Of a DNA stretch of 64,000 nt, positions 1-64,000 are shown piece by piece. The stretch covers positions 104,663 through 168,662 of the forward strand of contig JASGCN010000001.1 of the NCBI GenBank assembly GCA_030054135.1, in the 5' to 3' direction. Source of the DNA: Alphaproteobacteria bacterium (GTDB lineage Bacteria; Patescibacteriota; Minisyncoccia; Phycocordibacterales; JABAAK01). The translations under genes and the position numbers were made by a program. The notes beneath the pieces were generated by a model. The model saw only the letters and a program-made list of their open reading frames with translations, was not told the DNA's origin and searched no databases. Numbering within the stretch: position 1 is the first letter of the stretch; each line of letters opens with the position of its first letter.

Positions 1-43
1 TCTTATACACAGAGGGTTTCTGGTTCGAGTCCAGATGAGTGGA
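1..43 (+). tRNA. 3' fragment of a tRNA (or tmRNA tRNA-like end): T-arm tctgg-TTCGAGT-ccaga plus acceptor 3' strand, truncated by window edge
   Basis: Canonical GGTTCGAGTCC T-loop at 22-32 followed by 7-nt acceptor strand and discriminator A. The 5' half lies outside the window; the anticodon loop would be at 2-8 (cttatac, possibly UAU), which is uncertain. Confidence 0.4.
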
Positions 44-140
44 CAAAGCAAGAAATATCTTTTTGTGCTATACTTTCAATAGCACAGCGCGTTTATTGTT
101 ATTTGATACTTTTGGGTTACTTTAAAGCGAGCAGTGCATA

Positions 141-1517
141 TTGTATATGCCATATAACAAACATACTTCACGCAGATCTCATGGGTCTTCACACGGCGAT
201 TCACGCGGTGGACTTCACACTCGTCATACTCCACAAGAACAATCTCATAGCGCAAAACGAACACAGGTAGTGTATCGATCGGGTAGTGCTGGTATGACAG
301 GAAATTATTACCAACAAAAAATACGCGATCGTCAAGATAGAAATTCTTCATCACATAATTCACACAACAGAGGAGGTGGCAGAGGTGGCGGAAGAAGACC
401 AACAAAGCAACTCAATCCTAATTTGTTTATAAATCGGCACCCTGCAAAAAATGAAACAGAGGACTACACACCAAAACATACATTTGCAGATTTTGAAATA
501 CCAACACAATTGCTTAATAATATTATTGCCAAAGGGTACAGAAAGCCTTCTCCCATTCAAGACAAAGCAATTCCAGTAGGACTTGCGGGGAAAGATATTA
601 TTGGTATTGCATCCACAGGAACTGGAAAAACTGCAGCATTTTTAATTCCTCTTATCGCTTCATTGTTTAAAGATAAAAATAAAAAAATTCTTATTATGTG
701 TCCAACACGAGAACTCGCATTACAAGTTCGTGGAGAATTTTTAGCGCTTGCAACTGCGATGCCATTATATGCAGTGGGTATTGTTGGCGGAGCTCCCATG
801 GAAAGACAAATTGCAGCTCTTCATTCGCCACATCACGCTATTATTGGTACACCAGGACGAATAAAAGATCTTATGATCAGAAGAAAAATTAATATATCTG
901 AATGTAGCGCGGTAGTGCTTGATGAAGCCGATCGTATGCTTGATATGGGATTTATTGCAGACATGAGATTTATTTTAAGCAAATTACCAAAAGAACGACA
1001 AGGATTTTTCTTTTCAGCTACTTTTTCTCCTGAAATACAAAAAATCTGCAGTGAATTTTTAAACTCACCCACTTCTATTGAAATAAAAACAAGAGATACT
1101 GCATCTTCTGTGCTTCAAGATATTCGTAACACACGCAATGACACAGAGCGTATGGAACAACTTCTCGAGCTTCTCGCTGATACTGCACACCCAAAAGTAT
1201 TGGTATTTAGAGAAATGAAACACCGAGCAGATCGTCTTGCTCGTGAATTACAAGATAAAGGAATTAAAGCATACGCGTTACATGGGGATATGAGCAATTC
1301 TCAGCGTATTCGTGCGGTGAATGCTCTCACACAGGGAACAGTACAAGTGGTTGTTGCAACTGATGTTGCTGCGCGCGGGATAGATATTAAAAATATTGAT
1401 CTCGTTATCAATTATGACGAGCCGGGGGATTACGATACATATGTACACCGCATTGGACGAACTGGAAGAGGTGTGACACTTGGAAAAGCAATTACCTTCG
1501 TTACGCCACGAGAATAA
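141..1517 (+). CDS. DEAD-box ATP-dependent RNA helicase with Arg/Gly/His-rich N-terminal extension
   Basis: Q motif (FADFEIP..PSPIQ), Walker A ASTGTGKTAAF, DEAD box VLDEADRMLDMGF, SAT, HRIGRTGR; N-terminal ~110 aa low-complexity RGG/SH-rich region. Confidence 0.9.
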   Translation: MYMPYNKHTSRRSHGSSHGDSRGGLHTRHTPQEQSHSAKRTQVVYRSGSAGMTGNYYQQKIRDRQDRNSSSHNSHNRGGGRGGGRRPTKQLNPNLFINRHPAKNETEDYTPKHTFADFEIPTQLLNNIIAKGYRKPSPIQDKAIPVGLAGKDIIGIASTGTGKTAAFLIPLIASLFKDKNKKILIMCPTRELALQVRGEFLALATAMPLYAVGIVGGAPMERQIAALHSPHHAIIGTPGRIKDLMIRRKINISECSAVVLDEADRMLDMGFIADMRFILSKLPKERQGFFFSATFSPEIQKICSEFLNSPTSIEIKTRDTASSVLQDIRNTRNDTERMEQLLELLADTAHPKVLVFREMKHRADRLARELQDKGIKAYALHGDMSNSQRIRAVNALTQGTVQVVVATDVAARGIDIKNIDLVINYDEPGDYDTYVHRIGRTGRGVTLGKAITFVTPRE

Positions 1518-1545
1518 ATATAAAAGAATTTAGGTTGAACTATCA

Positions 1546-2718
1546 TTAGTATTCAAATGGTACATTGTTTGGAATAAAAAAGTTTTTTTCATCTTGTTGA
1601 TGATGAAATTTAACGTTAGGTTTAATAAGTTCTATTGACGGCAAAAAGTTCATTATTTTTTGTTTTATTATTTCAAATTCATTAGGATCTGGTACTTGAA
1701 TATGAATATTTAAATATTTGGTTCTATCAGTATCATTATTTATACCACAATTTTTAACAATACGGTCTATTATTTTTTGATCTACATCTTTATTTGAAAA
1801 AGGAAACGAATATCCTATAACAATTAAATCGCTATATCTAATATTAGCATTTTTTGTATCAATCCAGGTATTTATTTCTTCCAATCCATCTGGTTCCCAT
1901 GTAAATCGTATAGAAGATCTTTCCCTTTTTCCAATCTCATACATGATTTTTTCAGTAAACAGCTTTCCATCATTAGCTTCACCGTTTATTTTTATTTCTC
2001 TTAAATTCACATCATCTAATTTCAATTCTTCTTTTGTTAATTTAAATTGACTATCATAATTCCAATTCAATATGTCAATATTTGAAGGGAACATTTTTTT
2101 GCTGTTTAGTATATCAGCCAAAAAATTTTCATATCTCAAATCCAATTTCTTTTTTCCTTTTGTGTGTATGCGACACAAATATTTAAAAAGCTCTCTGTCC
2201 TTTTTTGTTAATTCAAAAAACCGATTCCACCTTTCTTTCTTAGTGGGGTATTCGATGGATAAACTATCCTGTAGGTTTTTAATTCTTATATTAAACAAAT
2301 TCCAATAGCCATCTGTGTTTTCAAAAACAAAGTCGTCTCTTAATCCTAAATTATTAATAATATCTTTTAAAATGTCGCTATCAGTTTCGCTTTGTTCAAA
2401 TAGTATGAGCACTTCAAATATTTTTGATGTCAAGTTGTAGTTAGGGTTTTCAACATTACCATTTTTTAAAAAATCTATTTTTTGAACAGTATCAAATGAT
2501 CTTTTGAAATATAATCTATCTATTAGGATAAGTGTGCTTTCAAGAAATTCCCCACTTCTATTTATAGTCGTATTGGGCTCTGTTCTAATGGTGTATATAT
2601 ATTCAGCAGATATATAAAGAAAAAAAAGTAAAAATCTATTTCTTATTTCATCTACAATAGGTAAAGCTCCTATACTCGCGCCAGCACCTAATAAATACAC
2701 TATGTTTTTCTCTGCCAT
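1546..2718 (-). CDS. SIR2-like (SIR2_2-type) domain protein, function unknown; candidate NAD-consuming defense effector
   Basis: N-terminal IVYLLGAGASIGALP (SIR2_2-type Rossmann start) and C-terminal LIVIGYSFPFSNKD motif; very AT-rich Asn/Lys/Ile-rich composition; 36 bp downstream of recG on same strand. Confidence 0.5.
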   Translation of the reverse strand: MAEKNIVYLLGAGASIGALPIVDEIRNRFLLFFLYISAEYIYTIRTEPNTTINRSGEFLESTLILIDRLYFKRSFDTVQKIDFLKNGNVENPNYNLTSKIFEVLILFEQSETDSDILKDIINNLGLRDDFVFENTDGYWNLFNIRIKNLQDSLSIEYPTKKERWNRFFELTKKDRELFKYLCRIHTKGKKKLDLRYENFLADILNSKKMFPSNIDILNWNYDSQFKLTKEELKLDDVNLREIKINGEANDGKLFTEKIMYEIGKRERSSIRFTWEPDGLEEINTWIDTKNANIRYSDLIVIGYSFPFSNKDVDQKIIDRIVKNCGINNDTDRTKYLNIHIQVPDPNEFEIIKQKIMNFLPSIELIKPNVKFHHQQDEKNFFIPNNVPFEY

Positions 2719-2754
2719 AATATGCAGTATAGGTATTTTTACTTTTTATTGCAA

Positions 2755-4881
2755 TTATTCCTCCATTAATACGGAGCGTCTTTGTAATTCTTTTTCAGTT
2801 GCTTGAGGCAGGGGAGATGAAAGAGTTTTTTCAGCATACCCTTGAGCATATTCAACAAGTTTAATATTTTTCATTGCCTCCATTGCAAGATCGGGAAGTC
2901 CTGACTGTACATTTCCTGCGTAGTGTCCTGCGCCACGCATATTAAAATCTTCTTGTGCGAGATCAAATCCATTATGGTTTTTTTCAAAAATGCTAAGTCT
3001 TTTTTGAGTTAATTCGTTTTGAGAATCAGTTATTGCAAAACAGTATGGTTGATGTGTTGAACGGATGACGCGTCCGCGTAGTTGATGTAATTGCGAAAGC
3101 CCAAACCTATCACTGTGCAGTATGATAATACTGGTAGCATTAGGAACATTTACACCAACTTCAACAACGGTAGTGGATACTAGTATGTGTATCTTGCCAG
3201 CACGAAATTTTTCAAGCACTTCATCTTTATCTGTTTTTTTAAGTTTGCTATGCAGTGAGCCAATGACTACATCAGGGAACACACTTTTTTTAAGATAGGC
3301 CGCTTCTTCATCAACACTTCTTAATTTTAATTCAGTATCTTCATCTGTATGTTCACTAATACGCGGGCATATAATGTACGCTTGGCGTCCTGATGTTATT
3401 TCTTTACGAATGTGTTCGTATGCGAGAGCTATTTCTTTTTGTGTAAGCACTTTTGTGTGTACTGGTTTTCTTCCTTTTGGCATTTCATCTAGGATAGAAA
3501 TATCCATATCCCCAAACATGGTAAGCGCTAATGTACGAGGAATTGGGGTAGCAGTCATTGAAAGCATATGGGGGATATGTTTATGCTCAGTGAGTAATTT
3601 TTGTCTTTGGGCTACACCAAATCGGTGTTGTTCATCAACAATAGCAAGAGCTAAATGTTTGAATACGACATTTTTTTGCACCAAGGCATGAGTACCAACA
3701 ACCACATTAATAGTGCCGTCTTTCAACCACTCAAGCATTTTCTTTTTTGATATGTTTGCAGATACTTCAGCATATACTTTTGACGGATATTTTAAACATT
3801 CTTTGCTTGTGAGAAGAGCAATAGATATAGGTAAATGATTAAATAGAGAAAGTAATGTTTCGTACTGTTGTCGAGCAAGTATTTCAGTTGGTGCAAGATA
3901 TGCAATTTGAAATCGAGGATATTCAGAATGCTCCCAGACTTGTGTGAGTATTGCATAGATCACAGCTCCCGCAACAGCGGTTTTTCCACTTCCTACATCA
4001 CCTTCAAGAAGGCGTGCCATGGGGGTTTGTTTATTGAGATCGGCTATTATTTCTGTGATGACAGTACGCTGCGCTTGTGTTGGAATAAATTCAAATCGCT
4101 CGTTCATAAATGTATCAATATGTTTTTTGTTAATTGATATAGGAAATGTTTTTGTAAGAGATCGTTCGCGTTTTTCTTTTTTTTGTATAAGCTGTAAAAA
4201 ATATATTTCTTCAAAAATAAATCTTTTTTTAGCTCGTTCATAGGCGTCCACAGTTTTGGGCATGTGTATGCCACGCATAGCATCATACCAATCAGGCAAA
4301 TGCAGTTCTTTTTTTATATATTCTGGAATTGGGTCAGGAGTTTCTTTTATGTCTTGATCGAGAAGAATTTTTTTAATCCGTTCTCGTATAAAAAGTGAAG
4401 ATATTCCATATGTTTCTTTATACCAACACAAAAGTGTTTCATTGGGTGAAGAAAATGATACTGGTGTTTTATTTTCTTCTATAACTGGATTTGTCATATA
4501 CAGTCCTTTATTTGTATCTGATACAGTACCAATTAAAGTAACAGCCATACCACTTTCATATTGTTTTGCAATATAAGGTTGGTGAAACCAAATGGCAGTG
4601 AGCGTCCTGCGTCCTGTTTGTTGTGGGATTTCAATTTTTGCTTCTGTGAGCATAACTCTTTTTGCTCCCATACCTCTGCGCATACGAATACTTTTAATAA
4701 CACCAGAGTAGGTACCTTCTTTTTTTGGAGATTGAGTATCAGACAATTCATGAGTAGTAATACTTTTCGGCACATAGTATAGCAAGTCTCGAACTGTCGT
4801 AATGCCTATGCGTTCAAGAGCATCTCGTTTGTCTTTCGTAATGTGTTCAAGTGTTTTATATAGAGAAGATAAAGATGCCAT
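2755..4881 (-). CDS. recG: ATP-dependent DNA helicase RecG
   Basis: 708 aa; wedge domain then SF2 helicase motifs GDVGSGKTAVAG, DEQHRFGV, TATPIPRTL; typical RecG length. Confidence 0.9.
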   Translation of the reverse strand: MASLSSLYKTLEHITKDKRDALERIGITTVRDLLYYVPKSITTHELSDTQSPKKEGTYSGVIKSIRMRRGMGAKRVMLTEAKIEIPQQTGRRTLTAIWFHQPYIAKQYESGMAVTLIGTVSDTNKGLYMTNPVIEENKTPVSFSSPNETLLCWYKETYGISSLFIRERIKKILLDQDIKETPDPIPEYIKKELHLPDWYDAMRGIHMPKTVDAYERAKKRFIFEEIYFLQLIQKKEKRERSLTKTFPISINKKHIDTFMNERFEFIPTQAQRTVITEIIADLNKQTPMARLLEGDVGSGKTAVAGAVIYAILTQVWEHSEYPRFQIAYLAPTEILARQQYETLLSLFNHLPISIALLTSKECLKYPSKVYAEVSANISKKKMLEWLKDGTINVVVGTHALVQKNVVFKHLALAIVDEQHRFGVAQRQKLLTEHKHIPHMLSMTATPIPRTLALTMFGDMDISILDEMPKGRKPVHTKVLTQKEIALAYEHIRKEITSGRQAYIICPRISEHTDEDTELKLRSVDEEAAYLKKSVFPDVVIGSLHSKLKKTDKDEVLEKFRAGKIHILVSTTVVEVGVNVPNATSIIILHSDRFGLSQLHQLRGRVIRSTHQPYCFAITDSQNELTQKRLSIFEKNHNGFDLAQEDFNMRGAGHYAGNVQSGLPDLAMEAMKNIKLVEYAQGYAEKTLSSPLPQATEKELQRRSVLMEE

Positions 4882-4950
4882 AGCGTATACTTAAGTATAC
4901 GATCTGTATAAAAAGATTCAGCAATACGATTTTCTCTATCAAAAAAATAT

Positions 4951-5343
4951 ATGATATATTTAGGCATCGACATGGGGAGTAAAAATGTTGGCGTTGCGCG
5001 TACCGATGAAGGAGGTCTTATTGCATTTCCAGAATGTGTCGTAGAGCGTTTTGGCTGTGAAGAAAAAATAGTAGCTCTTGCAAAAAAATATAAAGTAGCA
5101 CACATCATTATTGGTGAATCAAAAAATAATCTTATGCAAGACAATCCCATCATGACTGATATACGAGCGTTTGCTTTGTTTTTGGAAAAAGAAGGGTTTA
5201 CTGTAATTCTTGTTCCAGAATTTTTTACTTCAATTGAAGCAGCTCGATTAGGAAAAGGAACAGACGATGAAGCGGCGGCAATTATTTTACAAAGCTATAT
5301 TGACGCAAAACGCGTGGCGTCACATGAAGGTAATGATTTTTAG
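4951..5343 (+). CDS. ruvX: Holliday junction resolvase-like RuvX/YqgF
   Basis: N-terminus MIYLGIDMGSKNVGVARTDE matches the YqgF/RuvX RNase H-like fold signature; ~130 aa. Confidence 0.85.
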   Translation: MIYLGIDMGSKNVGVARTDEGGLIAFPECVVERFGCEEKIVALAKKYKVAHIIIGESKNNLMQDNPIMTDIRAFALFLEKEGFTVILVPEFFTSIEAARLGKGTDDEAAAIILQSYIDAKRVASHEGNDF

Positions 5344-5379
5344 TGGTGAAATGTATCTCATTTTGCTACTCTATGGTAT

Positions 5380-6525
5380 ATGGAAAATATAAAACATACA
5401 TGTATACAGTTTTTGAAAAAATTTATTTCTACAGAAAGAAAAGATGAGCCACTCCTTGAAATTCGCCTCAATAAAAAAAATATATTTCATAATATATCAG
5501 TCCTGAAACACCACGCTCCATTATGGCGCATTGCTCCAGTCGTTAAATCAAATGCGTACGGGCACGGCATTGTGCCAATTGTTACGATGCTGGAAGAACA
5601 TACAGAAGTTGCGTTTGTGTGTGTTGATTCATATTTGGAAGTGCGCAAATTACGAGATGCAGATATTCAAATTCCTATTTTAGTATTGGGCCCAGCAACC
5701 CCTACCACCATTTTTTCTTGTGTATACAAAAAAGTTGCATTCACCATATCTACGTTTAAAGATTTGCAAGCACTTGTTGATGCAAAATCTCAAATACATA
5801 TTCATATTGAATTTGATACTGGCATGCACAGACGAGGATTTCATACCGATGAACTTGAACAGGTGGTAATGCTTTTAGAAAAGAGCTCACTTGTGGTGGA
5901 AGGAATTTTTTCTCATTTTGTGTGTTCAGAAAAAAATAACACAATAACTAAAAAACAAATTCGTGATTGGAATGAATTGCTTCTTGCATGGGAACAAAGA
6001 CGATCACTTCCAAAATATTATCATATAGCAAATTCGTATGGATTTTTATATGCAGATACCATTAGAGCAAATGTTGGAAGAGCAGGGCTTGCATTATATG
6101 GACTTACTCAAAAACCTCTTATCACCACAGCGGTGTTTTCTTTTTTTACTAAGGTAGTCCAAATTCAATCTGTGCGTAAGGGAGAATACATTGGATACGG
6201 CCCACAATTTAAAGCAACCAAAACTATGCAAGTGGCAACAATTCCTGTTGGATACTATGAAGGACTTGACAGACGACTATTTAAAAAAGGTGTAGTGTAT
6301 ATTCATGGACATAAGTGCCAATTACTGGGGATTATGAGCATGAATTTAGCTGTGTGTGATGTCTCATCTATAGAGTGTACCATTGGAGATCCTGTAGAAA
6401 TTGTATCCCCATTGTCTGCAAAAGAAAATAGTATTATATCTATGGCGCGTATAAGTAAAACAATTCCTTATGATATCGTGACACATTTTAATCAAGACAT
6501 AAAACGAGTTGTTGTTGATTTTTAA
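5380..6525 (+). CDS. alr: alanine racemase
   Basis: PLP-lysine motif VVKSNAYGHGI; 381 aa; C-terminal beta domain. Confidence 0.85.
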   Translation: MENIKHTCIQFLKKFISTERKDEPLLEIRLNKKNIFHNISVLKHHAPLWRIAPVVKSNAYGHGIVPIVTMLEEHTEVAFVCVDSYLEVRKLRDADIQIPILVLGPATPTTIFSCVYKKVAFTISTFKDLQALVDAKSQIHIHIEFDTGMHRRGFHTDELEQVVMLLEKSSLVVEGIFSHFVCSEKNNTITKKQIRDWNELLLAWEQRRSLPKYYHIANSYGFLYADTIRANVGRAGLALYGLTQKPLITTAVFSFFTKVVQIQSVRKGEYIGYGPQFKATKTMQVATIPVGYYEGLDRRLFKKGVVYIHGHKCQLLGIMSMNLAVCDVSSIECTIGDPVEIVSPLSAKENSIISMARISKTIPYDIVTHFNQDIKRVVVDF

Positions 6526-6563
6526 TATATTTCTACAGATACAAGTCAGGGTAGACTATATAT

Positions 6564-7442
6564 ATGTCTGAACATATGTATGAAAAACCACTAGACCCAT
6601 TTTTTAGTAGCTTAGATAGTTATTATTACTCGGATGGGAAAAAAGATTTAATTGAAAAAGGTCATTTTTCGATATGGCCCGGTGTTGAACTGTGCACCGT
6701 TGCACTTGAAATAGTTAACGGGAAAGGGCTCGTTGATCGAATTGACAGTATTTTGTTTTGTCCAGGGTCTGGTTTTTTAGAAACAAGTAAAGAGACATCT
6801 GTATTTGTTAATGAAAACGAATGTAGTGTTTCATTTACACAGGGAAAGGTACAAGCAAATGTCAAGATCAATACTCCGCAAGAAGATGTGCGTAAAGAAA
6901 TTACCATGAATGAAGAAAATAAAATGTTCACAAAAGGAAACTCCACAACACTTCCACACAAAGAAGAATATAATTTTGTCCAACCAAAAAACCAAGGAGT
7001 ATTGTTTTTACCACATGAATCGGGTTCTTGTGTGGGTGCATTTTCTCTTGATTTAAAAAAAATAAATTCTTTGAATCCATTTTTCAAAGAAGAAAAATTA
7101 ATTGTTACACGATTAGCAGAAGTAGTGATGCAAAACATTGCTGGGCATCTCGAGCAATTTAATACATATGTTCCTTTGGTTGATACACTGTTATTTGATT
7201 TACATAGTAGAAATGCTGAGATATATATACCAGCAGAAGCGCTCATACATGTTTTTTATAATACAAAAATAGAAATAGATACAAAAAATGAAAAAAGAAG
7301 GAAAGCAGATCTGTATGTGTATATTGAAGTTATGGATAAAAATAAAAAGGATTCAATGATATATGATATGCATGTTAAAGTTAATTTATTAAAGAGAGAA
7401 TTTTTTGATAAATGGCGTGGTGGCAAAAATAAATCAAAATAA
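6564..7442 (+). CDS. hypothetical cytoplasmic protein
   Basis: 292-aa ORF, no recognisable motifs. Confidence 0.45.
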   Translation: MSEHMYEKPLDPFFSSLDSYYYSDGKKDLIEKGHFSIWPGVELCTVALEIVNGKGLVDRIDSILFCPGSGFLETSKETSVFVNENECSVSFTQGKVQANVKINTPQEDVRKEITMNEENKMFTKGNSTTLPHKEEYNFVQPKNQGVLFLPHESGSCVGAFSLDLKKINSLNPFFKEEKLIVTRLAEVVMQNIAGHLEQFNTYVPLVDTLLFDLHSRNAEIYIPAEALIHVFYNTKIEIDTKNEKRRKADLYVYIEVMDKNKKDSMIYDMHVKVNLLKREFFDKWRGGKNKSK

Positions 7443-7445
7443 TTA

Positions 7446-7730
7446 TTATCCAAAAATTTTTCTAAATCCTTCAGCAATGTCTTCATAATTACCAAGCCAG
7501 TATAGAAATAGTCCAAATATTGCACCAAAAACGTTTATCAAAATAACCCATGTCTGTATATTATTTAAACGGATTTCATTGTTTGATATTAATTTTTTAA
7601 CTCCATCAACAATTTTTGCATGTGTTTCATCATTATCTTGGATGCCTTTAATAACACGTTTGAGAGAATCTTCATTTTGTGTAATTTTTTTCTCTATGGT
7701 GTCAATTTTTTTCTCTAATTCTTTTGTCAT
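7446..7730 (-). CDS. hypothetical small membrane protein (coiled-coil N-terminus, C-terminal TM helix)
   Basis: 94-aa ORF convergent with upstream gene; TM segment WVILINVFGAIFGLFLYWL. Confidence 0.4.
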   Translation of the reverse strand: MTKELEKKIDTIEKKITQNEDSLKRVIKGIQDNDETHAKIVDGVKKLISNNEIRLNNIQTWVILINVFGAIFGLFLYWLGNYEDIAEGFRKIFG

Positions 7731-7786
7731 ATATGTAATATATATTCATTATAATGAGATGGTATATATGGTTGTGTATAAGTTTT

Positions 7787-8476
7787 TTATTTTTTTGTAG
7801 GAAACAAATCAGAAATCTTGAACCGAATGAAATGTCCTTCTGGTATATATTGCAATGTGAGTAATCCTATGCGTATTCGGTGAATGTGGGTAACTGTGTA
7901 TCCATACGCTTGAACCATTCTTTTTATTTGTCTATTTTTTCCTTCAGTAAGAATAATAGAAAAAGAGTGTGCATCAATACGGGTGGCATGGCACGTTTTT
8001 GTTATTTCTGTATATCTTTGTGCATGCATGTATACTCCATCTTCTAAAAATTGTAAAAAAGTATCTGTTACTTGTTCTTGAATAGTAACAATGTATTCTT
8101 TTTCAATATGTGTGTTGGCCCCTATAATTTTTTTTGTGAGTGTACGGTCGTTGGTCATGATAATAAGTCCGGTTGAGTTTTTGTCTAATCTTCCAATTGG
8201 AAATACTTTTCTGGGAAATGTAGTGTGTGTAGTAATTTCAATTTCTTTATATTGTGGAGCAGTGGTAACAATGCCTGCTGGTTTATGGTATGCGTAATAC
8301 ACTTTACTATTTTTCTTTTCAGGGATAGTCACCGTGTCTATGGCAGGGTCAATCAATTGCCCAATGCATGCAGGGGAGCCATTTACTAGTACCAATTGAT
8401 CGCGTATGTATTCATCAGCTTCTCGTCTACTGGTAATACCTTGTTCTGATAAATATTTATTAATTCTAATTTTCAT
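7787..8476 (-). CDS. rRNA pseudouridine synthase, RsuA/RluB family
   Basis: S4 domain MKIRINKYLSEQGITSRREADEYI plus catalytic GRLDKNSTGLIIMTND motif. Confidence 0.8.
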   Translation of the reverse strand: MKIRINKYLSEQGITSRREADEYIRDQLVLVNGSPACIGQLIDPAIDTVTIPEKKNSKVYYAYHKPAGIVTTAPQYKEIEITTHTTFPRKVFPIGRLDKNSTGLIIMTNDRTLTKKIIGANTHIEKEYIVTIQEQVTDTFLQFLEDGVYMHAQRYTEITKTCHATRIDAHSFSIILTEGKNRQIKRMVQAYGYTVTHIHRIRIGLLTLQYIPEGHFIRFKISDLFPTKK

Positions 8477-8520
8477 AAAATACTATTTAAGTATAATGTA
8501 TTTTCATACTATACTGGAGT

Positions 8521-9048
8521 ATGTTGCCGTTTACAAAATTCATTATATTCATCGTAGTGCTATCGTTAATCGGTATTTTTTCTGTTGCATTTGTACGAAA
8601 CGAACGGCCTCAAAGACAAATTCAACCAAGAGCTACCTTTGTTCCTCCTACATACACTCCACCAACATTTACATCACCTCGATACACACCGCCCTCGTAT
8701 TCATCACCTGGATTCTCCCCTCAACCATTTACTGCACAAGGATTTACCCCTTCACAATTTAAATCACAAACGTATTCCCCCCCACTGTATACACCTCCAA
8801 AATATATTGCCCCTACATATTCTTCTCCTATATATACGCCAACGTATTACAATCCAACTATTTATACTCCGGTTACATATACCCCACCACAAAAATATGC
8901 AATATTTGAATTTTTTAGATTCAACACAACTTCAACACCTACCGTCATCACTCCCATCTCAAAATCAATTCCTACTCCTGTCATAGTTACACCACCACCA
9001 CCTGCAAAATCTTGTAGCGCATGTAGTCCAAATGCTAAAAGAATATAA
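8521..9048 (+). CDS. membrane-anchored Tyr/Pro/Thr-rich repeat protein (YxPP repeats)
   Basis: N-terminal TM helix then ~25 imperfect tandem repeats of xx(Y/F)(T/S)PP; low complexity; alternative-frame ORF 8585..8986 is a repeat artefact. Confidence 0.5.
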   Translation: MLPFTKFIIFIVVLSLIGIFSVAFVRNERPQRQIQPRATFVPPTYTPPTFTSPRYTPPSYSSPGFSPQPFTAQGFTPSQFKSQTYSPPLYTPPKYIAPTYSSPIYTPTYYNPTIYTPVTYTPPQKYAIFEFFRFNTTSTPTVITPISKSIPTPVIVTPPPPAKSCSACSPNAKRI

Positions 9049-9065
9049 ATAAAGTATAATCATGT

Positions 9066-9746
9066 ATGAAAGAAAATGATATACATGCAAATCTAATTAA
9101 TGCTCTTAATTGGCGTTATGCTGTACAAGTGTTTGACGAAAAAAAGAAAATATCTGACAGTGATATAAAAACTATTCTTGAAGCGGGAAGACTGGCTCCT
9201 TCTTCATTTGGACTTCAGCCTTGGAAATTTATTGTGATTACTGATATTGCACTTCGTAAAAAATTAGTTCCTATCTGTTTCAATCAAGAAAAAATAACAA
9301 CCTGTTCTCATGTAATTGCGCTTGCATACAAAAAAAATATTACACAAAAAGATATCGATGCATATATTTCCGATATGGCACATACAAGAAATATTTCCAA
9401 AGATTCTCTTGAAGGGTTTAAAAATGCAATCAAGCAGGCTGTGCATATTAAAAAATTGTCATCACTTAATCCATTTCGTGGTGCAGGGGGTATGCAGGCA
9501 TGGAATGCAAGACAAACATATATTCCTTTAGGAATGATGATTGCAAGTGCATCTCTTTTGAAAATTGATTCAGCTCCTATGGAAGGATTTGTTGCTCCAT
9601 TGGTAAATCATTGCATCGGAATAGACAATGAATACACTGTGTGTACGCTTTTAGCACTTGGGTACAGAAGTGAAAACGACCCGTATGCCACACTCAAAAA
9701 ATCACGGTTCAGCGCATCTAGCATTATTGAATGGCGCAAAGGATAA
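9066..9746 (+). CDS. nitroreductase family protein (NfsB-like)
   Basis: N-terminal LNWRYAVQVFD...ILEAGRLAPSSFGLQPWKFIVI matches nitroreductase fold signature. Confidence 0.8.
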   Translation: MKENDIHANLINALNWRYAVQVFDEKKKISDSDIKTILEAGRLAPSSFGLQPWKFIVITDIALRKKLVPICFNQEKITTCSHVIALAYKKNITQKDIDAYISDMAHTRNISKDSLEGFKNAIKQAVHIKKLSSLNPFRGAGGMQAWNARQTYIPLGMMIASASLLKIDSAPMEGFVAPLVNHCIGIDNEYTVCTLLALGYRSENDPYATLKKSRFSASSIIEWRKG

Positions 9747-9770
9747 TATATATTCATATATACTTATAAT

Positions 9771-10712
9771 ATGATAAAAAAAATTTCTCAAAAACCATTA
9801 CACGGTGAGGAGACAAAAGCGGTGGCACTTCTTTTTGTGCACATTGGTATTTTGGTAACGCTCATTATGACTATCATTGGTTTTTTTCTTGTAACATTTG
9901 GTGCAATTCGTTATTATGTTCCTGACACACTTGATTCAGTATGGGATACGGAACGAATTTCTTCATCAGTTGGGTTTGGAGTTGCAATGCTCATTACTGC
10001 TTTTAGCATTTTATTTTATTTAACACGAAAGGTAAATATATCTGATCCATTAACATGGGGGGTATGGATTGCAAGAATACGACAAGCAATTATTGCCTGT
10101 GCTGTAACTTTTTCTGTGATCGCAATTGGTGTTGTGGCTATTCAAACTATTGGGAGTTTTCTTTCAGGAGATCTTTCATTGCGATTTATACTACGAAGCA
10201 TTGCAACAGTTACATTAGCAGGGGCGGTATTTTATTATTATCGTCTTGCATGGGGACATTATTGGCATACTCACAGAGAAACATCTCTTCGTATTGGAAT
10301 TGTTTTTTCTTGTATAGTACTTGTCCTTGTTATTGTTGGTATAAAGGTCGTTAATCCAGTACAAGTGAGAAAATATAAAATTGATAATCAAATAGTAACT
10401 AATTTTGAAACAATTAGATCAAAAGTTCTTGAATATTATCACGTGCATGCAAATACTCCAGAAGAAGTACACACTATTATTCGGGGTCTTCCTTCTAATG
10501 TATCTTACAGAAAAGTATCTCAATCAACATATACAGTATGTGGCATATTCGCTTTACCTAGCCAATCAGTAGTAAATAAATCTCAATTTGTTTCAACCGA
10601 ATCTTTCTATCATTCAACCGCTGGAGAGCAATGTTATGTTATTTCGATTGTACAAAAGAATGGAGAATACCCACGTGATGGGGTAGCTCCAGTAGTAAAA
10701 CAGTCGCGTTAG
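9771..10712 (+). CDS. hypothetical integral membrane protein
   Basis: 313 aa, ~6 predicted TM helices then soluble C-terminal domain. Confidence 0.5.
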   Translation: MIKKISQKPLHGEETKAVALLFVHIGILVTLIMTIIGFFLVTFGAIRYYVPDTLDSVWDTERISSSVGFGVAMLITAFSILFYLTRKVNISDPLTWGVWIARIRQAIIACAVTFSVIAIGVVAIQTIGSFLSGDLSLRFILRSIATVTLAGAVFYYYRLAWGHYWHTHRETSLRIGIVFSCIVLVLVIVGIKVVNPVQVRKYKIDNQIVTNFETIRSKVLEYYHVHANTPEEVHTIIRGLPSNVSYRKVSQSTYTVCGIFALPSQSVVNKSQFVSTESFYHSTAGEQCYVISIVQKNGEYPRDGVAPVVKQSR

Positions 10713-10747
10713 TTTACTTGTGACTTACTTGTTGATAAGATAGTATC

Positions 10748-12349
10748 ATGTTGTTTTCTGTCACTGATATAGCAAAAAGTTTTGGGCCCCATGATGTTTT
10801 TTCAAATCTTTCTTTTAGAGTAGACGAAGGGCAAAAAATTGCACTCGTTGGTGAAAATGGTGTTGGAAAGAGTACTCTTTTGAAGTGTATTGCAGGAATA
10901 GAAGAGGTCGATGCAGGTACAATTGATATTGCAGATGGCAGACGGATTGCATACCTTCCTCAAGAAATATCCATAGAAGATTCACGCACGACAAAAGAAT
11001 ATGTACAAAGCTCTGCACAAGGACAATTTGAAGAACACAAGGTATTTGCTCTTATGGATGGGTTTGGACTTTCTCAACATGTATGGGTGACCCCACTTCA
11101 GAAATTATCTGGTGGACAAAAATCAAAAGTATTATTTTTAAGATTTTTACTTGAAGATGCTGATGTGTATTTGTTAGATGAACCAACAAATAATCTAGAT
11201 ATGAAAGCGCTTCTGTGGCTTGAAGCGTATCTATCACAAACAAAAAAATCTATGCTTATTATTTCTCACGATGTGTATTTTTTGAAGCGAGTTGCGAATC
11301 GAGTGATTGAATTAACAGGAGAAGATGGCATTTCTTCTTCTCGGGGGAGTTATGCTGATTATTTAGAACGGAAAGATAAACATTTTTTACAACAAATGCA
11401 AGCGTATAAAGAATACAGAAAAAAAATGACTCAATTAGAAAAAACAAGTCGTAGCATACAAGATAAACAAAAAGATATAGACACGCATGAGACATCTGAC
11501 TCAGATAAATATACTTCTGGATTTCAAAAAGATCGTGCAACATCTGGCATGTCACAGTCTCAAGTGTTAAAAAAGAAAATGGAACAAATTGAAATAGTAG
11601 AAAAACCATTTGAAGAAGATGTTTATGAAATAGAAATACAGTCAAAATATTTAGAAACTGATTTATCAATTCGATTAAAAGATGTAGTCGCAGGGTATAA
11701 GCACGCTCATAACAAAAGAGGATCCCTTGCTATTGGCCCATTTTCAACAACATTAACTCCAGGAAAACGAATATGTATTATGGGAGGAAATGGAGAAGGG
11801 AAAACAACACTTATCAAGACAATACTCGGTGATCTTAATCCACTTGAAGGAACAATTGATATAAGTGAAAACATTATTTTCGGGGATCTTCTTCAACAGC
11901 AAGAACGTGCAGAAAGAAGTAAAACAGTAATTGAATTTATGATGTCAGAAACACATTGCAATGAAGAACGAGCTAGGCATATTCTTAAAAAATATCATCT
12001 CCCAGAAAATATTTTTTATGCAAAAATAGAAGGGTTGTCTTCTGGGACACGAGCGAGGCTTCTCATTGCGTGTTTTGCAGTATTGGGTGTAAATACTCTT
12101 GTGCTTGATGAACCAACCAACCATCTCGACATAGAAGGTGTTCGTGCAATTGTACAAATGTTAGATTCTTATAAAGGAATAGTAATAATAATCTCACACA
12201 ACAGGTGGTTTCTTGAACAAGTACGAATAGACGAATATTTTTCTCTTAAAGACGGTACTCTTGAAAGAATAGCAGATATTGAAAAATATATTACAGATGC
12301 AAAAGCAGAATCTGCTAAAATGGTGAAAAAAATAGCAAGATTAGTTTAG
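10748..12349 (+). CDS. ABC-F family ATPase (two ABC cassettes, no TM domain), copy 1
   Basis: Two Walker A (GENGVGKST, GGNGEGKTT), two LSGGQ signatures and two Walker B (LLDEPTNNLD, VLDEPTNHLD) with a charged inter-domain linker; 533 aa. Confidence 0.9.
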   Translation: MLFSVTDIAKSFGPHDVFSNLSFRVDEGQKIALVGENGVGKSTLLKCIAGIEEVDAGTIDIADGRRIAYLPQEISIEDSRTTKEYVQSSAQGQFEEHKVFALMDGFGLSQHVWVTPLQKLSGGQKSKVLFLRFLLEDADVYLLDEPTNNLDMKALLWLEAYLSQTKKSMLIISHDVYFLKRVANRVIELTGEDGISSSRGSYADYLERKDKHFLQQMQAYKEYRKKMTQLEKTSRSIQDKQKDIDTHETSDSDKYTSGFQKDRATSGMSQSQVLKKKMEQIEIVEKPFEEDVYEIEIQSKYLETDLSIRLKDVVAGYKHAHNKRGSLAIGPFSTTLTPGKRICIMGGNGEGKTTLIKTILGDLNPLEGTIDISENIIFGDLLQQQERAERSKTVIEFMMSETHCNEERARHILKKYHLPENIFYAKIEGLSSGTRARLLIACFAVLGVNTLVLDEPTNHLDIEGVRAIVQMLDSYKGIVIIISHNRWFLEQVRIDEYFSLKDGTLERIADIEKYITDAKAESAKMVKKIARLV

Positions 12350-12397
12350 TATTTTTTTATAGTTTACTTGTGATTTATTTGTTGATAAGATAGTATC

Positions 12398-13999
12398 ATG
12401 TTGTTTTCTGTCACCGATATGGCAAAAAGTTTTGGACCACGTGAGGTATTAGCCAAGATATCTTTTAAGGTGGACGAAGGGCATAAAATAGCTGTAGTTG
12501 GAGAAAACGGTGTCGGTAAAAGCACTTTGCTTAAATGCATTATAGGAATTGAAGATATAGACAATGGAGAGATAATTATTGCAGACGGAAAGAAAATTGC
12601 ATATTTACCACAAGAAATTCCACTTGAAGATAACAGAACTGTTGAAGAGTACATACAAGATTCAAAGCACGGACTATTTGAAAAACATAAAATTTTTCCA
12701 TTTATGGATGGGTTTGGTCTTTTTGAAGAAATATATACAGTAAATCTCCAAAAACTCTCCGGAGGACAAAAATCAAAAGTACTTTTTATCAAATTTTTAC
12801 TTGAAAATGCAGATGTGTATTTGCTTGATGAGCCGACCAACAACTTAGACATGAAGTCACTCCTTTGGATTGAGGAATATTTAGCCCAAGAGAAAAAATC
12901 AATGCTTATAATTTCTCATGATTTATATTTTCTAAAAAAAGTTGCAAATCGTGTACTTGAAATAAATGGATTAGAAGGTGCAGAATTTTCTAGAGGGTCA
13001 TACGCCGATTATCTTGAAAGAAAAGAAAAAAAGTATTTAGAAGAACTCCAAGCATACAAAGACTATCAAAAAAAGTTTACACAACTTAAAAAATTAAGAA
13101 GAATCGTGCAAAATAGGCAACAAATGATAGACAATATTGATGGAGAGACTTGTGAGATAAAGTCAGCTGATCTGATAAGGGAAGCCATTAGCAGGGAAAT
13201 GCATATTTCACGGGTGTTAAAAAAAAGAATGGAAATGCTAGAAGTTGCTGAAAAACCATTCGAAGAAGAACTATATGTTATCGAGATTCATCCAAAAAAT
13301 TTAGAAAAAAATCCATCAATTAGTTTAAAAGATGTAGTTGCAGGATATAAAGTATCACACAACAAAAAAGGAACTCTAAGAATCGGTCCGTTTTCTGCAA
13401 ACCTTACACCAGGAAAACGAATATGTATTATGGGAGGAAATGGAGAAGGGAAAACAACACTTGTAAAAACAATTTTAGGAGTGCTCTCTCCATTGGACGG
13501 AGAGCTGAAGGTAAGTGAAAATATTGTTTTTGGAGATTTACTTCAACAACAAGAACGTGCGGAGAGAAGCAAAACTGTTATTGAATTTGTTACATCTCAA
13601 ACTGATTTAAACAAAGAAAGAGTTCATCATATGATAAAAAAATATCATTTACCTGAAGGTGTTTTTAATGCAAAAATAGAGGGGCTATCTTCCGGTACTC
13701 GTGCGAGATTACTCCTTGCATGTTTTGCTTCAATTGGCGTAAACACTTTAATTCTTGATGAACCAACTAACAACTTAGACATATCAGGTGTTCGTGCAAT
13801 TGTACAAATGTTAGATTCTTATAAAGGAATAGTAATAATAATCTCACACAACAGGTGGTTTCTTGAACAAGTACGAATAGACGAATATTTTTCTCTAGAG
13901 GAAGGAACACTTACTCGAATTGAGGACATTCAACAGTATATTACTTCTGCTCAAATAGAAACAGAAAAAATGATAAAACGAATCTCGCGTCTTGTGTAA
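12398..13999 (+). CDS. ABC-F family ATPase, copy 2 (paralog of 10748..12349)
   Basis: Same architecture and length (533 aa); paralog with mosaic identical nucleotide tracts. Confidence 0.9.
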   Translation: MLFSVTDMAKSFGPREVLAKISFKVDEGHKIAVVGENGVGKSTLLKCIIGIEDIDNGEIIIADGKKIAYLPQEIPLEDNRTVEEYIQDSKHGLFEKHKIFPFMDGFGLFEEIYTVNLQKLSGGQKSKVLFIKFLLENADVYLLDEPTNNLDMKSLLWIEEYLAQEKKSMLIISHDLYFLKKVANRVLEINGLEGAEFSRGSYADYLERKEKKYLEELQAYKDYQKKFTQLKKLRRIVQNRQQMIDNIDGETCEIKSADLIREAISREMHISRVLKKRMEMLEVAEKPFEEELYVIEIHPKNLEKNPSISLKDVVAGYKVSHNKKGTLRIGPFSANLTPGKRICIMGGNGEGKTTLVKTILGVLSPLDGELKVSENIVFGDLLQQQERAERSKTVIEFVTSQTDLNKERVHHMIKKYHLPEGVFNAKIEGLSSGTRARLLLACFASIGVNTLILDEPTNNLDISGVRAIVQMLDSYKGIVIIISHNRWFLEQVRIDEYFSLEEGTLTRIEDIQQYITSAQIETEKMIKRISRLV

Positions 14000-14032
14000 T
14001 TGTTCAGTGATGCTACGCTATACTGATAGTAT

Positions 14033-16966
14033 ATGCAATATAATGCGCGTGAAGGGGACGCCCCAGTGTTTGACACTATTAAAGATGAGATGACTTTCAT
14101 ACGTCAAGAAATTGACAAAGAATTGAAAGATCAGGTTCTCTCTTCACCAGAGAATGCTTCTTCATTGGGAAGTGGTGGAAGTGCATCGCGTACTAAAGAA
14201 CGAGAAGCAATAAAAGAAGCTTTGCATATATTATTTGAAAAAAAGCAAATATCATTCGCTTTAAAAAAACCTGATGGTGAATTTGTGGAGAATATATCTT
14301 CATTATCCACACACATGGAAAGTAAAGTAAATAAATATGTATCTCAAGCACTCACTGATGGAATTGTAAAAACAGTATATGAAGTACAAAAAAAGGAACC
14401 AAATTTTCCATTTGATATTTTTCATGATGTACTTGCTGAAAAAATTTTTGCAGAGCAAATTAAAAAGAAAAAAAAATCTTTTTTTTCTACTATTTCCACT
14501 GAGGGCATAGGGGTGGTAGTAGGAAGTGTCGCAGTGCTTGTAGGGGTTGGATTTCTTTTTCGATCGAACCCATTTATTCTTGCAATAAGTATAGGAGTAT
14601 CTGTGTTTGTATTTGTAGTGTGGTATGAATATCTTCAGAATCAAAAAAAGACACGAGATGCAATTGACTATCGATTACTTCGCGTTGTAGTGAAACGTGC
14701 AGATGAAGGGCAGGGGGGCACTGATAAAATAAAATTATTTGAACAATTGATTGATGATTTAGTAATTCTTGATTCAGAACACATCACATTTGAAGTGGCA
14801 GTCGCCAACTCAAACAATGATATTGTATTTTATTGTATTGTTCCAACGCATTATATTAAACCAACGCGGGATACGATTCATCGTATTTTTACTACAGCAC
14901 AAGTAATAGAAGTTCCTGATTACACGCCGTTTCGTGAAGGAAACAATGATATGGGGGCAGCGTTAATACAGAAAAAACACTTTGCTCTTCCGTTGCGTAC
15001 ATATACCGACACCAATCAAGACATATTTTCTTCTGTGCTTAACGTATTTGCTCGTGCACAACAAGATAATGTTGGGTTAGCACTGCAAATGTGTATTCGT
15101 CCAGCTCGTCAAAGACAGAAAGAAATGTTGGAAATTATAAAAAGCATGGAACACAAAACTCCATTTAAAGTGGCAGCCTCCTTGTCATTTGGAGATTATG
15201 TGTATGCGTATTATTACTGGACAACAGAGTTATTGTTTGGAGGCAAGAAAGAACTTTCATCAACAGATGCGGAGTATTTTGAAAAAATAAAAAAGAAAAA
15301 AGATAAGCACTTGTATGATATTAACATGCGGTTAGTAATTTCAACCGAAGACCCGCTACTGACACAAAGAATATTTGAAAACATATACGGAGAGTATAAA
15401 CAATTCAGTATTCCCGGATACAATTCTTTTGTATTAGAGAAAAGAAAAACAAAACCATTTTTCTTTAAATATATCTTCCGTCTTTTTGATGAGAATGAAC
15501 TTCTGACACTTAACACAGAAGAAATCGCAAGTGTATTTCACTTACCGAACGTGGAGATTCAAATGCAAGATATTAAACATTTAAAAAGTAGAAAATTATC
15601 TGCTCCATCTGATTTACCAATTACCGGTTTGCTTATGGGGGATAACGAATTTAATGGTGTATCAAAAGAAGTTCGGATAGAGCCACCAGAACGATTGCGT
15701 CATTTATATATCATTGGGCAAACTGGTACAGGTAAGACTGCATTTATGAATAGTGCGGTGATGCAAGATATTCAAGAAGGGAGAGGTGTATGTGTACTTG
15801 AACCAAACGGAGACTTTATAGAAAAAATTATGAGCACAATTCCAGAACATCGACTGGATGATGTTATAGTATTTGATCCTAGCAATGTGGCTATGCCGAT
15901 GGGTCTTAATATGCTTGAGTATGATAGAAGCAGACCTGAGCAAAGAACCTTTATTGTAAATGAAATGATTTCAATTTTTAGAACTCTTTTCTCAGCAGAG
16001 ACAATGGGGCCATTCTTTGATCAGTATATGCGAAATGCACTTCTTCTTTTAATGGAAGGAAGTGTCGATGAATATGGCACACTGGTAGAAGTTCCATCAG
16101 TACTTATTAATGCAGATTATAGAAAAAAACTTCTTGCAAATTGTAAAAATGACACAGTGCGTCGTTTTTGGATTGAAGAAGCTGAAAAAGTAAAGGGAGA
16201 TTTGTCTCTCGAAGAAACCGCTCCATACATTACTTCAAAAATAAACGGATTTATTGCAAACGATTATATTTTCCCAATCATAGGGCAATCTCGTTCGTCT
16301 ATAAATTTTAGAGATATTATGGACAACAAAAAAATCTTATTAGGAAAGCTCTCCAAAGGACGCATCGGAGAAATTAACGCAAACTTAATAGGTATGATGA
16401 TAACAGGGAAACTAACACTTGCTGCATTTTCTCGTGATGATATTCCAGAAAATGATCGGGTACCATTTTATTTCTACATTGACGAATTTCAAAACTTCAC
16501 TACCAAATCAATTGGAACTATTCTTTCTGAAGCTCGTAAGTACCGTTTGAGTTTAACTGTTGCGCACCAATATATGAAACAATTGCCTGAGGATATTCTC
16601 GCAGCAGTACTCGGAAACGTTGGTTCATTTGTTTCATTCCGTATAGGTATTGAAGATGCAGATATTATCAAAAAACAATTTGGTTCAGAGGTGGACAGTC
16701 AAGACCTTACCGAACTTGAAAATCTTAATGGGTTCGTTCGATATTTAGTTCGCAATGCTCCAACAAAGCCATTTTCAATGAAAATTCGATTTGCTCCAGA
16801 TGGAATAAAAGAAGTACGGGATATTGTCGTAAAGTATTCTTCTCTTAAATATGCTCGGCCCCTTGAGGAAGTGCTTGTTGAAATAAAAGAGCGTTTGAAT
16901 CCTTCAACAAAAGAATCTTCAAAAGAAAATACAGACATTCCTGATATTTCTAAATTTTTCGAGTAA
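14033..16966 (+). CDS. VirD4/TraD/TrwB-like (type IV coupling protein-like) membrane ATPase with large unknown N-terminal region
   Basis: 977 aa; coiled-coil N-terminus, two TM helices (aa ~160-200), Walker A IIGQTGTGKTAF, Walker B FYFYIDEFQNF, EARKYRLSLTVAHQ motif characteristic of T4CP/TraG-D family. Confidence 0.6.
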   Translation: MQYNAREGDAPVFDTIKDEMTFIRQEIDKELKDQVLSSPENASSLGSGGSASRTKEREAIKEALHILFEKKQISFALKKPDGEFVENISSLSTHMESKVNKYVSQALTDGIVKTVYEVQKKEPNFPFDIFHDVLAEKIFAEQIKKKKKSFFSTISTEGIGVVVGSVAVLVGVGFLFRSNPFILAISIGVSVFVFVVWYEYLQNQKKTRDAIDYRLLRVVVKRADEGQGGTDKIKLFEQLIDDLVILDSEHITFEVAVANSNNDIVFYCIVPTHYIKPTRDTIHRIFTTAQVIEVPDYTPFREGNNDMGAALIQKKHFALPLRTYTDTNQDIFSSVLNVFARAQQDNVGLALQMCIRPARQRQKEMLEIIKSMEHKTPFKVAASLSFGDYVYAYYYWTTELLFGGKKELSSTDAEYFEKIKKKKDKHLYDINMRLVISTEDPLLTQRIFENIYGEYKQFSIPGYNSFVLEKRKTKPFFFKYIFRLFDENELLTLNTEEIASVFHLPNVEIQMQDIKHLKSRKLSAPSDLPITGLLMGDNEFNGVSKEVRIEPPERLRHLYIIGQTGTGKTAFMNSAVMQDIQEGRGVCVLEPNGDFIEKIMSTIPEHRLDDVIVFDPSNVAMPMGLNMLEYDRSRPEQRTFIVNEMISIFRTLFSAETMGPFFDQYMRNALLLLMEGSVDEYGTLVEVPSVLINADYRKKLLANCKNDTVRRFWIEEAEKVKGDLSLEETAPYITSKINGFIANDYIFPIIGQSRSSINFRDIMDNKKILLGKLSKGRIGEINANLIGMMITGKLTLAAFSRDDIPENDRVPFYFYIDEFQNFTTKSIGTILSEARKYRLSLTVAHQYMKQLPEDILAAVLGNVGSFVSFRIGIEDADIIKKQFGSEVDSQDLTELENLNGFVRYLVRNAPTKPFSMKIRFAPDGIKEVRDIVVKYSSLKYARPLEEVLVEIKERLNPSTKESSKENTDIPDISKFFE

Positions 16967-17115
16967 CCACCACTATGATGGTTTTTTGCAATCCTTGCAT
17001 TTCTTCTATTTTTTTGTTATAAATTAAGATATCTAGTCAATCAGTGTATTGTTGTTTAGTGTAAAATAATTTACTCTATACAAGAAAATATTTGATATTG
17101 CTAGATACAATAATT

Positions 17116-17388
17116 ATGGGAGCAAGAACATCTGTTACAGCACGAAATAAAAAGCGAATATTGCTCGTGGCGCGCTACGCTGAAAAAAGAAAAAAACTTA
17201 AAGAAGCGGGAGACTGGGAAGGCCTACAAAAATTACCTCGTAACTCATCTCCAGTGCGTGTGAGAAATAGATGCTCAATTACAGGACGCCCTCGTGGGTA
17301 TCTTCGTAAGTTTGGTGTGTCTCGTATCGTCGCTCGTGAACAGATACTTCTAGGTCATGTTCCTGGGTTTAAAAAATCATCATGGTAA
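17116..17388 (+). CDS. rpsN: 30S ribosomal protein S14 (long form)
   Basis: [32 protein letters not shown]...W C-terminus; start taken at internal ATG (MGARTS). Confidence 0.9.
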
Positions 17389-17777
17389 CAGATACTATTT
17401 CAGATCTCGTGGTGCGCATCAAAAATGCTGGGTGTGTGAGCCATCCGTGTGTAGAGGTTCCTTATTCTAAATTAAAACATGCAGTGGTACGAACTTTACA
17501 ATTAACAAAATTTATTCAAAGCTTTGATATTGTAGGGGAAGGATCAAAAAAACGTATTATGATTACTCTTGCATATGATGAACACGGCACACATAAAGTG
17601 CACGATGTACACCGTTTGTCAAAACCTGGGAAACGAGTGTATGCCCACGCAAAAGATTTTAAACCTTTTAAAAATGGAAAAGGAAAAGTTATCGTTTCAA
17701 CTCCAAAAGGAATTATGACCGGAGAAGAGGCAAAAAAAGAAATGGTTGGTGGGGAAGTTCTTTTTACAATTTGGTAA
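17382..17777 (+). CDS. rpsH: 30S ribosomal protein S8
   Basis: [17 protein letters not shown]-terminus; 131 aa; position after S14. Confidence 0.9.
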
Positions 17778-17778
17778 T

Positions 17779-18315
17779 ATGTCAAGACTTGCAAAGATAG
17801 CGCTTACAATTACTCCACCAGTTGAAGTAAAAGTTGATGGAAGAACCCTCACCATTAAAGGCCCGAAAGGAACTTTGATGCGAGAACTTCGCAATGAAAT
17901 AGATGCAGTGTATGCAAATGGCGCACTTTCATTTGTTAAAAAATCAAATACCAAACTGACAGAAAAATTATGGGGAACATACGCTTCTCATGCACGTAAT
18001 ATGTTAAAAGGAGTGACTGAAGGGTTCAAAACAGTTTTAATAATCGAAGGGGTTGGTTTTAAATCTGAATTAAAAGGAAATGTTATCCTGATGCGTCTTG
18101 GGTTTTCACATCCAGTGGAAGTGCCAGTACCAAAAGAAATAACCGCTAGTGTGAAAGATAATCACATAACATTAGAGAGTTATGATAAAGAATTATTAGG
18201 TAATTTTGCTGCAAAAATACGTGCTATTAAAAAACCAGAACCATACAAAGGAAAAGGCATTAGATATAGCACTGAAGTAATTCGTCGAAAACAAGGTAAA
18301 AAAGCAACTACATAA
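17779..18315 (+). CDS. rplF: 50S ribosomal protein L6
   Basis: MSRLAKIALTITPPVEVKVDGRTLTIKGPKGTL; start at ATG 17779 in frame with ORF-track ORF. Confidence 0.9.
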   Translation: MSRLAKIALTITPPVEVKVDGRTLTIKGPKGTLMRELRNEIDAVYANGALSFVKKSNTKLTEKLWGTYASHARNMLKGVTEGFKTVLIIEGVGFKSELKGNVILMRLGFSHPVEVPVPKEITASVKDNHITLESYDKELLGNFAAKIRAIKKPEPYKGKGIRYSTEVIRRKQGKKATT

Positions 18316-18320
18316 AACAT

Positions 18321-18671
18321 ATGACAACTCTTAAAACAAAAAAGCAACGCCGTATTCGAAGACATTTTAGAGTTCGTTCTAAAATCATAGGAACTGCTGA
18401 CTGTCCTAGACTTGCATTTTTCCGTTCAAACAAACAAGTATACGCACAAATCATAGATGATACTGCTCGAAAAACACTTCTTGGTCTTTCTTCAATGAAA
18501 ACTTCCACCAAAGGAAGAAAAACTAAAGCAGAAGAATTAGGGGTTGCAATTGCAAAAGAAGCAATCGCTAAAGGAATCAAAAAGGTATGTTTTGACAGAG
18601 GAGGATTTCTTTACACGGGAACAGTGAAGGCGTTCGCTGACAGCGCTCGCAAAGGTGGGCTGACATTTTAA
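18321..18671 (+). CDS. rplR: 50S ribosomal protein L18
   Basis: KKQRRIRRHFRVRSKI N-terminus, 116 aa. Confidence 0.9.
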   Translation: MTTLKTKKQRRIRRHFRVRSKIIGTADCPRLAFFRSNKQVYAQIIDDTARKTLLGLSSMKTSTKGRKTKAEELGVAIAKEAIAKGIKKVCFDRGGFLYTGTVKAFADSARKGGLTF

Positions 18672-18695
18672 ATACAATAGTGTATACATAACTAT

Positions 18696-19259
18696 ATGAC
18701 TGAACCAACAAACACACCAATAGAAAATAATTCTCCTACTAGTTCTACACAAGCACCTGCACAAGAAAAAGGTCGTTCACGAACAAAACACGCAGAGGCT
18801 CGAAGAAGATCACATCGTTCACAACCAAGACAGAGAAGCGAATTTGATAGAAAAGTATTATCAGCACGAAGAGTGACTCGTGTTGTTGCTGGAGGAAGAA
18901 GAATGTCTCTCGCAGTAGCCGTTGCGGTGGGTGATAAACAAGGACGCGTTGGCATTGGTACAGGGAAAGGACTTGATATGGCATCAGCAACAGAAAAAGC
19001 TCTTACACAAGCAAAAAAAAATATGATTCGAATTCCACTGACTAAAAATGGGAGTATCCCTCACGATGTTTCAGCAAAGTATTGTGCTTCATCCGTAATT
19101 CTTCGACCGAGTCAAAGTTTCGTAGCAGGAGGAGCAGTGCGAGTTGTAGCATCTCTTGCTGGTATCAAAGGAATTAATGCAAAAATTCTTTCTCGTAGCA
19201 AAAACGCAATTAATAATGCACAAGCAACAATTAAAGCTCTTCAAAAATTTACATCATAA
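18696..19259 (+). CDS. rpsE: 30S ribosomal protein S5
   Basis: RVTRVVAGGRRMSLAVAVAVGDKQGRVGIGTGKG core; N-terminal basic extension. Confidence 0.9.
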   Translation: MTEPTNTPIENNSPTSSTQAPAQEKGRSRTKHAEARRRSHRSQPRQRSEFDRKVLSARRVTRVVAGGRRMSLAVAVAVGDKQGRVGIGTGKGLDMASATEKALTQAKKNMIRIPLTKNGSIPHDVSAKYCASSVILRPSQSFVAGGAVRVVASLAGIKGINAKILSRSKNAINNAQATIKALQKFTS

Positions 19260-19265
19260 TTATTT

Positions 19266-19703
19266 ATGTATACTTTCACTTTTAAAAACAAAAAATCAAG
19301 ACGCTTTGGACGAGGAGGTTCTCGTGGTAAAACATCTGGTCGAGGAGGAAAAGGACAAACTGCGCGTGCGGGGCATTCAGTGAAACCAGCGATTAGAGAT
19401 TTTATTCAAAGTTTACCAAAATTAAGAGGGCACGGAAAAAATAGAGCTCTTTCAGTGGATGCTGCTATTCTTGCTCCTCAAGCGATTGCGCTTACAAAAC
19501 TTGAAGCTCATTTTAATTCAGGTGATAAAGTAACTCCTGCAATTCTTTCAAGAAAACATTTAATTAAAAAACAAAAGGGCAAAATACGCATGCCAAAAAT
19601 AGTAGGAACTGGTACACTTACCAAAAAACTTACTGTTCGTGGTTGTTTTTACACAGAAAATGTTAAAAAAATAATAGAAAAATTAGGTGGAACGATTCGT
19701 TAG
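19266..19703 (+). CDS. rplO: 50S ribosomal protein L15 (directly after S5; no L30 gene)
   Basis: SRRFGRGGSRGKTSGRGGKGQ glycine/arginine N-terminus. Confidence 0.9.
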   Translation: MYTFTFKNKKSRRFGRGGSRGKTSGRGGKGQTARAGHSVKPAIRDFIQSLPKLRGHGKNRALSVDAAILAPQAIALTKLEAHFNSGDKVTPAILSRKHLIKKQKGKIRMPKIVGTGTLTKKLTVRGCFYTENVKKIIEKLGGTIR

Positions 19704-19723
19704 TATGTGTTATATTAGACGCT

Positions 19724-20977
19724 ATGACATATCTATCTAGTTTTTTTAAAGATACTTTTCTTTTAAAAAAGATACTATTTTTGTTTGTTGGGATTATACT
19801 GTTTCGGGTTATTGCTGCAGTTCCTCTTCCTATTGCAGATACCGCCACTCTTGCGAATCTATTATCTGACAATGCACTTTTGGGAGTATTCAATCTTTTC
19901 TCAGGAGGAGCTTTGTCTCAATTTTCAATTGCCATGTTGGGGGTAATTCCTTACATTACCGTCTCTATTATTATACAATTGCTCACATCTGTGGTGCCAA
20001 CTCTTCATTCGATGTATCACGAAGAAGGAGAAATAGGAAGATCAAAAATTAATCAATGGACTCGCATGCTTGCAATTCCAGTGTCTGCAATTAATGCAAT
20101 AGGTATTCTTTTGTATTTTAAATCTCAAGGGATTTTTCCGAGTTTAGATGTATTTAACTTTATTGTGTCAGTGGTACTCATTGTTGCTGGATCAGCTCTT
20201 GTCATGTGGATAGGAGAACTTATTACTGAATTTGGTATAGGAAATGGGATTTCTCTTCTTGTATTTGTAAGCATTGTAGTAAATATCCCCACAGTATTAA
20301 ATCAGCTCGTTATTAACCAACTAGATGCTCTTACATATCTTTTGTTGCTAGTAATATTCTTTCTTTTTGTTATGGTTTCAGTTTGGATGAATGATGCCGA
20401 TAGACCAGTGCCAGCTTCGTATGCTCGGTTCGGTGTGTCACAATCTGTAGTAGATCGTCGTACTGATACATACATTCCTATCAAAGTTAATTCAGTTGGA
20501 GTGATATCAATAATTTTTTCTTTAACAATTTACTCACTGCTTCAGTTTATTTCACGATTTTTCCAAACAAGTGACATCGCACTTGTTTCTTCAATGTCAG
20601 AAAAAATATACAACACCATAGCAATTGGGTGGGTATCTGCATCACTGGTATTTGTTCTCACAGTAGCCTTCACATATTTTTATGCACCTATTTCATTTAA
20701 TACCAAAAAAATATCAGAATCTCTTCAAAAACAAGGAGCATTTATTCCTTCTAAAAGACCAGGCGAAGAAACTGTTGCTTATTTTGACACTCTTTTATAT
20801 AGAATTACATTGTATGCTTCTGTGTTCCTTGCTATTATTGCGGCCTCGCCTTATTTATTAACAGATCCAGGAGTAAATACATTACTTATTACCGTTGGTG
20901 GGACCTCACTTCTTATTATAGTATCAGTTGTATTTGATATATATAAAAAGATTTACACAAGAATATCAGTAATATAA
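19724..20977 (+). CDS. secY: preprotein translocase subunit SecY
   Basis: 417 aa, 10 TM helices, position after L15. Confidence 0.9.
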   Translation: MTYLSSFFKDTFLLKKILFLFVGIILFRVIAAVPLPIADTATLANLLSDNALLGVFNLFSGGALSQFSIAMLGVIPYITVSIIIQLLTSVVPTLHSMYHEEGEIGRSKINQWTRMLAIPVSAINAIGILLYFKSQGIFPSLDVFNFIVSVVLIVAGSALVMWIGELITEFGIGNGISLLVFVSIVVNIPTVLNQLVINQLDALTYLLLLVIFFLFVMVSVWMNDADRPVPASYARFGVSQSVVDRRTDTYIPIKVNSVGVISIIFSLTIYSLLQFISRFFQTSDIALVSSMSEKIYNTIAIGWVSASLVFVLTVAFTYFYAPISFNTKKISESLQKQGAFIPSKRPGEETVAYFDTLLYRITLYASVFLAIIAASPYLLTDPGVNTLLITVGGTSLLIIVSVVFDIYKKIYTRISVI

Positions 20978-21020
20978 ATGTGGAAGCGTTGCTTATAATT
21001 TTTACACGGTATAGTACAGT

Positions 21021-21608
21021 ATGATTCAAGATAAAAAATATCAAGCATATATTTTTATTGGGCTTCCTGGAGCAGGAAAGGGGACACAGTTGAAAATGTT
21101 TAAAGAACATCTCATTCAAGAAGGGAAAAATTGTTTAGTTGTTGAACAGGGTGCGTGTTTAAGAGAATATGTCTCTGCCAAACAAATATACAGTGCACAT
21201 GTTTCTCATACCATGCAAACGGGCAACATTGTTCCTTCTGCGTTACCTGTCTTTTTTTTTACAAGAGAAATTCTTTTTTCATATAAAAAAGATTCATTTG
21301 TGTTAATTGATGGTACACGTAAATTATTAGAGGCGCAATTGCATATAGAACTGTTGAAATATATTGGTATAAAAAATATATGTGTGATTCATATTGATAT
21401 CCCTACTGAAGAATCAGTAGAGCGTTTGTTATTACGCAAAAGACTTGACGATACCAGAGATAGCATACAACAAAGACAAATGATATACTTAAAAGAAGCG
21501 AAAGCTCTTTTGGATTTTTTTCAATTAGATCCCGACATACATGTGATGCACATTAATGGAGTTGGAGATCCAAAAGAAATATCTATTACTATACGTACTC
21601 ATATATGA
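21021..21608 (+). CDS. adk: adenylate kinase
   Basis: P-loop IFIGLPGAGKGTQ; 195 aa; follows secY. Confidence 0.85.
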   Translation: MIQDKKYQAYIFIGLPGAGKGTQLKMFKEHLIQEGKNCLVVEQGACLREYVSAKQIYSAHVSHTMQTGNIVPSALPVFFFTREILFSYKKDSFVLIDGTRKLLEAQLHIELLKYIGIKNICVIHIDIPTEESVERLLLRKRLDDTRDSIQQRQMIYLKEAKALLDFFQLDPDIHVMHINGVGDPKEISITIRTHI

Positions 21609-22369
21609 TACTTACAACACAGAAAGAAAGAGACGATATTATAGCGTCTGGAAAAATTTTACAAGAAGCGCACGCTCGTGCCCATGCACAAGTGCGGGCT
21701 GGTATTACTACAAAAGAACTTGACACAATAATAAGAGAATATATTTTGTCACAAAAAGCAAATCCTACATTTCTTGGGTATAAACCATACGGCGCAAAAC
21801 GTCCATATCCAGCGTCTTCGTGCATTTCAGTAAATGAAGAAGTGGTACACGGTATTCCCACAGAAAAAGAATATATTCTACAAGAGGGGGATGTGGTTTC
21901 AATTGATGCTGGGGTTACCTATCAAGGAATGATTACTGATGCAGCTCACAGCTATATCGTGGGATCGGGAGATGATATATCAAAAAAACTTGTCAGTGTT
22001 GCTGAAAAAGCGCTTTCTCTTGCACTTACCGTTGCATACGCTGGTTCATACACAGGGACCATTGGTTCAGTTATCGAGACAGCAATTATGGAAGGGGGAT
22101 TTTGTGTATCTCCAGAGTTAGGAGGACACGGAACTGGAAAAGTGTTACATGAAGAACCTTTTATTCCAAACATAGGAGATCCAGACACTGGTTCAAAATT
22201 AAAAAAGAATATGGTGATTGCAATTGAACCAATTTGTATTGAAGGGATCGATCCAAGAATAAAACTTGCAGCCGACGGCTTCACATATATTACAAAAAGT
22301 GGTCTACGCGCAGCGCATGTAGAGCATACAATTATCATTACTGATGGTGCCCCCATTGTGTGCGCATAG
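21605..22369 (+). CDS. map: methionine aminopeptidase type I
   Basis: pita-bread fold motifs (VVHGIP, SIDAGV, HGTGK, IAIEP); 254 aa. Confidence 0.9.
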   Translation: MILTTQKERDDIIASGKILQEAHARAHAQVRAGITTKELDTIIREYILSQKANPTFLGYKPYGAKRPYPASSCISVNEEVVHGIPTEKEYILQEGDVVSIDAGVTYQGMITDAAHSYIVGSGDDISKKLVSVAEKALSLALTVAYAGSYTGTIGSVIETAIMEGGFCVSPELGGHGTGKVLHEEPFIPNIGDPDTGSKLKKNMVIAIEPICIEGIDPRIKLAADGFTYITKSGLRAAHVEHTIIITDGAPIVCA

Positions 22370-22407
22370 TTTTTGCGTTTCACAAAACAAACTGTTATAC
22401 TGTTCGC

Positions 22408-23004
22408 ATGGCATACAATTATCCAGAAAAAGAAAGAACGCTCATCATTTTAAAACCAGATGCAATTCAACGTGTCTTGATGGGAGAAATTATTTCTCGT
22501 TTTGAAAAAATTGGACTTAAAATAGTAGCACTCAAGATGGTACATCCAACTGAATCACATGTGAGAAACCACTATGAAGTAGATCCAAATTGGGTTCGGC
22601 TCACAGGGGAAAAATTTAAAGCATCTCTTATTGAGCGTGGTGAATCACTTGATGGATTTGACCCTATGGCACAAGGAGAAAAAGTTCTTCAACAGCTTAT
22701 CACATACATGGCATCAGGGCCTGTTGTTGCGTGTGTACTTGAAGGAGGGCACGCAATTGCGTTAGTAAGAAAAATGGTTGGAGGAACAAATCCACTTGGT
22801 TCTGATGTTGGAACAATACGAGGGGACTATGTTATTGATTCATATCAAATGGCAGATAAACAAAATCGTTCAGTGAGAAATCTTATTCATGCATCAGGAA
22901 ACAAGCAAGATGCAGAAAAAGAAATAAGTATTTGGTTTACTCCAGCTGAATGTTTAGCATACGATACAGTGCATGAAAGAATTTTATACTCTGAATCAAT
23001 ATAG
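22408..23004 (+). CDS. ndk: nucleoside diphosphate kinase with internal insertion and C-terminal extension
   Basis: ERTLIILKPDAIQRVLMGEIISRFEKIGLKIVALKM, NxxHGSD-like region; ~198 aa versus ~140 typical. Confidence 0.8.
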   Translation: MAYNYPEKERTLIILKPDAIQRVLMGEIISRFEKIGLKIVALKMVHPTESHVRNHYEVDPNWVRLTGEKFKASLIERGESLDGFDPMAQGEKVLQQLITYMASGPVVACVLEGGHAIALVRKMVGGTNPLGSDVGTIRGDYVIDSYQMADKQNRSVRNLIHASGNKQDAEKEISIWFTPAECLAYDTVHERILYSESI

Positions 23005-23434
23005 TATGCGAGATTCTTCTTTCAATCCAACTCCAGCAGAAATAAAAAAATATAAAAAAAGGTTCAATATTCTTTTGCTCTGGCTTATTGCTAGTGCTTT
23101 TTTACTTATTACACATAGTACATTTCTTTCATACCAATGGTATGAAATATACCCGTTGCTTGATATTATCACTCATTGGCTGGGAGGAGTCATATCAGGT
23201 TTTGGTATATGGTATGGATATACAAGGATTATTATGTTGGAATCTTTCTACAATGCACCGATGTGGCGGTGGGGCTCTATTATTGCAGTTGTCATTGTAT
23301 GGGAATTTTTTGAAGTATTTATTGCACGTACTGAAGTTCCTATGGGGTCTCTCTATTGGATAGATACTGGAAAAGACATGATGGTTGGTTTGTTTGGTGC
23401 ATATGGTGCGTATTATGTTATTTCTCGCATATGA
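22973..23434 (+). CDS. hypothetical membrane protein (4 TM helices)
   Basis: 153-aa hydrophobic ORF; TGA stop overlaps infC start (ATGATG). Confidence 0.45.
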   Translation: MKEFYTLNQYSMRDSSFNPTPAEIKKYKKRFNILLLWLIASAFLLITHSTFLSYQWYEIYPLLDIITHWLGGVISGFGIWYGYTRIIMLESFYNAPMWRWGSIIAVVIVWEFFEVFIARTEVPMGSLYWIDTGKDMMVGLFGAYGAYYVISRI

Positions 23435-23982
23435 TGTATCACGCTCATAAAGCTCGTGCGGCGATTCGTGTTCGTATTAACAATGAAATTCGTGCAAAAG
23501 AAGTTCGTGTATTAGGAAATCAAGATGAAAATATAGGTGTGCTTCCACTTAAAGAAGCAATTGCCCTCGCTGCAACACAAGGGTTCGATCTAGTAGAAAT
23601 TTCACCAAATGCCAATCCTCCAGTTGCCAAAATTACTGATTATGGAAAATATCAATATGATCTCAACAAGAAAAAGAAAGAATGGTCTGGCAAAGACAAA
23701 GAAAAAGGAAAGATAGATGGGATGAAACAAATACAGATCAAACCAACCACACAAGGTAATATGCTTGATATGCGTGTACGCATGGTGTCTGAATGGCTCA
23801 ATGAAGGGTATAAAGTGCATATTGATTTATTTCTCTCGGGGAGGTATAAAGCTATAGACGAGCATTTTTTGAAAAACAAGTTTGAAATTTTTTTAAACAT
23901 GCTCTCAACAGAATACACCTACATTGAGGAGATACGAAAAAGCCCAAAAGGATTTTCTGCGGTTATTCAAAAGAAAAAATAA
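23431..23982 (+). CDS. infC: translation initiation factor IF-3
   Basis: INNEIRAKEVRVLGNQDENIGVLPLKEAIALAATQGFDLVEISPNANPPVAKITDYGKYQY and C-terminal domain; start assigned at ATG 23431 overlapping upstream stop. True start could be a non-canonical codon. Confidence 0.85.
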   Translation: MMYHAHKARAAIRVRINNEIRAKEVRVLGNQDENIGVLPLKEAIALAATQGFDLVEISPNANPPVAKITDYGKYQYDLNKKKKEWSGKDKEKGKIDGMKQIQIKPTTQGNMLDMRVRMVSEWLNEGYKVHIDLFLSGRYKAIDEHFLKNKFEIFLNMLSTEYTYIEEIRKSPKGFSAVIQKKK

Positions 23983-23992
23983 TTATCACATT

Positions 23993-24196
23993 ATGAAAGT
24001 AAGCAAAAGATTTTTATCGCGTATTAAAATTACCAGAAATGGAAAGCTTCTTACACGTAAACCTGGGCATACTCACCTTAATGCGAAACAATCACGCAGA
24101 AAAAAACTTAACCGCAAAGGACTCCGCCCAATACTGTTGAGCAAAAAAATGACCAATCGATTTATCCGAACAGCACAAGCATATGGTACGAATTAA
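23993..24196 (+). CDS. rpmI: 50S ribosomal protein L35
   Basis: 67 aa basic protein MKVSKRFLSRIKITRNGKLLTRKPGHTHLNAKQSRRKKL between infC and rplT. Confidence 0.75.
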   Translation: MKVSKRFLSRIKITRNGKLLTRKPGHTHLNAKQSRRKKLNRKGLRPILLSKKMTNRFIRTAQAYGTN

Positions 24197-24530
24197 ACGC
24201 GCAGTTCATGGTCTCAAAAGAAGAAAAAACCTTTTAAAAAAGGCGAAAGGATACCGTTGGAATAGAAGTTCAAAAGAACGACAAGCAAAGGATGCAGTGC
24301 TCCACGCAGGAAATAGAGCGTTCCACCACCGTCGAAAGAAAAAAGGTGAGTTCCGTGCATTGTGGCAAGTGCGCATCACTGCAGAAACTCGTGCTCTTGG
24401 ATATTCATATTCAAAATTTATGGGGGCTCTCAAGAAAAAAAAATCTCCTCTTAATAGAAAAGTATTATCAGAACTCGCCGCGAAACATCCAGACTTGTTT
24501 AAAAAAATTATTGAATATGCTCGATCGTAA
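24183..24530 (+). CDS. rplT: 50S ribosomal protein L20
   Basis: MVRIKRAVHGLKRRKNLLKKAKGYRWNRSS N-terminus. Confidence 0.9.
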   Translation: MVRIKRAVHGLKRRKNLLKKAKGYRWNRSSKERQAKDAVLHAGNRAFHHRRKKKGEFRALWQVRITAETRALGYSYSKFMGALKKKKSPLNRKVLSELAAKHPDLFKKIIEYARS

Positions 24531-24570
24531 GAGCGCATTGGTATAGTTGATACGTGTATACTATACATAT

Positions 24571-25251
24571 ATGAAAAAAAGTGTGCTCGTGAGTGTGGTT
24601 ATTGCTATCTGTGTCATTATTGCAGTACTTGGATATACAAAAAGTGCTTTATTTTCTCCAATTTTTTATATCTCTGAAAAATTTAATATCTTAGGCACAC
24701 AAACTGTTTTGAAGGGTGTGCGAAATATATCAAAAGAAGACCATTATATAGGAGATCCAAAATCACGAATTACAGTAATTGAATATTCAGACCTCTCCTG
24801 TTTTTTTTGTGCTGCAACACAACAAGGGTTAGAACGATTAGTGAAAGAAAAAAAAGTTAATTTAGTATATCGCCATTTACTCCCACAGCAAACCAAAGAT
24901 TCCTTACTACGTGCAAAAGTAGGTGAGTGCATCGCTCAATTTAAAGGGAGAACTTTCTTTTGGGATTATGTTAATTATATTTTTAATAATTTTAAAAAAA
25001 TAAATGAATCCGAAGTAGAGAGATACTATTTATCCATTGGGATACAAAAAAAAGATATGAATACATGTTTACAAAACAATGATTTTGATAAGAAAATAGC
25101 ATCACAAACAAAAGAAGCAACTTCTCTATTTGCTCACGGAACACCATTTATTGTATATTTTGTTGATGGATTTCCAGTACAATTTTCATATAGTCAACCA
25201 TATCGTGGACTGCAAAAAATTATTGACGATATAAACAAAAAAAATATATGA
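24571..25251 (+). CDS. membrane-anchored DsbA-like thiol:disulfide oxidoreductase (CFFC active site)
   Basis: N-terminal TM anchor, thioredoxin-fold CxxC motif DLSCFFCA, DsbA-like alpha-helical insert. Confidence 0.7.
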   Translation: MKKSVLVSVVIAICVIIAVLGYTKSALFSPIFYISEKFNILGTQTVLKGVRNISKEDHYIGDPKSRITVIEYSDLSCFFCAATQQGLERLVKEKKVNLVYRHLLPQQTKDSLLRAKVGECIAQFKGRTFFWDYVNYIFNNFKKINESEVERYYLSIGIQKKDMNTCLQNNDFDKKIASQTKEATSLFAHGTPFIVYFVDGFPVQFSYSQPYRGLQKIIDDINKKNI

Positions 25252-25955
25252 TGTTCCAAAAAACAAAACTTGCAATAGAGCACCATTCAAAGACAATTGT
25301 ATTTGCTGTTGTTTTTCTATTTGGTGTTGTAGCGGGCTACATTATTGGACACAATGTGGGAGCACGAACAACAGTAACACAAGGATCAGTTACTGATGCA
25401 ATTATCAGTGTGCGATCAAGTGATGGGGTATACGGAAATCTTGCGACGGCAGATATTATGATTATTGAGTACTCTGACTTACAATGTCCATTTTGTTTCC
25501 GTTTTCACAATACTGTAAAAAAAGTTGTAGATGAATCAAAGGGAAAAGTAGTGTGGCTGTATAGACAATTTCCAATTATAGAATTACACCCCACTGCACC
25601 AATTGGGTCATACATTTCTCAATGTGTGCTTGAGCATAAAGGACAAAAAGCTCTTTGGCAATTCATTAATGGTATTTTTGATAATTTTGAGACTATACCG
25701 CAAAATGAAACACTCTATCGTAGATACGCAAAAAGTCTCGGGCTCTCTACATCACAGATTGATGCATGTTTAGAAAAAGAATCCAGTGCAAGAAAAATGG
25801 TTGACAGTAATGTGATAGAGGGGAGTGCCATTGGCGTGAATGGTACGCCGGGTGGTTTTATTGTAAATAGAAAAACAAAAAAAGCACATGCATTGGGAGG
25901 GGCAATTCCTGAACAGATACTCCTACAAGCAATTACTCAAATTAGAAAAGAGTAG
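25248..25955 (+). CDS. membrane-anchored DsbA-like thiol:disulfide oxidoreductase (CPFC active site), paralog
   Basis: TM anchor, DLQCPFCFRFH CxxC motif; similar length to upstream paralog. Confidence 0.7.
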   Translation: MMFQKTKLAIEHHSKTIVFAVVFLFGVVAGYIIGHNVGARTTVTQGSVTDAIISVRSSDGVYGNLATADIMIIEYSDLQCPFCFRFHNTVKKVVDESKGKVVWLYRQFPIIELHPTAPIGSYISQCVLEHKGQKALWQFINGIFDNFETIPQNETLYRRYAKSLGLSTSQIDACLEKESSARKMVDSNVIEGSAIGVNGTPGGFIVNRKTKKAHALGGAIPEQILLQAITQIRKE

Positions 25956-25956
25956 T

Positions 25957-26736
25957 ATGGATGTTACAATTTTATTTACATTTGGAACAGTATTTCTCAC
26001 AGGAATTATCACAGCAATTCTTCCGTGTACACTGCCAGTAGTATTTGGATTTTTAGGAATACTTTTACAACAAACAAGCATTCCAAAAGAAAGAATTTTT
26101 CGTGTGATATTTTTCTGTCTTGGGTTTACCGTGATGTACACTTTTTTTGGAGTCATTGTTGGACTCCTTGGGTATTTTACTCAGTCTGCATTAATTGTGT
26201 TAGGTTTTAAACAAGCACTCATTCACATAGGAGGAGCATTTCTTATTATTACTGGAGTGTATAGTTTGCGCGTTATTCCACTAGTGAATAGCGTGATAGG
26301 AAATATGTTTTCCAGTATTCATATATGGATGAATGCTCACACGCCATTTTCTCTCAGTTCAACAAAATCAACCACACCGTTTTTTATGGGGACAATATTT
26401 GCTGCAGGATGGACCCCATGCATAGGAGTAGTTCTTGGGAGTGTGCTTACTCTTGCGGGTACCACAGGGACAGTACTCCTTGGTGGAGCATATTTATTAA
26501 TTTTTTCTATTGGGCTTTCAGTTCCATTTCTTCTTATTGCTAGTGGATACACACGTGCTGAAAAGTGGTTTTATAAACATACATGGGTACTGCGTACTGC
26601 AGAATTCGTGAGCGGGGTTTTTCTTATTGCAATAGGACTTGTGTTTCTCACGGGCTACACTCACCTTTTTGTGCTATTAAGTGAACCATTTGCACAAATA
26701 TTACCAGCAGAAACGTCTTTTCTTGATCATATATAA
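25957..26736 (+). CDS. CcdA/DsbD-family transmembrane thiol:disulfide electron transporter
   Basis: 6 TM helices; Cys in TM1 (ILPCTLPVVFGFLG) and TM4 (WTPCIGVVLG), the hallmark of the DsbD/CcdA family. Confidence 0.7.
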   Translation: MDVTILFTFGTVFLTGIITAILPCTLPVVFGFLGILLQQTSIPKERIFRVIFFCLGFTVMYTFFGVIVGLLGYFTQSALIVLGFKQALIHIGGAFLIITGVYSLRVIPLVNSVIGNMFSSIHIWMNAHTPFSLSSTKSTTPFFMGTIFAAGWTPCIGVVLGSVLTLAGTTGTVLLGGAYLLIFSIGLSVPFLLIASGYTRAEKWFYKHTWVLRTAEFVSGVFLIAIGLVFLTGYTHLFVLLSEPFAQILPAETSFLDHI

Positions 26737-26782
26737 CAATGGGGTTGCACCTGTAAAAAAATAATGCAATACTTGGAATACT

Positions 26783-26956
26783 ATGTCATATCTTATTGCT
26801 TCGTTAAAAGAATTCAAAAACATTCGCTGGTTGTCTTTTTCTCGTGCCATAAGTCTAAGCATACTCGTTCTTGTTGTTGCAATATGTGCTGGATTTTTTA
26901 TAGGTCTCATTGATAAAGGATTTAAACAATTAGTATTTATTATCACCACAATGTAA
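26783..26956 (+). CDS. secE: preprotein translocase subunit SecE (57 aa; below ORF-track cutoff)
   Basis: MSYLIASLKEFKNIRWLSFSRAISLSILVLVVAICAGFFIGLIDKGFKQLVFIITTM: basic N-terminus then single TM helix, immediately upstream of nusG as in most bacteria. Confidence 0.55.
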   Translation: MSYLIASLKEFKNIRWLSFSRAISLSILVLVVAICAGFFIGLIDKGFKQLVFIITTM

Positions 26957-26958
26957 TT

Positions 26959-27528
26959 ATGGAACAACAGACTTCAAACATTCTCGATGCGGTTACTTTT
27001 GGAGATGTGTATGCATGGTATGCGTTACGCGTGCACATGGGATTTGAAGATACTGTGGCAGGAGATTTACAAAAAAGTATTGAAACTTTTGGGCTTCAAG
27101 AAGATGTAAAACAAATACTCATTCCAAAAGAAAAAATAGTTCGTATTAAAAATGGAAAACGAACAGAACAAACAGCACGTATATATCCAGGGTTTGTTAT
27201 TATGCATATGAAGATGTCAGAAAGAATATCAAATATTGTTGGAAGCATTGAACATTCAATGGGGTTTCTAGGAACGAAAGCACATCCGGTTATGTTTGAT
27301 CAAAAAGAAATTGATTCTATGTTTGAACGCATGAAAGATACCAGTGGGTTAAAAAATACAGATATAGGACTTCATGATGTAGTTATTATTGCTGAAGGGC
27401 CATTTGCAAAAATGACAGGACAAGTGGTTAAAATTGATCTGCCGAGAGAGCAATTAACAGTATCTGTGAATATGTTTGGAAGAGCAACTCCGGTAAAGCT
27501 TGCTTTATTCCAAGTAAAAAAAATATAA
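26959..27528 (+). CDS. nusG: transcription termination/antitermination factor NusG
   Basis: NGN domain (YAWYALRVHMGFEDTV) and C-terminal KOW (GQVVKIDLPREQLTVSVNMFGRATPVKL). Confidence 0.85.
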   Translation: MEQQTSNILDAVTFGDVYAWYALRVHMGFEDTVAGDLQKSIETFGLQEDVKQILIPKEKIVRIKNGKRTEQTARIYPGFVIMHMKMSERISNIVGSIEHSMGFLGTKAHPVMFDQKEIDSMFERMKDTSGLKNTDIGLHDVVIIAEGPFAKMTGQVVKIDLPREQLTVSVNMFGRATPVKLALFQVKKI

Positions 27529-27534
27529 TTATAT

Positions 27535-27957
27535 ATGGCAAAAGTTGTAAAAAAAATAGTGAAATTACAAATAGAAGCGATGAAGGCAACACCTGCACCT
27601 CCTATTGGGACCGCACTCGGCCCAACCGGAGTAAACATTGCAGATTTTTGTAAACAATTTAACGATAAAACAAAAGATAAGGCTGGAGAAATAGTACCAG
27701 TGGTAATTTCTGTATACGATGACAGAAGTTTTAGTTTTATTATGCGCACTGCTCCTGCTTCATACTATTTACGCACCTATGCAAAAATAGAAAAAGGATC
27801 AAGCAAACCTGGCTCACAACGAGTCGGAATTATTAGCAAAGAAGATGTTCGAAAAATTGCAGAGAAAAAAATGGTTGATTTGAATGCACGTTCTATAGAT
27901 CAAGCAATGAACATTATTGCAGGAACAGCTCGCTCAATGGGTCTCGAGGTTAAATAG
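27535..27957 (+). CDS. rplK: 50S ribosomal protein L11 (not followed by L1)
   Basis: MAKVVKKIVKLQIEAMKATPAPPIGTALGPTGVNIADFCKQFN. Confidence 0.9.
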   Translation: MAKVVKKIVKLQIEAMKATPAPPIGTALGPTGVNIADFCKQFNDKTKDKAGEIVPVVISVYDDRSFSFIMRTAPASYYLRTYAKIEKGSSKPGSQRVGIISKEDVRKIAEKKMVDLNARSIDQAMNIIAGTARSMGLEVK

Positions 27958-28001
27958 TCTATACATTCTAGAAAATTTTTATTCGTTGTGTATCATGGAG
28001 T

Positions 28002-31000
28002 ATGTCCAATTCTGATGAATCTAAAAAAATTCAACCCATACTTAACCCAGAAGAACGGGAAACATCTATTCTTTCATTTTGGTACACGCATCACATTTTT
28101 GAGCGTTCTCAAGATGGGATCCCCCCAGAAACAGTGTGGCAACGAATAGCGGAAAAAATTTTTGGAAAAAAAGAATATGTTTTTTTTGATGGGCCACCAT
28201 TTGCAACTGGGCTTCCACACATGGGGCATATCCTCGCAGGAGCAATAAAAGATTCAATCGCACGATATAAAACAATGAGAGGATTTATAGTGAAACGCCG
28301 TTGGGGGTGGGATTGTCATGGTCTACCAGTTGAACAATTTGTTGAACAAGAATTAGGTATCAATAAAAAAGAAGAAATAGAAAAATTAGGTATTGGAGTA
28401 TTTAATGCGCATGCTCGAAAAAGTGTACTTACCTTTCGTGATGAATGGAAAAAATTTGTTGATCGTATGGGTCGATTTGTTGATATGGAAAACGACTATA
28501 AAACAATGGATACCACATATATGCTTTCGGTGTGGCATATATTTTCACTTTTATTTAAAAAAGGATTAGTACATGAAGGACATCGGGTTATGCAATATTG
28601 TCCTCGTTGTGAGACGACTCTTTCAAACAATGAAGTATCAGAAGGGTACAAAGATGTAACAGATATTACAGTAACAGTATCCCTTCCTACGCAGCACAAT
28701 GTCTCATTGGTAGTCTGGACCACTACTCCATGGACACTCCCAGGGAATATGGCGGTTGCAATGAATAAAAATATTGAGTATGTGCGATCCAGTACAGAAA
28801 AAGGGGATGTTATCACTTCAAAGAAATATGCAGAAAAAAACAATTTATCCATCAAAGAAAAAGTCTCACACACTGATTTGTTGCAGTATCGGTACACCCC
28901 TCCATTTGCATATACAAAAACAAAATCAAATGAAAAATGTTTTAAAGTGTATCACGCAGATTTTGTTACTGAAGAAGGCGGTACTGGGTTAGTACACATT
29001 GCCCCATGTTATGGAGCGGATGACTACGCTCTTGCAAAAGAACACCTTCTTCCAATTGAACATCACATTACTACCAGTGGATGTTTTATCAAAGAATTGG
29101 AAATGTTTCATGGAATGGAAGTCAAAAAAAAAGATGACACACAGTCGGCAGATATTGAAGTAATTAAATATCTTGCCCATGTGGGTAGTCTGTTTGCAAA
29201 AGAAAAAATAGTACACAGTTATCCACACTGTTGGCGATGTAAGGTCCCTCTTCTTAATTACGCACTTTCAACTTGGTTTATTGATAGACCTGCGTATAAA
29301 CAAGATCTCATAGATGCAAACAAAACTATTCATTGGGTGCCTGATCATATCCGAGATGGCCGATTTGGTAATCTTCTTGTAGAGATTCCAGAATGGGCTT
29401 TCGCGCGTACTCGTTTTTGGGGAACAGCAATTCCTATTTGGAAAAATGATGCTACGGGAAAGATTATTGTCATTGATGGTATCCAAACACTAAAACAGTA
29501 TTTGCCTAAAAATAACACTGTCTATGTTGTTCGTCATGGAGAAGCAGAAAATAATATACAAAACATTCACAATATTTCAGATAAAGAAAAAATTTGTCAT
29601 CTCACAGAAAAGGGAAGAAAACAAGCACACGACGCTGGTGTATCATTGAAAAATGCAAAAATCGATTACATTATTACTTCTCCCCTTACTCGAACACGAG
29701 AAACAGCACAAGCAATCGCTGAAGCAATTGGGTATCCGACAGAGCGTATCATTGTTGATATTGATTTACAAGAAGTACAAGCAAAGATAGATAATATGTC
29801 TTTTGCAAGTTTTATCGAGATATACGAGAAAGTATACGGAATTCATAATGCATTTTCTATTCATGGGGTAGAATCAAAGTTGGATGTGTATATGCGTACT
29901 ATGAAAGTATTAAAAAAAATACATGCTACGTACAAAAACAAAAATATTTTAATTGTTTCCCACGCAAGTAGTATATATGCGGCTCAATTAATAAATGACG
30001 GGCTTCCTCTACAGTCAACGTGGGATGAACATAAGGGGAGTTGGTATGACAGATATTCCACCCTACACGCAGACCCTATACGTCTTGAGTATCGAGATTT
30101 TCCAACAAATGAAAAAGGCGAAATTGATTTTCATCGCCCATATGTGGATACACTTGTTCTTACTGATACACAAGGAAATTCATATACTCGTATAAAAGAA
30201 GTTTTTGATTGTTGGTTTGAAAGTGGCGCAATGCCATACGCGCAACATGGGTATCCAGACGCGTACTCTTCAAAAGATTTCAATCCAAAACAACATAAAG
30301 GGTTTCCTGCTGATTTCATTGCAGAAGGATTAGATCAAACACGCGGATGGTTTAATAGTTTACTTGCAGTTGGGGTGGGAGCTTTTAATGAAACACCATA
30401 CAAGTCAGTTATTGTAAACGGATTAGTATTGGATCCTAAAGGAAAAAAAATGTCTAAAAGTGAAAAAAATTATACCTCTCCAATGGAGTTATTCAACATG
30501 TATAGTGCAGATGCAGTACGACACTATATGCTCAATTCTCCAGTAGTTCGTGGTGAAAATCTTCTTTTTGAAGATGAAGGTGTGTCTACGGTTGCAAAAA
30601 AAATGATTAATCGATTGCTTAATTGTGTGGTCTATTACACAACATATGCCAATTTTGATGTATCAAAACAAAAATCTTCTGTTTATATTGATACATGGAT
30701 CATGGCACGATTAGAACGAACGGCAGACACTGTCACTAAAGGATATGAAGATCTTGCAATTGACGAAGCAGTGCACCCACTTGAATTATTCATTGATGAT
30801 CTTTCTACATGGTATGTACGAAGATGTAGAGATCGTCTTAAAGAAAACTCTCAAGATGGCGCATACGCACGGGGGACGCTTCAATATGTATTGCTAGAAC
30901 TAAGTAAACTTATGGCCCCATCAATGCCGTTTGTTTCAGAACATGTGTATCAAATTCTTCGAACTGATGATATGCCAGTGAGTGTGCATTTGTGCCGATG

Positions 31001-31481
31001 GCCGAGTATTTCTTTTACTAATACATCGACACTTGAAAGAATGGCGTTAGTTCGTGGGTTAGTTTCTGAAGCGCTTGAGGCACGCGCGTCCGCGGGAATA
31101 AAAGTGCGCCAACCACTTGCATCTCTTACTGTGCCTGTCCTGCTTTCTACAGAAGAGCAATTTTTATTATTAGATGAATTAAATGTAAAAGAAATTAAAC
31201 ACGGGCATGCATGTATTCTTGATACAACAATTACAAAAGAACTTTTTGAAGAAGGAATATTAAGAGATACTGTTCGTTCTGTTCAAGATCTCAGAAAAAA
31301 ACATGGGTGCTCATCTCATGAGTTAATTGAATCAGTTGAAATATTGTCAGGAGAAGTAGGAGACATTATTGGGCGCAATGAAGAGATGTTTCTAAAAGAA
31401 GTACGAGCAAAATCATTACGAGTGCTACCTCTTCAATTAGAAGTAACAAAAGAACAACCAATTCGTATTAGTGTGCAATAA
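28002..31481 (+). CDS. ileS: isoleucyl-tRNA synthetase (type 2, eukaryote-like) with an in-frame histidine-phosphatase (PGAM-like) domain insertion
   Basis: GPPFATGLPHMGHIL (HIGH), WTTTPWTLPGN editing-domain motif, FDCWFESGAMPYAQ, KMSKS. Inserted ~180 aa carrying VYVVRHGEAENN, LTEKGRKQA, ITSPLTRTRETAQ and LIVSHASSIYAAQL (both catalytic His motifs of the histidine phosphatase superfamily). Confidence 0.9.
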   Translation: MSNSDESKKIQPILNPEERETSILSFWYTHHIFERSQDGIPPETVWQRIAEKIFGKKEYVFFDGPPFATGLPHMGHILAGAIKDSIARYKTMRGFIVKRRWGWDCHGLPVEQFVEQELGINKKEEIEKLGIGVFNAHARKSVLTFRDEWKKFVDRMGRFVDMENDYKTMDTTYMLSVWHIFSLLFKKGLVHEGHRVMQYCPRCETTLSNNEVSEGYKDVTDITVTVSLPTQHNVSLVVWTTTPWTLPGNMAVAMNKNIEYVRSSTEKGDVITSKKYAEKNNLSIKEKVSHTDLLQYRYTPPFAYTKTKSNEKCFKVYHADFVTEEGGTGLVHIAPCYGADDYALAKEHLLPIEHHITTSGCFIKELEMFHGMEVKKKDDTQSADIEVIKYLAHVGSLFAKEKIVHSYPHCWRCKVPLLNYALSTWFIDRPAYKQDLIDANKTIHWVPDHIRDGRFGNLLVEIPEWAFARTRFWGTAIPIWKNDATGKIIVIDGIQTLKQYLPKNNTVYVVRHGEAENNIQNIHNISDKEKICHLTEKGRKQAHDAGVSLKNAKIDYIITSPLTRTRETAQAIAEAIGYPTERIIVDIDLQEVQAKIDNMSFASFIEIYEKVYGIHNAFSIHGVESKLDVYMRTMKVLKKIHATYKNKNILIVSHASSIYAAQLINDGLPLQSTWDEHKGSWYDRYSTLHADPIRLEYRDFPTNEKGEIDFHRPYVDTLVLTDTQGNSYTRIKEVFDCWFESGAMPYAQHGYPDAYSSKDFNPKQHKGFPADFIAEGLDQTRGWFNSLLAVGVGAFNETPYKSVIVNGLVLDPKGKKMSKSEKNYTSPMELFNMYSADAVRHYMLNSPVVRGENLLFEDEGVSTVAKKMINRLLNCVVYYTTYANFDVSKQKSSVYIDTWIMARLERTADTVTKGYEDLAIDEAVHPLELFIDDLSTWYVRRCRDRLKENSQDGAYARGTLQYVLLELSKLMAPSMPFVSEHVYQILRTDDMPVSVHLCRWPSISFTNTSTLERMALVRGLVSEALEARASAGIKVRQPLASLTVPVLLSTEEQFLLLDELNVKEIKHGHACILDTTITKELFEEGILRDTVRSVQDLRKKHGCSSHELIESVEILSGEVGDIIGRNEEMFLKEVRAKSLRVLPLQLEVTKEQPIRISVQ

Positions 31482-31503
31482 ACGTACGCTATGATGGTGA
31501 TAT

Positions 31504-32109
31504 ATGGATGGGTATACAATATTTCACACTGAAGCATTTATACTACACACTTCTCCACATGGTGAATCGAACAGAACCGCTATTGCTTTTACCGAAAGCC
31601 ATGGAGTAGTACCTCTATTTGCAAAGTCTGTGAGAGTGTCTTCGTCAAAACTTAAATCATTGGTATATCCATATCGGTATGCGTCAGTGTCTTTTGTACA
31701 TGGGAAAAGATACGTGCTTATTGGTGGTAAAGTCATAGATCCATTTATTACCATGTGGGAATCACAAAAACATAAAGAAGTATTCGTAAGAACACTTCGT
31801 CTCATTAGAGCACTCCTCCCAGTGTATACCGCTGAGCCTTATATTTTTTCTATATTGCGTTCGTATGCTCACCTTTTGAAAAACAAAAAAGATCCACAGT
31901 ATACAAGTACATGTGCAGAGTATTTGATATTACGTGAATTGGGAATTGCCGAAGAGATTTCGTGGGTGCCGGTGCACAATACAGAAGAAACAATATCTTT
32001 GTGTACGAACAATACCAATTACTTTGCAGAGATTGAGCAGAAAAGAAATTATGCATTAAGCCAGCTTAATCTTTCGCGTACTCGTACAAGTATTCATACG
32101 CTACAATAA
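31504..32109 (+). CDS. recO: DNA repair protein RecO (short form)
   Basis: N-terminal OB-fold pattern TEAFILHTSPHGESNRTAIAFTESHGVVPLFAKSVR resembling the RecO N-domain; 201 aa. Confidence 0.6.
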   Translation: MDGYTIFHTEAFILHTSPHGESNRTAIAFTESHGVVPLFAKSVRVSSSKLKSLVYPYRYASVSFVHGKRYVLIGGKVIDPFITMWESQKHKEVFVRTLRLIRALLPVYTAEPYIFSILRSYAHLLKNKKDPQYTSTCAEYLILRELGIAEEISWVPVHNTEETISLCTNNTNYFAEIEQKRNYALSQLNLSRTRTSIHTLQ

Positions 32110-32113
32110 TAGT

Positions 32114-34000
32114 ATGCGTATTAAAGAAATAGAGGACAAGGTAAACTATGACAAAGATTTTAAGGAAAGTAATGTTGTAGGGAAACTAACCAACAATCCA
32201 TCTCACGCTCCAACCGATCTCACCCAACACACTCAAAAACCAGAGTTTCATTTTTTGCGTTTATTTTTTTTCTTTTCGATTTTTTTCCTTCTTTTTTCTA
32301 TAGGAATTGCTGTATTTACTTATTATTTTAATATTGATAATTCTGTGTCTGCTCAAAAGGTTCGCATTGCAACTCTTGGGCCAACAACCATAAACTCAGG
32401 CGAACAAAATGAATTTTTTATTAAAATTATAAACAGAAACCCTGCAGATTTGATAAATGTGCGTATGAGAGTTGAGTATCCTCCTAACTCATATAGAACA
32501 GCAGATAGCAGTAAAGAACTCACAGTAGAAGAAGTTGTGTGGGGATCAGTTATCGCAGGATCGGCCACAGAAGAAAAAAAAATCTCTATGGTGCATTTTG
32601 GCATCCAAGGAGAAAAAAAAGAAATTAAATACATTCTTGAATATTCCATCCGAGGAGTATCAACACCTCTTCGTGTAGAACAATCACAATTTGTAGTAGT
32701 TAATTCTTCTCCAGTAAAAATAAGCTCTCCTGAGTTTTCAAATAGTGTTGCAGGACAACCAACTAATCTTTCATTTGTTATCTCATCTGAATCGTATCGT
32801 CCACTTCCTACTGTGTATGTGTATGCTAAATATCCTCCCGGATTTACTCCTATATCCTCAACACCAGATTTTTTTAATGTTGAAACAAAAAATGAATGGC
32901 TTGTTGAATCACTTTCAAACACTACTCCTGTACGGATTACTGTTCGAGGACTTCTCAGCGGGGAACAAAATACCGAACAATCTGTATTTGTAGATGCACA
33001 GTTAAATAAACGTTCCACGCGTGCACTTGCCATTACTCCAGTGGGACAAGGTAAATCATTTATTAAAATAGATAAATCCGTGCTTGATATTACTGCAAAA
33101 ATTAATAATTCTATTGATCCAACAATTTATATTCCATCTGGAAAAATTATTTCAGGTGTACTCACAGTTAATAATTCTACCAATGAAGCATTAACTAATG
33201 TTACGGTGCAGGTTCGCTTTGATGGGGATGGTGTTAATTTAGAAACTATCACTGCAGAAAAAGGAGGCATCCTCGATGCAGATACTGGTATTTTATATTG
33301 GAACAAAGATACAACACCAGAGCTTGAATTAATTAATGGAAAAGAGTCGGTGGCATTGCAATTCGGGTTTGCTTTATTGGAGCCAGATTTTGAACAAAAA
33401 AATGAACGAGTAGCAGTTTCATTACTTGTAGATGGAATTGCAACTCCAGTTGGGGGTGAGGAAAGAAAATTTGAATCGCTCGTTCGAAAATCTATTCGTT
33501 CTGAAACAAACCTTTCTGTTCTTGCACGAACACTGCACACTACATCAAAACTTCAAAATGCAGGCCCCATACCCCCACAGGTCGGTCAAAAAACTTCATA
33601 TGTGCTTAGTTATGTTCTTAAAAATACAGGAAATGATATAAAAGATATTTCAATGGCAATACCATTAGAGTACTCTCTCGCCATATTGGAAGAAGGTGGC
33701 TCAACTGATTCTTCTGTATATGGGCTTAAAGAAAATGAATGGCAATTTAAAAACAATACTGTGATTATAAAAATACCAAGATTGGCAGGTAATGGACAGG
33801 GAGCTCAGCGATATTTTGAAATACGAACTTCCATTAAGCCAAGTGCCACCCAAAGAGGAAAAAATTTAGCTCTTACAGAAAAAACAAAAGTGGAAGCCGT
33901 GGATGCATTCACGGGGGTTCTTATCAGTAAAGACATTCCAGCACTCACGACAGAATTATTTGATGTTGTCCCCGGGGAGCCAACAGCAGTAATTCCTTAG
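32114..34000 (+). CDS. hypothetical surface protein (N-terminal TM anchor, large beta-rich ectodomain)
   Basis: 628 aa; single TM helix near aa 50-70 then Ser/Thr/Val/Asn-rich domain. Confidence 0.5.
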   Translation: MRIKEIEDKVNYDKDFKESNVVGKLTNNPSHAPTDLTQHTQKPEFHFLRLFFFFSIFFLLFSIGIAVFTYYFNIDNSVSAQKVRIATLGPTTINSGEQNEFFIKIINRNPADLINVRMRVEYPPNSYRTADSSKELTVEEVVWGSVIAGSATEEKKISMVHFGIQGEKKEIKYILEYSIRGVSTPLRVEQSQFVVVNSSPVKISSPEFSNSVAGQPTNLSFVISSESYRPLPTVYVYAKYPPGFTPISSTPDFFNVETKNEWLVESLSNTTPVRITVRGLLSGEQNTEQSVFVDAQLNKRSTRALAITPVGQGKSFIKIDKSVLDITAKINNSIDPTIYIPSGKIISGVLTVNNSTNEALTNVTVQVRFDGDGVNLETITAEKGGILDADTGILYWNKDTTPELELINGKESVALQFGFALLEPDFEQKNERVAVSLLVDGIATPVGGEERKFESLVRKSIRSETNLSVLARTLHTTSKLQNAGPIPPQVGQKTSYVLSYVLKNTGNDIKDISMAIPLEYSLAILEEGGSTDSSVYGLKENEWQFKNNTVIIKIPRLAGNGQGAQRYFEIRTSIKPSATQRGKNLALTEKTKVEAVDAFTGVLISKDIPALTTELFDVVPGEPTAVIP

Positions 34001-35100
34001 TGTTTTTTAAGTACATTGGAGATTCTTTGTGTTATGATAAAACTATGCAACAGACTCCTCAACCTCAAGTTATATCAATCAAACCAGGAACAATAATCCT
34101 TATTTTTGCTATTTTGTTACTAGGAATATTTTTTTATAATATTCGAGAAATTGTTCCATTAATTCTTGCTTCTCTTGTGTTTGCAGCAGCACTTGAACCA
34201 GCAAAAGAATTTTTAATGCGATATCGTATTCCAGCAACTGTTGCCATGGTAATTTTGTATCTAATCTTTTTTGCTCTGCTTTTTTTCTTATTATATTTGT
34301 TAGTGCCGATTATGGTGACACAGTACCAATCATTCTTAAAAGTGCTCCCAACAGTTATCGATTCCATCGTCATTTATTTGACACAAGCAGGTATTAACAT
34401 TGACATTGATTCAATTGGTTCATTTATTGATATACAAAATCCACTTGGTACTTTCTTACAAAAAGTTGCGGGAACAACCACCGCCAGTATTCTTTCTGTG
34501 TTTTCTAATACTCTTTATTTTATTATATTTTTAGTTCTCACATTTCTTTTTGCAGTACGATCTGACGGAGTGAATGATGTATTTCGTGTGTTAACTCCTA
34601 AAAGATATGAACACTATGTACTTGATTTGTGGATTCGTACCCGAAGAAAAATTGGACTATGGTTTCAAGGACAACTTATTTTAGGATTGATCATGGGGGT
34701 ACTCTCATTCCTTTTTTTGTATGCGCTCGACATTCCTCATGCGCTCTTTTTGGCAGTGATAGTAGGAGTACTTGAAATAATCCCAGTATTCGGACCAGTA
34801 CTTGCGGCAATTCCTGCAGTCATTGTATCTGCATCATTGGGGTGGACCACAATGCTTTTGGTAATTCTTGTCTACACACTATTACAACAGCTTGAAAATA
34901 ATTTAATATATCCAATTGTGATAAACAAAATTGCAGGCGTCTCTTCAGTATTAGTTATTTTGGCGTTATTAATAGGAGCATCTCTCATAGGATTTGTCGG
35001 CATTGTGATTGCTGTCCCTGTGGTTAGTTTTTTGCAAGAGCTATACACTGATATAGAAACAGGACGATTGCGTAGTATGATATCAAGCGAAGTTGCTTAA
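34000..35100 (+). CDS. AI-2E family (UPF0118/PerM-like) transporter
   Basis: 8 TM helices; LEIIPVFGPVLAAIPAVIVSASLGW motif typical of AI-2E family; start may be internal Met (34045). Confidence 0.7.
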   Translation: MFFKYIGDSLCYDKTMQQTPQPQVISIKPGTIILIFAILLLGIFFYNIREIVPLILASLVFAAALEPAKEFLMRYRIPATVAMVILYLIFFALLFFLLYLLVPIMVTQYQSFLKVLPTVIDSIVIYLTQAGINIDIDSIGSFIDIQNPLGTFLQKVAGTTTASILSVFSNTLYFIIFLVLTFLFAVRSDGVNDVFRVLTPKRYEHYVLDLWIRTRRKIGLWFQGQLILGLIMGVLSFLFLYALDIPHALFLAVIVGVLEIIPVFGPVLAAIPAVIVSASLGWTTMLLVILVYTLLQQLENNLIYPIVINKIAGVSSVLVILALLIGASLIGFVGIVIAVPVVSFLQELYTDIETGRLRSMISSEVA

Positions 35101-35102
35101 CT

Positions 35103-36584
35103 ATGAACGACCAAGATCCAGTTCCAGTGTACATAACAACAACTCTTCCGTATGTAAATGCAAACCCGCATTTAGGACATGCACTTGAATTTGTCATTGC
35201 TGATGTGCGTGTACGAGCACTTCGTCAATCAGGGCATGAAACCTTTTTTAATATCGGAGTAGATGAATACGGAACAAAAATATATCAAAAAGCAAAAGAA
35301 TTAAACATTGATCCACAAACGTATGTAGATACAATGGCTGAAACGTTTAAAAAAATATCAAAAGATTTAAACATCAGCTACACTAATTTTTATCGCACTA
35401 CTCAAAAAGGGCATACCGAAGCAGTGCAAGCACTATGGAAATTATGCGAACAAAATGGCGATATTTATAAAAAAAAATATACAGGGCTGTATTGCGTTGG
35501 CTGTGAATTATTTGTAAAAGAAGATGATCTTATCAATGGCACGTGTCAATATCACTCTTCCACTACACCAGAAATAGTAGAAGAAGAAAATTATTATTTT
35601 CGTTTTTCTAAATATCAAAAAGAACTTCTCGCGTTATATCAACAAAAAGATTTTATTCAACCATCATCTCGCAAAGATGAACTTACTGCATTTGTGTCTC
35701 GTGGGTTAGAGGATTTTTCTATTTCAAGAACAAAAGACAGACTCCCATGGGGAGTTCCTGTCCCAGAGGATGACACACAAGTAGTATATGTGTGGTTTGA
35801 TGCGCTCACTAACTATATTGCAACTCTCGGTTGGCCACATGATGAAAAGAAGTTTAAGAAGTTTTGGAATGGAAAACATTGTTTTCAAATTGCAGGAAAA
35901 GATAATCTTCGTCAACAAGCAGCAATGTGGCAAGCAATTCTTTTAAGTGCGAAACTTCCAACAAGTACATCTATTTATATACATGGTTTTATCAATGATG
36001 CCGAAGGTCGAAAAATGAGCAAAAGTTTGGGCAACGGTATCGATCCATACGACATCATTAACAAGTATGGTGTAGATTTTTTTCGCTGGTATATGTGCGA
36101 GCACATTCATCCTGCCGAAGATAGTAATATTTCACAAGAATTAGTAGACAAAGCATACGATACTGACTGTGTAAAGGGAATTGGTAATGTTGTGTCTCGT
36201 GTGATGAAGCTTTCAGAAGAATATCTCACAACAGATGAAATAGAAACATTAGGCACTAACAGCATAGAAGACAGAATGGAAGATTTTAAAAAGAAGGGGG
36301 TCTCTCAATGGAATACAGGTGTTAAAGAAATGTACCCGCATAGTCTGCGTACGTTACTAGCAGGATTGTATGTTTCTTATATTGATGAATATATGTCTAG
36401 CACAGAGCCATTTAAAACTATTAAAACAAATACAAAAGAAGCTAAAATACAAATTGCTACATGTGTGAACGGATTAAAAAAATTAGCCGAATGTTTGACC
36501 CCAATAATGCCTGAAACAGCACAAAAAATACTTGATACCATTACAAAAAACAAGAAGCCTGAGAATCTTTTTCCACGGGTATAG
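35103..36584 (+). CDS. metG: methionyl-tRNA synthetase (short form lacking C-terminal tRNA-binding domain)
   Basis: YITTTLPYVNANPHLGHALEFV (HLGH), zinc knuckle CVGCELF...C, KMSKSLGN. Confidence 0.9.
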   Translation: MNDQDPVPVYITTTLPYVNANPHLGHALEFVIADVRVRALRQSGHETFFNIGVDEYGTKIYQKAKELNIDPQTYVDTMAETFKKISKDLNISYTNFYRTTQKGHTEAVQALWKLCEQNGDIYKKKYTGLYCVGCELFVKEDDLINGTCQYHSSTTPEIVEEENYYFRFSKYQKELLALYQQKDFIQPSSRKDELTAFVSRGLEDFSISRTKDRLPWGVPVPEDDTQVVYVWFDALTNYIATLGWPHDEKKFKKFWNGKHCFQIAGKDNLRQQAAMWQAILLSAKLPTSTSIYIHGFINDAEGRKMSKSLGNGIDPYDIINKYGVDFFRWYMCEHIHPAEDSNISQELVDKAYDTDCVKGIGNVVSRVMKLSEEYLTTDEIETLGTNSIEDRMEDFKKKGVSQWNTGVKEMYPHSLRTLLAGLYVSYIDEYMSSTEPFKTIKTNTKEAKIQIATCVNGLKKLAECLTPIMPETAQKILDTITKNKKPENLFPRV

Positions 36585-36641
36585 GTGTCCCTTGCAGAAC
36601 GAGATAGTGTGTGGTATTTTCGTTGTATGATAACCACAACC

Positions 36642-37025
36642 ATGAAAGACATAAAAAAAGCGGTATATGACGTTGGCTTTCATATTGTCCCTTCAATGTC
36701 TGAAACTGAAGCGAATGAATATTTTGCAGAAATTGTAAAAAAAGCCGAAGCTCGCGGAGCAGAAATTATTTTATTAGAAAAACCACAACTCATTGATCTT
36801 GCATACACAATACGTCATCACAAAAGAAACGTAAGCGGATTGTACGATTCATACGCGGAAGGGTACATGTCGTCTATTAAATGTGAAATGCCTTCTAAAG
36901 AAATTACAGCATTTGCGAAAGAACTTTCAACTGATAATAATATTGTGAGAGCATTGTGCATTGAAAGTGTTCGAAATAGTGTTCGATCAGCGGCAGCACT
37001 CGCTAGTAAATTATCACAAGAATAA
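36642..37025 (+). CDS. rpsF: 30S ribosomal protein S6 (with C-terminal extension)
   Basis: YDVGFHIVP...IL....L.Y.IRHHK pattern and conserved rpsF-ssb-rpsR context; start uncertain (36627/36642). Confidence 0.65.
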   Translation: MKDIKKAVYDVGFHIVPSMSETEANEYFAEIVKKAEARGAEIILLEKPQLIDLAYTIRHHKRNVSGLYDSYAEGYMSSIKCEMPSKEITAFAKELSTDNNIVRALCIESVRNSVRSAAALASKLSQE

Positions 37026-37029
37026 ATGT

Positions 37030-37458
37030 ATGTATATTAATAAAGTACAAGTATTAGGAAATCTTACAAGAGATCCAGAATTAAAACAACTTCCTTCAGG
37101 AATACAAGTGTGCAATATGGCAGTTGCAACAAATCGTGTGTATAAAGATAAAAATGGACAAAAACAAGAAGAAGTTGAATATCACAATGTAGTGCTATTT
37201 GGACGAACTGCAGAAGTGGCTGGGCAATATCTGAAAAAAGGATCAAGCGTGTATGTAGAAGGTCGTCTACGAACTAATAGCTGGGAGACAGATGGGATAA
37301 AAAAATATAAAACAGAAATAGTAGGAGAACAAATGCAATTGGGTCCACGTAAACAAGGGGATGGTACTAGTAGCACTACACCACAAGGAGCAACAAAAAC
37401 ATCTACCGTCGATGACTATCAAGAACCAGCTGCACTGGCGGATGAAATACCTTTTTAG
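37030..37458 (+). CDS. ssb: single-stranded DNA-binding protein
   Basis: OB-fold MYINKVQVLGNLTRDPELKQLPSGIQVCNMAVATNRVYKDKNG...YHNVVLFGRTAEVA, acidic C-terminal tail DEIPF. Confidence 0.85.
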   Translation: MYINKVQVLGNLTRDPELKQLPSGIQVCNMAVATNRVYKDKNGQKQEEVEYHNVVLFGRTAEVAGQYLKKGSSVYVEGRLRTNSWETDGIKKYKTEIVGEQMQLGPRKQGDGTSSTTPQGATKTSTVDDYQEPAALADEIPF

Positions 37459-37470
37459 TAGAATATATAT

Positions 37471-37683
37471 ATGACTTATCAAAACAAACGCGTGTGTTTT
37501 TTTAAAGCGAATAATATTCAATATGTTGATTATCGAGACATAGAACTTATGCAACAATTTTTATCTCCTCACGGAAAACTTATACCAAGAAAAAAAACAG
37601 GAACTTCTGCTTCTATGCAAAGAAAACTATCTCTTGCAGTAAAATATGCCAGATATATGGGGCTTCTTCCGTATATTCGTTAA
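37471..37683 (+). CDS. rpsR: 30S ribosomal protein S18
   Basis: CFFKANNIQYVDYRDIELMQQFLSPHGKLIPRKKTGTSASMQRKLSLAVKYARYMGLLPY. Confidence 0.85.
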   Translation: MTYQNKRVCFFKANNIQYVDYRDIELMQQFLSPHGKLIPRKKTGTSASMQRKLSLAVKYARYMGLLPYIR

Positions 37684-37702
37684 TACATTGTAGTATAGGA
37701 GT

Positions 37703-38065
37703 ATGAGCATACTTCTACGAGTTACTGTGGTTTTATTTATTATTGCTTGTCTATACGGGTGGATTCAGTCTGAAAGTGTGCGTCTCGGCTCGCGCATTAC
37801 TATAGAATATCCAAATATAACAGTGGTGCCTCGTTTTTTTACATTACGCGCTCATATTCAAAATCCGCACAAAGTAACAGTTAATGGTATTGTTGTTCTG
37901 CCAGATGAATTGGGCAATATTTCTTATCCTATGTATGTGCAAGAGGGGTATACTATAGTAAGTGTAGTTGCAAGCACTCGTCTTGGGCGAGAAACGCAAA
38001 AACACATTACATTATTTTCAGACTCAACACTTCCTTATGATACAGAAGAAAACAAAAAAAGATAA
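37703..38065 (+). CDS. hypothetical exported protein (signal anchor)
   Basis: 120-aa ORF with N-terminal hydrophobic segment; overlaps recA start. Confidence 0.4.
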
Positions 38066-39068
38066 TACTAAACAAGTAGACAAAGAACAACAAAAATCAA
38101 TCAGCAACGCACTTTCTGCAATAAAAAATAAATTCGGAGAAGACGCAATTGTGTTAATGGGAGAAAAACCAAAAACACACATCGAGAGTATTCCTACCGG
38201 TTCTCTCGGACTCGATCATGCTTTAGGTATCGGCGGACTTCCAAAAGGTCGTATCATAGAAATCTTTGGCCCCGAATCATCAGGGAAAACGACCCTTGCG
38301 CTTTCTGTTATTGCTCAAGCACAGAAAAAAGGATTAGTGTGTGCGTTTATTGATGCAGAACATGCGCTCGACCCAGAATACGCAGAACGATTAGGAGTAA
38401 CAATAAACGATCTTCTCGTATCACAACCAAGTTCTGGAGAACAGGCTCTCGAAATAGCAGACTCACTTACTCGTTCAAGTTCTGTGGGAGTGATCGTTAT
38501 AGATTCAGTTGCTGCACTCACTCCACAAAAAGAAATAGAAGGAGATATGGGGGATAATCACATTGGCCTGCAAGCTCGTCTTATGAGCCAAGCACTTCGC
38601 AAATTAACAAGTATTGTTTCAAAATCAAACACTATTATTATTTTTATAAACCAAATTCGTATGCAAATAGGAATGATGTTTGGTAATCCAGAAACAACCC
38701 CAGGAGGAAAGGCGCTCAAATTCTATGCGTCTGTTCGTCTTGATGTTCGCCGTATCGCACAAATAAAAAAAGGTGAAGAAGTAATGGGAGGACGCGTACG
38801 AGTAAAAGTAGTAAAAAACAAAGTAGGAGCACCATTTAGACAAGCTGAGTTTGATCTTATGTATAACGAAGGAATCACAAAAGAAGGAGAATTATTAGCA
38901 CTCGGAGAAAAATATGGACTTATTGAAAAAAGCACAGGAGGATCATACACCATGGGGGAGGAAAAAATGGGGCGAGGATATGATGCAGCGCGTACATTTT
39001 TAAAAGAAAACAAACCAATTGCAACTAAACTCGAAAAAGATATTCGCGAAAAACTTATTGCAGAATAA
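38037..39068 (+). CDS. recA: recombinase RecA
   Basis: [32 protein letters not shown] Walker [10 protein letters not shown] Walker B, L1/L2 loops; start at ATG 38037 (ORF-track start is a TTG further upstream). Confidence 0.9.
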
Positions 39069-39095
39069 GTTTTCATAGTGTAGTATTTTTCTATT

Positions 39096-39665
39096 ATGGC
39101 AACACTCACATATGATGAAATTCGCCCAGGAAGAGTGGTAAAACACGACGGCAAACTGTTTGAAGTAGTTGATTCACACATTGCACGAACACAACAGCGT
39201 AAACCTCAAAATCAGGTAAAAATGAAAAATATTCTTACTGGGCAAACAGTACAAAAGGCGTACCACGCTTCAGAAACTGCCGAAGAAGTAGAAATGGAGA
39301 AAAATAATTTAGAGTTCATTTTTCAACGCAATAGCGAAGTATGGTTTAATCCAGAAGGAACGAAAAATAGATTTTCTGTCTCATTAGACAGAGTACGAGG
39401 TGTTGAGTTTTTAAAATCAGGAACTATTGTTACAGGAGTCTACGCAGAAGAAACATTAGTGTACACATACCCACCTATAAAAGTAGACTTACAAGTTACA
39501 GAAGCCCCCCCTGCAATAAAAGGGAACACTGCACAAGGAGGAAACAAAAAAGTAACTTTAGAAACTGGAGCTGTGATTGACACACCACTATTTATTCAAC
39601 AAGGAGACGTTGTGCGTGTAAACACAGAACTCAAAACCTATGTTGAGCGTGTAACGAAGGCCTAG
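39096..39665 (+). CDS. efp: elongation factor P
   Basis: MATLTYDEIRPGRVVKHDGKLFEVVDSHIARTQQRKPQ..VKMKNILTG KOW-like N-domain; 189 aa. Confidence 0.9.
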   Translation: MATLTYDEIRPGRVVKHDGKLFEVVDSHIARTQQRKPQNQVKMKNILTGQTVQKAYHASETAEEVEMEKNNLEFIFQRNSEVWFNPEGTKNRFSVSLDRVRGVEFLKSGTIVTGVYAEETLVYTYPPIKVDLQVTEAPPAIKGNTAQGGNKKVTLETGAVIDTPLFIQQGDVVRVNTELKTYVERVTKA

Positions 39666-41953
39666 ATGTCATTTTCACTTTCAAGTATCTCACGAGGTTT
39701 ATTTCCTATCTGTTCACTTACTACTCCATTTTTTTCAAGAATATCAATAAGTCGTGCGGCGCGACCGTATCCGATAGCCAACTTGCGTTGCAGAAGAGAA
39801 GTAGACGCTTTCTTTGCTTGTATAACAATCAATCGAGCTTCGTCATACAATTCATCTTCTTCATTTGAGCTTTCTCCTTGAGAGCCCTCTTTGTTTTGTT
39901 TTTGTGTAAAATCAACTGTACTTAATGGCTCACCATTTTTTTCAATAATAAATGTGGCAACAGCTTTTACTTCATCTTCTGTTACAAAAGCACTTTGCGC
40001 GCGGACTGGTTTTTTGTGTTCCGCAGATAGATATAGCAGGTCTCCTCGCCCAGTAAGAGATTCAGCTCCAGGAGTATCAAGGATAGTTCGAGAATCAATT
40101 TGAGAAGCCACTTGAAGAGCTACACGAACAGGAATGTTAGCTTTTACTAGCCCCGTAATTACATTTACTGACGGTCGCTGTGTTGAAAGAATAAGATGAA
40201 TTCCTACCGCACGAGCTTTTTGTGCAATGCGTACAATTGCAGTTTCTATTTCTCGTGGATAGTTTTGCATCAAGTCAGCAAGCTCATCAATGACAACAAC
40301 TATATATGGAAGTTCATCAATAGTATCAAGAATAGTAATATCTTCTCCGGCCTCTTTCTTTATTTTTATTTTTTCTTGTTCTTTTCGTGCGTAATCATTG
40401 TATGAAATGATATCTCTCACTTTTGCTTTTTCAAGTAATTGATATCGTCTTTCCATTTCATTTACTCCCCACACAAGTGATTGGAGAGCTTTTTTAGGAT
40501 CAGTAACTGGATCTGCAAGTAAGTGGGGAATACCAGCATATAATGTAAGCTCTACTCGTTTTGGATCTATAAAAATAAAACGAAGTTGTTCTGATGTGTA
40601 TTTATACAAAAGAGAAAGAATTAAACTATGTAAAAGGACACTTTTTCCTGATCCGGTAGTACCTGCGACAAGCGCGTGGGGCATTTTTGCAAGTGAACGA
40701 GAAAACACCCCCCCAGTGATTGTTTTACCAAACGCAACCATCAAGGGTTCTTTTGATTCTTGAAATTCTGCTGAAGTAAGAAGTGTACGCAATCCAACGC
40801 TCGCACGAGTTGCGTTTGGTACTTCAATACCCACCAACGATTCTCCTGGAATAGGAGCTTCAATTCTAATTGGGCTTGCAGCAAGTGCTAGCTCAAGATT
40901 ATTTTGCAATCCTGTTATTTTATTCAAACGCACTCCTTCAGCGGGGCGAAGTGAGTATCTTGTAAAGGTAGGCCCCACAACAACATCTTCAACAGTTACT
41001 ATAATACGAAATGTTGCAAGAGTTCGTTTGATCGTTTCTCCATTTATCTTTGTGTTTGTTGCCACTCCTTTTCCTATTTCTTCTTGTAGTAAAGAAAGAG
41101 GAGGAAGATGAAAATCACCTACTCGTTTAGGAGTGCGAATATCTTGTGCCGACATAACAGGGGAATTCATTTTTTTTGCTTCATCGCGTTTTTCTTTTGC
41201 TTTCTCTCTTTCTCGCATTTTTTCTTTTTCATGTTCGTCATCAGTATCTCCATTGTCTTCATCATTAGATACCACTTCTTCTTTCTCGTTCAATTCTTCA
41301 TGTCCATCTTCAACCATCATAGATGAACTTTCAGCGGGCGCGTACATGCCCCCTTCAATATCTTCAAAGCTGTGTTTTCTATGTTCAGCATGTTGTGTTC
41401 TCACTCGAGCGTAGTATTCATTAATAGTACGAGTCCACCATTCATATGCAAACAAATATACTTTGCGTGCATCAAGCAACACAAGCACCATACCAAGTAT
41501 CCACACTGCAAGAATTGCAAACGCAGAAAATTCTTCTAAATGTGAATATATAAAAAACGCACTTTTGTCCCCATACACACCTCCCACAAAATCCCCAAAA
41601 CTCACACTTAAAAAAGGAGAGGTTGTTATTGCCAAAAGAATATATCCTGTGTAAAAACGAAATGCACTTTCAAATTCTTTTCGGAATAATACTTTATATC
41701 CAAACAAGGCAAGAAAAGGTACCAAAATTAAATATGCATATCCTACTGCATCCATGCTCCATATACGCAATGCCTCACCTGTGGGGCCTGCAAATCCAAT
41801 CCACATAGTAAGAACAAGTACAGAAATAAATATAGATACAAATCCAATCAACACTTCCCACGCTCGTGCTGGTATGTTTTCAAATATTGTTCTAAAAAGA
41901 CCCTGTTCTTCTTTTTGTACGCGTGAGCGTTTCGATGTGTTTTCTTTCCCCAT
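39662..41953 (-). CDS. ftsK: DNA translocase FtsK/SpoIIIE
   Basis: N-terminal 4 TM helices, acidic linker, motor domain with GTTGSGKSVLLHSLILSL Walker A and VVVIDELADLM Walker B, C-terminal gamma winged-helix. Confidence 0.9.
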   Translation of the reverse strand: MGKENTSKRSRVQKEEQGLFRTIFENIPARAWEVLIGFVSIFISVLVLTMWIGFAGPTGEALRIWSMDAVGYAYLILVPFLALFGYKVLFRKEFESAFRFYTGYILLAITTSPFLSVSFGDFVGGVYGDKSAFFIYSHLEEFSAFAILAVWILGMVLVLLDARKVYLFAYEWWTRTINEYYARVRTQHAEHRKHSFEDIEGGMYAPAESSSMMVEDGHEELNEKEEVVSNDEDNGDTDDEHEKEKMREREKAKEKRDEAKKMNSPVMSAQDIRTPKRVGDFHLPPLSLLQEEIGKGVATNTKINGETIKRTLATFRIIVTVEDVVVGPTFTRYSLRPAEGVRLNKITGLQNNLELALAASPIRIEAPIPGESLVGIEVPNATRASVGLRTLLTSAEFQESKEPLMVAFGKTITGGVFSRSLAKMPHALVAGTTGSGKSVLLHSLILSLLYKYTSEQLRFIFIDPKRVELTLYAGIPHLLADPVTDPKKALQSLVWGVNEMERRYQLLEKAKVRDIISYNDYARKEQEKIKIKKEAGEDITILDTIDELPYIVVVIDELADLMQNYPREIETAIVRIAQKARAVGIHLILSTQRPSVNVITGLVKANIPVRVALQVASQIDSRTILDTPGAESLTGRGDLLYLSAEHKKPVRAQSAFVTEDEVKAVATFIIEKNGEPLSTVDFTQKQNKEGSQGESSNEEDELYDEARLIVIQAKKASTSLLQRKLAIGYGRAARLIDILEKNGVVSEQIGNKPREILESENDI

Positions 41954-42148
41954 ATACTCTTTATTGTACAGTGAATTATAGAGGTAAAAACAAATTGTAA
42001 ATACATTTTGTATATAGCTATAGACACGAAGAGTATATACAAAAAATAGGTTTTCTCAAAAAAAATACAAACAATATATACAACCAACCCACTGAAAACG
42101 CACAATACAATGATGCATATTGTGTTTTCCACAAACACAACTCATCTA

Positions 42149-42178
42149 TTGCGCACATTTACACAATCACGCTATAAT
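42149..42178 (+). promoter_or_regulatory. candidate sigma70-type promoter (TTGCGC-18-TATAAT) for the large surface-protein gene
   Basis: Hexamers read directly in the 375-bp divergent intergenic region; would give a ~150-nt 5' UTR. Confidence 0.3.
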
Positions 42179-42326
42179 AAAGTAACGTAAGGGGACGGTA
42201 TAAAAAGACGTGTTTGTTTTTTTGTCTATCAACCTGCGTTAAATTAATTACTTACCCGTTCTATGTTCTGAAATGTGAATAACATTGAAGCACAAAAAAA
42301 CGGAATAAAAATTTTCACAATCGATT

Positions 42327-45300
42327 ATGAATATTACGACAAACAAAATAAGGGTTTTCGCACTTGTTGCGATTGCTGCTGCGACTGTGTTTGTAGGTTC
42401 AGTTTCTGCTCAATCAATTGCAGAACTTGAAGCACAAATAAAAGCACTTCAATCACAATTAGGAGGTTCAAGTACTACTACATCAGTAGTTGGTTCTTTC
42501 AACTTCGCGCGTAACTTAACAGTAGGATCTGTAGGCGAAGACGTTCGTCAATTACAAGTTCTACTTAATAGTAACCCTGCAACACAAGTTGCATCTTCAG
42601 GGGCAGGTTCGCCAGGTAACGAGGGAACTCGTTTCGGTCCTGCAACAAGAGCAGCTGTGCAAAAGTTCCAAAGACTCTATGGTATTTCTGCCACAGGTTC
42701 TTTTGGACCTCAAACTCGCGCTAAAGCGAACAGCCTCGGAGGAGTGGCTACAACAACACCTCCAACAAATAACAATATCGTTACTCCAATAGTAACTTCA
42801 GGAGACCTTACAGTGTCTGCAGGGAGACAACCTGCTGACGGATACGCTATTAAAGGAGCACAAAGAGTTCCTTACACAACTTTCAACGTAACAGCTGGAA
42901 GAAATTCAGTAACTGTTAACAGTATCGTGGTTGAAAAATCAGGTCTATCATCAATTGATAACTTTGATTCAGTTTCAATCGTTGATGCTCAAGGTTCACA
43001 AGTTGGTAACTCAACTACATTCAACTCAACTGGTGTTGCAACAGTGAGCGCTCGTTTCACAGTAGGGGCTGGTCAAACCATTCCTCTTACTGTTGTTGCA
43101 AGTGTAAATAAATGTAGATCAGCTTCAGATACAGGATGTTCAGCAACATCAACACTTCTTACAACAGGAGCAGTAGCTGGATTAAAAGTAACTGGAGTTA
43201 ATACTTCAGGTGGAAGAGTGCTTGCGAATGTATCTGGTGCAAACCATGTATTTAGCGACGCTGTAGCATTGGGATCAATCGTTGTTAATTCAACAGATCG
43301 TACTGTTGGGAACAAAGACACTTCTGAAATAGCAGAACTCGGAGTTCGCAAACAATTAAGTGCCTTCACAATTAGATCTGTATCTTCAACTGACGCAAGT
43401 AACAACGAAGGAGCGACTGTTCGTTCAATCACTTTCGTACAAGCTGGGTCAGCTGATGCATCTGAAATTCAAAACTTAAAAGTTAGAATTGATGGAGTAG
43501 ACTATACTCCTTCAGTGAACGGAGACAGAATCACAGTATCTACTCCACAAGGAATAGCTATTGAAAAAAATAGAACTATCAATGTTGATGTATTTGGATC
43601 AGTAAATGTTTCAAACAGAACTGTTCAATTAACTGTCGATGATGCATCTGATGTATACATCGTTGGGTCAACATACGGATATGGTCTTCCAGTAACTCTT
43701 CAACAAAGTAATAGTGTAGTTACTCGTTCATATTCTCAAAAATATGACATCAGAGGAGCTAAAATTTCTTCAGGATCTGCTCTTTATTTGTCATCAGATG
43801 ATAAAAAGCCAGTTCTTGGGCCAAATCAAATAATTGGTGCGGGAGAAAAATTTGTTATCGCGGGTGAATCAATTTCATTCAAAGGAACAACTATTACTCT
43901 TGCAGTTAATCCTGCTGCGTCATCAAGCAAATGTCCTACAGATGGAGATTTCCGTCTTTCAAACATTCGTTTGGTAACTAGTAAAAATGGAAATACAGTA
44001 GACACTGCTAATGATATTATCATTAGATGTACTCTTTCTGGAAGTCCACAAGTTGCATCATATGCACTTTCAGTAAACTCAACTGTTAGTGGTACTCTTA
44101 CTAGCGCAACAGGAGCTGGTAGCATTGCGGTAAACTTCAAAAATGCTTTTGAATTAGACCCAGGTGAGTATGGATGGTTCGTATATGCAGATATTGAACA
44201 AGATTGGAACAATGGAGCAACAATTTCATTGTCTGCTATGTCTTCTTGGACAAAAGCTCAAGGAACAGTATCTCGTACAGATTACGGATCTGAATCAAGA
44301 TTCAGAACTGTTGCTTCAAATGGACAATTTGAAATTCAAGGAAATGTAGTTAAATTTGCTCTTACTGATAACGGAGTAGATACAACTTCTTTCGTGAAAG
44401 GTCAAGACAACATTACTTTCGGTTCTATCTCAATTGATGCTTCTAAAGCTCAAAAAGATGTAACCTTAAGAAATTTGAACTTGAAAGTGACAGCAACATC
44501 TTCATCTACTTTAAACGGGTTAGACAACTGTCGTATAGTGGATGGAACTCAAACTGTTGGGTCTCTTAGCAGCGATCCAGTAGGAGGTGCGGCTTCGTCA
44601 ACAGATTTGAGATTTGAATTTAACGATTATATCATTCCTGCAAAATCTGCAGTAAAATATTATCCTATTAGATGTCGTTTCTCAAATGATTCAGCAGAAT
44701 CAGGAACAGGAACATACACATTCTCAGTACTTGGTAATAATGTTACTTACAAAGTAGGAAGCGATCAATATGATGATGCTCTTACCGCAAGAACAGGAAG
44801 ACCAATTTCAGTGGTAACAGGTGGTACATTCAAAAACCAAATTGTATCACGAGCGGTATCTGGAGTTGATGCGCGTGCTGTGGGAGTAGGAAGATCTTCA
44901 ACAGAAGAATACTATCCAACTCAAAAAGTACGATTCACAGCTGACAGAGAATCTCTTAACATTAGAAGAATCTTAGTTAAAGTAACTTCTGACAGTGCAT
45001 CTGCAACAGCAGATACATCTGCTATTGCTTCAATAAGAATATCTGATGGTTCAAACACAACTGTGAAAGAAGCTTCAGATACTTCAGCACTTGGAACATT
45101 TGCCTTTGACTCAAGTCTTGGTACAGTGGAAGCAGGTCAATCAAAAGAATATACTGTTTCAGTAAGATTCAATGGTACTGCGCTTACTTCTACTGCTAAA
45201 AGCACTGTGTACGCTAAAATAACTACTATCGAAGCTGACGGTTCTGTTTCTGGAGTAATTCCTTCATTAACAGTTGCTGCTGCTTCTGATTCAACTGGGT

Positions 45301-45833
45301 ATGTTGTGTACAGAAATGCTCCTACTGTAACTGTTACTTCACGAAATGTGAATGCATACGGATCAACTGGATCTGTTGTAAACTCAGTAACTATAGCAGC
45401 ACCAGCTTCAAAAGGTGACTTGAGAATTGGAAAAATTTCATTCCAAGTTTCTAACGTTCCTTCAACTGGAGTAACTCTTAGAAATGCTGAATTGAAAGTA
45501 GGATCTACTACTCTTGCATCACAAGCTACCGTTACTCCTTCATCTGGATCTGCAACTCTTACCTTTGATATTTCATTGAAAGATGAAGCTATTATTACTG
45601 CAGGAAGCTCAAAAACCTTTGATCTAGCTCTTGATGTTGCAACAACAGGATCAATCACAGGTAATTCAAGCTTCTCTACTCAATTCTTGAAAGATGCATT
45701 AGCAGATACAAACTTCGCGTTTGATGCTGATGCAACTGATGGAGGAATTAGTACATACACTGCAGAAGGTAATGCATACGGATTAGTAGGTCTTGATGAC
45801 ACAGTTCCTTCTTGGTCAATCAGAAACTACTAA
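42327..45833 (+). CDS. large secreted cell-surface protein with peptidoglycan-binding domain (S-layer / major surface protein candidate)
   Basis: Signal peptide MNITTNKIRVFALVAIAAATVFVGSVSA, PG_binding_1-like segment (GSVGEDVRQLQVLLN...GTRFGPATRAAVQKFQRLYGISATGSFGPQTRA), then ~1000 aa Ser/Thr/Val/Gly/Ala-rich beta-rich repeats with paired Cys; GC-richer codon usage than neighbours. Confidence 0.7.
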   Translation: MNITTNKIRVFALVAIAAATVFVGSVSAQSIAELEAQIKALQSQLGGSSTTTSVVGSFNFARNLTVGSVGEDVRQLQVLLNSNPATQVASSGAGSPGNEGTRFGPATRAAVQKFQRLYGISATGSFGPQTRAKANSLGGVATTTPPTNNNIVTPIVTSGDLTVSAGRQPADGYAIKGAQRVPYTTFNVTAGRNSVTVNSIVVEKSGLSSIDNFDSVSIVDAQGSQVGNSTTFNSTGVATVSARFTVGAGQTIPLTVVASVNKCRSASDTGCSATSTLLTTGAVAGLKVTGVNTSGGRVLANVSGANHVFSDAVALGSIVVNSTDRTVGNKDTSEIAELGVRKQLSAFTIRSVSSTDASNNEGATVRSITFVQAGSADASEIQNLKVRIDGVDYTPSVNGDRITVSTPQGIAIEKNRTINVDVFGSVNVSNRTVQLTVDDASDVYIVGSTYGYGLPVTLQQSNSVVTRSYSQKYDIRGAKISSGSALYLSSDDKKPVLGPNQIIGAGEKFVIAGESISFKGTTITLAVNPAASSSKCPTDGDFRLSNIRLVTSKNGNTVDTANDIIIRCTLSGSPQVASYALSVNSTVSGTLTSATGAGSIAVNFKNAFELDPGEYGWFVYADIEQDWNNGATISLSAMSSWTKAQGTVSRTDYGSESRFRTVASNGQFEIQGNVVKFALTDNGVDTTSFVKGQDNITFGSISIDASKAQKDVTLRNLNLKVTATSSSTLNGLDNCRIVDGTQTVGSLSSDPVGGAASSTDLRFEFNDYIIPAKSAVKYYPIRCRFSNDSAESGTGTYTFSVLGNNVTYKVGSDQYDDALTARTGRPISVVTGGTFKNQIVSRAVSGVDARAVGVGRSSTEEYYPTQKVRFTADRESLNIRRILVKVTSDSASATADTSAIASIRISDGSNTTVKEASDTSALGTFAFDSSLGTVEAGQSKEYTVSVRFNGTALTSTAKSTVYAKITTIEADGSVSGVIPSLTVAAASDSTGYVVYRNAPTVTVTSRNVNAYGSTGSVVNSVTIAAPASKGDLRIGKISFQVSNVPSTGVTLRNAELKVGSTTLASQATVTPSSGSATLTFDISLKDEAIITAGSSKTFDLALDVATTGSITGNSSFSTQFLKDALADTNFAFDADATDGGISTYTAEGNAYGLVGLDDTVPSWSIRNY

Positions 45834-45894
45834 TTATTCTTAATCACAATACACATTAATACACAGTCTGTATTGCTAAACGAATAACAAAAAG

Positions 45895-45922
45895 ACCTCC
45901 CGCGCAAGCGGGAGGTTTTTTG
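45895..45922 (+). terminator. Rho-independent terminator (acctcccgc-GCAA-gcgggaggt + T6)
   Basis: 9-bp GC-rich perfect stem, GNRA-like tetraloop, followed by ttttttgttg, 60 nt after stop of surface-protein gene. Confidence 0.85.
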
Positions 45923-45940
45923 TTGTCTAAAAAATAAGAG

Positions 45941-46093
45941 TTGCATTCAATATTCGTATGGAGTATTCTACAGAGGTAGTTCCAAAGACAGTAGGAGAGT
46001 GAAGCTCTTAAATAGTCCTACCGAGGTTTATTCTTTTCTAGTAATAGAAAAACTTTTTGGCTACAGGATAGTATTATATTAATTACACACAGT
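45941..46093 (+). promoter_or_regulatory. candidate promoter (TTGCAT-17-TATTCT at 45941..45969) plus ~125-nt structured 5' leader of rplJ (possible L10 autoregulatory leader)
   Basis: Hexamers read directly; long untranslated leader before rplJ as in L10(L12)4-regulated operons; no specific leader motif verified. Confidence 0.35.
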
Positions 46094-46585
46094 ATGGCAA
46101 TTACTAAACAAAAAAAAGAAGCAATTGTTGCAAGAGTAAAAAAAGCAATTCAACATGCAAATACCATCGTGTTTGTATCATTTGACAAAATAACTGCAAA
46201 TGAAGCAAATGCTATGCGTGATACATTTTTTGATTCTGGAGTTGAATATATTGTTGCAAAAAAAACACTCATCGCGAAAGCGTTTGAAGGTTCATCATTT
46301 TCAGGAGAGTTTCCAACACTTCCAGGAGAAGTGGCACTCGCGTGTGGAAAAGATATGCTCGCTCCTGCACAGCTCATAGCTTCTTCAGCTAAAGAACTAA
46401 AAAACAATCGTCTTGTGATTGTTGGGGGGATTTTTGAAGGAGCATTTGTGCCAAAAGAAAAAATGATAGCAATTGGAAATATTCCAGCTCTTAAAACGCT
46501 ACATACACAATTTGTATCTATGCTTAACTCACCACTGCAAGGGTTCGTTTCTGTCTTGCATCAAGTGGCAACAAAAAAACAATAA
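46094..46585 (+). CDS. rplJ: 50S ribosomal protein L10
   Basis: [43 protein letters not shown]; followed by rplL. Confidence 0.85.
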
Positions 46586-46617
46586 GAAACACAATTATCT
46601 ATTTACACAACATTATT

Positions 46618-46995
46618 ATGGAAATACCACAAAAATTTAAATCAATCGTTGATTCAATCGACGCATTGAGCGTGCTTGATTTACACGAATTAGTAAAAGT
46701 ATTTGAAGAAAAATACGGAGTGTCTGCGGCTGCTATGGCAGTAGCAGGGGCTGGAGCAGGTGCAGCCGCTGCGGAAGATACAGGCGGTCTTGTAACAATT
46801 ACACTTGACGATGCTGGTGCTCAAAAAATACAAGTAATCAAGGTAGTGAAAGATATCCTTGGTCTTGGATTAGGAGAAGCAAAAGCGCTCGTTGATGGTG
46901 CACCAAAAGTACTCAAAGAGGGAATCTCGAAAGATGATGCAGCAAAAATCAAGAAAGATCTTGAAGCTGCAGGAGCTAAAGTTTCTGTAAAATAA
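46618..46995 (+). CDS. rplL: 50S ribosomal protein L7/L12
   Basis: Ala-rich hinge [13 protein letters not shown] then C-terminal domain [62 protein letters not shown]. Confidence 0.9.
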
Positions 46996-47007
46996 GAAAT
47001 TAAGCCA

Positions 47008-47054
47008 CACAGCAAACACGCGCACGAGTTTTTCTTGTGCGCGTGTTTGCTGTG
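47008..47054 (+). terminator. 18-bp perfect inverted repeat hairpin (cacagcaaacacgcgcac / gtgcgcgtgtttgctgtg, 11-nt loop), probable terminator after rplL
   Basis: Perfect 18-bp stem read directly; downstream U-tract is weak (taaaaaatatttt). Confidence 0.5.
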
Positions 47055-47095
47055 TAAAAAATATTTTCGTCAATCATTGGTGTTATACTATTGGT

Positions 47096-47671
47096 ATGAG
47101 TGATATTGAGATGCCTTCATTTAAAGAATCTTTTGATATATCCACAGTGTATGCGTGGGGCAAGCGTGTATCCGTGCTTCTCGTACTTCTGTCTTTTATT
47201 GGAGGAATCGCATTTTCTATTATATATAAAGTACAGGTTTCGAGTATCAATCGGTCGGTGAACCAAATTGCAGAAGGACTTGATATTCCACTTATTGATA
47301 GCATCATAGGTATAGACAGAGAGACAAAAATTATCACCGAAGCATTTACTGGAAGAGATAGTTACCCAATACTCATACGCACACTTGCAAAGTATCTTGC
47401 GAGCAATGTCTCAATTTCAGAGGCCACTATTTCAGGAGATGTAAAAACCAACTATACCCTCAAGGCAACATTTATTGCAGATACCCCATATGCGTATGCA
47501 GAACAAATTGATATTTTTACTCAAGCACATGAAAATAAAGAACCATTCGCAAGTGGAAGTATTGCCCAAGTAAAACTAACCCCCACTCTTGCACCAGAAG
47601 GAGTTGAATTTGTCTATACACTTCAAAATATCACCGCTGAAGATATTGCAAGTATGCGGAGCACTACATAA
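47096..47671 (+). CDS. hypothetical membrane protein, possibly PilN-like pilus assembly component
   Basis: Short cytoplasmic N-terminus, one TM helix, periplasmic domain; first gene of pilus cluster. Confidence 0.4.
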   Translation: MSDIEMPSFKESFDISTVYAWGKRVSVLLVLLSFIGGIAFSIIYKVQVSSINRSVNQIAEGLDIPLIDSIIGIDRETKIITEAFTGRDSYPILIRTLAKYLASNVSISEATISGDVKTNYTLKATFIADTPYAYAEQIDIFTQAHENKEPFASGSIAQVKLTPTLAPEGVEFVYTLQNITAEDIASMRSTT

Positions 47672-47673
47672 TT

Positions 47674-48219
47674 ATGAGTAATTTTATTTCCAGTATATTT
47701 ATATGTATTATTATCGCGGGGGGGTACTATTTTCTTTCAGGCCCTGTTGTAGTTATTGCAAAAGAATACCATGCACAATACGCAAGTGTTCAAAAAATTC
47801 TTGCCAATCTAGATGCTGTAGTAAAAAAACGAGATGAACTAAAAACAAAACTTTCCACATTTAATCCAGAAGATTTAGAACAAGCAAGACAATCTGTCCC
47901 CGTATACACACCTCAAACAGAAGCTCAACTCTATATTCAAATAAAAGAATTAGCGCAAGACATTGGATTTAATAAACAAGCAGTAATTACATATGGAGAT
48001 GCATTCGACACAGAAGACGGGTATATTGCACGAAAAGTAACTATCAAAACTCCTGTTACGTATGATCAACTCAATACATTTTTTGATGTAATGGCATCAT
48101 GGAACAGGGCAATTTTTAATGAAAGTGTAAAAATAACTTCATCTACTTCTGCGAATAATGCAATACCATTACAAATGGAATATGTGTTTAGAATTATTTT
48201 TGTAAAACCAACAGTATAA
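47674..48219 (+). CDS. hypothetical membrane protein, possibly PilO-like
   Basis: N-terminal TM helix, coiled coil, then globular domain; context in pilus locus. Confidence 0.4.
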   Translation: MSNFISSIFICIIIAGGYYFLSGPVVVIAKEYHAQYASVQKILANLDAVVKKRDELKTKLSTFNPEDLEQARQSVPVYTPQTEAQLYIQIKELAQDIGFNKQAVITYGDAFDTEDGYIARKVTIKTPVTYDQLNTFFDVMASWNRAIFNESVKITSSTSANNAIPLQMEYVFRIIFVKPTV

Positions 48220-48226
48220 TATCTAT

Positions 48227-48571
48227 ATGTCTGAATCAATTGAAAAATATCTGAGAAGTTTTTTTTTCATTGCTGTTGTTTTTGGTATATGGTGGTATGT
48301 GTATAAAAATGCGCGCACCACATTGCCGATATTTGCAAATGTTTTTACAGTACAATCAAATGCCAATGTTGGAGTGTTAAGTATTGTGTCTAAATATGGG
48401 GCACTTCAAAATGTTACCTTTACAGGAGTAAGTGGAGATAGAGTTACTGATATTGCTTGGGATCAAAAGAAAAGATACGGATTTAAAAATGTTCAATACA
48501 AAGCAAAACAACCAATACAAAGGGGGAGAATAAACCCATTTTATCAAGCTCCTGTAGCGCCCGTTCAGTAA
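48227..48571 (+). CDS. hypothetical small membrane protein in pilus locus
   Basis: 114 aa, one TM helix; context only. Confidence 0.35.
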   Translation: MSESIEKYLRSFFFIAVVFGIWWYVYKNARTTLPIFANVFTVQSNANVGVLSIVSKYGALQNVTFTGVSGDRVTDIAWDQKKRYGFKNVQYKAKQPIQRGRINPFYQAPVAPVQ

Positions 48572-48626
48572 TAGCACAAGTTGAACAAAAATAACAAAAC
48601 AGTTACAATAGTGATAACAAAAAATT

Positions 48627-50225
48627 ATGCCAGTTGCTCCAGTAACAATAACGAAACTCACGCGCGTACCGACTAAACTCGCATTAATTATACCCTTTGA
48701 ATACGCAAAAAGATTTAACATTGCACCTATTAAACAAGAAGGAACAGAAATTCTTATCGCATCTTCAGATATTAAAAATCTTGATATGCGCGATGCGCTT
48801 AATTTTATTTCCGCTCATCATGGACTTACCTATACACTTCAGCAAGTAACCAAAGAAGAGCTTGTTAGTATTATTTCATCATATGGGGCCAAACAAGAAA
48901 GTATTGCTCATTCTATAGAGGAGTTAGAATCAAGCACAGATGTTATTTTAGGTGTAGATAAAGACGAAAAAGCAAAAACAGGAGTAGATATTGAAAAAGA
49001 AGAAGCTCCAATTATTAAATTTGTGCAAAATATTTTAGCCCAAGCGGTAGAGAGGGGAGCATCCGACATACACATTGAACCACATCCTGAAAATAGTGTT
49101 GTTCGTTTGCGTGTGGACAGTGTACTTGAAGAAACTCTCATTGTCCCAAAAAAAGTACACAATCCTCTCATTGCGCGTATTAAGATTCTTGCTGATATGC
49201 GACTCGATGAAAGAAGAAAACCACAAGATGGTCGTTTTTCTAGTTATGTGAAAGGAGGAAAAATTGACTTTCGTGTTGCAACATTTCCTACATACGATGG
49301 AGAAAAAGTAACACTTCGTGTTCTTGATAAACAAAAAGGACTTCTTTCGTTAAAAGATTTAGGTCTTTCACCAGAGAATTATCAATTAATTCGGACTGCT
49401 TTGCGTAGGCCATTCGGACTTATTTTAGCAACAGGGCCAACAGGTGCTGGTAAAACAACCACACTGTATTCTCTTCTTAATGAAATAGATAAAAAATCTC
49501 AAAATGTTGTTTCTCTTGAAGATCCAGTTGAATACTCTCTTGAGGGAGTAAATCAGTCAAATATTTTTCCAGAAATTGGATACACATTTGCAAACGGTTT
49601 GCGTAGTATTTTACGTGGAGATCCAAACATTATTCTTGTGGGAGAAATTCGTGACAAAGAGACAGCTCTTTTGGCGGTGCAAGCTGCTCTTACTGGGCAT
49701 ACTGTACTTTCAACCATCCACACCAATACTGCAATCGGAGCGGTTGCGCGTTTAATTAACTTCGGTATTGATCCGTTCTTGCTTGCGCCAACACTTTCAC
49801 TGGTAGTGGGACAGCGTATGATGCGCAGATTAGCAAACGCCGGTAGAGATATTCCACTTACTCCTACAATGCAAAAAAGTATTGAAAAACAATTTGAACA
49901 TGTGCCAGAGGCATATCGATCGGCAATCCCTCCGATGAAATCATTCAAAGAAGCTCTTCCAGGTGCTGAATCATCAACTGGTCTGAAGGGGAGATTGGGA
50001 GCATTTGAAGTACTAGATATCACAGATGAAATTCGAGATGCTATTCTTGCAAATGCGTCAGAATCAAAAATAGAAGAGCTCGCAGTAAAAAATGGAATGT
50101 ATACTCTCGGACAAGATGCAATTATAAAAGGACTACAAGGTTTTGTTCCATATACCGAAGTTGTAAAATTAAATGCTGATGCTGGAATTGCACTAGATGA
50201 AACTCCAGAAAGTGTCGCACAATAA
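48627..50225 (+). CDS. pilB: type IV pilus assembly ATPase PilB/GspE family
   Basis: N-terminal GSPII_E_N-like domain, Walker A LATGPTGAGKTTTLYSLL, Asp box, Walker B, His box, tetracysteine absent; 532 aa. Confidence 0.9.
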   Translation: MPVAPVTITKLTRVPTKLALIIPFEYAKRFNIAPIKQEGTEILIASSDIKNLDMRDALNFISAHHGLTYTLQQVTKEELVSIISSYGAKQESIAHSIEELESSTDVILGVDKDEKAKTGVDIEKEEAPIIKFVQNILAQAVERGASDIHIEPHPENSVVRLRVDSVLEETLIVPKKVHNPLIARIKILADMRLDERRKPQDGRFSSYVKGGKIDFRVATFPTYDGEKVTLRVLDKQKGLLSLKDLGLSPENYQLIRTALRRPFGLILATGPTGAGKTTTLYSLLNEIDKKSQNVVSLEDPVEYSLEGVNQSNIFPEIGYTFANGLRSILRGDPNIILVGEIRDKETALLAVQAALTGHTVLSTIHTNTAIGAVARLINFGIDPFLLAPTLSLVVGQRMMRRLANAGRDIPLTPTMQKSIEKQFEHVPEAYRSAIPPMKSFKEALPGAESSTGLKGRLGAFEVLDITDEIRDAILANASESKIEELAVKNGMYTLGQDAIIKGLQGFVPYTEVVKLNADAGIALDETPESVAQ

Positions 50226-50241
50226 ATAATAAAACAATACA

Positions 50242-51456
50242 ATGGTATTATGGAGTATGCTTTATACATACACAGCACTCACTCCTGATGGGCAAAAAAA
50301 GGAAGGCATCATCGATGCCAATAATCGAACAAAAGCAATTTCCGTCATACAATCAACAGGAAATGTCCTTCTCACATTACAAGAAAAACAACAAAATACA
50401 TTTTCAATTAATTTATTCGAAGGAGTAAGTAAAAAAGATTTAGTAATTTTTTCAAAGCAAGTGTCAATTCTTTTTGAAGGTTCTATTTCTCCATTGCGTG
50501 CACTCCAGCTTATTTCATCGCAAACAAAAAATGTATATTTCAGAAATATTATCGTTGGGGTGTCTGCAAAAGTAGAACAGGGAGCAACTGTCGAACAAGC
50601 GTTCCGTTCGTACAAGGATGTTTTTGATGATTTTTTTTGTGCGATTGTTGCGGTGGGGGAAGCTTCAGGAACTCTTTCTCGATCATTTCAATATTTGTCT
50701 TCATATTTGGATAAATCGTATCAATTGCAAAAAAAAATAAAGGGGGCGTTGTCGTATCCTATATTTGTCATTGCTATTTTTATAATTATCATGTTAGGTC
50801 TCTTTACCACCATTATTCCTAATCTGGGTAAAGTAATTTCTGAATCGGGGAAAGAATTACCAGCGGTAACAACTGCTGTTCTTGGGGTTAGTAAATTTCT
50901 TACAGAAAATATCTTCCTCGTTCTTGCTGGGTTGATAGGTGGTACAATAGCGCTTGTGTTTTTCTTCCGTACACCCGACGGAAAGATTTTTTTAGGAGAA
51001 ATGTTAAGTGGTATTCCTATTGTTGGGAAATTATATAGAGAGTTTTATATTGTGCGTTTTTGTGAAAACCTTTCTATTATGTTGCAGAGTGGGGTGTCAA
51101 TTGTGAAAGCACTCGAAGTTATTTCATCTGTTATGGATAATCCTACATATAGAAAAGTTGTAGAAGATATTACTCAAAAAGTAAGGCAAGGTATGAAATT
51201 ATCACAAGCAGTGGGGGGACATGCGCAGTTTGGAAAAGAGGTAGAGCAAATTGTAGTGATAGGAGAAGAAACTGGAGAAATGGCAAAAATGCTTCGTTCA
51301 GTGGCAGAGTTTTATCAAGATCAACTGCAAGATACTATCACAGCTCTCATCGGACTTATTCAACCAGTGGTGATTATTTTCTTAGGAGTAGCTGTGGGGG
51401 GTCTTGTTGGGTCAGTTATTTTGCCAATATATTCTATTGCAACGAATGTTACATAA
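50242..51456 (+). CDS. pilC: type IV pilus platform protein PilC/GspF family
   Basis: Two GspF repeats, 3-4 TM helices, 404 aa. Confidence 0.85.
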   Translation: MVLWSMLYTYTALTPDGQKKEGIIDANNRTKAISVIQSTGNVLLTLQEKQQNTFSINLFEGVSKKDLVIFSKQVSILFEGSISPLRALQLISSQTKNVYFRNIIVGVSAKVEQGATVEQAFRSYKDVFDDFFCAIVAVGEASGTLSRSFQYLSSYLDKSYQLQKKIKGALSYPIFVIAIFIIIMLGLFTTIIPNLGKVISESGKELPAVTTAVLGVSKFLTENIFLVLAGLIGGTIALVFFFRTPDGKIFLGEMLSGIPIVGKLYREFYIVRFCENLSIMLQSGVSIVKALEVISSVMDNPTYRKVVEDITQKVRQGMKLSQAVGGHAQFGKEVEQIVVIGEETGEMAKMLRSVAEFYQDQLQDTITALIGLIQPVVIIFLGVAVGGLVGSVILPIYSIATNVT

Positions 51457-51457
51457 T

Positions 51458-52060
51458 ATGGGCAAAAAAAAAGCTTTTACATTTATTGAAATGATGGTAG
51501 TAATCATAATTATCGGTGTGGTAGTTGGTACAGGAGTTAATTCATTTGATACGTTTTCTCAGCAGGGCTCTCTTCGTCTTGTAGTGAGAAATCTTACTGA
51601 AGAGATACGCACTACAGTTACACGGGCGAGTTCTGTGAGTGCTACCATACCAAAACGATTTCAAGTGTTAGTGTTGCGTACTGATGCTGCAGGCATATTT
51701 GAACAATACCAGTCATTTGAAATTAAGCAGATAGATGCAGTGTGTGAGCTCGTTCGTGAAAGAAGAAAAGTTTCTGTGGGTAATGCTTTATACCAAATTT
51801 CTTTGGGAGGAACAGCAGGAACACTTGTGATGGTTGCAGAAAATGGCTCATACAATCATGAGTGGTACCACCACACCGGGACAGAGGAAATATCAGAAAT
51901 TGCAAAAAGTACAGTGTGTTCAACAACAAAAGTAGCGTATAGCAATTTTTTTAGCATTAAAGCAAAAGACAAAGCAGGTGGATATGGAGCAAGTGCACCT
52001 ACACTTGAAATCCGAGTTGATGCAGGGGGTTCAGTTGAGTACGGCCCACCTTCAGTATGA
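51458..52060 (+). CDS. prepilin-type N-terminal cleavage/methylation domain protein (pilin/pseudopilin)
   Basis: MGKKKAFTFIEMMVVIIIIGVV class III signal peptide (G/A-FTxIE). Confidence 0.7.
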   Translation: MGKKKAFTFIEMMVVIIIIGVVVGTGVNSFDTFSQQGSLRLVVRNLTEEIRTTVTRASSVSATIPKRFQVLVLRTDAAGIFEQYQSFEIKQIDAVCELVRERRKVSVGNALYQISLGGTAGTLVMVAENGSYNHEWYHHTGTEEISEIAKSTVCSTTKVAYSNFFSIKAKDKAGGYGASAPTLEIRVDAGGSVEYGPPSV

Positions 52061-52638
52061 AAAAAAAGATTCACAAGAAAGCGTTTACTCTTATAGAAGT
52101 GATAGTAGCAACAGCACTATTTGCAATTCTTATTACTGCATTTCTTGTATTTTATTTATCATTTCTTAAAATATCAAATGCTTCGGAAAAAAAACTTATT
52201 GCAAGTGATGAAGCATTGCGGGTGCTTGATTCAATAAAAAGAGACATTTCACTTGCGCTTACCAATGAAACTATTTCTGTTACCTCTACTGGTTCAGGGT
52301 CTTCAGTAACAAGTTGTATTAATATAGAAAAACTACCGCTCACAGAAAATACTTCAGAAAGAAGCTTTGTTACCTATTATTTGGATACTTCCCTCACAAC
52401 AGGGGGTGTTTTTCGTGAAGTGTCCACACAGAGTAATGATTGTACTAGCAGAACAGGATGGAAAAAAATCTCTTCTACTAGAGTAGCCCAAATGTCTATA
52501 AATATTAGCAATATGGGAAACATTTTTTTAATCTCTCTTAGTGTGCACACTCAGAATTCACAAGGAACAGCACAGGTCGTCTTTCGTTCAAAGGCATTGG
52601 TGCACAACATAAATAGTGCTCGAATATACTATGAATAG
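52057..52638 (+). CDS. prepilin-type pilin/pseudopilin
   Basis: KKAFTLIEVIVATALFAILITAF class III signal peptide. Confidence 0.7.
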   Translation: MKKKIHKKAFTLIEVIVATALFAILITAFLVFYLSFLKISNASEKKLIASDEALRVLDSIKRDISLALTNETISVTSTGSGSSVTSCINIEKLPLTENTSERSFVTYYLDTSLTTGGVFREVSTQSNDCTSRTGWKKISSTRVAQMSINISNMGNIFLISLSVHTQNSQGTAQVVFRSKALVHNINSARIYYE

Positions 52639-53386
52639 TTTATTGTTAATATTAATAAGTGGGGTGATAGGGGCAATGGTTGCAAGTTTTCTCTGGGTAG
52701 TACAAACTGCAGAAAAACCAAAAGACATTTTTTTTAGAAGGTCAAGTTGTGAATATTGTAAAAAAAAATTAACTCCACAAATGCTTGTGCCTATATATTC
52801 ATACATTGTTCAAAAAGGAAAATGCTCATTTTGTAAAAAAAAAATATCTCCACTGTATGTGGTGGTTGAAAGTATTGTCGCTGTCTTTAGTATGTGGGCA
52901 GTATATCTATGGTTGGATGAACCGTATGTGTTAGTGCCATTTGTAATAGGGGGGGTATGTCTTCTCGTGCTTAGTGTGGCTGATGTAGTGTATCAAAGAG
53001 TAGGATCAGCAATGATATATGCATTTTTAATTTTTTCACATGCGTATGCCATATATATGATGAATGTGTTTGGCATTATACATCAATTGATTATTGCTTT
53101 TGTAGTAGCATTACCGTTCTTTCTTTTTTGGTATCTGTCAAAAGGCAAATGGATGGGGGAGGCAGATTTTTATATTGCGTGGAGCGTTGGAATGCTTGTT
53201 ATAGGGGCTCTACATGCATATGATTTCTTTTTACTTACATTTTTTTCTGGTGCAATTGTAGGAATTGGATTGTATGGTATTCGTTTCGTAGGAGGTACCA
53301 TTAAAAAAACAGTACCACTTATACCATTTATGGCGTTTGGATTTATCGCGAGTTATTTTATTAGCCCAAGTACTTTGCTTTTATAA
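52631..53386 (+). CDS. pilD: prepilin peptidase (PilD/A24 family)
   Basis: N-terminal TM helix then CEYCKKK...CSFCKKKIS tetracysteine zinc motif typical of prepilin peptidases; polytopic membrane domain. Confidence 0.75.
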   Translation: MNSLLLILISGVIGAMVASFLWVVQTAEKPKDIFFRRSSCEYCKKKLTPQMLVPIYSYIVQKGKCSFCKKKISPLYVVVESIVAVFSMWAVYLWLDEPYVLVPFVIGGVCLLVLSVADVVYQRVGSAMIYAFLIFSHAYAIYMMNVFGIIHQLIIAFVVALPFFLFWYLSKGKWMGEADFYIAWSVGMLVIGALHAYDFFLLTFFSGAIVGIGLYGIRFVGGTIKKTVPLIPFMAFGFIASYFISPSTLLL

Positions 53387-53643
53387 AGTCCTTGAATAAA
53401 ATCAGATCCTGCGTATCCAGCAATTACCACTAACCGCCAATCACCAATAACAAGATTTCCAGCCACAGCTCCTACTATTGCCGAAACTAAAACAGTGTAA
53501 AAAAGTTTACTGAATTGAAAATATTTTTTTCTTGATTCTTGAAAATGTTTTGTGAGTCCTACAAGCCCTCGTATAAGCCCACCAAACGCACCTTGCAGAG
53601 AAAAAAGTAAAGTCGAGCTTTCCAATAATTCTTGTGTCATCAT
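53353..53643 (-). CDS. hypothetical small membrane protein (Gly-zipper helices)
   Basis: 96 aa with GxxxG-rich TM segments; function unknown. Confidence 0.35.
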   Translation of the reverse strand: MMTQELLESSTLLFSLQGAFGGLIRGLVGLTKHFQESRKKYFQFSKLFYTVLVSAIVGAVAGNLVIGDWRLVVIAGYAGSDFIQGLYKSKVLGLIK

Positions 53644-53705
53644 ATATCTATAATATACAATATGTATCTAGTATTGTGAGAGGGCATTGTGTATACTCTA
53701 TTTAT

Positions 53706-53779
53706 GCGGTTGTAGCTCAGCTGGTTAGAGCACTCCCCTGTCACGGGAGGGGTCGTGGGTTCAAATCCCATCAACCGCG
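53706..53779 (+). tRNA. tRNA-Asp (GUC)
   Basis: Cloverleaf folded by eye: acceptor gcggttg/caaccgc, D arm gctc-agctggtta-gagc, anticodon arm ctccc-CTGTCAC-gggag, T arm gtggg-TTCAAAT-cccat. Confidence 0.85.
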
Positions 53780-53925
53780 CCTTTTATTTTTTCAAAAGAA
53801 AAAATATTGTGGGCGATAGAGGACTTACCTCTGACCTTCTCGGTGTAAATAAGTTGCTCTATTAAATGAATAAAAAATAATCTCTGCAATGAAATCTTTC
53901 ATTTGATATACTACAAAGAGTAACC

Positions 53926-53998
53926 GCCAATGTAGCTCAGTTGGTAGAGCACGTCCATGGTAAGGACGAGGTCACCGGTTCAATCCCGGTCATTGGCT
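53926..53998 (+). tRNA. tRNA-Thr (GGU)
   Basis: Acceptor gccaatg/cattggc, D arm gctc-agttggta-gagc, anticodon arm cgtcc-ATGGTAA-ggacg, T arm accgg-TTCAATC-ccggt. Confidence 0.85.
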
Positions 53999-53999
53999 C

Positions 54000-55487
54000 A
54001 TGCATATATTAAATAAATCAGATTTCATTCACTTTAGACAGTGCCCGTCTTCATTGTGGTTAAAAAAAAATAAACCAGAGGTATACGCAAAATATAAAAA
54101 AGCAGACGATCCTTTTTTAGAGAATCTTGCAAAACAGGGATACGCTGTAGAAACACTTGCACGCACACTGTTTCCAGATGGGATTTTTTTAGATGAACAC
54201 GACCCCCACGCGCTTGAACTAACAAAAAAAACACTCTCAACACATCACACTTTTTTTCAACCATCTTTTTCTGCAAATGGTTTTTATGCACGAGCAGATA
54301 TCTTATTGCGTGATGAAAAAAATGAAACATATCACATTATTGAAGTTAAATCTTCTTCTAAAATTAAAAAAGATAAAAATCACTCACACATTGAAGATGT
54401 TGCTTTTCAGGCATGGGTTCTTGAACAAGCAGGGTACACTGTGTCATCCATGAGTATTATTCATATTAACACAGCATATATTAAACAAGGAGAGGTTGAT
54501 GTAAAAAAATTACTCACGCAAACCGATGTTACAGAAGAAGCACGAGAATCTATGAAAACACTTGTTCCAGAAATTAAACAAGCATTCGACTATATACAAT
54601 TAAAAGATATTCCACTGGATTCATGTCAATGTTTGTATACTACAAAAAGCAATCACTGTGATACATTTTCATATTTTAATACTACATATACCAAACAATC
54701 GGTACATTATCTTATTGATATACGAAAAGAAAAATTAAAAATATTTCTTGATGCTGGTATTCATAATGTAGTGGATATTCCAATCACAGACACACTTAAC
54801 AATAGACAAGCGTCTCATGTATTATCCGCAATACACAACCGTCCAATTATTCAAAGGGAAGACATAAAAGAAATAATTGATAGTTTGGTGTACCCTCTGT
54901 ATTTTATTGACTACGAAGCGGTATCCACCGCAATTCCTATTATTGACGGCACTCATCCATATCAGCAAATACCTTTTCAATTTTCTTTGCACATTCTCAA
55001 TAAAAATGGAGAAATTACACACCATGAATACATCGCAGAAGAGTTAGTGCTACCAGATGTATTGGTACAGACAATGAAAAAATACATTGGAGATACAGGA
55101 AGTGTGGTGGTGTGGTATGAAACTTTTGAAGGATCAAGAAACAGAGAAATGATGGAGATGTTTCCACACCATCTAGATTTTTTGGCAGATATCAATAGTC
55201 GTTTGTTTGACTTGCGTGATATTTTTTATAAATATGGATATTACATTGATTATCGTACGTGTGGTTCCACCTCAATTAAATATGTGCTTCCAGTGCTATG
55301 TCCAGATCTATCGTACGATACACTTGCCATTCAAAATGGAACTTCCGCTATGGAAAGTTGGCAGAGAATGATAACGCTTCCACATTTAGAGAGAAATATT
55401 CTCAAAAAAGATTTACTCGCGTACTGTGAAAGAGATAGCTTTGCTATGATTAGAATTTTTCAAGAATTAAAAAAACTAACCTCCTAA
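54000..55487 (+). CDS. two-domain nuclease: N-terminal Cas4/RecB-like PD-(D/E)xK domain with Fe-S cysteines plus C-terminal RNase H-like (DEDD-type) domain; TM0106-like family
   Basis: N-terminal Cys (FRQCP), motifs ADILLRD and IIEVKSS (E-x-K), cysteine cluster SCQCLYTTKSNHCD; C-terminal FIDYEAVS (D-x-E) and YCERDSF (Y-x3-D). ATG starts 2 nt after the tRNA-Thr discriminator. Confidence 0.6.
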   Translation: MHILNKSDFIHFRQCPSSLWLKKNKPEVYAKYKKADDPFLENLAKQGYAVETLARTLFPDGIFLDEHDPHALELTKKTLSTHHTFFQPSFSANGFYARADILLRDEKNETYHIIEVKSSSKIKKDKNHSHIEDVAFQAWVLEQAGYTVSSMSIIHINTAYIKQGEVDVKKLLTQTDVTEEARESMKTLVPEIKQAFDYIQLKDIPLDSCQCLYTTKSNHCDTFSYFNTTYTKQSVHYLIDIRKEKLKIFLDAGIHNVVDIPITDTLNNRQASHVLSAIHNRPIIQREDIKEIIDSLVYPLYFIDYEAVSTAIPIIDGTHPYQQIPFQFSLHILNKNGEITHHEYIAEELVLPDVLVQTMKKYIGDTGSVVVWYETFEGSRNREMMEMFPHHLDFLADINSRLFDLRDIFYKYGYYIDYRTCGSTSIKYVLPVLCPDLSYDTLAIQNGTSAMESWQRMITLPHLERNILKKDLLAYCERDSFAMIRIFQELKKLTS

Positions 55488-55522
55488 ACCATAATAAGAT
55501 ACAAAGTAAGATATAATAAAAT

Positions 55523-56002
55523 ATGTCTCTAAAAGCGTTCACGTTGGTAGAAGTACTCGTTTCTCTTTTTATTGTGGGGCTTGCCATAGGAGCACCATTG
55601 TCTTTTATTTCTACCATTTCTAAAAAAAATAACCAAGAGTATAAAAATCATCAAGCGCGTCTTCTTATTGAAGAAGCACTCGCACATATTAAAGATCTAA
55701 GAAATTCTGCAACTGAAAATTCAATAACAGGCATTCCAACATCAGGAAGGTATGACCCGTCAACAAATACATTTGATGCCTATACACTTTCAGAGGCCAC
55801 TATACTTAATCAGGCTATTGGATGCCCAGTGAATAATGATGATGACATAAAAATATATATGGCAAATACCGCCCAAGGATCAGCAGATGTACGCTCTGTA
55901 ACAGTATGTGCATCGTGGAGAGAAAAAACAGAAGATGATGTGTATGAAAACAAATCATACGTAGTGCGCACCGTCATATTTAAAAACAAAATATATATAT
56001 GA
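55523..56002 (+). CDS. prepilin-type pseudopilin
   Basis: MSLKAFTLVEVLVSLFIVGLAIG class III signal peptide. Confidence 0.65.
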   Translation: MSLKAFTLVEVLVSLFIVGLAIGAPLSFISTISKKNNQEYKNHQARLLIEEALAHIKDLRNSATENSITGIPTSGRYDPSTNTFDAYTLSEATILNQAIGCPVNNDDDIKIYMANTAQGSADVRSVTVCASWREKTEDDVYENKSYVVRTVIFKNKIYI

Positions 56003-56508
56003 TTAAAAAATTTTCAGGAAGTGTCCTTATTATTGTTATGGTGATGGTTATTACTCTTATTGGAATAAGTATTCTTCTTGCACAAATAACACAAAATCGT
56101 TTTACACGAGGAGTATTGTATGACGATTCTTTTCAGGCATCTCTTATGGCGGAAGTTGGAATTGAATGTGCACAAGTTGCAATAGGGGGTACGTATGTTT
56201 TTTCGTATAACACAGCCCAGTGCACTCCATTATTTATTGAAAATAAAACATCCTTTATGCGTGTGTGGGGGGCACAAAAATCATCTGGTGGGATAGCAAC
56301 AACAAATACTGTTGTTCGTCCATGTGCAGATGTAGAAGTAACAATAGTTCCTGCGGTAGGAACTAAAACTTCTCCTGGGACATATAAGCCTTCATCTGCA
56401 AAAATTACTTCCGTTGGATATGCATGGTGCAATGGATCAAATACGAGTACCACCTATAGGTCTTTAGCAGTACAACAATTAAATGAAAGGGCAACCATTG
56501 CGCCATAG
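55999..56508 (+). CDS. pilin-like protein (minor pilin / PilX-like)
   Basis: N-terminal hydrophobic helix GSVLIIVMVMVITLIGISILLAQ after short basic leader; overlaps upstream gene by 4 nt. Confidence 0.5.
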   Translation: MIKKFSGSVLIIVMVMVITLIGISILLAQITQNRFTRGVLYDDSFQASLMAEVGIECAQVAIGGTYVFSYNTAQCTPLFIENKTSFMRVWGAQKSSGGIATTNTVVRPCADVEVTIVPAVGTKTSPGTYKPSSAKITSVGYAWCNGSNTSTTYRSLAVQQLNERATIAP

Positions 56509-56546
56509 TTTTTTGTGAGAATGTATAGATAAGGTACACTATATAT

Positions 56547-56738
56547 ATGAAAAAAATACGCGCATTTACTTTTATTGAACTTATGATCGTATTGATTATT
56601 TTTGGTGTATTTGCAACTATTGGTATTGGCTATGTGTTAAAAACTGAAGATAAAGTGACTACAACTACCGAAAACCTCAAAGGCAGTACTGGCGCTATTT
56701 CTAAATTAAAAACAATCAAATCTGAATCAGATTATTAA
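56547..56738 (+). CDS. very short (63 aa) type IV pilin
   Basis: MKKIRAFTFIELMIVLIIFGVFATIGIGYVL class III signal peptide; only ~35 residues beyond the N-terminal helix. Confidence 0.6.
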   Translation: MKKIRAFTFIELMIVLIIFGVFATIGIGYVLKTEDKVTTTTENLKGSTGAISKLKTIKSESDY

Positions 56739-56739
56739 T

Positions 56740-58737
56740 ATGGCGGTACCAGATAAAAAAATAAAATCTCACTATGAAAATTTACAAAAAGAAGTAACAC
56801 GCTTTCGTCGGCTATATCATGAACAAGATATCTCTGTTATTCCAGATTCGTCTTTGGATCTTTTAAAAAAAGAACTTGAAACATTGGAACAAACATATCC
56901 AACACTTAAAAACAAAAAAAGCCAAACACAAACAATCGCAGGTACGGTGAAGCCTGGGTTTAGTAAAGTAACACACACTGTCCAACAGTGGTCTTTTAAT
57001 GATATTTTTGAAAAAAAAGAACTGATTGATTTTATTGAACGCGTGAACGATTATGCGCATGGCGAATCAATAGATTTCTTTTGTGAAGAAAAAATAGATG
57101 GACTAAAGGTTATTCTTGAATATAAAGATGGATCATTAGTGCGCGCTTCCACACGAGGTAACGGAGTAGTGGGAGAAGATGTAACAGAAAATGTAAAAAT
57201 GATACAAGATATTCCACACACACTTACTAAAAAAATATCTTTAATTACTGAAGGAGAAGTGTATCTTTCAGTGAAAGAGTTTGATCGAATAAACAAAGAG
57301 CAACAAAAAAAAGGAGAAGATTTATTTGCTAATCCACGCAATGTGGCAGCAGGAACTCTTCGCCAACTTGATCCTGCGCTGGTAAAAGCAAGAAATCTTT
57401 CAGCATTTATTTACGATATAGCTCTTATTGATCAAACACTTTCTACTCAAAAAGAAGAAAATGCACTACTGCAATCATTGGGATTTATAGTGAATACACA
57501 TTCTTCTGTGTGTGCAGACGCAGATAGTATACAAATGTATTACACAAAACGAAGTCAAGCAAAAAGTGCTCTTCAATATTGGACTGATGGCATTGTCATA
57601 AAAGTAAATAGTATAGATTTGCAAAAAAGAATGGGCTACACAGGCAAAGCTCCGCGATTTGCTGTCGCGTATAAATTTCCTGCAGAACAGGTACCAACAA
57701 TTATTAACAATATCGTATTTCAAGTTGGGCGCACAGGGGTTATCACTCCTGTTGCAGAATGCAGTCCAACACACATCGCAGGAACTACAGTAACGAGGGC
57801 TACACTTCACAATGAAGACAGAATTAAATCACTCGATGTTCGTGTGGGGGATACAGTTATTATGCAAAAGGCGGGGGACATCATACCTGAAGTAGTTTCA
57901 GTAATAAAAAACTTACGCCCAAAAAAATCAAAACCATTTATTTGGCCAACACATATTGCTGAATGCGGTGGGGATGGATCAATTGAAAGAATTGATGGAC
58001 AATCTGCATGGCGATGTGTGTTAAAAGATTCACACACCATACAAGTAAAACGATTAGCACATTTTACAAGTAAAGTTGCTTTTGACATTGAAGGATTTGG
58101 GAAAAAAACAGTAGAACAATTTTTAACATGCAAACGCATTAAAACATATTCAGATATATTTACACTCTCTGAAAAAGATATTATAGGCCTCGAAGGATGG
58201 AAAGATAAATCAATAAAAAATCTTTTATTATCAATACGCTCACGTTCACAAATAAAATTTTCTCGTCTACTAGTATCTTTTTCAATTGATGGAGTTGGTG
58301 AGGAAGTGGCTCTTTTGCTAAGTACCCATTTTGGTACTATTGAAAAATTACTTTCTGCCAAAAAAGATGATTTACAAAGTATTGTTGGTATTGGGGAGAT
58401 ACTGCAAGACACTATATATCAATGGTGCAGAGATGTCCGTACTAAAAAAGAACTAGACTCACTACTTAAACATGTAACAATTATTCCTGATGTTGTTTCT
58501 TCAAAACACGCAGTTTCTGGTAAGCGTATTGTGATTACAGGAACTTTTTCTAACTATGGACGAGATGAAATAAAAAATAGATTAAAGTCTTTAGGCGCTC
58601 GTATTTCTGGTTCAGTATCAAAAAATACAGACTACCTTTTGGCTGGTGTTGCAGCAGGTTCAAAATTAAAAGAAGCACACAAATTATCAGTTACTGTAGT
58701 TGATGAAAAAAAACTGGAGAAATGGCTTGCCTCATGA
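56740..58737 (+). CDS. ligA: NAD-dependent DNA ligase
   Basis: Adenylation motif EEKIDGLKVILEYKDG (KxDG), OB domain, Zn finger, HhH, C-terminal BRCT (GKRIVITGTF...LKEAHKLSVTVVDEKKL). Confidence 0.9.
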   Translation: MAVPDKKIKSHYENLQKEVTRFRRLYHEQDISVIPDSSLDLLKKELETLEQTYPTLKNKKSQTQTIAGTVKPGFSKVTHTVQQWSFNDIFEKKELIDFIERVNDYAHGESIDFFCEEKIDGLKVILEYKDGSLVRASTRGNGVVGEDVTENVKMIQDIPHTLTKKISLITEGEVYLSVKEFDRINKEQQKKGEDLFANPRNVAAGTLRQLDPALVKARNLSAFIYDIALIDQTLSTQKEENALLQSLGFIVNTHSSVCADADSIQMYYTKRSQAKSALQYWTDGIVIKVNSIDLQKRMGYTGKAPRFAVAYKFPAEQVPTIINNIVFQVGRTGVITPVAECSPTHIAGTTVTRATLHNEDRIKSLDVRVGDTVIMQKAGDIIPEVVSVIKNLRPKKSKPFIWPTHIAECGGDGSIERIDGQSAWRCVLKDSHTIQVKRLAHFTSKVAFDIEGFGKKTVEQFLTCKRIKTYSDIFTLSEKDIIGLEGWKDKSIKNLLLSIRSRSQIKFSRLLVSFSIDGVGEEVALLLSTHFGTIEKLLSAKKDDLQSIVGIGEILQDTIYQWCRDVRTKKELDSLLKHVTIIPDVVSSKHAVSGKRIVITGTFSNYGRDEIKNRLKSLGARISGSVSKNTDYLLAGVAAGSKLKEAHKLSVTVVDEKKLEKWLAS

Positions 58738-58749
58738 TATGCTTTCAGT

Positions 58750-59052
58750 ATGTCTTCTTTAGAACAAACAAAGAGTGAAGTATCTCTAGATCGAGCAATA
58801 GAACTTTCTTTAATCTCATGTACCTCAGAAGAGAAACTAAATATTGTTAAAGATGTTGGCACAGTATTAGATTTTGTTAAAAGCATTCAAAACATTTCAA
58901 TACAACCCGGGCTAAAAAACACAGTTGGTTTGCCTGTATTGCGTGACGATGTTGTTCATATACAAGAAGGGCAATATTCAAAAGATTTTTTAATTTCCGC
59001 TCCTGATGTTAAAGAATCATATCTTCAGGTTAAAAAAATTATTACAAAATAG
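58750..59052 (+). CDS. gatC: Asp/Glu-tRNA(Asn/Gln) amidotransferase subunit C
   Basis: 100 aa; LSxxEEKLN...VLDFVKSIQ...LRDDVV pattern of GatC and position immediately upstream of gatA. Confidence 0.7.
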   Translation: MSSLEQTKSEVSLDRAIELSLISCTSEEKLNIVKDVGTVLDFVKSIQNISIQPGLKNTVGLPVLRDDVVHIQEGQYSKDFLISAPDVKESYLQVKKIITK

Positions 59053-59053
59053 T

Positions 59054-60475
59054 ATGAATCGTGAGTGGTATCAAAAAGCAAATATTGTAGATATGCGCAA
59101 GGCACTCGATGGGGGAACAGTGTCAGTAAAACAATTAGTACAATGGGCAAAAGAGATTATAGAAGAGAAAAACAAATCAATTAATGCATTTATTGAAGTG
59201 TGGGATGTGAATGAAGATGAAATAGCACAAGCACAACAATTAATTGATCAAAAAAAATCATTTATTCTTACAGGCATTCCATATGCAATTAAAGATAATA
59301 TTTCATACAAAGGGAAACACATAACCGCCTCGTCAAAAATTCTTGCAACATATATAGCTTCGTATGATGCAACCGTTGTGGTAAAAATAAAAAAACAACA
59401 TGCACTTTGCATTGGAAGATTAAATTGTGATGAGTTTGCTATGGGGTCGGGAACTGAAAATTCAATTTTTGGGCCAACAAAAAATCCAGCTGACACAACA
59501 AGAGTGGCAGGTGGGTCGTCAGGTGGGTCTGCAGCTGCGGTTGCAATAGGAGCTGTGCCATTTGCCTTAGGAAGTGATACGGGTGGTTCAATACGACAAC
59601 CTGCATCATACTGTGGTGTTGTTGGATTAAAACCAGCATATGGAACAGTTTCTCGATATGGACTCATTGCACTCGGCTCTTCGTTGGATGTGATTGGCCC
59701 ATGCACAAAAACTGTGGAAGATGCGTTTATTGTAATGGAAGTAATTTCAGGAGAAGATAGTTTTGATATGACAACAAAAAATGCAAGAGCAAAAAAAAGT
59801 GCAGTAATGGGGAAAAAATTATTAGAACCAAAAAACATCAAAGAATTGGTATCTCCTGAAGTATGGGATCAATATTCAGCAACAAAAGAAAAATTAAAAA
59901 AAGAAGGGTATTATATTGATGAAATAGATATTTCGCTTTTTACACATGGACTTGCAATGTATTATATTATTCAACCCGCAGAAGCTTCTTCCAATTTAGC
60001 ACGAATGGACGGAATGCGCTTTGGAGTACGCAAAGAAGGTGAGGGCGGATTATGGAGTGATTATCTTGAAAGCAGAAAAGTAGGACTTGGGCATGAGGTT
60101 AAAAAAAGAATTGTATTAGGTACGTATGTGTTATCAGCGGGGCACTACGATGCGTACTATGGAAAGGCAGACGCATTACGGTCTTCATTTATAGATGAAG
60201 TAAATCTTTTAACAGAATCATACGATGCATTGATATGCCCCACAACATGTGATGTTGCTTTTAAAATAGGGCTTACTCGAAATCTTATTGAAGTATACAA
60301 TGAAGACAAACTTACCGTACAAGCAAATTTACTAGGGTCTGCAGCAATATCAGTCCCTATGGGTTCAATCAACAATCTTCCAGTAGGTATACAAATAATG
60401 ACAAGCCCAAATCGTGCTGATAGTAACACAATACTTAAAACAATTGCAGAAGTGGTAGAAAAAATAAGAGCATAA
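59054..60475 (+). CDS. gatA: Asp/Glu-tRNA(Asn/Gln) amidotransferase subunit A (amidase)
   Basis: Amidase signature GGSSGGSAAAVA and Ser-cisSer-Lys triad region (GSDTGGSIRQPA). Confidence 0.85.
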   Translation: MNREWYQKANIVDMRKALDGGTVSVKQLVQWAKEIIEEKNKSINAFIEVWDVNEDEIAQAQQLIDQKKSFILTGIPYAIKDNISYKGKHITASSKILATYIASYDATVVVKIKKQHALCIGRLNCDEFAMGSGTENSIFGPTKNPADTTRVAGGSSGGSAAAVAIGAVPFALGSDTGGSIRQPASYCGVVGLKPAYGTVSRYGLIALGSSLDVIGPCTKTVEDAFIVMEVISGEDSFDMTTKNARAKKSAVMGKKLLEPKNIKELVSPEVWDQYSATKEKLKKEGYYIDEIDISLFTHGLAMYYIIQPAEASSNLARMDGMRFGVRKEGEGGLWSDYLESRKVGLGHEVKKRIVLGTYVLSAGHYDAYYGKADALRSSFIDEVNLLTESYDALICPTTCDVAFKIGLTRNLIEVYNEDKLTVQANLLGSAAISVPMGSINNLPVGIQIMTSPNRADSNTILKTIAEVVEKIRA

Positions 60476-60481
60476 TAGAGT

Positions 60482-61516
60482 ATGGCAGATGAAAAAAAAG
60501 AAAAATCAGATAAACCTGCGAAGGTGGAGACGCCAACGCCATCATTCATTGAAAGTTGGATAGAACAATACGAAACACCTCCTACATTCGCAGTATTTTT
60601 ATTCATGGCAGTGTTTATTAGCGCAACTGTCATATCAAGTTTTATGGGAACGTGTAGTCAAACACGCCCGCACTCTCCGGAAGATGTTGCATTGCAATCT
60701 GGTGCAATTGTTGTTTCAAGTCGCGCAATACCAATTGATAAAGGAAAATTTGGAACAATGTTTGTCTCGCCAAATGTCTGTGGGGTAGTGCTATTTGTGC
60801 ATCCGAACGGAAAAGAAGCATGGGTGAGATTTTTTGAAAAAGAAAAACCAAGTGGGGTAAAATCTCTTGAAGATATTCGCGCATTTTTTGATCAGGATAT
60901 TATTCGTACGTATGGATATTTCTACACACCGCCAAACATTAAACGAGTGAGCCTTGAGGGTCAGGTGTATCTCATTGATACACATGTGATTACTAATTAC
61001 GCACGAATATTTGTATATTGGACATATATATTGGTATTTTTATTCATTCCTTTAATTCTATTGTTTATGTATAAAGTTATTATTGAACGTGATGAATTAA
61101 AAATTACATACAAAAAACACACCGAACGGATACAAAGAAGAATTCGTCTTGTGCGAAATAAAGTGCTATACGACACACTGCGATCTGAATCAGTTATTGC
61201 ATTTAAAGATGCACTCACCCCACTTGATGTGGCTGTGGCAACGCGAGGTCTTCTTTCTTTACAACTTATTCTTGAAAAAACTCTCATTTTACTCGCGGAA
61301 TACGAGGGGGATGTACTTGAAGAGATGGTTTTAATTGCAGAAAAAGAAAAGAAAAAGTTATACCGACATGAAGATATTAAGGCAATACTTGCATACACCA
61401 ATGTATTGCGTCATTCAGAGGTATCAGAACCAGTTCGTTTTGAAGAAATTTTAACACACACAAAAAATCTAAAAGAACTTTTGTTTTATTTTGGGCTTAT
61501 TGATTCTAAAAAATAA
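60482..61516 (+). CDS. hypothetical membrane protein (2 TM helices, cytoplasmic C-terminal domain)
   Basis: 344-aa ORF; no recognisable catalytic motif. Confidence 0.45.
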   Translation: MADEKKEKSDKPAKVETPTPSFIESWIEQYETPPTFAVFLFMAVFISATVISSFMGTCSQTRPHSPEDVALQSGAIVVSSRAIPIDKGKFGTMFVSPNVCGVVLFVHPNGKEAWVRFFEKEKPSGVKSLEDIRAFFDQDIIRTYGYFYTPPNIKRVSLEGQVYLIDTHVITNYARIFVYWTYILVFLFIPLILLFMYKVIIERDELKITYKKHTERIQRRIRLVRNKVLYDTLRSESVIAFKDALTPLDVAVATRGLLSLQLILEKTLILLAEYEGDVLEEMVLIAEKEKKKLYRHEDIKAILAYTNVLRHSEVSEPVRFEEILTHTKNLKELLFYFGLIDSKK

Positions 61517-61542
61517 CACTTGAAGTACCGTTTTATTATTTG

Positions 61543-61616
61543 TGTCGACGGGTGGACTTGCACCACCGACCTTAGCGTTATGAATGCTATGCTCTAACTA
61601 CCTGAGCTACGCCGAC
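61543..61616 (-). tRNA. tRNA with CAU anticodon (elongator Met or lysidine Ile2)
   Basis: Reverse complement folds: acceptor gtcggcg/cgtcgac (one G-U), D arm gctc-aggtagtta-gagc, anticodon loop TTCATAA, T arm ggtgg-TGCAAGT-ccacc; A31-C39 mismatch in anticodon stem. Confidence 0.7.
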
Positions 61617-61724
61617 AATAATTGTATCATACAATAATTTTTTTAATACCACCATATTATTTATTTATTACAGTGGTATATCAAAAAACTATCAAAAAAA
61701 ATAAAAAAAGAGTACACTAGATAT

Positions 61725-61798
61725 GACGGAGTAGAGCAGTCAGGTAGCTCGCCAGGCTCATAACCTGGAGGTCCTTGGTTCAAATCCAAGCTCCGTCA
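61725..61798 (+). tRNA. tRNA with CAU anticodon (elongator Met or Ile2; lacks initiator features)
   Basis: Acceptor gacggag/ctccgtc (G1-C72 paired), D arm gagc-agtcaggta-gctc, anticodon arm ccagg-CTCATAA-cctgg, T arm cttgg-TTCAAAT-ccaag. Confidence 0.8.
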
Positions 61799-61806
61799 CA
61801 ATATAT

Positions 61807-62661
61807 ATGTCAGATGACAGATTAAAAGAATTGGAATCATTAATGGCTTCTCCATTATTTTGGGAAAATAGTGAAGAAGCAAAACGTATCGTGAATGAAT
61901 ATCAATCACTTAAAAATCCTGAATCTGCGCAGACGATCTCTGCAGTTGAATTATCTATTATTGCAGGAGCAGGAGGAGTGGACGCGGAAGATTGGGCTTC
62001 GATGCTCTATGATATGTATCGAAAATATATTGAGAAAAAAAAATGGCTCTACGAAATTCATGACATTGCACAAAACGAACACAAAGGATATAGACATATT
62101 TCTATTACCATCACTCATAAAGATGCGTATAACAATCTTATGCACGAATCAGGTGTGCATCGTTTAGTTCGCAATTCTCCATTTAATGCAAAAGGTCTTA
62201 GACAAACATCATTCGCCCTTGTTGATGTAGTTCCGCAGTTGTCTCCTATGGGGAATATTCAACTCACTGAAGCAGATTATAATATGCAATTTACCAATAG
62301 CGGAGGGCCAGGAGGACAAAACGTTAATAAACGAGAAACAGCAGTTCAATTAACACACATACATACTGGAATTTCTGTTCGCGTAGAAAGTGAAAGGTCT
62401 CAAGCACAAAACAAAGAGCGAGCACTCGCTATTTTGCGTGGTAAATTATATGCACAAATGGAAAAAGAACATAAGCAAAAAGTAAGTGAACTTTCAACTA
62501 CTAGTGGTAAAAAAATTGAATGGGGAAGTCAAATACGAAATTATATACTTCATCCATATCAATTGGTGAAAGATACACGGAGTAAGTATGAAACACATAA
62601 TGCAGAGAATTTTCTTGATGGAAATATAGATGATTGTATACAATCATTACAATCTCAGTAG
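61807..62661 (+). CDS. prfB: peptide chain release factor 2, N-terminally short form without programmed frameshift
   Basis: SPF tripeptide motif (RNSPFNAKG) and GGQ (FTNSGGPGGQNVNKRETAVQLTHIHTG); 284 aa; ATG is 8 nt after tRNA 3' end. Confidence 0.8.
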   Translation: MSDDRLKELESLMASPLFWENSEEAKRIVNEYQSLKNPESAQTISAVELSIIAGAGGVDAEDWASMLYDMYRKYIEKKKWLYEIHDIAQNEHKGYRHISITITHKDAYNNLMHESGVHRLVRNSPFNAKGLRQTSFALVDVVPQLSPMGNIQLTEADYNMQFTNSGGPGGQNVNKRETAVQLTHIHTGISVRVESERSQAQNKERALAILRGKLYAQMEKEHKQKVSELSTTSGKKIEWGSQIRNYILHPYQLVKDTRSKYETHNAENFLDGNIDDCIQSLQSQ

Positions 62662-62695
62662 CTCAATAAATCGGCATGTGGTATAGTGTGAATAT

Positions 62696-63379
62696 ATGTC
62701 ATCAATACGCTTTGAGGGGGTTAGTAAGTTTTATGAAAAAAACATTGCTTTAGATGGAGTTACCACAAACATTCCAAATGGGTCTTTTGTAACTCTTGTG
62801 GGACACTCTGGGTCAGGAAAAAGTACACTATTTAAAATCATTTTGGGAGAAGAATCTCCAGATGAAGGAATCATATACCGTGATGAAAAACCATTACATG
62901 TTATGGCTTCAGAGGAACTGCTAACTCACCGCAGACGAACAGGAGTAGTATTTCAAGATTTTCGTTTACTTAATTCAAAAACAGTATATGAAAACATTGC
63001 GTTTGCCATGGAAGTGCTCGGGTTCGATGACGAGCATATTTATTCAGATGTACCGTATGTGTTAGGATTGGTAGATTTGAAAAAGAAAATGTGGTCATTC
63101 CCTCACCAACTTTCAGGTGGAGAAAAACAAAGAGTGGCGATTGCTCGTGCGATTGTGAATCAACCAGAACTTCTTCTTGCGGACGAACCAACAGGAAATC
63201 TTGATCCACTTAACACCTATGAAGTTATCAATATACTTAAACAAATCAATAAACTTGGCACCACCATCATACTTGCAACTCACGATAGAGAAGTGGTGGA
63301 AAGTATCGGGGGAAGAGTTATCACCATGAATAGTGGTCAAATGGTGATGGATGACGCAAAAGGAAAATATATCCTATAA
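62696..63379 (+). CDS. ftsE: cell division ATP-binding protein FtsE
   Basis: Walker A GHSGSGKSTL, signature LSGGEKQRVAIARA, Walker B LLLADEPTGNLD; followed by ftsX. Confidence 0.85.
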   Translation: MSSIRFEGVSKFYEKNIALDGVTTNIPNGSFVTLVGHSGSGKSTLFKIILGEESPDEGIIYRDEKPLHVMASEELLTHRRRTGVVFQDFRLLNSKTVYENIAFAMEVLGFDDEHIYSDVPYVLGLVDLKKKMWSFPHQLSGGEKQRVAIARAIVNQPELLLADEPTGNLDPLNTYEVINILKQINKLGTTIILATHDREVVESIGGRVITMNSGQMVMDDAKGKYIL

Positions 63380-63386
63380 TAAAATT

Positions 63387-64000
63387 ATGAAATCTTTCTC
63401 ACTTCTTTTGCGAAGAATACTGCAAACAAGTATTTCAAACATCGTGCGCGCTCCATTTGTTTCATTTTCTGTGGTGCTTGTTATGACGGTAACTCTTTTT
63501 ATTGTTGGATTTTCATTCTTATTGGGAAATATGGCACAAGATGTGGTAGACACATTACAAACAAAAGTAGACACCACTGTATATTTTGTTAAGAAAACTC
63601 CGGAAACCCAAATACTTGAATTAAAGAAAAAATTAGAAGGATTGTCGGTGGTAAAAGAAGTTGAATACATCTCACAAAATCAAGCATTGGCTGACTTTCA
63701 AAAAAGACATTCGGATGATCTAGATTCAATCCGTGGATTAGAAATTCTCCCTGACAATCCTTTTTCAGCCCGTTTTTCTATCAAAGCAAAAGATACTAAA
63801 GATTATGAAGAAATAGCTCAATTTCTAAATAATGAAGATATCACCTCAGCAAATAAAACTACCATTATTGATAAAATAGATTACTATCAAAATAAAGAAG
63901 TAATAAATCGCCTTACCTCCGCTATTAGCACTACTAGCATTTTTGCAAAATTAGTGGTTGCTCTTCTTATTCTTATTTCATGTATTATTGTGTTTAACAT
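63387..64000 (+). CDS. ftsX: cell division permease FtsX (5' partial, runs off window)
   Basis: N-terminal TM helix then large periplasmic loop; MKSFSLLLRRILQTSISNIVRAPFVSFSVVLVMTVTLFIVG; context after ftsE. Confidence 0.7.
   Translation, partial: MKSFSLLLRRILQTSISNIVRAPFVSFSVVLVMTVTLFIVGFSFLLGNMAQDVVDTLQTKVDTTVYFVKKTPETQILELKKKLEGLSVVKEVEYISQNQALADFQKRHSDDLDSIRGLEILPDNPFSARFSIKAKDTKDYEEIAQFLNNEDITSANKTTIIDKIDYYQNKEVINRLTSAISTTSIFAKLVVALLILISCIIVFN

Follow-up and report, generated by a model that had tools for sequence, protein, structure and literature searches.

The locus

The window, by which we mean the whole 64-kb stretch of DNA that was analysed, encodes a 977-residue protein between a pair of ABC-F ATPase genes and a block of ribosomal protein genes. 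The genes at the locus are:

12398..13999, + strand: upstream ABC-F ATPase, second member of a tandem pair of paralogs (ORF)
14033..16966, + strand: coupling-protein gene, an ORF of 977 aa with an ATG start; an sm1-like domain, a TM hairpin, DUF8128 and a T4CP-type ATPase make up its product
17116..17388, + strand: downstream S14, first gene of an S14-S8-L6-L18-S5-L15-SecY-Adk-Map block

The ABC-F stop codon lies 33 nt before the start codon of the coupling-protein gene and no terminator-like site was found between the two on the + strand (the promoter and terminator scan of the locus performed no better than on shuffled sequence). The two genes are probably co-transcribed. A candidate S14 promoter, ttgcat-17 nt-tataaa, was read by eye near 16990-17025, where the consensus scan was no better than with shuffled sequence. 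As the original prediction noted, the gene occupies the position at which L5, L24 and L14 normally precede S14. The ABC-F genes lie upstream and the S14 block downstream, and tblastn with the L16, S17, L14, L24 and L5 proteins of related genomes gave no match in the window. VirB4, relaxase and other T4SS proteins were likewise undetectable in the 64 kb, confirming that neither of the first two is visible there. An assignment of the ABC-F genes to a cluster of ~580-aa proteins encoded near the family member in other loci (c69, loci L025, L027 and L030) was rejected, as c69 consists of zinc-ribbon proteins.

The C-terminal half is a T4CP-type ATPase

The features of the C-terminal half are:

15629..16903, + strand: TrwB/VirD4-type ATPase, residues 533-957 (Pfam/NCBIfam matches, family profile, Foldseek)
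15716..15739, + strand: Walker A, GQTGTGKT, residues 562-569 (alignment of 91 sequences)
15920..16327, + strand: all-alpha insertion between Walker A and Walker B, approximately residues 630-765 (model and TrwB_AAD_bind)
16469..16498, + strand: Walker B, YFYIDEFQNF, residues 813-822 (alignment of 91 sequences)
16526..16573, + strand: SEARKY...AHQ motif, SEARKYRLSLTVAHQY, residues 832-847 (alignment of 91 sequences)

The C-terminal half carries an ATPase of T4CP type (TrwB/VirD4/TraD-like) that belongs to the FtsK/HerA superfamily. This identity, which had been proposed from the motifs, is borne out by Pfam and NCBIfam matches, a profile match to TrwB and superposition of the folds. In the Pfam profile search T4SS-DNA_transf matched residues 549-884 with an E-value of 3.4e-5 (23.3 bits against a GA cut-off of 20.1), TrwB_AAD_bind scored 21.1 bits against a cut-off of 20.5, and TraG-D_C reached 21.5 bits against a cut-off of 22. 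A profile of the family searched against the PDB retrieved TrwB (E 6.9e-9) and DotL (E 1.9e-4), while in Foldseek the predicted ATPase domain superimposed on TrwB with a target-normalised TM-score of 0.60-0.65, the range for TrwB, DotL and Cag-beta together being 0.5-0.65. The protein is not a member of the curated T4CP equivalogs (NCBIfam conju_CD1115, TrbC and TraD), against which it scores at most 38.1 bits, the cut-off being 250. Its Pfam profile matches can be described as weak yet specific.

The 425 residues of the ATPase domain comprise a RecA-like nucleotide-binding domain and an all-alpha insertion, and are modelled with a pLDDT of ~90. The protein thus combines a RecA-like nucleotide-binding domain with sequence kinship to T4CPs, and the all-alpha insertion by which T4CPs are recognized is present in its predicted structure, which displays helices at 635-764; TrwB_AAD_bind matches are found in the window protein and in its homologues. 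The Walker A, Walker B and EARKY...HQ motifs are as originally described, and all three are intact within 14033-16966. In the alignment of 91 sequences G562, G565, G567 and K568 of Walker A, D817, E818, F819, Q820 and N821 of Walker B, and R835, K836 and Q846 of the SEARKY...AHQ motif are invariant. The last of these motifs likely represents the arginine finger and sensor region of FtsK/HerA-type ATPases.

Repurposing of an FtsK- or HerA-like translocase had been offered as an alternative identity. The protein is not FtsK: the FtsK_SpoIIIE motor, with its alpha and gamma domains, gave no match on it, and the canonical FtsK of the window is encoded elsewhere, at 39662-41953, with all three domains present. 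A role as a HerA-type helicase, in DNA repair or in an anti-phage system, is highly unlikely. HerA structures are among the top Foldseek matches, and there are weak matches to DUF87, NCBIfam HerA_antiphage and PADLOC mad8/HerA; all of these scores, however, are under the family cut-offs (19.5 bits against a GA of 23.2 for DUF87), and the N-terminal domain is VirB4-like (see below), its domain-only model returning no HerA chains. Furthermore, no NurA, Sir2, DUF4297 or other effector partner adjoins the gene in 85 loci, and the all-alpha insertion and the TraG-D_C signal are T4CP traits. The PADLOC HerA/mad8 matches were rejected as generic P-loop similarity.

The N-terminal half contains a fused partner, a TM hairpin and DUF8128

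The N-terminal ~500 residues, initially described as lacking recognizable motifs, instead comprise a fused partner domain, a TM hairpin and DUF8128:

14033..14485, + strand: sm1-homologous helical domain, residues 1-151 (sm1 HMM, E 9.2e-13)
14405-14449, + strand: conserved sm1 motif, FPFDIFHDVLAEKIF (alignment)
14504..14644, + strand: TM hairpin, in which TM1 (158-176) and TM2 (180-201) are joined by a 3-residue loop (Kyte-Doolittle scan and direct reading of the sequence)
14666..15547, + strand: DUF8128 (PF26449) alpha/beta domain, residues 212-505 (precomputed Pfam)

The sm1 domain is modelled as helical with a pLDDT of 50-83, and D128, H131 and L134 are invariant in the alignment. The sm1 HMM also matches 35 long-form members of the family, and sister lineages encode sm1 separately, in a gene that lies directly upstream of the ATPase gene and often overlaps it. 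When sm1 homologues were retrieved independently, three out of three were directly upstream of a DUF8128 protein. The sm1 family, which has at least 557 members, corresponds to no Pfam family, and its profile returned only coiled-coil noise from the PDB.

The hairpin is flanked by basic segments (KKKKK before and QKKTR after), both on the cytoplasmic sides of the helices. Among the 85 family members compared the two-helix hairpin, and with it the joining of sm1 to DUF8128 through such a structure, is unique to the window protein; short forms (786-873 aa) contain one N-terminal TM helix and long fused forms contain none. In a neighbour-joining tree the window protein is sister to 14 unfused short forms, indicating that its fusion is independent of that in the long forms. 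The two TM helices of the original prediction are therefore present, but, unlike those of TrwB, they are not immediately followed by the ATPase: ~330 residues, mostly DUF8128, intervene. The single N-terminal TM helix of the unfused relatives would place the motor in the cytoplasm. Fusion of a cytoplasmic partner to an extracytoplasmic N-terminus would then require either loss of the TM helix, as in the long forms, or acquisition of a second helix, as in the window protein, and in either case partner and motor are likely to cooperate on the cytoplasmic side of the membrane. The long forms without a TM helix also show that membrane anchoring is dispensable in whole lineages.

TrwB (R388), VirD4, TraD, DotL and Cag-beta share with the window protein a RecA-like ATPase, an all-alpha insertion, Walker A and B and arginine/glutamine motifs, and they too have an N-terminal membrane anchor. 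In contrast to these coupling proteins, the window protein contains an additional ~300-aa domain between anchor and motor, its 3-residue hairpin loop leaves no periplasmic loop, its gene has no relaxase or T4SS linkage, and its scores are far under the curated equivalog cut-offs. With respect to the additional domain, an identical protein in NCBI (hypothetical protein QM526_00630) carries a precomputed PF26449 match, as do 16 of the 18 other homologues returned and three homologues whose contigs were read. A literature search on DUF8128 yielded nothing useful. Giant DUF8128 proteins of 1,400-2,000 aa also occur, in whose C-terminal extensions no Pfam domain was found.

Structure prediction of the N-terminal region suggests that its DUF8128 part resembles the N-terminal domain of VirB4. 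The domain-only model (pLDDT 76, pTM 0.77) returned TrwK/VirB4 as all of its top 13 PDB matches in Foldseek (E 3e-6 to 6e-5), with query-normalised TM-scores of 0.41-0.48. As no RecA-fold ATPases are among these matches, the similarity is likely to be to the VirB4-specific N-terminal part. The full-length model aligned with VirB4 over ~840-920 columns (best E 1e-14). These data are consistent with DUF8128 having the VirB4 N-terminal-domain fold, a prediction that depends on two AlphaFold models, both built from 17 sequences only. TrwK/VirB4 (PDB 7o42 and 8rtd) has the same two-domain layout as the window protein, in which an alpha/beta N-domain precedes a TrwB-like ATPase, but displays no sequence-level kinship to it and differs in genomic role.

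An alternative view, which we consider improbable, is that the protein is not a coupling protein but a diverged assembly ATPase of the VirB4 type, with sm1 or the TM segment corresponding to VirB3. The best whole-model Foldseek matches are TrwK/VirB4, the N-domain matches VirB4 only, and a small upstream gene that is sometimes fused recalls the VirB3-VirB4 arrangement, as does the overlapping 114-aa two-TM protein encoded upstream of the homologue in phage SP-10. There is, however, no Pfam or NCBIfam match to CagE_TrbE_VirB or AAA_10 at E≤1, the family profile that reaches TrwB and DotL in the PDB reaches no VirB4 chain, and sm1 is not hydrophobic. Against the AAA_10 VirB4-like protein of a Bacillus plasmid hhalign gave a probability of 1.5%, and this plasmid holds both proteins, the family member in the relaxase-adjacent slot and VirB4 separately. 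Patescibacteria, moreover, have a monophyletic VirB4 clade of their own with T4SS neighbours (PMC12102498).

Plasmid and phage relatives, and a probable conjugative ancestry

The DUF8128-type coupling proteins of Bacillus conjugative plasmids are exemplified by WP_345805471.1 (885 aa), encoded by B. subtilis plasmid NZ_CP154917.1. It is a full-length homologue with the same DUF8128 and ATPase core (hhalign probability 100%, E 2e-40), but contains no TM helix and no sm1, ends in a long acidic tail and is only ~24% identical. Its gene is followed by Replic_Relax, TcpC, TcpE and the AAA_10 VirB4-like ATPase, and among the loci examined it is the only homologue linked to a relaxase. That full-length homologues fill the coupling-protein slot beside Replic_Relax supports the conjugative ancestry originally suggested for the gene.

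The window protein also matches phrog_5156 (E 1.2e-62), and SPO1-like phages and phage G encode full-length homologues that include DUF8128. In these phage-encoded proteins (SP-10 BS_SP10_203 and phage G gp156) a small gene again lies directly upstream, although the two-TM product of the SP-10 gene is unrelated to sm1. A literature search on Bacillus phage with VirD4 gave nothing useful. Identity to the plasmid and phage homologues is 21-32%. The plasmid relatives suggest that the family derives from monoderm conjugation modules in which the same two-domain protein stands beside a relaxase, and that Patescibacteria came to inherit the gene vertically on the chromosome and to express it from housekeeping operons.

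The gene belongs to the core genome of Patescibacteria

Matches to the family were confirmed in 518 stretches of a collection with one genome per species, the best 80 of which all belong to Patescibacteria. One further match stands under an older name (Minisyncoccota / Patescibacteriota in the cited work). The loci of these best 80 of 518 have housekeeping neighbourhoods. In ~20 genomes the order is Adk-Map-[gene]-Ndk, where the gene lies distally in the spc operon region, at its end, and in ~10 genomes [gene]-c19-DnaX, the context types following named lineages. No T4SS or relaxase homologue was found within ±10 kb in 84 related loci, and the large neighbours in Moranbacteria-type loci display no T4SS features. 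The gene had been regarded as possibly part of a cryptic conjugative system of this genome; its conservation across related genomes in housekeeping contexts, an outcome named beforehand as counting against the prediction, contradicts that view. We conclude that it is a core-genome, chromosomal Patescibacteria member of the DUF8128-type coupling-protein family, and not a mobile element that disrupted a ribosomal operon.

The view that the gene was left behind by a conjugative element, plasmid or prophage that had integrated by chance in the ribosomal protein cluster is already close to refuted, and we assign it very little weight. The spc cluster is broken exactly at the gene, and the plasmid and phage homologues, including the phrog_5156 match, are compatible with such an origin. 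However, GC content is uniform across the region, no integrase is present at the locus, and no tRNA, flanking repeat or Rfam match was found around the gene. Orthologues occur across the phylum with lineage-specific synteny, and the low identity to the plasmid and phage homologues also argues against this origin.

The wider phenomenon of orphan VirD4-type proteins is already known, having been reported in 2025 for ~96% of Patescibacteria genomes. In that survey 5,713 VirD4-type homologues were found in 2,918 of 3,035 genomes, only 148 of them near virB4, whereas VirB4 was present in fewer genomes (2,417, or 80%) (PMC12102498). These orphan T4CPs are likewise chromosomal, nearly universal and far from virB4, and lack a relaxase, a description that the window gene fits exactly. 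In the available text of Quinonero-Coronel et al. 2025 (PMC12102498) the proteins appear as HMM matches only; DUF8128, the sm1 partner and its fusions, the pattern of TM numbers and the recurrent placement where the spc operon ends are not mentioned in that text, which leaves open the exaptation of the orphan T4CPs.

Proposed function

The product is most likely a domesticated protein at the membrane that uses ATP to receive or translocate substrates, and either serves the relaxase-less T4SS of Patescibacteria or has been exapted. We lean towards the former. The protein would be a hexameric, ATP-driven motor, tethered to the membrane, that recruits a macromolecular substrate, either nucleic acid or protein, and passes it on to the T4SS of Patescibacteria, which has no relaxase and is encoded elsewhere. 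CagZ of Helicobacter pylori (PDB 8dol) is a small helical protein that is encoded with the T4CP Cag-beta and regulates it. By pure analogy with CagZ, the sm1 domain may be a built-in regulator or adaptor of the motor.

Several observations count against coupling to a T4SS. No T4SS gene is linked to the family member in the window or in the 84 related loci, VirD4-type proteins are more widespread than VirB4, and in S. epibionticum a t4cp homologue, which may or may not be of the DUF8128 type, is non-essential while the T4SS genes are essential (PMC12102498). Wang et al. 2023 saw no recognizable coupling protein in the T4SS cluster (PMC10633639).

It is conceivable, but less probable, that the protein is an exapted, T4SS-independent motor that together with sm1 translocates or remodels nucleic acids in a housekeeping role, at the membrane or close to it, possibly in the uptake or handling of host DNA or RNA, or as a second chromosome-segregation pump beside FtsK. 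Such a role is consistent with the wide distribution of the family and with the >97% of VirD4-type genes unlinked to virB4 (PMC12102498), although T4CP genes far from virB4 are also common in ordinary conjugative systems according to the same source. Embedding in housekeeping operons, including the position upstream of S14 in the window, is also in accord with exaptation, but these neighbours vary between lineages and so none indicates a particular pathway. Similarly, there are whole lineages with TM-less variants, and relatives are encoded by SPO1-like phages and by phage G, all of which lack a conjugation apparatus. A 2026 preprint argues that Patescibacteria feed on host RNA (10.64898/2026.06.21.733656); these organisms, however, already have ComEC-dependent competence and canonical FtsK (PMC12857230), and no substrate or channel partner for an exapted motor has been identified.

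A bolder version of the exapted motor, which we view as doubtful, is that the DUF8128 ATPase and sm1 form a phylum-wide T4SS-independent machine that kept its VirB4-type N-domain and was exapted in the ancestor of Patescibacteria. One possible task for such a machine is the handling of host RNA or DNA that feeds nucleotide-auxotrophic epibionts. If true, this would explain why the family is more widespread than VirB4, why it resides in operons with ribosomal and nucleotide-kinase genes and why its anchor has been lost in some lineages.

For the window itself, the main outcome is that a gene of a known kind is now annotated correctly. For the family, the domain map, the previously unannotated partner protein sm1, the topology argument and the relatives on a Bacillus plasmid and in phages provide handles for experiments. 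Much of bacterial diversity is accounted for by Patescibacteria, which live on macromolecules taken from host cells. A T4CP-type motor that nearly every genome encodes, yet without linkage to the essential T4SS, is an obvious candidate for a component of macromolecule acquisition.

An orphan ATPase of the coupling-protein type

The original prediction placed a VirD4/TraD-like coupling-protein ATPase at 14033-16966. The ORF exists on the forward strand, its product (the target) comprises 977 aa, and the motifs quoted in that prediction are all found in the translation.

Features of the target, by direct reading of the sequence
Residues 158-176 and 180-201: two hydrophobic helices
Residues 562-569: Walker A, GQTGTGKT
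Residues 813-822: Walker B, YFYIDEFQNF
Residues 832-846: SEARKY...AHQ

Pfam gave weak but specific coupling-protein matches over residues 549-884; T4SS-DNA_transf scored 23.3 bits (gathering score 20.1; E 3.4e-5), and TrwB_AAD_bind, TraG-D_C and DUF87 were also matched. The coupling-protein models of NCBIfam (CD1115, TrbC and TraD) were all sub-threshold. In an alignment of 91 sequences the Walker A glycines and lysine are invariant, as are D817, E818, F819, Q820 and N821 of Walker B and R835, K836 and Q846. DUF8128 (Pfam PF26449, residues 212-505) contributes a further invariant set, E254, D330, Q352, K422, R483, E497 and H503. Invariance in both regions points to an active enzyme with both domains under selection.

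The full-length AlphaFold model (pLDDT 76.7, ∼90 in the ATPase part) displays a helical N-domain, a TM region, an α/β domain (213-500) and, last, a RecA-like domain into which a block of helices is inserted (635-764). Foldseek searches of the PDB with this model put TrwK/VirB4 of R388 at the top (best E 1e-14, ∼840-920 aligned columns), followed by HerA, TrwB (TM-score 0.60-0.65, normalised to the target) and then DotL and Cag-beta. A HerA-type defence or repair helicase is a poorly supported and highly improbable identity for the protein. When residues 204-539 were modelled alone (pLDDT 76.3, pTM 0.77), the first 13 places were occupied only by TrwK/VirB4 chains (E 3e-6 to 6e-5; TM-score 0.41-0.48, normalised to the query), with unrelated ferredoxin-like folds next, at a TM-score of 0.18. 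As the list contains no RecA-fold ATPase, the match probably falls on the VirB4-specific N-terminal domain. These structural matches could be read as those of a divergent VirB4, but this is very unlikely: searching the PDB with the family profile and hhalign revealed no sequence-level relationship between VirB4 and the target family, whereas the profile did reach TrwB and DotL. The target is thus a T4CP (type IV coupling protein)-type motor with a module predicted to resemble the VirB4 N-domain, the fold being taken from models built on a shallow alignment.

The sm1 domain and membrane topology

The original prediction saw no recognisable motifs in the N-terminal ∼500 aa, which in fact contain, in addition to DUF8128, a domain homologous to sm1 (residues 1-151), a small helical protein encoded by a separate upstream gene in sister lineages. 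The sm1 HMM matches the N-terminus of the target (E 9.2e-13) as well as those of 35 long forms, and fused and separate versions have in common the signature KG[IV]..A....P[FY].LD.FHD.L; D128, H131 and L134 are invariant in the sm1 alignment. The target and the long forms are therefore fusion proteins in which sm1 is joined to the ATPase protein. At least 557 sm1 homologues of ∼145 aa came out of a profile search, none with a Pfam domain. Those named by their source are all hypothetical or bear an evidently unrelated automatic name, and the three that were looked up all have a DUF8128 protein encoded immediately downstream.

A hydropathy census found one N-terminal TM helix in each short form (786-873 aa, lacking the fusion), zero in each long form and two in the window protein alone. 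In a neighbour-joining tree of the DUF8128 and ATPase region the window protein is sister to 14 unfused short forms, so its sm1 fusion arose independently of those in the long forms. The 3-residue loop of the target hairpin, together with basic residues at both flanks, implies that both hairpin ends would be cytoplasmic. We infer that sm1 partners the motor in the cytoplasm, and that its fusion to an N-out, one-TM protein may be tolerated only when that protein sheds its helix or acquires another.

Genomic context and distribution

The target gene lies between two tandem ABC-F genes and S14-S8-L6-L18-S5-L15-SecY-Adk-Map-Ndk. The ABC-F paralogs (10748-12349 and 12398-13999, forward strand; 533 aa each, 69% identical) have no counterpart in 84 related loci. 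In agreement with the proposed interruption of the spc operon before S14, L16, S17, L14, L24 and L5 from related genomes gave no tblastn match anywhere in the window, and the ribosomal cluster is thus broken between L5 and S14 at the target. Neither VirB4 nor a relaxase was detectable in the window, as the original prediction had stated, and the same holds for TcpC- and TcpE-like proteins. A canonical FtsK, which has the alpha, motor and gamma domains, is encoded separately at 39662-41953.

Homologues at 33-45% identity span the target from ∼residue 190 to the C-terminus, and their precomputed Pfam domains are PF26449 with DUF87, TrwB_AAD_bind, T4SS-DNA_transf and TraG-D_C. The close homologues all derive from Patescibacteria (CPR) MAGs; the identical NCBI protein, hypothetical protein QM526_00630, comes from a MAG labelled 'Alphaproteobacteria bacterium', which is regarded as a probable binning or taxonomy error. 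A one-genome-per-species scan yielded at least 518 confirmed stretches, the best 80 of which belong without exception to Patescibacteria lineages (among them Paceibacterota, Nomurabacteria, Staskawiczbacteria, Uhrbacteria, Komeilibacteria, Magasanikbacteria and Vogelbacteria). The DUF8128 region as sole query retrieved 590 representatives of 50%-identity clusters (E≤1e-3). Some DUF8128 proteins (P0093, P0100, P0128, P0158 and P0161) reach 1,400-2,000 aa through C-terminal extensions without a Pfam domain.

Calling and clustering of ORFs in the 84 loci brought out three recurrent arrangements, each tracking named lineages. In the first, sm1 (∼130-150 aa) precedes a short form, occasionally with a 4-nt overlap. 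The second occurs in Uhr-, Komeili-, Falkow- and Magasanik-bacteria and comprises an unrelated small gene (sm11), a short form, a ∼220-aa protein and DnaX. The third, in ∼20 Paceibacteria-type genomes, places long forms (888-968 aa) directly after the spc operon, in the order Adk-Map-[gene]-Ndk. Searches within ±10 kb in the 84 loci, of limited sensitivity for very divergent proteins, found neither homologues of T4SS proteins or relaxases nor another ATPase of the T4CP- or VirB4-like kind. GC is ∼35% all along the window, and around the gene there is neither a GC shift nor a tRNA, a pair of repeats or an integrase. The lineage-tracking contexts, the lack of these marks and the absence of T4SS or relaxase neighbours rule out a cryptic conjugative element of the kind that the original prediction had entertained, and a mobile-element remnant is likewise poorly supported and scarcely credible. 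The observation behind that prediction is confirmed and its interpretation supported in part: the T4CP-type orphan ATPase stands, but the target is a vertically inherited core gene, conserved across Patescibacteria.

Several loci show further peculiarities. The sm11 products (∼150-200 aa; L023, L024, L028, L035, L078, L081-L083 and similar loci) conserve IPGVN.FFLEQEAKIKT. At L046:2484-5978 a 1164-aa ORF joins methionine aminopeptidase in frame to a long form, which may be a genuine Map fusion or may reflect a stop codon lost in assembly. Moranbacteria-type loci (L087-L089) have the order DUF5663 small protein, sm1, DUF8128 ATPase, with large unannotated proteins on either side of the sm1/ATPase pair and a divergent PMT_2 glycosyltransferase farther upstream.

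Elsewhere in the window L15 starts 6 nt after S5 with no L30 gene between (18696-19703), L11 is followed by IleRS where L1 is expected (27535-27957), and L10-L7/L12 (46094-46995) lies 18 kb from L11; ribosomal-protein peculiarities of this kind have been described for CPR lineages. The IleRS (28002-31481, forward strand, 1159 aa) contains an inserted histidine-phosphatase domain (His_Phos_1, residues 507-675, E 1.9e-28). A 175-aa ORF (8521-9048, forward strand) without a Pfam match has an N-terminal hydrophobic segment, then mostly Pro/Thr/Tyr-rich YTPP-like repeats. A type IV pilus-like cluster (47096-53386 and 55523-56508, forward strand), recognised by eye from translations, also holds several small prepilin-like proteins.

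Principal genes of the pilus-like cluster, assigned by eye
48627-50225, forward strand: PilB-like ATPase
50242-51456, forward strand: PilC-like protein
52616-53386, forward strand: prepilin peptidase-like protein

Plasmid and phage relatives

The phage family phrog_5156 matches target residues 244-962 (E 1.2e-62), and BS_SP10_203 of Bacillus phage SP-10 (843 aa) aligns across DUF8128 and the ATPase domain (hhalign E 2.8e-27); upstream, its gene overlaps that of a 114-aa protein with two TM helices (L085:2566-5434). In phage G, gp156 and the adjoining 'VirB-like' gp155 both match the DUF8128 model (L090:1838-6338). Full-length DUF8128-ATPase proteins are encoded by SPO1-like phages and phage G. 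The full-length homologue on the B. subtilis plasmid NZ_CP154917.1 has 885 aa (hhalign E 2.1e-40), and after it come a Replic_Relax protein, TcpC and TcpE, then a VirB4-like ATPase of the AAA_10 family (L086:3558-14333); this homologue occupies the classical coupling-protein slot, beside the relaxase and apart from VirB4. The plasmid is typed 'non-mobilizable' despite this apparently complete module. In P0018, a metagenomic relative, a DUF8128-type T4CP is fused to a Replic_Relax domain. The relaxase-adjacent homologue and this fusion place the ancestry of the family in monoderm conjugation modules, in line with the origin that has been published for the Patescibacteria T4SS.

Proposed function

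Quinonero-Coronel et al. 2025 (PMC12102498) report 5,713 homologues of the VirD4 type, spread over 2,918 of 3,035 Patescibacteria genomes, with only 148 of these homologues near virB4; VirB4 in 2,417 genomes, with relaxases almost absent; and, in S. epibionticum, a non-essential t4cp homologue alongside essential T4SS genes. Wang et al. 2023 (PMC10633639) noted that neither a coupling protein nor a relaxase is recognisable in the essential T4SS cluster. That the phylum has orphan coupling-protein genes is therefore already known.

We consider it somewhat probable that the target acts as an ATP-driven hexamer that receives and translocates a substrate at the cytoplasmic face of the membrane, with the sm1 domain as the route by which it is regulated or loaded; it would most likely serve the relaxase-less T4SS encoded elsewhere. 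The main rival, a nucleic-acid motor exapted to work independently of a T4SS, is a distinctly less probable but serious alternative; it is favoured by a distribution wider than that of VirB4, housekeeping-operon contexts, TM-less variants and phage relatives, and the authors of PMC12102498 leave exaptation as a possibility. The target is a known kind of gene with an unusual fused two-TM architecture. What is new is the map of its domains, sm1 as a partner that has been fused independently, the topological reasoning that ties fusion to TM number, the putative VirB4-like N-domain, and the plasmid and phage relatives.

What the first reader, a model, noticed from the sequence alone, without database searches (positions are those of the whole stretch)
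29500..30080. Histidine-phosphatase (PGAM-like) domain inserted in-frame into isoleucyl-tRNA synthetase
The ileS ORF (28002..31481) is continuous, but between the conserved segment ending ...IVIDGIQTLKQYL and the conserved YRDFP...FDCWFESGAMPYAQ segment it carries ~180 extra residues. The insert contains both catalytic motifs of the histidine phosphatase / phosphoglycerate mutase superfamily (VYVVRHGEAENN and LIVSHASSIYAAQL) plus the intervening LTEKGRKQA and ITSPLTRTRETAQ segments. Canonical type-2 IleRS has only ~30 residues at this position. This is a domain insertion, not an intein: there is no Cys/Ser-...-HN splicing boundary and the motifs are PGAM-like. A phosphatase fused inside an aminoacyl-tRNA synthetase catalytic core is not an architecture I know to be described. 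It could act on a nucleotide or a phosphorylated intermediate (Ap4A or ppGpp-like alarmone hydrolysis, tRNA 3' phosphate or 2',3'-cyclic phosphate removal), or be a moonlighting regulatory module.
Basis: partly seen in the sequence, partly recalled or inferred. Interest (0 to 1): 0.7.

Follow-up and report, generated by a model that had tools for sequence, protein, structure and literature searches.

The report
Phosphatase domain nested inside isoleucyl-tRNA synthetase
The isoleucyl-tRNA synthetase in this window carries a complete, apparently active histidine-phosphatase enzyme inside a surface loop, an unreported architecture shared by a large family of ultra-small (CPR/Paceibacteria) bacteria, and what the phosphatase acts on is unknown.

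Summary
ORF 28002..31481 (1159 aa) is one continuous type-2 IleRS (TIGR00392 777 bits, cutoff 621). It has a complete His_Phos_1 domain (PF00300, E=6e-30) at aa 502-706, replacing a ~12-residue connective-peptide loop. It is not an artefact, intein or one-off. All 120 best full-length homologues, and ~160 clusters at 50% identity, carry it, including complete Patescibacteria genomes. The catalytic residues R511/H512/R564/E591/H654 are 97-100% conserved. Insert dN/dS is 0.05-0.17, like the core, and the insert co-diverges with the core. In relatives the same phosphatase subfamily also sits at two other IleRS loops, occurs in tandem arrays of two to four, or is a separate gene directly upstream of an insert-less ileS in three lineages. 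This argues that proximity to IleRS is selected. By sequence and fold it is closest to small-molecule phosphomonoesterases (PspA, PhoE, GpgP, CobC), not mutases or protein phosphatases. The substrate is unknown. Eight literature searches found no description, and public annotation says only 'class I tRNA ligase family protein'. Verdict: a real, widespread, undescribed bifunctional aaRS architecture, and a new variant of a known kind. Interest 0.66.

The parts
28002..31481 (+). ileS ORF, 1159 aa plus stop: a type-2 (eukaryote-like) isoleucyl-tRNA synthetase carrying the nested phosphatase
   Evidence: Continuous ORF. TIGR00392 ileS scores 777.6 bits against a cutoff of 621.4. Pfam finds tRNA-synt_1, Anticodon_1 and DUF5915. 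Foldseek of the AF2 model against IleRS2 structures gives TMt 0.78-0.86. The exact protein is NCBI MDI9325301.1.
28002..29504 (+). IleRS N-terminal part (aa 1-501): first half of the HUP/Rossmann core with HIGH (HMGH, nt 28218-28229), the CP1 editing domain (WTTTPWTLPGN, GTGLVHIAP..D) and the first part of the connective peptide
   Evidence: Aligns to 8C8U residues 25-472.
29505..30119 (+). Inserted histidine-phosphatase module (aa 502-706), a complete His_Phos_1 fold. The Pfam core is aa 507-675, nt 29520-30026.
29532..29540 (+). RHG motif (R511-H512-G513). H512 is the predicted phospho-accepting nucleophile.
   Evidence: R and H are 100% conserved and G is 96% conserved in 120 homologues. 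R and H are invariant in all 160 copies examined.
29691..29693 (+). R564, the second phosphate-binding arginine
   Evidence: 100% conserved
29772..29774 (+). E591, the predicted general acid/base
   Evidence: 97% Glu in 120 homologues. It is E or D in nearly all 160 copies, with one Ala.
29961..29963 (+). H654, the second catalytic histidine (SH motif)
   Evidence: 100% conserved
30120..31478 (+). IleRS C-terminal part (aa 707-1159): the end of the connective peptide (DFHRPYVD), the second half of the HUP core (FDCWFESG; KMSKS at nt 30447-30461), and the anticodon-binding and C-terminal domains
   Evidence: Aligns to 8C8U residues 485-846 and 935-975. Pfam finds Anticodon_1 at 897-1039 and DUF5915 at 1070-1140.

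Best explanation
The gene encodes a two-enzyme polypeptide. The host is a complete type-2 IleRS with all signature motifs, and presumably charges tRNA-Ile as usual. A complete branch-1 histidine phosphatase of about 200 aa is nested in a surface loop of its connective-peptide region. The loop lies between the two halves of a zinc knuckle and is about 12 residues long in P. megaterium IleRS2. The catalytic set R511/H512/R564/E591/H654 is intact, so the module should hydrolyse a phosphomonoester through a phospho-His512 intermediate. The insertion is old and vertically inherited, and it is shared by a large family of Patescibacteria (Paceibacteria/Parcubacteria) IleRS enzymes. Selection appears to act on proximity or co-expression of this phosphatase with IleRS, not on one fixed geometry. 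The same phosphatase subfamily is found at three different IleRS loops, in tandem arrays, or as a separate gene immediately upstream of an insert-less ileS. What is shown: the architecture, its spread, catalytic-residue conservation, purifying selection, and the genetic linkage. What is inferred: that both activities are real, and that the substrate is most likely a small phosphorylated metabolite or nucleotide, as for PspA, PhoE, GpgP and CobC. My split for the substrate is about 0.4 small molecule, 0.2 a tRNA-end or aminoacylation-linked phosphate, 0.15 a phosphoprotein such as IleRS itself, and the remainder other or none.
For: Domain identity and completeness. IleRS integrity (HIGH, KMSKS, editing motifs, TIGR00392 above cutoff, fold match). 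Spread: all 120 best full-length homologues (1125-1201 aa, 43-47% identity) carry PF00300. In the census, 163 representatives at 50% identity score E<=1e-30. Of the 149 listed and parsed, 137 carry one phosphatase copy and 12 carry two to four, and most match as one stretch across both junctions. Loci include the complete genome CP011215 and the chromosome-level MAGs OZ241963 and OY764332. Catalytic residues are 97-100% conserved in 120 sequences and kept in all 160 copies. Insert dN/dS is 0.05-0.17 against 0.035-0.16 for the core. Insert and core identities co-vary (Pearson 0.82, shuffled control 0.07). Alternative sites B and C, tandem copies and a four-copy protein. A free-standing phosphatase of the same subfamily (140-156 bits against the insert HMM) lies directly upstream of, and co-oriented with, an insert-less ileS in L030, L059 and the L081/L082/L086-L091 lineage. 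The nearest relatives are small-molecule phosphomonoesterases. The full-length AF2 model has pLDDT 90.3 and pTM 0.87.
Against: No activity has been measured for either domain. Nothing identifies the substrate. All NCBIfam equivalog cutoffs are missed (CobC 73.7 against 162.9, PspA 64.7 against 350, dPGM_arch 69.9 against 225). Linkage to IleRS is not absolute. L085 has an 82%-identical free-standing phosphatase next to argS with no ileS within 5 kb, and many Patescibacteria IleRS enzymes have neither an insert nor a neighbouring phosphatase. In tightly packed CPR genomes adjacency can be fortuitous. The same IleRS loops occasionally hold unrelated enzymes (GNAT, a P-loop kinase-like domain, a serine hydrolase), so they may simply be permissive loops. 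I could not read model coordinates, so the position of the phosphatase active site relative to the IleRS active site or the tRNA path is unknown. The module is not consistently basic (median pI 6.5), which gives no support for RNA binding.
Confidence: 0.7

Rival explanations
1. tRNA-end or aminoacylation-coupled repair. The tethered phosphatase removes a blocking 2'/3'-terminal phosphate (or pyrophosphate) from the CCA end of tRNA, for example after nuclease or toxin damage, so that IleRS can charge it.
For: The phosphatase is physically or genetically tied to an enzyme that handles the tRNA 3' end, at several sites and in multiple copies. Sites A and C lie in or next to the catalytic and connective-peptide region. 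One relative (P0266) combines the phosphatase with a P-loop kinase-like insert, which recalls kinase-phosphatase RNA end-healing enzymes. That match is weak: AAA_18 E=1e-7, and Pnkp1 4XRP only E=0.058. From memory, the E. coli CCA-adding enzyme carries an HD-domain phosphatase for tRNA-end repair, which would be a precedent.
Against: The nearest sequence and fold relatives act on small molecules. The module is not consistently basic. Site B is at the junction with the anticodon-binding domain, far in sequence from the acceptor-end site. A repair activity useful for all tRNAs has no obvious reason to be tied to IleRS alone. The superfamily acts on phosphomonoesters, so cyclic phosphates are excluded (established knowledge).
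Confidence: 0.15
2. Cis-acting protein phosphatase. The module keeps IleRS (for example the serine of the KMSKS loop) or a nearby translation factor free of inhibitory phosphorylation, acting as a built-in antidote to HipA-like kinases or as a regulatory switch.
Against: Protein phosphatases are more distant than small-molecule phosphatases in both sequence and fold. No kinase gene was seen next to ileS in the window or in the loci examined. Tandem arrays of two to four active copies are hard to explain for a single cis target.
Confidence: 0.1
3. Neutral or 'hitch-hiking' fusion. A housekeeping metabolic phosphatase (for example a phosphoserine or sugar-phosphate phosphatase) that happened to lie next to ileS became embedded in permissive loops. 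It works independently of IleRS, and the fusion only guarantees expression.
For: The nearest relatives are metabolic phosphatases. The free-standing gene lies next to ileS in some lineages, which gives an easy route to fusion. The same loops accept unrelated enzymes. The more distant free-standing relative P0241 sits among pentose-phosphate genes.
Against: Insertion into three different internal loops, plus tandem amplification, plus retention across about 160 diverged clusters under strong purifying selection, is more than a single accidental fusion would predict. Simple co-expression would more easily be achieved by a terminal fusion or an operon.
Confidence: 0.25
4. Artefact or non-functional element: an assembly chimera, a frameshift, an intein or other mobile insertion, or a catalytically dead structural spacer.
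For: None beyond the unusual architecture. The window protein has lost the zinc-knuckle cysteines that flank the site.
Against: The ORF is continuous. There is no GC shift or flanking repeat and no intein domain. The architecture recurs in hundreds of independent assemblies, including complete genomes. Catalytic residues are invariant. dN/dS is 0.05-0.17. The fold prediction is confident.
Confidence: 0.02

Closest known systems
Type-2 (eukaryote-like, mupirocin-resistant) IleRS, e.g. Priestia megaterium IleRS2 (PDB 8C8U/8C8V; PMC10485003) and T. thermophilus IleRS (1ILE)
   Same: The host enzyme matches throughout: phmmer E=1.8e-188 and Foldseek TMt 0.78-0.86. It has HIGH, KMSKS, the CP1 editing domain, the anticodon-binding domain and the type-2 C-terminal domains.
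   Different: The solved enzymes have about 12 residues (Pm 473-485) where the window protein has a ~205-residue phosphatase domain. No solved IleRS carries such an insert. The window protein also lacks the four zinc-knuckle cysteines.
Small-molecule branch-1 histidine phosphatases: Hydrogenobacter PspA phosphoserine phosphatase (4IJ5), Geobacillus PhoE (1H2E), mycobacterial GpgP (6S2Q), CobC alpha-ribazole phosphatase (6E4B)
   Different: Identity is only 17-24%. Every NCBIfam equivalog cutoff is missed. Those enzymes are free-standing, whereas this one is nested inside an aaRS. The substrate cannot be transferred by homology.
NCBIfam NF040702 'ileS_w_GNAT' (IleRS containing an N-acetyltransferase domain)
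   Same: It is a curated precedent for an IleRS that carries an extra catalytic domain. One relative of the window protein (P0345) carries GNAT inserts and the phosphatase insert together.
   Different: The window protein has no GNAT and scores 315.9 bits against the family cutoff of 1999. The accessory chemistry is different. I found no paper on either architecture.
Other bifunctional proteins with a His_Phos_1 module: 6-phosphofructo-2-kinase/fructose-2,6-bisphosphatase, and the mycobacterial RNase H/acid phosphatase (NF005567, Rv2228c type)
   Different: Those are end-to-end fusions. Here the phosphatase interrupts the host's catalytic region, and the partner is an aminoacyl-tRNA synthetase.

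Membership tests
Histidine phosphatase superfamily, branch 1 (Pfam PF00300 His_Phos_1) | Profile match above Pfam's gathering score | tested here: met
   99.9 bits in the full protein and 104.7 bits for the insert alone, against a cutoff of 21.7. The match covers profile positions 1-168 of 194.
Histidine phosphatase superfamily, branch 1 (Pfam PF00300 His_Phos_1) | RHG motif with the nucleophilic histidine, two phosphate-binding arginines, a second histidine, and an acidic proton donor | tested here: met
   R511-H512-G513, R564, H654 and E591 are present and 97-100% conserved in 120 homologues and in 160 copies.
Histidine phosphatase superfamily, branch 1 (Pfam PF00300 His_Phos_1) | The alpha/beta/alpha fold of the superfamily | tested here: met
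Histidine phosphatase superfamily, branch 1 (Pfam PF00300 His_Phos_1) | Phosphomonoesterase or mutase activity through a phospho-histidine intermediate | not testable with these tools
   Needs an enzyme assay and an H512A control.
Cofactor-dependent phosphoglycerate mutase proper (dPGM) | Score above the curated dPGM family cutoffs, and full-length mutase architecture | tested here: not met
PspA-type phosphoserine phosphatase / CobC alpha-ribazole phosphatase (nearest named families) | Score above the NCBIfam equivalog cutoff | tested here: not met
   PspA NF045917 scores 64.7 against 350. CobC TIGR03162 scores 73.7 against 162.9.
Isoleucyl-tRNA synthetase (TIGR00392), type 2 | Equivalog score above the cutoff | tested here: met
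   777.6 bits against 621.4, in two stretches split by the insert.
Isoleucyl-tRNA synthetase (TIGR00392), type 2 | Class I signature motifs HIGH and KMSKS, and CP1 editing-site motifs | tested here: met
   HMGH is at aa 73-76 and KMSKS at 816-820. WTTTPWTLPGN and GTG.VH.AP..D are invariant in the family.
Isoleucyl-tRNA synthetase (TIGR00392), type 2 | Overall fold and type-2 C-terminal domains | tested here: met
   Foldseek to 8C8U/8C8V gives E about 1e-75 to 1e-77 and TMt 0.78-0.79, and 0.86 to 1ILE. Anticodon_1 and DUF5915 are present.
Isoleucyl-tRNA synthetase (TIGR00392), type 2 | Aminoacylation of tRNA-Ile, and being the cell's only IleRS | not testable with these tools
   There is no second ileS in the 64-kb window. 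Whole genomes could not be scanned.
Intein | Hint domain, a Cys/Ser at the N-terminal junction, and His-Asn plus Cys/Ser/Thr at the C-terminal junction | tested here: not met
   There is no Hint or intein Pfam match. The junction residues are L501/P502 and G706/E707. The insert is a complete phosphatase fold.
NCBIfam NF040702 ileS_w_GNAT | Score above the cutoff and presence of a GNAT domain | tested here: not met
   315.9 bits against 1999. There is no acetyltransferase Pfam hit in the window protein.

The most novel reading that the evidence does not exclude
The phosphatase is an integral accessory activity of aminoacylation in these bacteria. It would be a built-in repair or antidote module that removes a blocking phosphate from the tRNA 3' end or from IleRS itself (for example the KMSKS-loop serine), or destroys a phosphorylated IleRS-directed inhibitor. 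That would make it a new class of aaRS-embedded activity alongside editing domains. The recurrent capture of the same phosphatase at three loops, in arrays of up to four copies, and sometimes together with GNAT, kinase-like or hydrolase inserts, would then reflect an arms race centred on IleRS.
Probability: 0.2. Interest if true: 0.9.

Novelty: new variant of a known kind. Interest (0 to 1): 0.66.

Why it matters
Aminoacyl-tRNA synthetases are among the best-studied enzymes. Their known bacterial accessory domains are editing, tRNA-binding and zinc modules. Here an active-looking phosphatase is nested in the catalytic region of an essential synthetase, conserved under purifying selection across a major bacterial radiation, re-inserted at other loops, amplified in tandem, and operon-linked where it is not fused. 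That implies a functional connection between phosphate-ester hydrolysis and isoleucine charging that is not part of current aaRS biology. CPR bacteria have minimal genomes and rarely keep dispensable domains, so the module probably does something important for them. The question is directly testable with recombinant protein, because complete-genome orthologues exist. It also has a practical side. NCBI names these proteins only 'class I tRNA ligase family protein', so metabolic reconstructions of Paceibacteria may be missing both a correctly named IleRS and a phosphatase.

Tried and rejected
- **Assembly chimera or frameshift:** rejected.
- **Intein or recent mobile insertion:** rejected. There is no Hint domain, no repeats and no GC shift, the divergence is ancient, and the insert co-varies with the core.
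- **True phosphoglycerate mutase:** rejected on family cutoffs and ranking.
- **Defence-system link:** PADLOC gave no hit for the insert or the free-standing forms.
- **Insert replaces the zinc knuckle:** rejected. 49 of 95 insert-bearing enzymes keep all four cysteines and 36 have none, so there is no correlation.
- **Basic, RNA-binding surface as a family trait:** not seen (median pI 6.5).
- **A theme from the rarer co-inserted domains:** inconclusive. They are a generic P-loop kinase fold (best PDB E=0.02), generic GNATs and a YdeN-type serine hydrolase.
- **Insert-only word-indexed homologue search:** returned a single hit.
- **Metagenome scan with a mixed alignment:** The single-protein scan worked.
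- **AFDB search:** the library was unavailable.
- **Phylogenies:** NJ trees of the phosphatase copies and of the IleRS cores are poorly resolved and have no support values. They only suggest that insert-bearing forms are basal within the Patescibacteria clade.
- **L085 ORF in the ileS slot:** it is not a diverged IleRS.
- **Literature:** eight searches found nothing on an aaRS with a histidine phosphatase. The 2026 IleRS domain-evolution preprint and the 2026 domain-insertion survey do not mention it.
Full report
**Observation.** The + strand ORF 28002..31481 is continuous and encodes 1159 aa. Pfam finds tRNA-synt_1 split in two, His_Phos_1 (PF00300) at aa 507-675, Anticodon_1 at 897-1039 and DUF5915 at 1070-1140. 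The His_Phos_1 match has E=1.9e-28 in the full protein and 6.2e-30 for the insert alone, which is 100-105 bits against a cutoff of 21.7. NCBIfam's ileS equivalog TIGR00392 scores 777.6 bits against a cutoff of 621.4, in two stretches. Against P. megaterium IleRS2 (8C8U), the alignment stops at query aa 495 (chain residue 472) and resumes at query aa 707 (chain residue 485). So about 205 residues stand where the solved enzyme has about 12. Base composition is flat across the junctions and there are no flanking repeats. No intein domain is detected.

**Where it sits in IleRS.** PMC10485003 defines the PmIleRS2 catalytic (HUP) core as residues 40-168 and 513-632, separated by the connective peptides CP1 (with the editing domain) and CP2. 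Residues 473-485 therefore fall in the connective-peptide stretch, just before the chain returns to the second half of the core. I take this to be CP2. That assignment is my inference from the residue ranges, because the paper gives no CP1/CP2 boundary. In many relatives the site is bracketed by CxxC ... CxC, a zinc knuckle. The window protein has none of these cysteines, while 49 of 95 insert-bearing relatives keep all four, so the knuckle and the insert are independent. HIGH (HMGH 73-76), KMSKS (816-820) and the CP1 editing motifs are intact. The full-length AlphaFold model is confident (pLDDT 90.3, pTM 0.87). Its host part superposes on IleRS2 structures with TMt 0.78-0.86, and no solved IleRS has the insert.

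**It is a family trait, not an accident.** The exact protein is NCBI MDI9325301.1, 'class I tRNA ligase family protein [Alphaproteobacteria bacterium]', on a 206.8-kb contig. All 120 best full-length homologues carry PF00300 together with the IleRS domains. They are 1125-1201 aa long, 43-47% identical, and named Kaiserbacteria, Pacebacteria, Paceibacteria, Parcubacteria or Patescibacteria where named at all. An exhaustive phmmer search of 1.84 billion representatives, using a query that spans both junctions, found 163 clusters at E<=1e-30. Of the 149 listed and parsed, 137 carry one phosphatase copy, and most match as one stretch across both junctions. In one-genome-per-species contigs the insert is present in Wolfebacteria, Kaiserbacteria and Campbellbacteria (complete genome CP011215) and in chromosome-level Paceibacterota MAGs. 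It is absent from other Patescibacteria and from Chlamydiae, Myxococcota and Planctomycetota type-2 IleRS. The window itself has CPR-like content: type IV pilus genes, small ORFs and 36% GC. The 'Alphaproteobacteria' label therefore looks wrong.

**The module looks like a working enzyme.** Across 120 homologues that share about 41% identity in the insert and 62% in the core, R511, H512, R564 and H654 are 100% conserved. N518 is 99% conserved, E591 is 97% and G513 is 96%. dN/dS of the insert is 0.05-0.17 wherever dS is unsaturated (for example 0.049 for L015/L018 and for L095/L099). This is the same range as the core, 0.035-0.16. Insert and core identities co-vary (Pearson 0.82, shuffled control 0.07), as expected for long vertical co-inheritance.

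**Evidence that the phosphatase is tied to IleRS.**
- HMMs of the insert and of the two core halves show the same phosphatase subfamily at other places in relatives.
  - Site C lies after WFESG..YP, around window aa 750-763 (P0300, P0305, P0292, P0361, P0364).
  - Site B lies just before the anticodon-binding domain, around window aa 890 (P0310, P0362, P0284, P0305, P0300).
  - Tandem pairs occur at site A (P0318, P0327, P0386, P0369), and P0316 has four copies.
- All 160 copies keep the catalytic Arg/His set.
- In three lineages whose IleRS lacks the insert, a free-standing phosphatase of 187-190 aa lies directly upstream on the same strand. It scores 140-156 bits against the insert HMM, as high as true inserts.
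  - L030: argS, then the phosphatase, then a 31-nt gap, then a 924-aa ileS.
  - L059: the same order, with a frameshifted phosphatase.
  - The L081/L082/L086-L091 lineage.
- There are exceptions. L085 has an 82%-identical phosphatase after argS, but an unrelated 624-aa ORF sits where ileS would be. The more distant P0241 lies among pentose-phosphate genes. Many Patescibacteria IleRS enzymes have no phosphatase at all.
- In an NJ tree of IleRS cores rooted on non-CPR enzymes, insert-bearing forms are basal and paraphyletic, and the insert-less forms nest within them, including those with an adjacent phosphatase. This hints at an ancestral association with later fission or loss. Branches are short and unsupported, so I treat it only as a suggestion.

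**What kind of phosphatase.**

| Comparison | Nearest matches | More distant matches |
|---|---|---|
| Profile against PDB sequences | PspA phosphoserine phosphatase 4IJ5 (1.5e-27), PhoE 1H2E (1.6e-25), CobC, TIGAR, GpgP | true mutases |

No named NCBIfam family cutoff is reached. PADLOC has nothing. The module is not consistently basic. The superfamily's phospho-histidine chemistry acts on phosphomonoesters (established knowledge).

**Mechanism, committed.** I read this as a bifunctional polypeptide. It is a normal type-2 IleRS plus an active phosphomonoesterase, and co-localisation or co-expression of the phosphatase with IleRS is itself under selection (confidence about 0.7). For the substrate I favour a small phosphorylated metabolite or nucleotide (about 0.4) over a tRNA-end or aminoacylation-linked phosphate (about 0.2) or a phosphoprotein such as IleRS's own KMSKS loop (about 0.15). 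A purely neutral hitch-hiking fusion remains a serious rival (0.25). It explains the adjacency and the permissive loops, which also hold GNAT, a P-loop kinase-like domain and a serine hydrolase in single relatives. It explains the repeated re-insertion and tandem amplification less well. I could not obtain model coordinates, so the geometry between the active sites is unknown.

**Novelty.** Eight full-text searches found no description of an aaRS with a histidine-phosphatase domain. Two recent papers are the most likely places for it to have been noted: a 2026 preprint on IleRS domain evolution and a 2026 survey of domain insertions. Neither mentions it. Subscription-only literature was not searchable. 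The sequences have been public for years with generic names. NCBIfam already models an IleRS with a GNAT domain, so accessory enzymes inside IleRS are a known kind. The phosphatase version, its spread and its multi-site recurrence are new. I rate it a new variant of a known kind, with interest 0.66.

Noticed in passing
window 1-64000 (whole contig; protein MDI9325301.1): NCBI labels the source MAG 'Alphaproteobacteria bacterium'. However, the IleRS's relatives are all Patescibacteria/Paceibacteria. The window also has CPR-like content: 36% GC, a type IV pilus cluster at about 48.6-53.4 kb, and small tightly packed same-strand genes. The label is probably a mis-binning or mis-classification.
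   Followed up: partly
P0310, P0362, P0284, P0305, P0300 (site B); P0300, P0305, P0292, P0361, P0364 (site C); P0318, P0327, P0386, P0369 (tandem); P0316 (four copies): Relatives carry the same phosphatase subfamily at two other IleRS loops: just before the anticodon-binding domain, and after WFESG..YP. Others carry two to four copies. All copies have intact catalytic residues.
   Followed up: yes
P0345 aa 280-420 and 908-1072; P0266 aa 725-912; P0362 aa 552-750: Other enzymes are nested in the same IleRS loops. P0345 has two GNAT acetyltransferase domains, one within CP1 and one at site C, in addition to the phosphatase. P0266 has a P-loop kinase-like domain (AAA_18/AAA_33/Zeta/CPT-like). P0362 has a PF06821 serine hydrolase. 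Their roles are unknown.
   Followed up: partly
L030 2614-3177; L081 5001-5567; L059 about 4067-4569: A free-standing phosphatase of the insert subfamily lies directly upstream of an insert-less ileS, preceded by argS in L030 and L059. The L059 copy is frameshifted, either a pseudogene or a sequencing error.
   Followed up: yes
L085 2862-4736: In a contig with the order argS, phosphatase, X, recO, DUF11, the slot normally held by ileS is occupied by a 624-aa ORF. It has no Pfam match and no similarity to IleRS.
   Followed up: partly
L084 1102-4635 (P0007): An insert-bearing ileS is broken into four consecutive ORFs on a long-read contig (ctg634011l). This is probably from frameshift errors and not a genuinely split gene.
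   Followed up: no
window 10748-12349 and 12398-13999: Two tandem paralogous 533-aa ORFs with near-identical N-termini (MLFSVTDIAKSFGP.. and MLFSVTDMAKSFGP..). By their Walker-A motif (GENGVGKST) they look like ABC-F-type ATPases. This is a recent tandem duplication.
   Followed up: no
window 61542-61616 (-) and 61725-61799 (+): Two divergently oriented tRNA genes with anticodon CAT lie about 110 nt apart. One may be the initiator, or the tRNA-Ile2 that needs lysidine, which would be a substrate of the IleRS studied here. They were not distinguished.
   Followed up: no
window 45964-46087: An Rfam L10_leader (RF00557, 53.6 bits) lies upstream of rplJ/rplL. rplK, by contrast, sits 18 kb away, next to nusG and ileS.
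   Followed up: no
window 29400-29470 and 30130-30200 (aa about 478-490 and 716-730): The window IleRS has lost all four zinc-knuckle cysteines that flank the insertion site. About half of the insert-bearing relatives, and all enzymes with an adjacent phosphatase gene, keep them.
   Followed up: yes

Follow-up and report, generated by a model that had tools for sequence, protein, structure and literature searches.

A gene for a 495-aa protein with two nuclease domains begins directly after a tRNA-Thr gene and is followed by pilin genes and ligA in the 64-kb stretch of DNA analysed here (referred to as the window). This arrangement raises the question of whether the gene was inserted at the tRNA, whether it works on DNA brought in by the pilus, or whether its position reflects inherited gene order and the way in which the gene is expressed. 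The preliminary description of the locus had put forward the first two. We hold the third with moderate confidence: the gene would be a vertically inherited DUF2779 core gene, located in an old block of genes, and its abutment on the tRNA a feature of expression.

A soluble fusion of two nuclease domains in the DUF2779 family

The existence of the ORF (54000..55487, + strand) was confirmed, and its product is an ordinary member of the known DUF2779 family, matching the complete PF11074 model (positions 1-126) at residues 301-425 with a score of 118.2 bits (E 3.6e-34), above the gathering cut-off of 23.3. We showed that the protein is a soluble fusion of a Cas4/MGME1-like PD-(D/E)xK domain, a helical linker and a DEDDy exonuclease domain, all encoded on the + strand. 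The N-terminal domain (54000..54674, approximately residues 1-225) was identified by PADLOC, Foldseek and invariant residues; the linker (54675..54884, approximately residues 226-295) by the secondary structure of the AlphaFold2 model, with a pLDDT of 89-98 and no family matched; and the DEDDy 3′-5′ exonuclease-like domain (54885..55487, approximately residues 296-495) by PF11074, Foldseek and invariant residues. The Cas4 HMMs of PADLOC matched residues 6-186 (E 1.4e-5), and the model of the whole protein had a pLDDT of 95. In the PDB, the top Foldseek match was Cas4 (8d3l_I, E 5.6e-5), followed for the N-terminal half by MGME1, RecE and AdnA; the matches of the C-terminal half were ERI2, 3′hExo and ExoI.

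Alignment of 35 DUF2779 sequences (the window protein and 34 homologues) revealed that the PD-(D/E)xK set (D100, E115-x-K117) and the DEDDy set (D304-x-E306, D404, Y475-x3-D479) are invariant. The cysteines C15, C209 and C220 were also invariant, with C211 found in at least 90% of the sequences (pattern C209-x-C211-x8-C220), and the placement of these four cysteines, which matches that of the Fe-S ligands in Cas4/AddB, suggests a putative cluster. The preliminary description had read a Cas4/RecB-like, Fe-S-type PD-(D/E)xK domain fused to an RNase H-like exonuclease from the letters, and this reading was borne out by the Cas4 HMMs, Foldseek and PF11074; the motifs were as it had described them and their catalytic residues are conserved. 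Its label "TM0106-type" has to be replaced by DUF2779, as TIGR03491 (the TM0106 family) gave no match to the 495-aa protein at E <= 0.1. The profile searches that it had proposed thus had a mixed outcome, Cas4 being found and TIGR03491 not, with PDDEXK_1 and RNase_H_2 (PF13482) both under their Pfam cut-offs, the latter scoring 15 bits against 22 (E 0.024) on the isolated C-terminal domain. Some DUF2779 homologues carry a precomputed PF13482 match. The NCBIfam/TIGRFAM search returned only UU173_fam, under its cut-off, and a faint Cas4g/Cas1g match.

The Cas4-like plus DEDDy architecture is itself already published and not new, having been described for the family (PMC3985635) and for MMSYN1_0389 (PMC13621843). 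The PF11074 relatives MMSYN1_0389 of JCVI-syn3.0, Mbov_0804 and the UU173 family (NF045869) share both domains and the catalytic residues with the window protein. On the other hand, the mollicute proteins are longer, MMSYN1_0389 has two Cas4-type cysteines only (PMC13621843) where the window protein has four, and the UU173 model is matched by the C-terminal part of the window protein only (85 bits against a cut-off of 225). The TM0106 family (TIGR03491, COG2251), RecB-family nucleases with an RNase_H_2 domain, has a comparable build, a PD-(D/E)xK domain of the Cas4/DUF83 type joined to a 3′-5′ exonuclease resembling RNase H; it is separate from DUF2779, and the earlier label fits the architecture only. 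Both families belong to the exonuclease clade, as F.13 and F.17 (Majorek et al. 2014, PMC3985635). CRISPR Cas4 proteins (type I-C Cas4, PDB 8d3l; Pcal_0546, PDB 4r5q) have the D...ExK residues and the four-cysteine set in common with the window protein, which differs from them in its fusion to a DEDDy exonuclease and in its cysteine spacing, C-x-C-x8-C. No array-like repeats were found in the 64-kb window, nor were cas1 and cas2 recognised among the window ORFs that were read.

We infer the substrate (DNA or RNA), the polarity and the Fe-S binding of the protein from homologous domains only. If each domain acts as its characterised relatives do, the Cas4-like part would attack single-stranded 5′ ends or flaps, and 3′ ends would be trimmed by the DEDDy part. 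The protein would then process or degrade DNA ends of either polarity, whether in repair, in recombination or in the turnover of DNA. The protein looks cytoplasmic; a hydrophobic N-terminal segment is absent, as judged by eye from the sequence and the AlphaFold2 model.

Gene order around the nuclease and its conservation

Both ARAGORN and Rfam confirmed that the DUF2779 ORF abuts tRNA-Thr(GGT), whose CCA is not encoded (53926..53999, +, by ARAGORN; 53926..53998, 68 bits, by Rfam). Depending on which of these ends is taken, the ATG lies 0-1 nt past the tRNA, and not 2 nt as first described. The tRNA-Asp(GTC) gene (53706..53781, +, ARAGORN; Rfam 71 bits) is separated from tRNA-Thr by 144-146 nt, the previously given 146 nt being the upper end of this range. 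Further upstream, a 96-aa predicted membrane ORF from the ORF list (53353..53643, −), with only weak glycine-zipper/holin-like matches, lies at the junction of the pilus machinery with the conserved block described below.

The pilus machinery genes are all on the + strand. Ahead of PilB lie three ORFs for small membrane proteins (47096..48571), the middle one of which is weakly PilO-like (47674..48219; Pfam PilO E 0.0047, under cut-off). These are followed by a PilB/GspE-type assembly ATPase with an N-terminal MshEN domain (48627..50225; PF00437 T2SSE E 2e-108, MshEN E 1e-8), a PilC/GspF platform protein (50242..51456; PF00482 T2SSF E 1e-54), two minor prepilins with GspH/ComGE-like N-termini, pp1 (51461..52060; N_methyl E 4e-6) and pp2 (52057..52638; N_methyl E 8e-7), and a divergent prepilin peptidase of the A24 family (52616..53386; A24_N_bact E 1e-20, Peptidase_A24 E 5e-4, the latter under cut-off). 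Downstream of the nuclease, also on the + strand, pp3 (55523..56002; N_methyl E 8e-5) is a minor prepilin with a perfect TATAAT 5 nt ahead of its ATG, pp4 (55999..56508) is a PilX/ComGG-like minor pilin with a weak ComGG_2 match, and pp5 (56547..56738; N_methyl E 5e-7, TIGR02532 E 6e-6) is the 63-aa minimal pilin already noticed. Three prepilin genes had been described at this position; pp3 and pp5 indeed carry the N_methyl motif, but pp4 has no canonical cleavage motif. The window therefore holds T2SSE, T2SSF, A24_N_bact and four N_methyl proteins, the set of a type IV pilus locus, and the nuclease and the two tRNAs are located within this locus (47096..53386 upstream, pilins downstream). The upstream machinery, which is present in the window genome only among the syntenic genomes, had been overlooked in the preliminary description.

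After the pilins come ligA (56740..58737, gene call and Pfam), placed there correctly before, gatC (58750..59052) and gatA (59054..60475), both by gene call and Pfam, and the gene call of a 344-aa membrane protein (60482..61516), all on the + strand. This co-directional part (56740..61516) has the same order in the related genomes L084, L168, L169 and L171, and the order tRNA-Thr, DUF2779, pilinA, pilinB and LigA recurs in these four and in L167. HMMs built from the pilinA and pilinB of the relatives had pp3 (E 8e-5) and pp4 (E 1e-7), respectively, as their sole matches in the window, identifying these two as the orthologues. In the relatives, pilinB and LigA have no ORF between them, pp5 occupying that position in the window genome only, and tRNA-Asp was not found upstream of tRNA-Thr in any of the five.

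The tRNA-Thr, DUF2779, two minor pilins, LigA, GatC, GatA and the membrane protein are an old syntenic block, common to a small Kaiserbacteria-related clade of Patescibacteria. All relatives compared for synteny and presence have at most 55% LigA identity to the window; the five syntenic ones have 51-54% for LigA and 40-44% for DUF2779, and across genome pairs the identities of the two proteins are correlated with r = 0.97. The GC content of the DUF2779 gene follows that of its host from 0.34 to 0.56 (7 genomes). Within the window, the gene had been described as more AT-rich than its neighbours, a difference that turned out to be nominal: its GC of 0.337 is ordinary against 0.361 ± 0.029 for 63 window genes (z = −0.8), and so is its GC3 (z = +0.26). 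Judging by these comparisons, the DUF2779 gene is a chromosomal, vertically inherited core gene.

In the window genome, a rearrangement has brought the pilus machinery genes and tRNA-Asp directly upstream of the block, and it is for this reason that pilus genes stand on both sides of the nuclease, which is probably a passenger between them. Since DUF2779 and the pilins have stayed linked on both sides of the deepest split in the clade, what we take for passenger synteny may also reflect a functional tie.

The tRNA-Thr junction and gene expression

The abutment of tRNA and ATG most likely reflects expression and not the scar of an integration. An extended -10-like element, TGaTATACT (53904..53912, +, read from sequence), lies 13 nt upstream of tRNA-Thr, and a TATACT or TATATT box is found 8-14 nt upstream of this tRNA in all six genomes; we infer that TGaTATACT is the putative promoter of a tRNA-Thr/DUF2779 transcript. 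It is missing from the output of the consensus promoter scan because that scan demands a -35 match. From tRNA-Thr to the DUF2779 ATG, the distances in the five relatives are 3, 4, 7, 25 and approximately 117 nt, so the gap is 0, 3, 4 or 7 nt in 4 of the 6 genomes. The abutment is not strict, two of the six having the 25-nt and ~117-nt spacers.

Only 8 of 63 window genes have a Shine-Dalgarno (SD)-like motif, and TATAAT-like boxes before the start codons of the window genes peak at -14..-11 (approximately 12 nt). Such a position is the pattern expected for leaderless mRNAs. The relatives showed the same scarcity of SD-like motifs and the same -10-like boxes. A second abutment was also detected in the window, where prfB follows tRNA-Met after 7 nt.

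The DUF2779 gene would thus be co-transcribed with tRNA-Thr from the conserved -10 box, and RNase Z or an equivalent would excise the CCA-less tRNA, leaving an mRNA with a leader of 1-9 nt. That excision would yield a near-leaderless mRNA is probable, because a TATACT-type box precedes tRNA-Thr, SD-like motifs are few and the -10-like boxes lie about 12 nt before the start codons. A protein gene that is transcribed together with tRNA genes ahead of it, and whose mRNA 5′ end is set by excision of a tRNA, is known from the thrU-tyrU-glyT-thrT-tufB operon of E. coli and from the tRNA punctuation of mitochondria. Unlike the DUF2779 gene, tufB has a normal leader and a Shine-Dalgarno site; the case here is closer to mitochondria, with the start codon 0-9 nt after the tRNA in 4 of the 6 genomes, although the processing is predicted. 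Perhaps, and this we suggest tentatively, the clade routinely uses leaderless or near-leaderless mRNAs, some of whose 5′ ends (DUF2779, prfB) are made by tRNA excision. If true, a free bacterial genome would use tRNA punctuation in the manner of mitochondria.

Alternative roles of the nuclease

Could the protein instead be an RNA or oligonucleotide exonuclease, similar to RNase T/D or oligoribonuclease, for RNA maturation or nucleotide recycling? The conserved tRNA linkage would then be a hint of an RNA substrate, the gene following a CCA-less tRNA in six genomes, and two of the Foldseek matches, ERI2 and 3′hExo, are RNA exonucleases. RNase T, RNase D and Orn are all DEDD-family enzymes. In Mycoplasma bovis, a DUF2779 mutant was recovered in a screen that also yielded NrnA and GdpP mutants (PMC7373297). 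However, the characterised relatives of the N-terminal domain (Cas4, MGME1, RecE, AddB/AdnA) are DNA nucleases, the C-terminal domain is reported to match MrfB, an exonuclease of DNA repair, best in HHpred (PMC13621843), and the tRNA neighbour was not found at approximately 160 other DUF2779 loci. Such a role is unlikely in our view.

A DNA-uptake module, in which the nuclease, working with a competence-type type IV pilus and LigA, would process or degrade imported DNA for the salvage of nucleotides or for recombination, is improbable. Pilus genes flank the nuclease in the window genome, and the adjacency of DUF2779, pilinA, pilinB and LigA is shared by six genomes spanning the deepest split of the clade. 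Like monoderm competence loci of the ComG/type IV pilus type, the window has a PilB/ComGA-like protein, a PilC/ComGB-like protein, a prepilin peptidase and five pilin-like genes, several pilus genes matching ComGC-GG models weakly, with all ComG equivalog scores far under cut-offs. Com loci are not known to include a Cas4-DEDD nuclease. In CPR bacteria nucleotide synthesis is missing, and the metallo-beta-lactamase nuclease domain is generally absent from their ComEC (PMC6744442); natural competence occurs in Saccharibacteria (PMC10633639), and DUF2779 mutants of the nucleotide-auxotrophic M. bovis grow poorly in cell culture (PMC7373297).

Against this, pilin neighbours of DUF2779 were confined to the six-genome clade; in 80 other genomes, no pilin-like ORF was found within 1 kb of DUF2779 and only 2 such ORFs within 3 kb, PilB, PilC and LigA neighbours are essentially absent at the ~160 other loci, none of which has the block context, and DUF2779 was not found there as a conserved component of type IV pilus/Com loci. 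Even inside the clade, the block is broken in the nested L083/L085 lineage, where DUF2779 and LigA lie apart and neither has pilins beside it, and the DUF2779-pilin linkage is no tighter than the adjoining LigA-GatCA one. Co-transcription of pp3 with the nuclease is not required, because pp3 has its own TATAAT box. The protein probably cannot be the extracellular strand-degrading nuclease, since it lacks a hydrophobic N-terminal segment; reading of window ORFs by eye, and Pfam searches with part of them, brought up no ComEC, ComEA or DprA, and Tn-seq data from Southlakia suggested that nucleotides can be acquired without the Com machinery (PMC10633639). The DNA-import module of the preliminary description thus keeps its pilin/LigA linkage within the clade and loses it at the ~160 other loci and in L083/L085. 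As a further layer on the tRNA-punctuation reading, it is less likely still that the nuclease expressed in this way works in the cytoplasm with the neighbouring minor pilins and LigA on imported DNA.

It is quite improbable that the protein is a solo-Cas4-type immunity nuclease degrading foreign DNA ends, as proposed for MMSYN1_0389. Homology to Cas4 (Foldseek, PADLOC) points that way, as do the filing of the family under immunity connections (mSphere 2026, PMC13621843) and the presence of restriction-modification (RM), SF1-helicase-REase, SNF2 or serine-recombinase genes within 4 kb at 33 of 163 DUF2779 loci, although this ~20% is a raw share. However, no CRISPR array, cas or restriction-modification gene was found near the window copy (ORFs read) or in the five syntenic relatives, PADLOC gave no system model beyond Cas4/Cas1g domain matches, and stable vertical inheritance within a housekeeping block is unusual for defence genes.

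Site-specific insertion of the nuclease, with or without the pilins, at the tRNA-Thr 3′ end is refuted, and very improbable despite the abutment itself, the 37 IMG/VR contigs with family members and the serine recombinases near DUF2779 at 7 other loci: the same tRNA-Thr, DUF2779, pilin and LigA order stands in five other genomes of widely differing GC, which the preliminary description had itself named as arguing against an island, DUF2779 has diverged in step with LigA, its GC is ordinary, no integrase or recombinase lies between 53300 and 61600, and no att-type direct repeat exists, the repeat scan of the window being negative and the tRNA-Thr 3′ end single-copy in the 64 kb as a 23-mer (up to 3 mismatches) or 15-mer (up to 2). 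For the family at large, loci near RM, helicase or recombinase genes and members on IMG/VR contigs make a defence or mobile-element role possible.

The DUF2779 protein and its predicted activity

The 495-aa ORF called at 54000..55487 (+ strand) belongs to DUF2779 (PF11074), which was the single significant Pfam family detected (118 bits, residues 301-425), and the exact protein is present in NCBI as MDI9325325.1, a "DUF2779 domain-containing protein". The preliminary description had assigned it to the TM0106 type; the NCBIfam scan gave no TIGR03491 match and a sub-threshold match to the UU173 family, and the family is DUF2779. The other profile searches proposed there gave a mixed picture. When the two halves were scanned separately, PDDEXK_1 (E 0.008) and RNase_H_2 (PF13482; E 0.024) were both under the Pfam cut-offs, whereas the PADLOC Cas4 models aligned to residues 6-186 (E 1.4e-5). 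Among the PHROGs, a CRISPR-associated family alone was matched, weakly (E 0.002).

Among 35 aligned homologues, with 36-45% identity to the query, C15, D100, E115, K117, Q137, C209, C220, D304, E306, D404, Y475 and D479 were invariant, and C211 was kept in at least 90% of the sequences; the predicted PD-(D/E)xK triad, four-cysteine set and DEDDy set are all conserved. The AlphaFold2 model built from this alignment was confident (pLDDT 95, pTM 0.89). The PDB gave no match at E <= 10 by sequence, either with the single query or with the 35-sequence profile. By structure, Foldseek ranked a type I-C Cas4 first (8d3l_I, E 5.6e-5), followed by MGME1, the Cas4 Pcal_0546, Cas4-Cas1, RecE and AdnA, and matched the C-terminal half to the DEDD exonucleases ERI2, 3'hExo and ExoI. 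Thus, the invariant residues, the Cas4 profile and the Foldseek matches bear out the earlier proposal of a Cas4/RecB-like domain fused to an RNase H-like exonuclease. Since no hydrophobic N-terminal segment was seen by eye, either at the N-terminus or in the first helices of the model, the protein is probably cytoplasmic.

The locus is real and this reading of the protein is correct, but already known under another family name. Majorek et al. 2014 (PMC3985635) had assigned DUF2779, as family F.17, to the 3'-5' exonuclease clade among RNase H-like proteins, had reported that it is fused to DUF83/PD-(D/E)xK, and had kept COG2251/TM0106-type proteins apart as family F.13. MMSYN1_0389 of JCVI-syn3.0, which is quasi-essential, was likewise described as Cas4-like plus DEDDy (mSphere 2026, PMC13621843). 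It carries 2 of the 4 cysteines (PMC13621843), whereas the window protein keeps the full Cas4 set. The two-nuclease architecture, published earlier, is therefore not new, and little changes for the protein itself, as both its annotation and its architecture pre-exist.

What we describe is a vertically inherited DUF2779 member with intact catalytic motifs in both domains and a confident two-domain model, in a widespread nuclease family whose activity is predicted. By analogy with Cas4, MGME1, RecE and AddB for the N-terminal part, it may process DNA ends from both polarities; the C-terminal DEDDy exonuclease activity is suggested by the MrfB match reported in PMC13621843, and Fe-S cluster binding is likely. 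It is rather unlikely that RNA or oligonucleotides are the substrates instead. In addition to the quasi-essential gene of syn3.0, a Mycoplasma bovis DUF2779 mutant had a growth defect in cell culture (PMC7373297); these phenotypes say that the family matters in reduced genomes and do not define its pathway.

Gene neighbourhood and its inheritance

The nuclease gene and two tRNA genes on the + strand, tRNA-Asp(GTC) at 53706..53781 and tRNA-Thr(GGT) at 53926..53999 (ARAGORN; the Rfam end of the latter is 53998), are embedded in a type IV pilus locus, the upstream genes of which were absent from the preliminary description. These (47096..53386) encode three small membrane proteins (one weakly PilO-like), a PilB-type ATPase, PilC, two prepilins (pp1 and pp2) and a prepilin peptidase. 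A 96-aa membrane ORF on the reverse strand (53353..53643) shares 34 nt with the 3' end of the peptidase gene. Downstream of the nuclease gene, all on the + strand, are the pilin-like ORFs pp3 (55523..56002, with a prepilin motif), pp4 (55999..56508) and pp5 (56547..56738, 63 aa, with a prepilin motif), and then ligA, gatC, gatA and a gene for a 344-aa membrane protein. An Rfam scan of 53300-56900 found nothing beyond the two tRNAs.

The order tRNA-Thr(GGT), DUF2779, N_methyl pilin (pilinA, ~200 aa), PilX/ComGG-like protein (pilinB, ~190-200 aa) and LigA was found in five other genomes (L084, L167, L168, L171 and L169, the last being the Kaiserbacteria MAG GCA_028820405.1), with GatC, GatA, a membrane protein and tRNA-Met beyond LigA wherever the contig was long enough. 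When all window ORFs were searched with HMMs of the relatives' pilins, pilinA matched pp3 alone (E 8e-5) and pilinB pp4 alone (E 1e-7). Among seven genomes, the pairwise identities of DUF2779 and LigA were correlated (r = 0.97) and the GC content of the DUF2779 gene, which ranged from 0.34 to 0.56, tracked that of the host locus. The outgroup of the seven is the window genome (LigA 51-54%, DUF2779 40-46% identity), and therefore the block is older than the deepest split sampled; no relative above 55% LigA identity was found in the searched collections. As the genes 5' of tRNA-Thr differ, being ABC-F and BacA in the five relatives versus the pilus machinery, the 96-aa ORF and tRNA-Asp in the window, we infer a rearrangement at the upstream junction in the window lineage. 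The 96-aa reverse-strand ORF marks the exact point where synteny with the relatives stops.

That the nuclease, pilus and LigA form a module for DNA import and processing, as was proposed earlier, finds agreement within the clade, where the pilin and LigA linkage is kept, and at none of about 160 other DUF2779 loci. Scans of two collections with the family alignment gave 80 genome and 80 metagenome loci, to which individual homologues were added; we analysed the loci by six-frame ORFs, phmmer queried with the window neighbours, detection of prepilin motifs and ARAGORN. Outside the clade, pilin-like ORFs were found within 1 kb of DUF2779 in none of the 80 genome loci and within 3 kb in 2; PilB, PilC or LigA neighbours were essentially absent from both sets of 80; and an upstream tRNA within a few hundred nt was seen at three loci, none of them tRNA-Thr. 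At L083 and L085/L086, where LigA reaches 74% identity to clade members, DUF2779 is flanked by unrelated genes, and tRNA-Thr, DUF2779 and pilins are all missing from the LigA locus of the L083 genome. L083 and L085 were considered as a sister clade, which was rejected, as their LigA and DUF2779 identities nest both within the clade; thus the DUF2779-pilin linkage can be lost. Moreover, the adjacent LigA-GatCA linkage is at least as well conserved as the DUF2779-pilin linkage, and pp3 need not share the nuclease transcript, since a perfect TATAAT lies 5 nt upstream of the pp3 ATG.

The literature on Com genes in CPR bacteria points in both directions. Type IV pili and Com genes abound in CPR genomes, with ComEC usually lacking the nuclease-like metallo-beta-lactamase domain (PMC6744442); in a Saccharibacterium, Com genes appeared from Tn-seq to be dispensable for nucleotide supply, and the Tn-seq supplement of that paper does not mention DUF2779, Cas4 or RecB (PMC10633639). 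The pilin and ligase context is the inherited synteny of one clade and is, therefore, not evidence for DUF2779 as a competence nuclease; the uptake hypothesis is at best weakly supported, and we consider it improbable. Elsewhere in the window, 14033..16966 encodes a 977-aa membrane-anchored P-loop protein with a weak VirD4/TraG-type match (T4SS-DNA_transf, E 3e-5), possibly a DNA translocase.

An island at tRNA-Thr, also put forward in the preliminary description, is refuted, decisively by the gene order conserved in the five other genomes and further by the absence of an att repeat (the tRNA-Thr 3' end, searched as a 23-mer and a 15-mer with 2-3 mismatches allowed, was single-copy in the 64-kb window, and a general direct-repeat scan of the window gave nothing relevant), of an integrase in the block and of deviant GC, the gene being only nominally AT-rich and within the gene spread (0.337 versus 0.361 +/- 0.029 for 63 window genes, z = -0.8; GC3 average). 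The useful outcomes are negative or concern context: the tRNA abutment does not record an integration event, and the neighbourhood is clade synteny.

Over 163 DUF2779 loci, neighbour clustering found no partner in more than 8, and therefore guilt by association yields no family-level function. Recurrent neighbours included an SF1 helicase-REase_MTES_1575 fusion (always upstream of DUF2779, 8 loci), serine recombinases, ParB-type and C5 DNA methylases, SNF2 helicases, HsdR and a second RNase_H_2 exonuclease. Defence- or mobility-type neighbours lay within 4 kb at 33 of the 163 loci (~20%), a raw count with no baseline, and 37 more homologues were found on IMG/VR contigs, classed as viral. A role of other family members in defence or mobile elements is a lead only.

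The tRNA-Thr abutment and proposed leaderless expression

The start codon of the nuclease gene abuts tRNA-Thr, as noted earlier, at 0-1 nt rather than 2 nt, the tRNA ending at 53999 (ARAGORN) or 53998 (Rfam). The distance is 0 nt in the window, 3 in L084, 4 in L167 and 7 in L169, and reaches 25 nt in L171 and ~117 nt in L168; conserved N-terminal residues, L-x-K-[ST]-D-[FY] at positions 4-9 and the invariant C15, establish which codon is the start. A TATACT/TATATT box lies 8-14 nt 5' of tRNA-Thr in all 6 genomes (TGaTATACT, 53904-53912, in the window), and CCA is not encoded. A second abutment was found at tRNA-Met(CAT) (61725..61799), where a gap of 7 nt separates the tRNA from the ATG of prfB (RF2-like) at 61807.

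We surveyed the whole window, together with L084, L167-L171, L083 and L085, for leaderless signatures. SD-like tetramers at -18..-6 were present in 8 of 63 window genes, and TATAAT-like hexamers (<=1 mismatch) started at -14..-11 in 21 of the 63, versus 0-2 at most other positions. In relatives, SD-like motifs were found in 6/63 and 8/58 genes, and TANNNT peaked at -14..-11. Few SD-like motifs with -10-like boxes near starts are a sequence signature of leaderless transcripts, common to the Kaiserbacteria-like relatives. A consensus promoter and terminator scan gave counts not above those of shuffled sequence.

The putative promoter of tRNA-Thr probably drives co-transcription of the tRNA and the DUF2779 gene; tRNA 3' processing would then leave the mRNA with a leader of 1-9 nt, which ribosomes of this clade could use. 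The closest analogies to such a co-transcript are the E. coli thrU-tufB operon and mitochondrial tRNA punctuation. Our literature search found no account of leaderless expression in Patescibacteria or of tRNA-generated leaderless mRNAs in bacteria. What remains of mild interest is that the abutment is conserved in a clade whose sequences carry signatures of pervasive leaderless expression and of tRNA-defined mRNA 5' ends; if true, both would bear on gene calling, and on how translation begins, in reduced genomes of Patescibacteria.

Source organism and other features of the window

Although NCBI labels the source MAG of MDI9325325.1 as Alphaproteobacteria bacterium, LigA and DUF2779 both find their best relatives in Kaiserbacteria and other Patescibacteria; as these two proteins and the gene content indicate a member of the Patescibacteria close to Kaiserbacteria, the MAG is probably mislabelled.

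The 144-nt spacer between tRNA-Asp and tRNA-Thr (53782..53925), which also contains the putative tRNA-Thr promoter, folds more stably than shuffled sequence (-31 kcal/mol, z = -2.8), with an A/U hairpin directly after tRNA-Asp and an AGAGG...CCUCU hairpin, and has no Rfam match.

In the four canonical prepilins, pp1, pp2, pp3 and pp5 (N-termini starting at 51461, 52057, 55523 and 56547), position -1 of the leader-peptidase site is Ala instead of the usual Gly (K/R-A-F-T-[LF]-[IV]-E); orthologues with a canonical prepilin N-terminus in L084, L169 and L171 have Gly. The prepilin peptidase (52616..53386) matched Peptidase_A24 weakly. In the five relatives that share the synteny, the interval from pilinB to LigA has no counterpart of pp5, a lineage-specific addition which may be the major pilin.

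Two tandem, close ABC-F-type ATPase paralogues of 533 aa each are encoded at 10748..13999, and the relatives have one ABC-F gene, then BacA, then tRNA-Thr. At 28002..31481, an isoleucyl-tRNA synthetase-like protein of 1159 aa carries a His_Phos_1 domain (residues 507-675, E 2e-28), an insert which splits the class I catalytic domain into two stretches.
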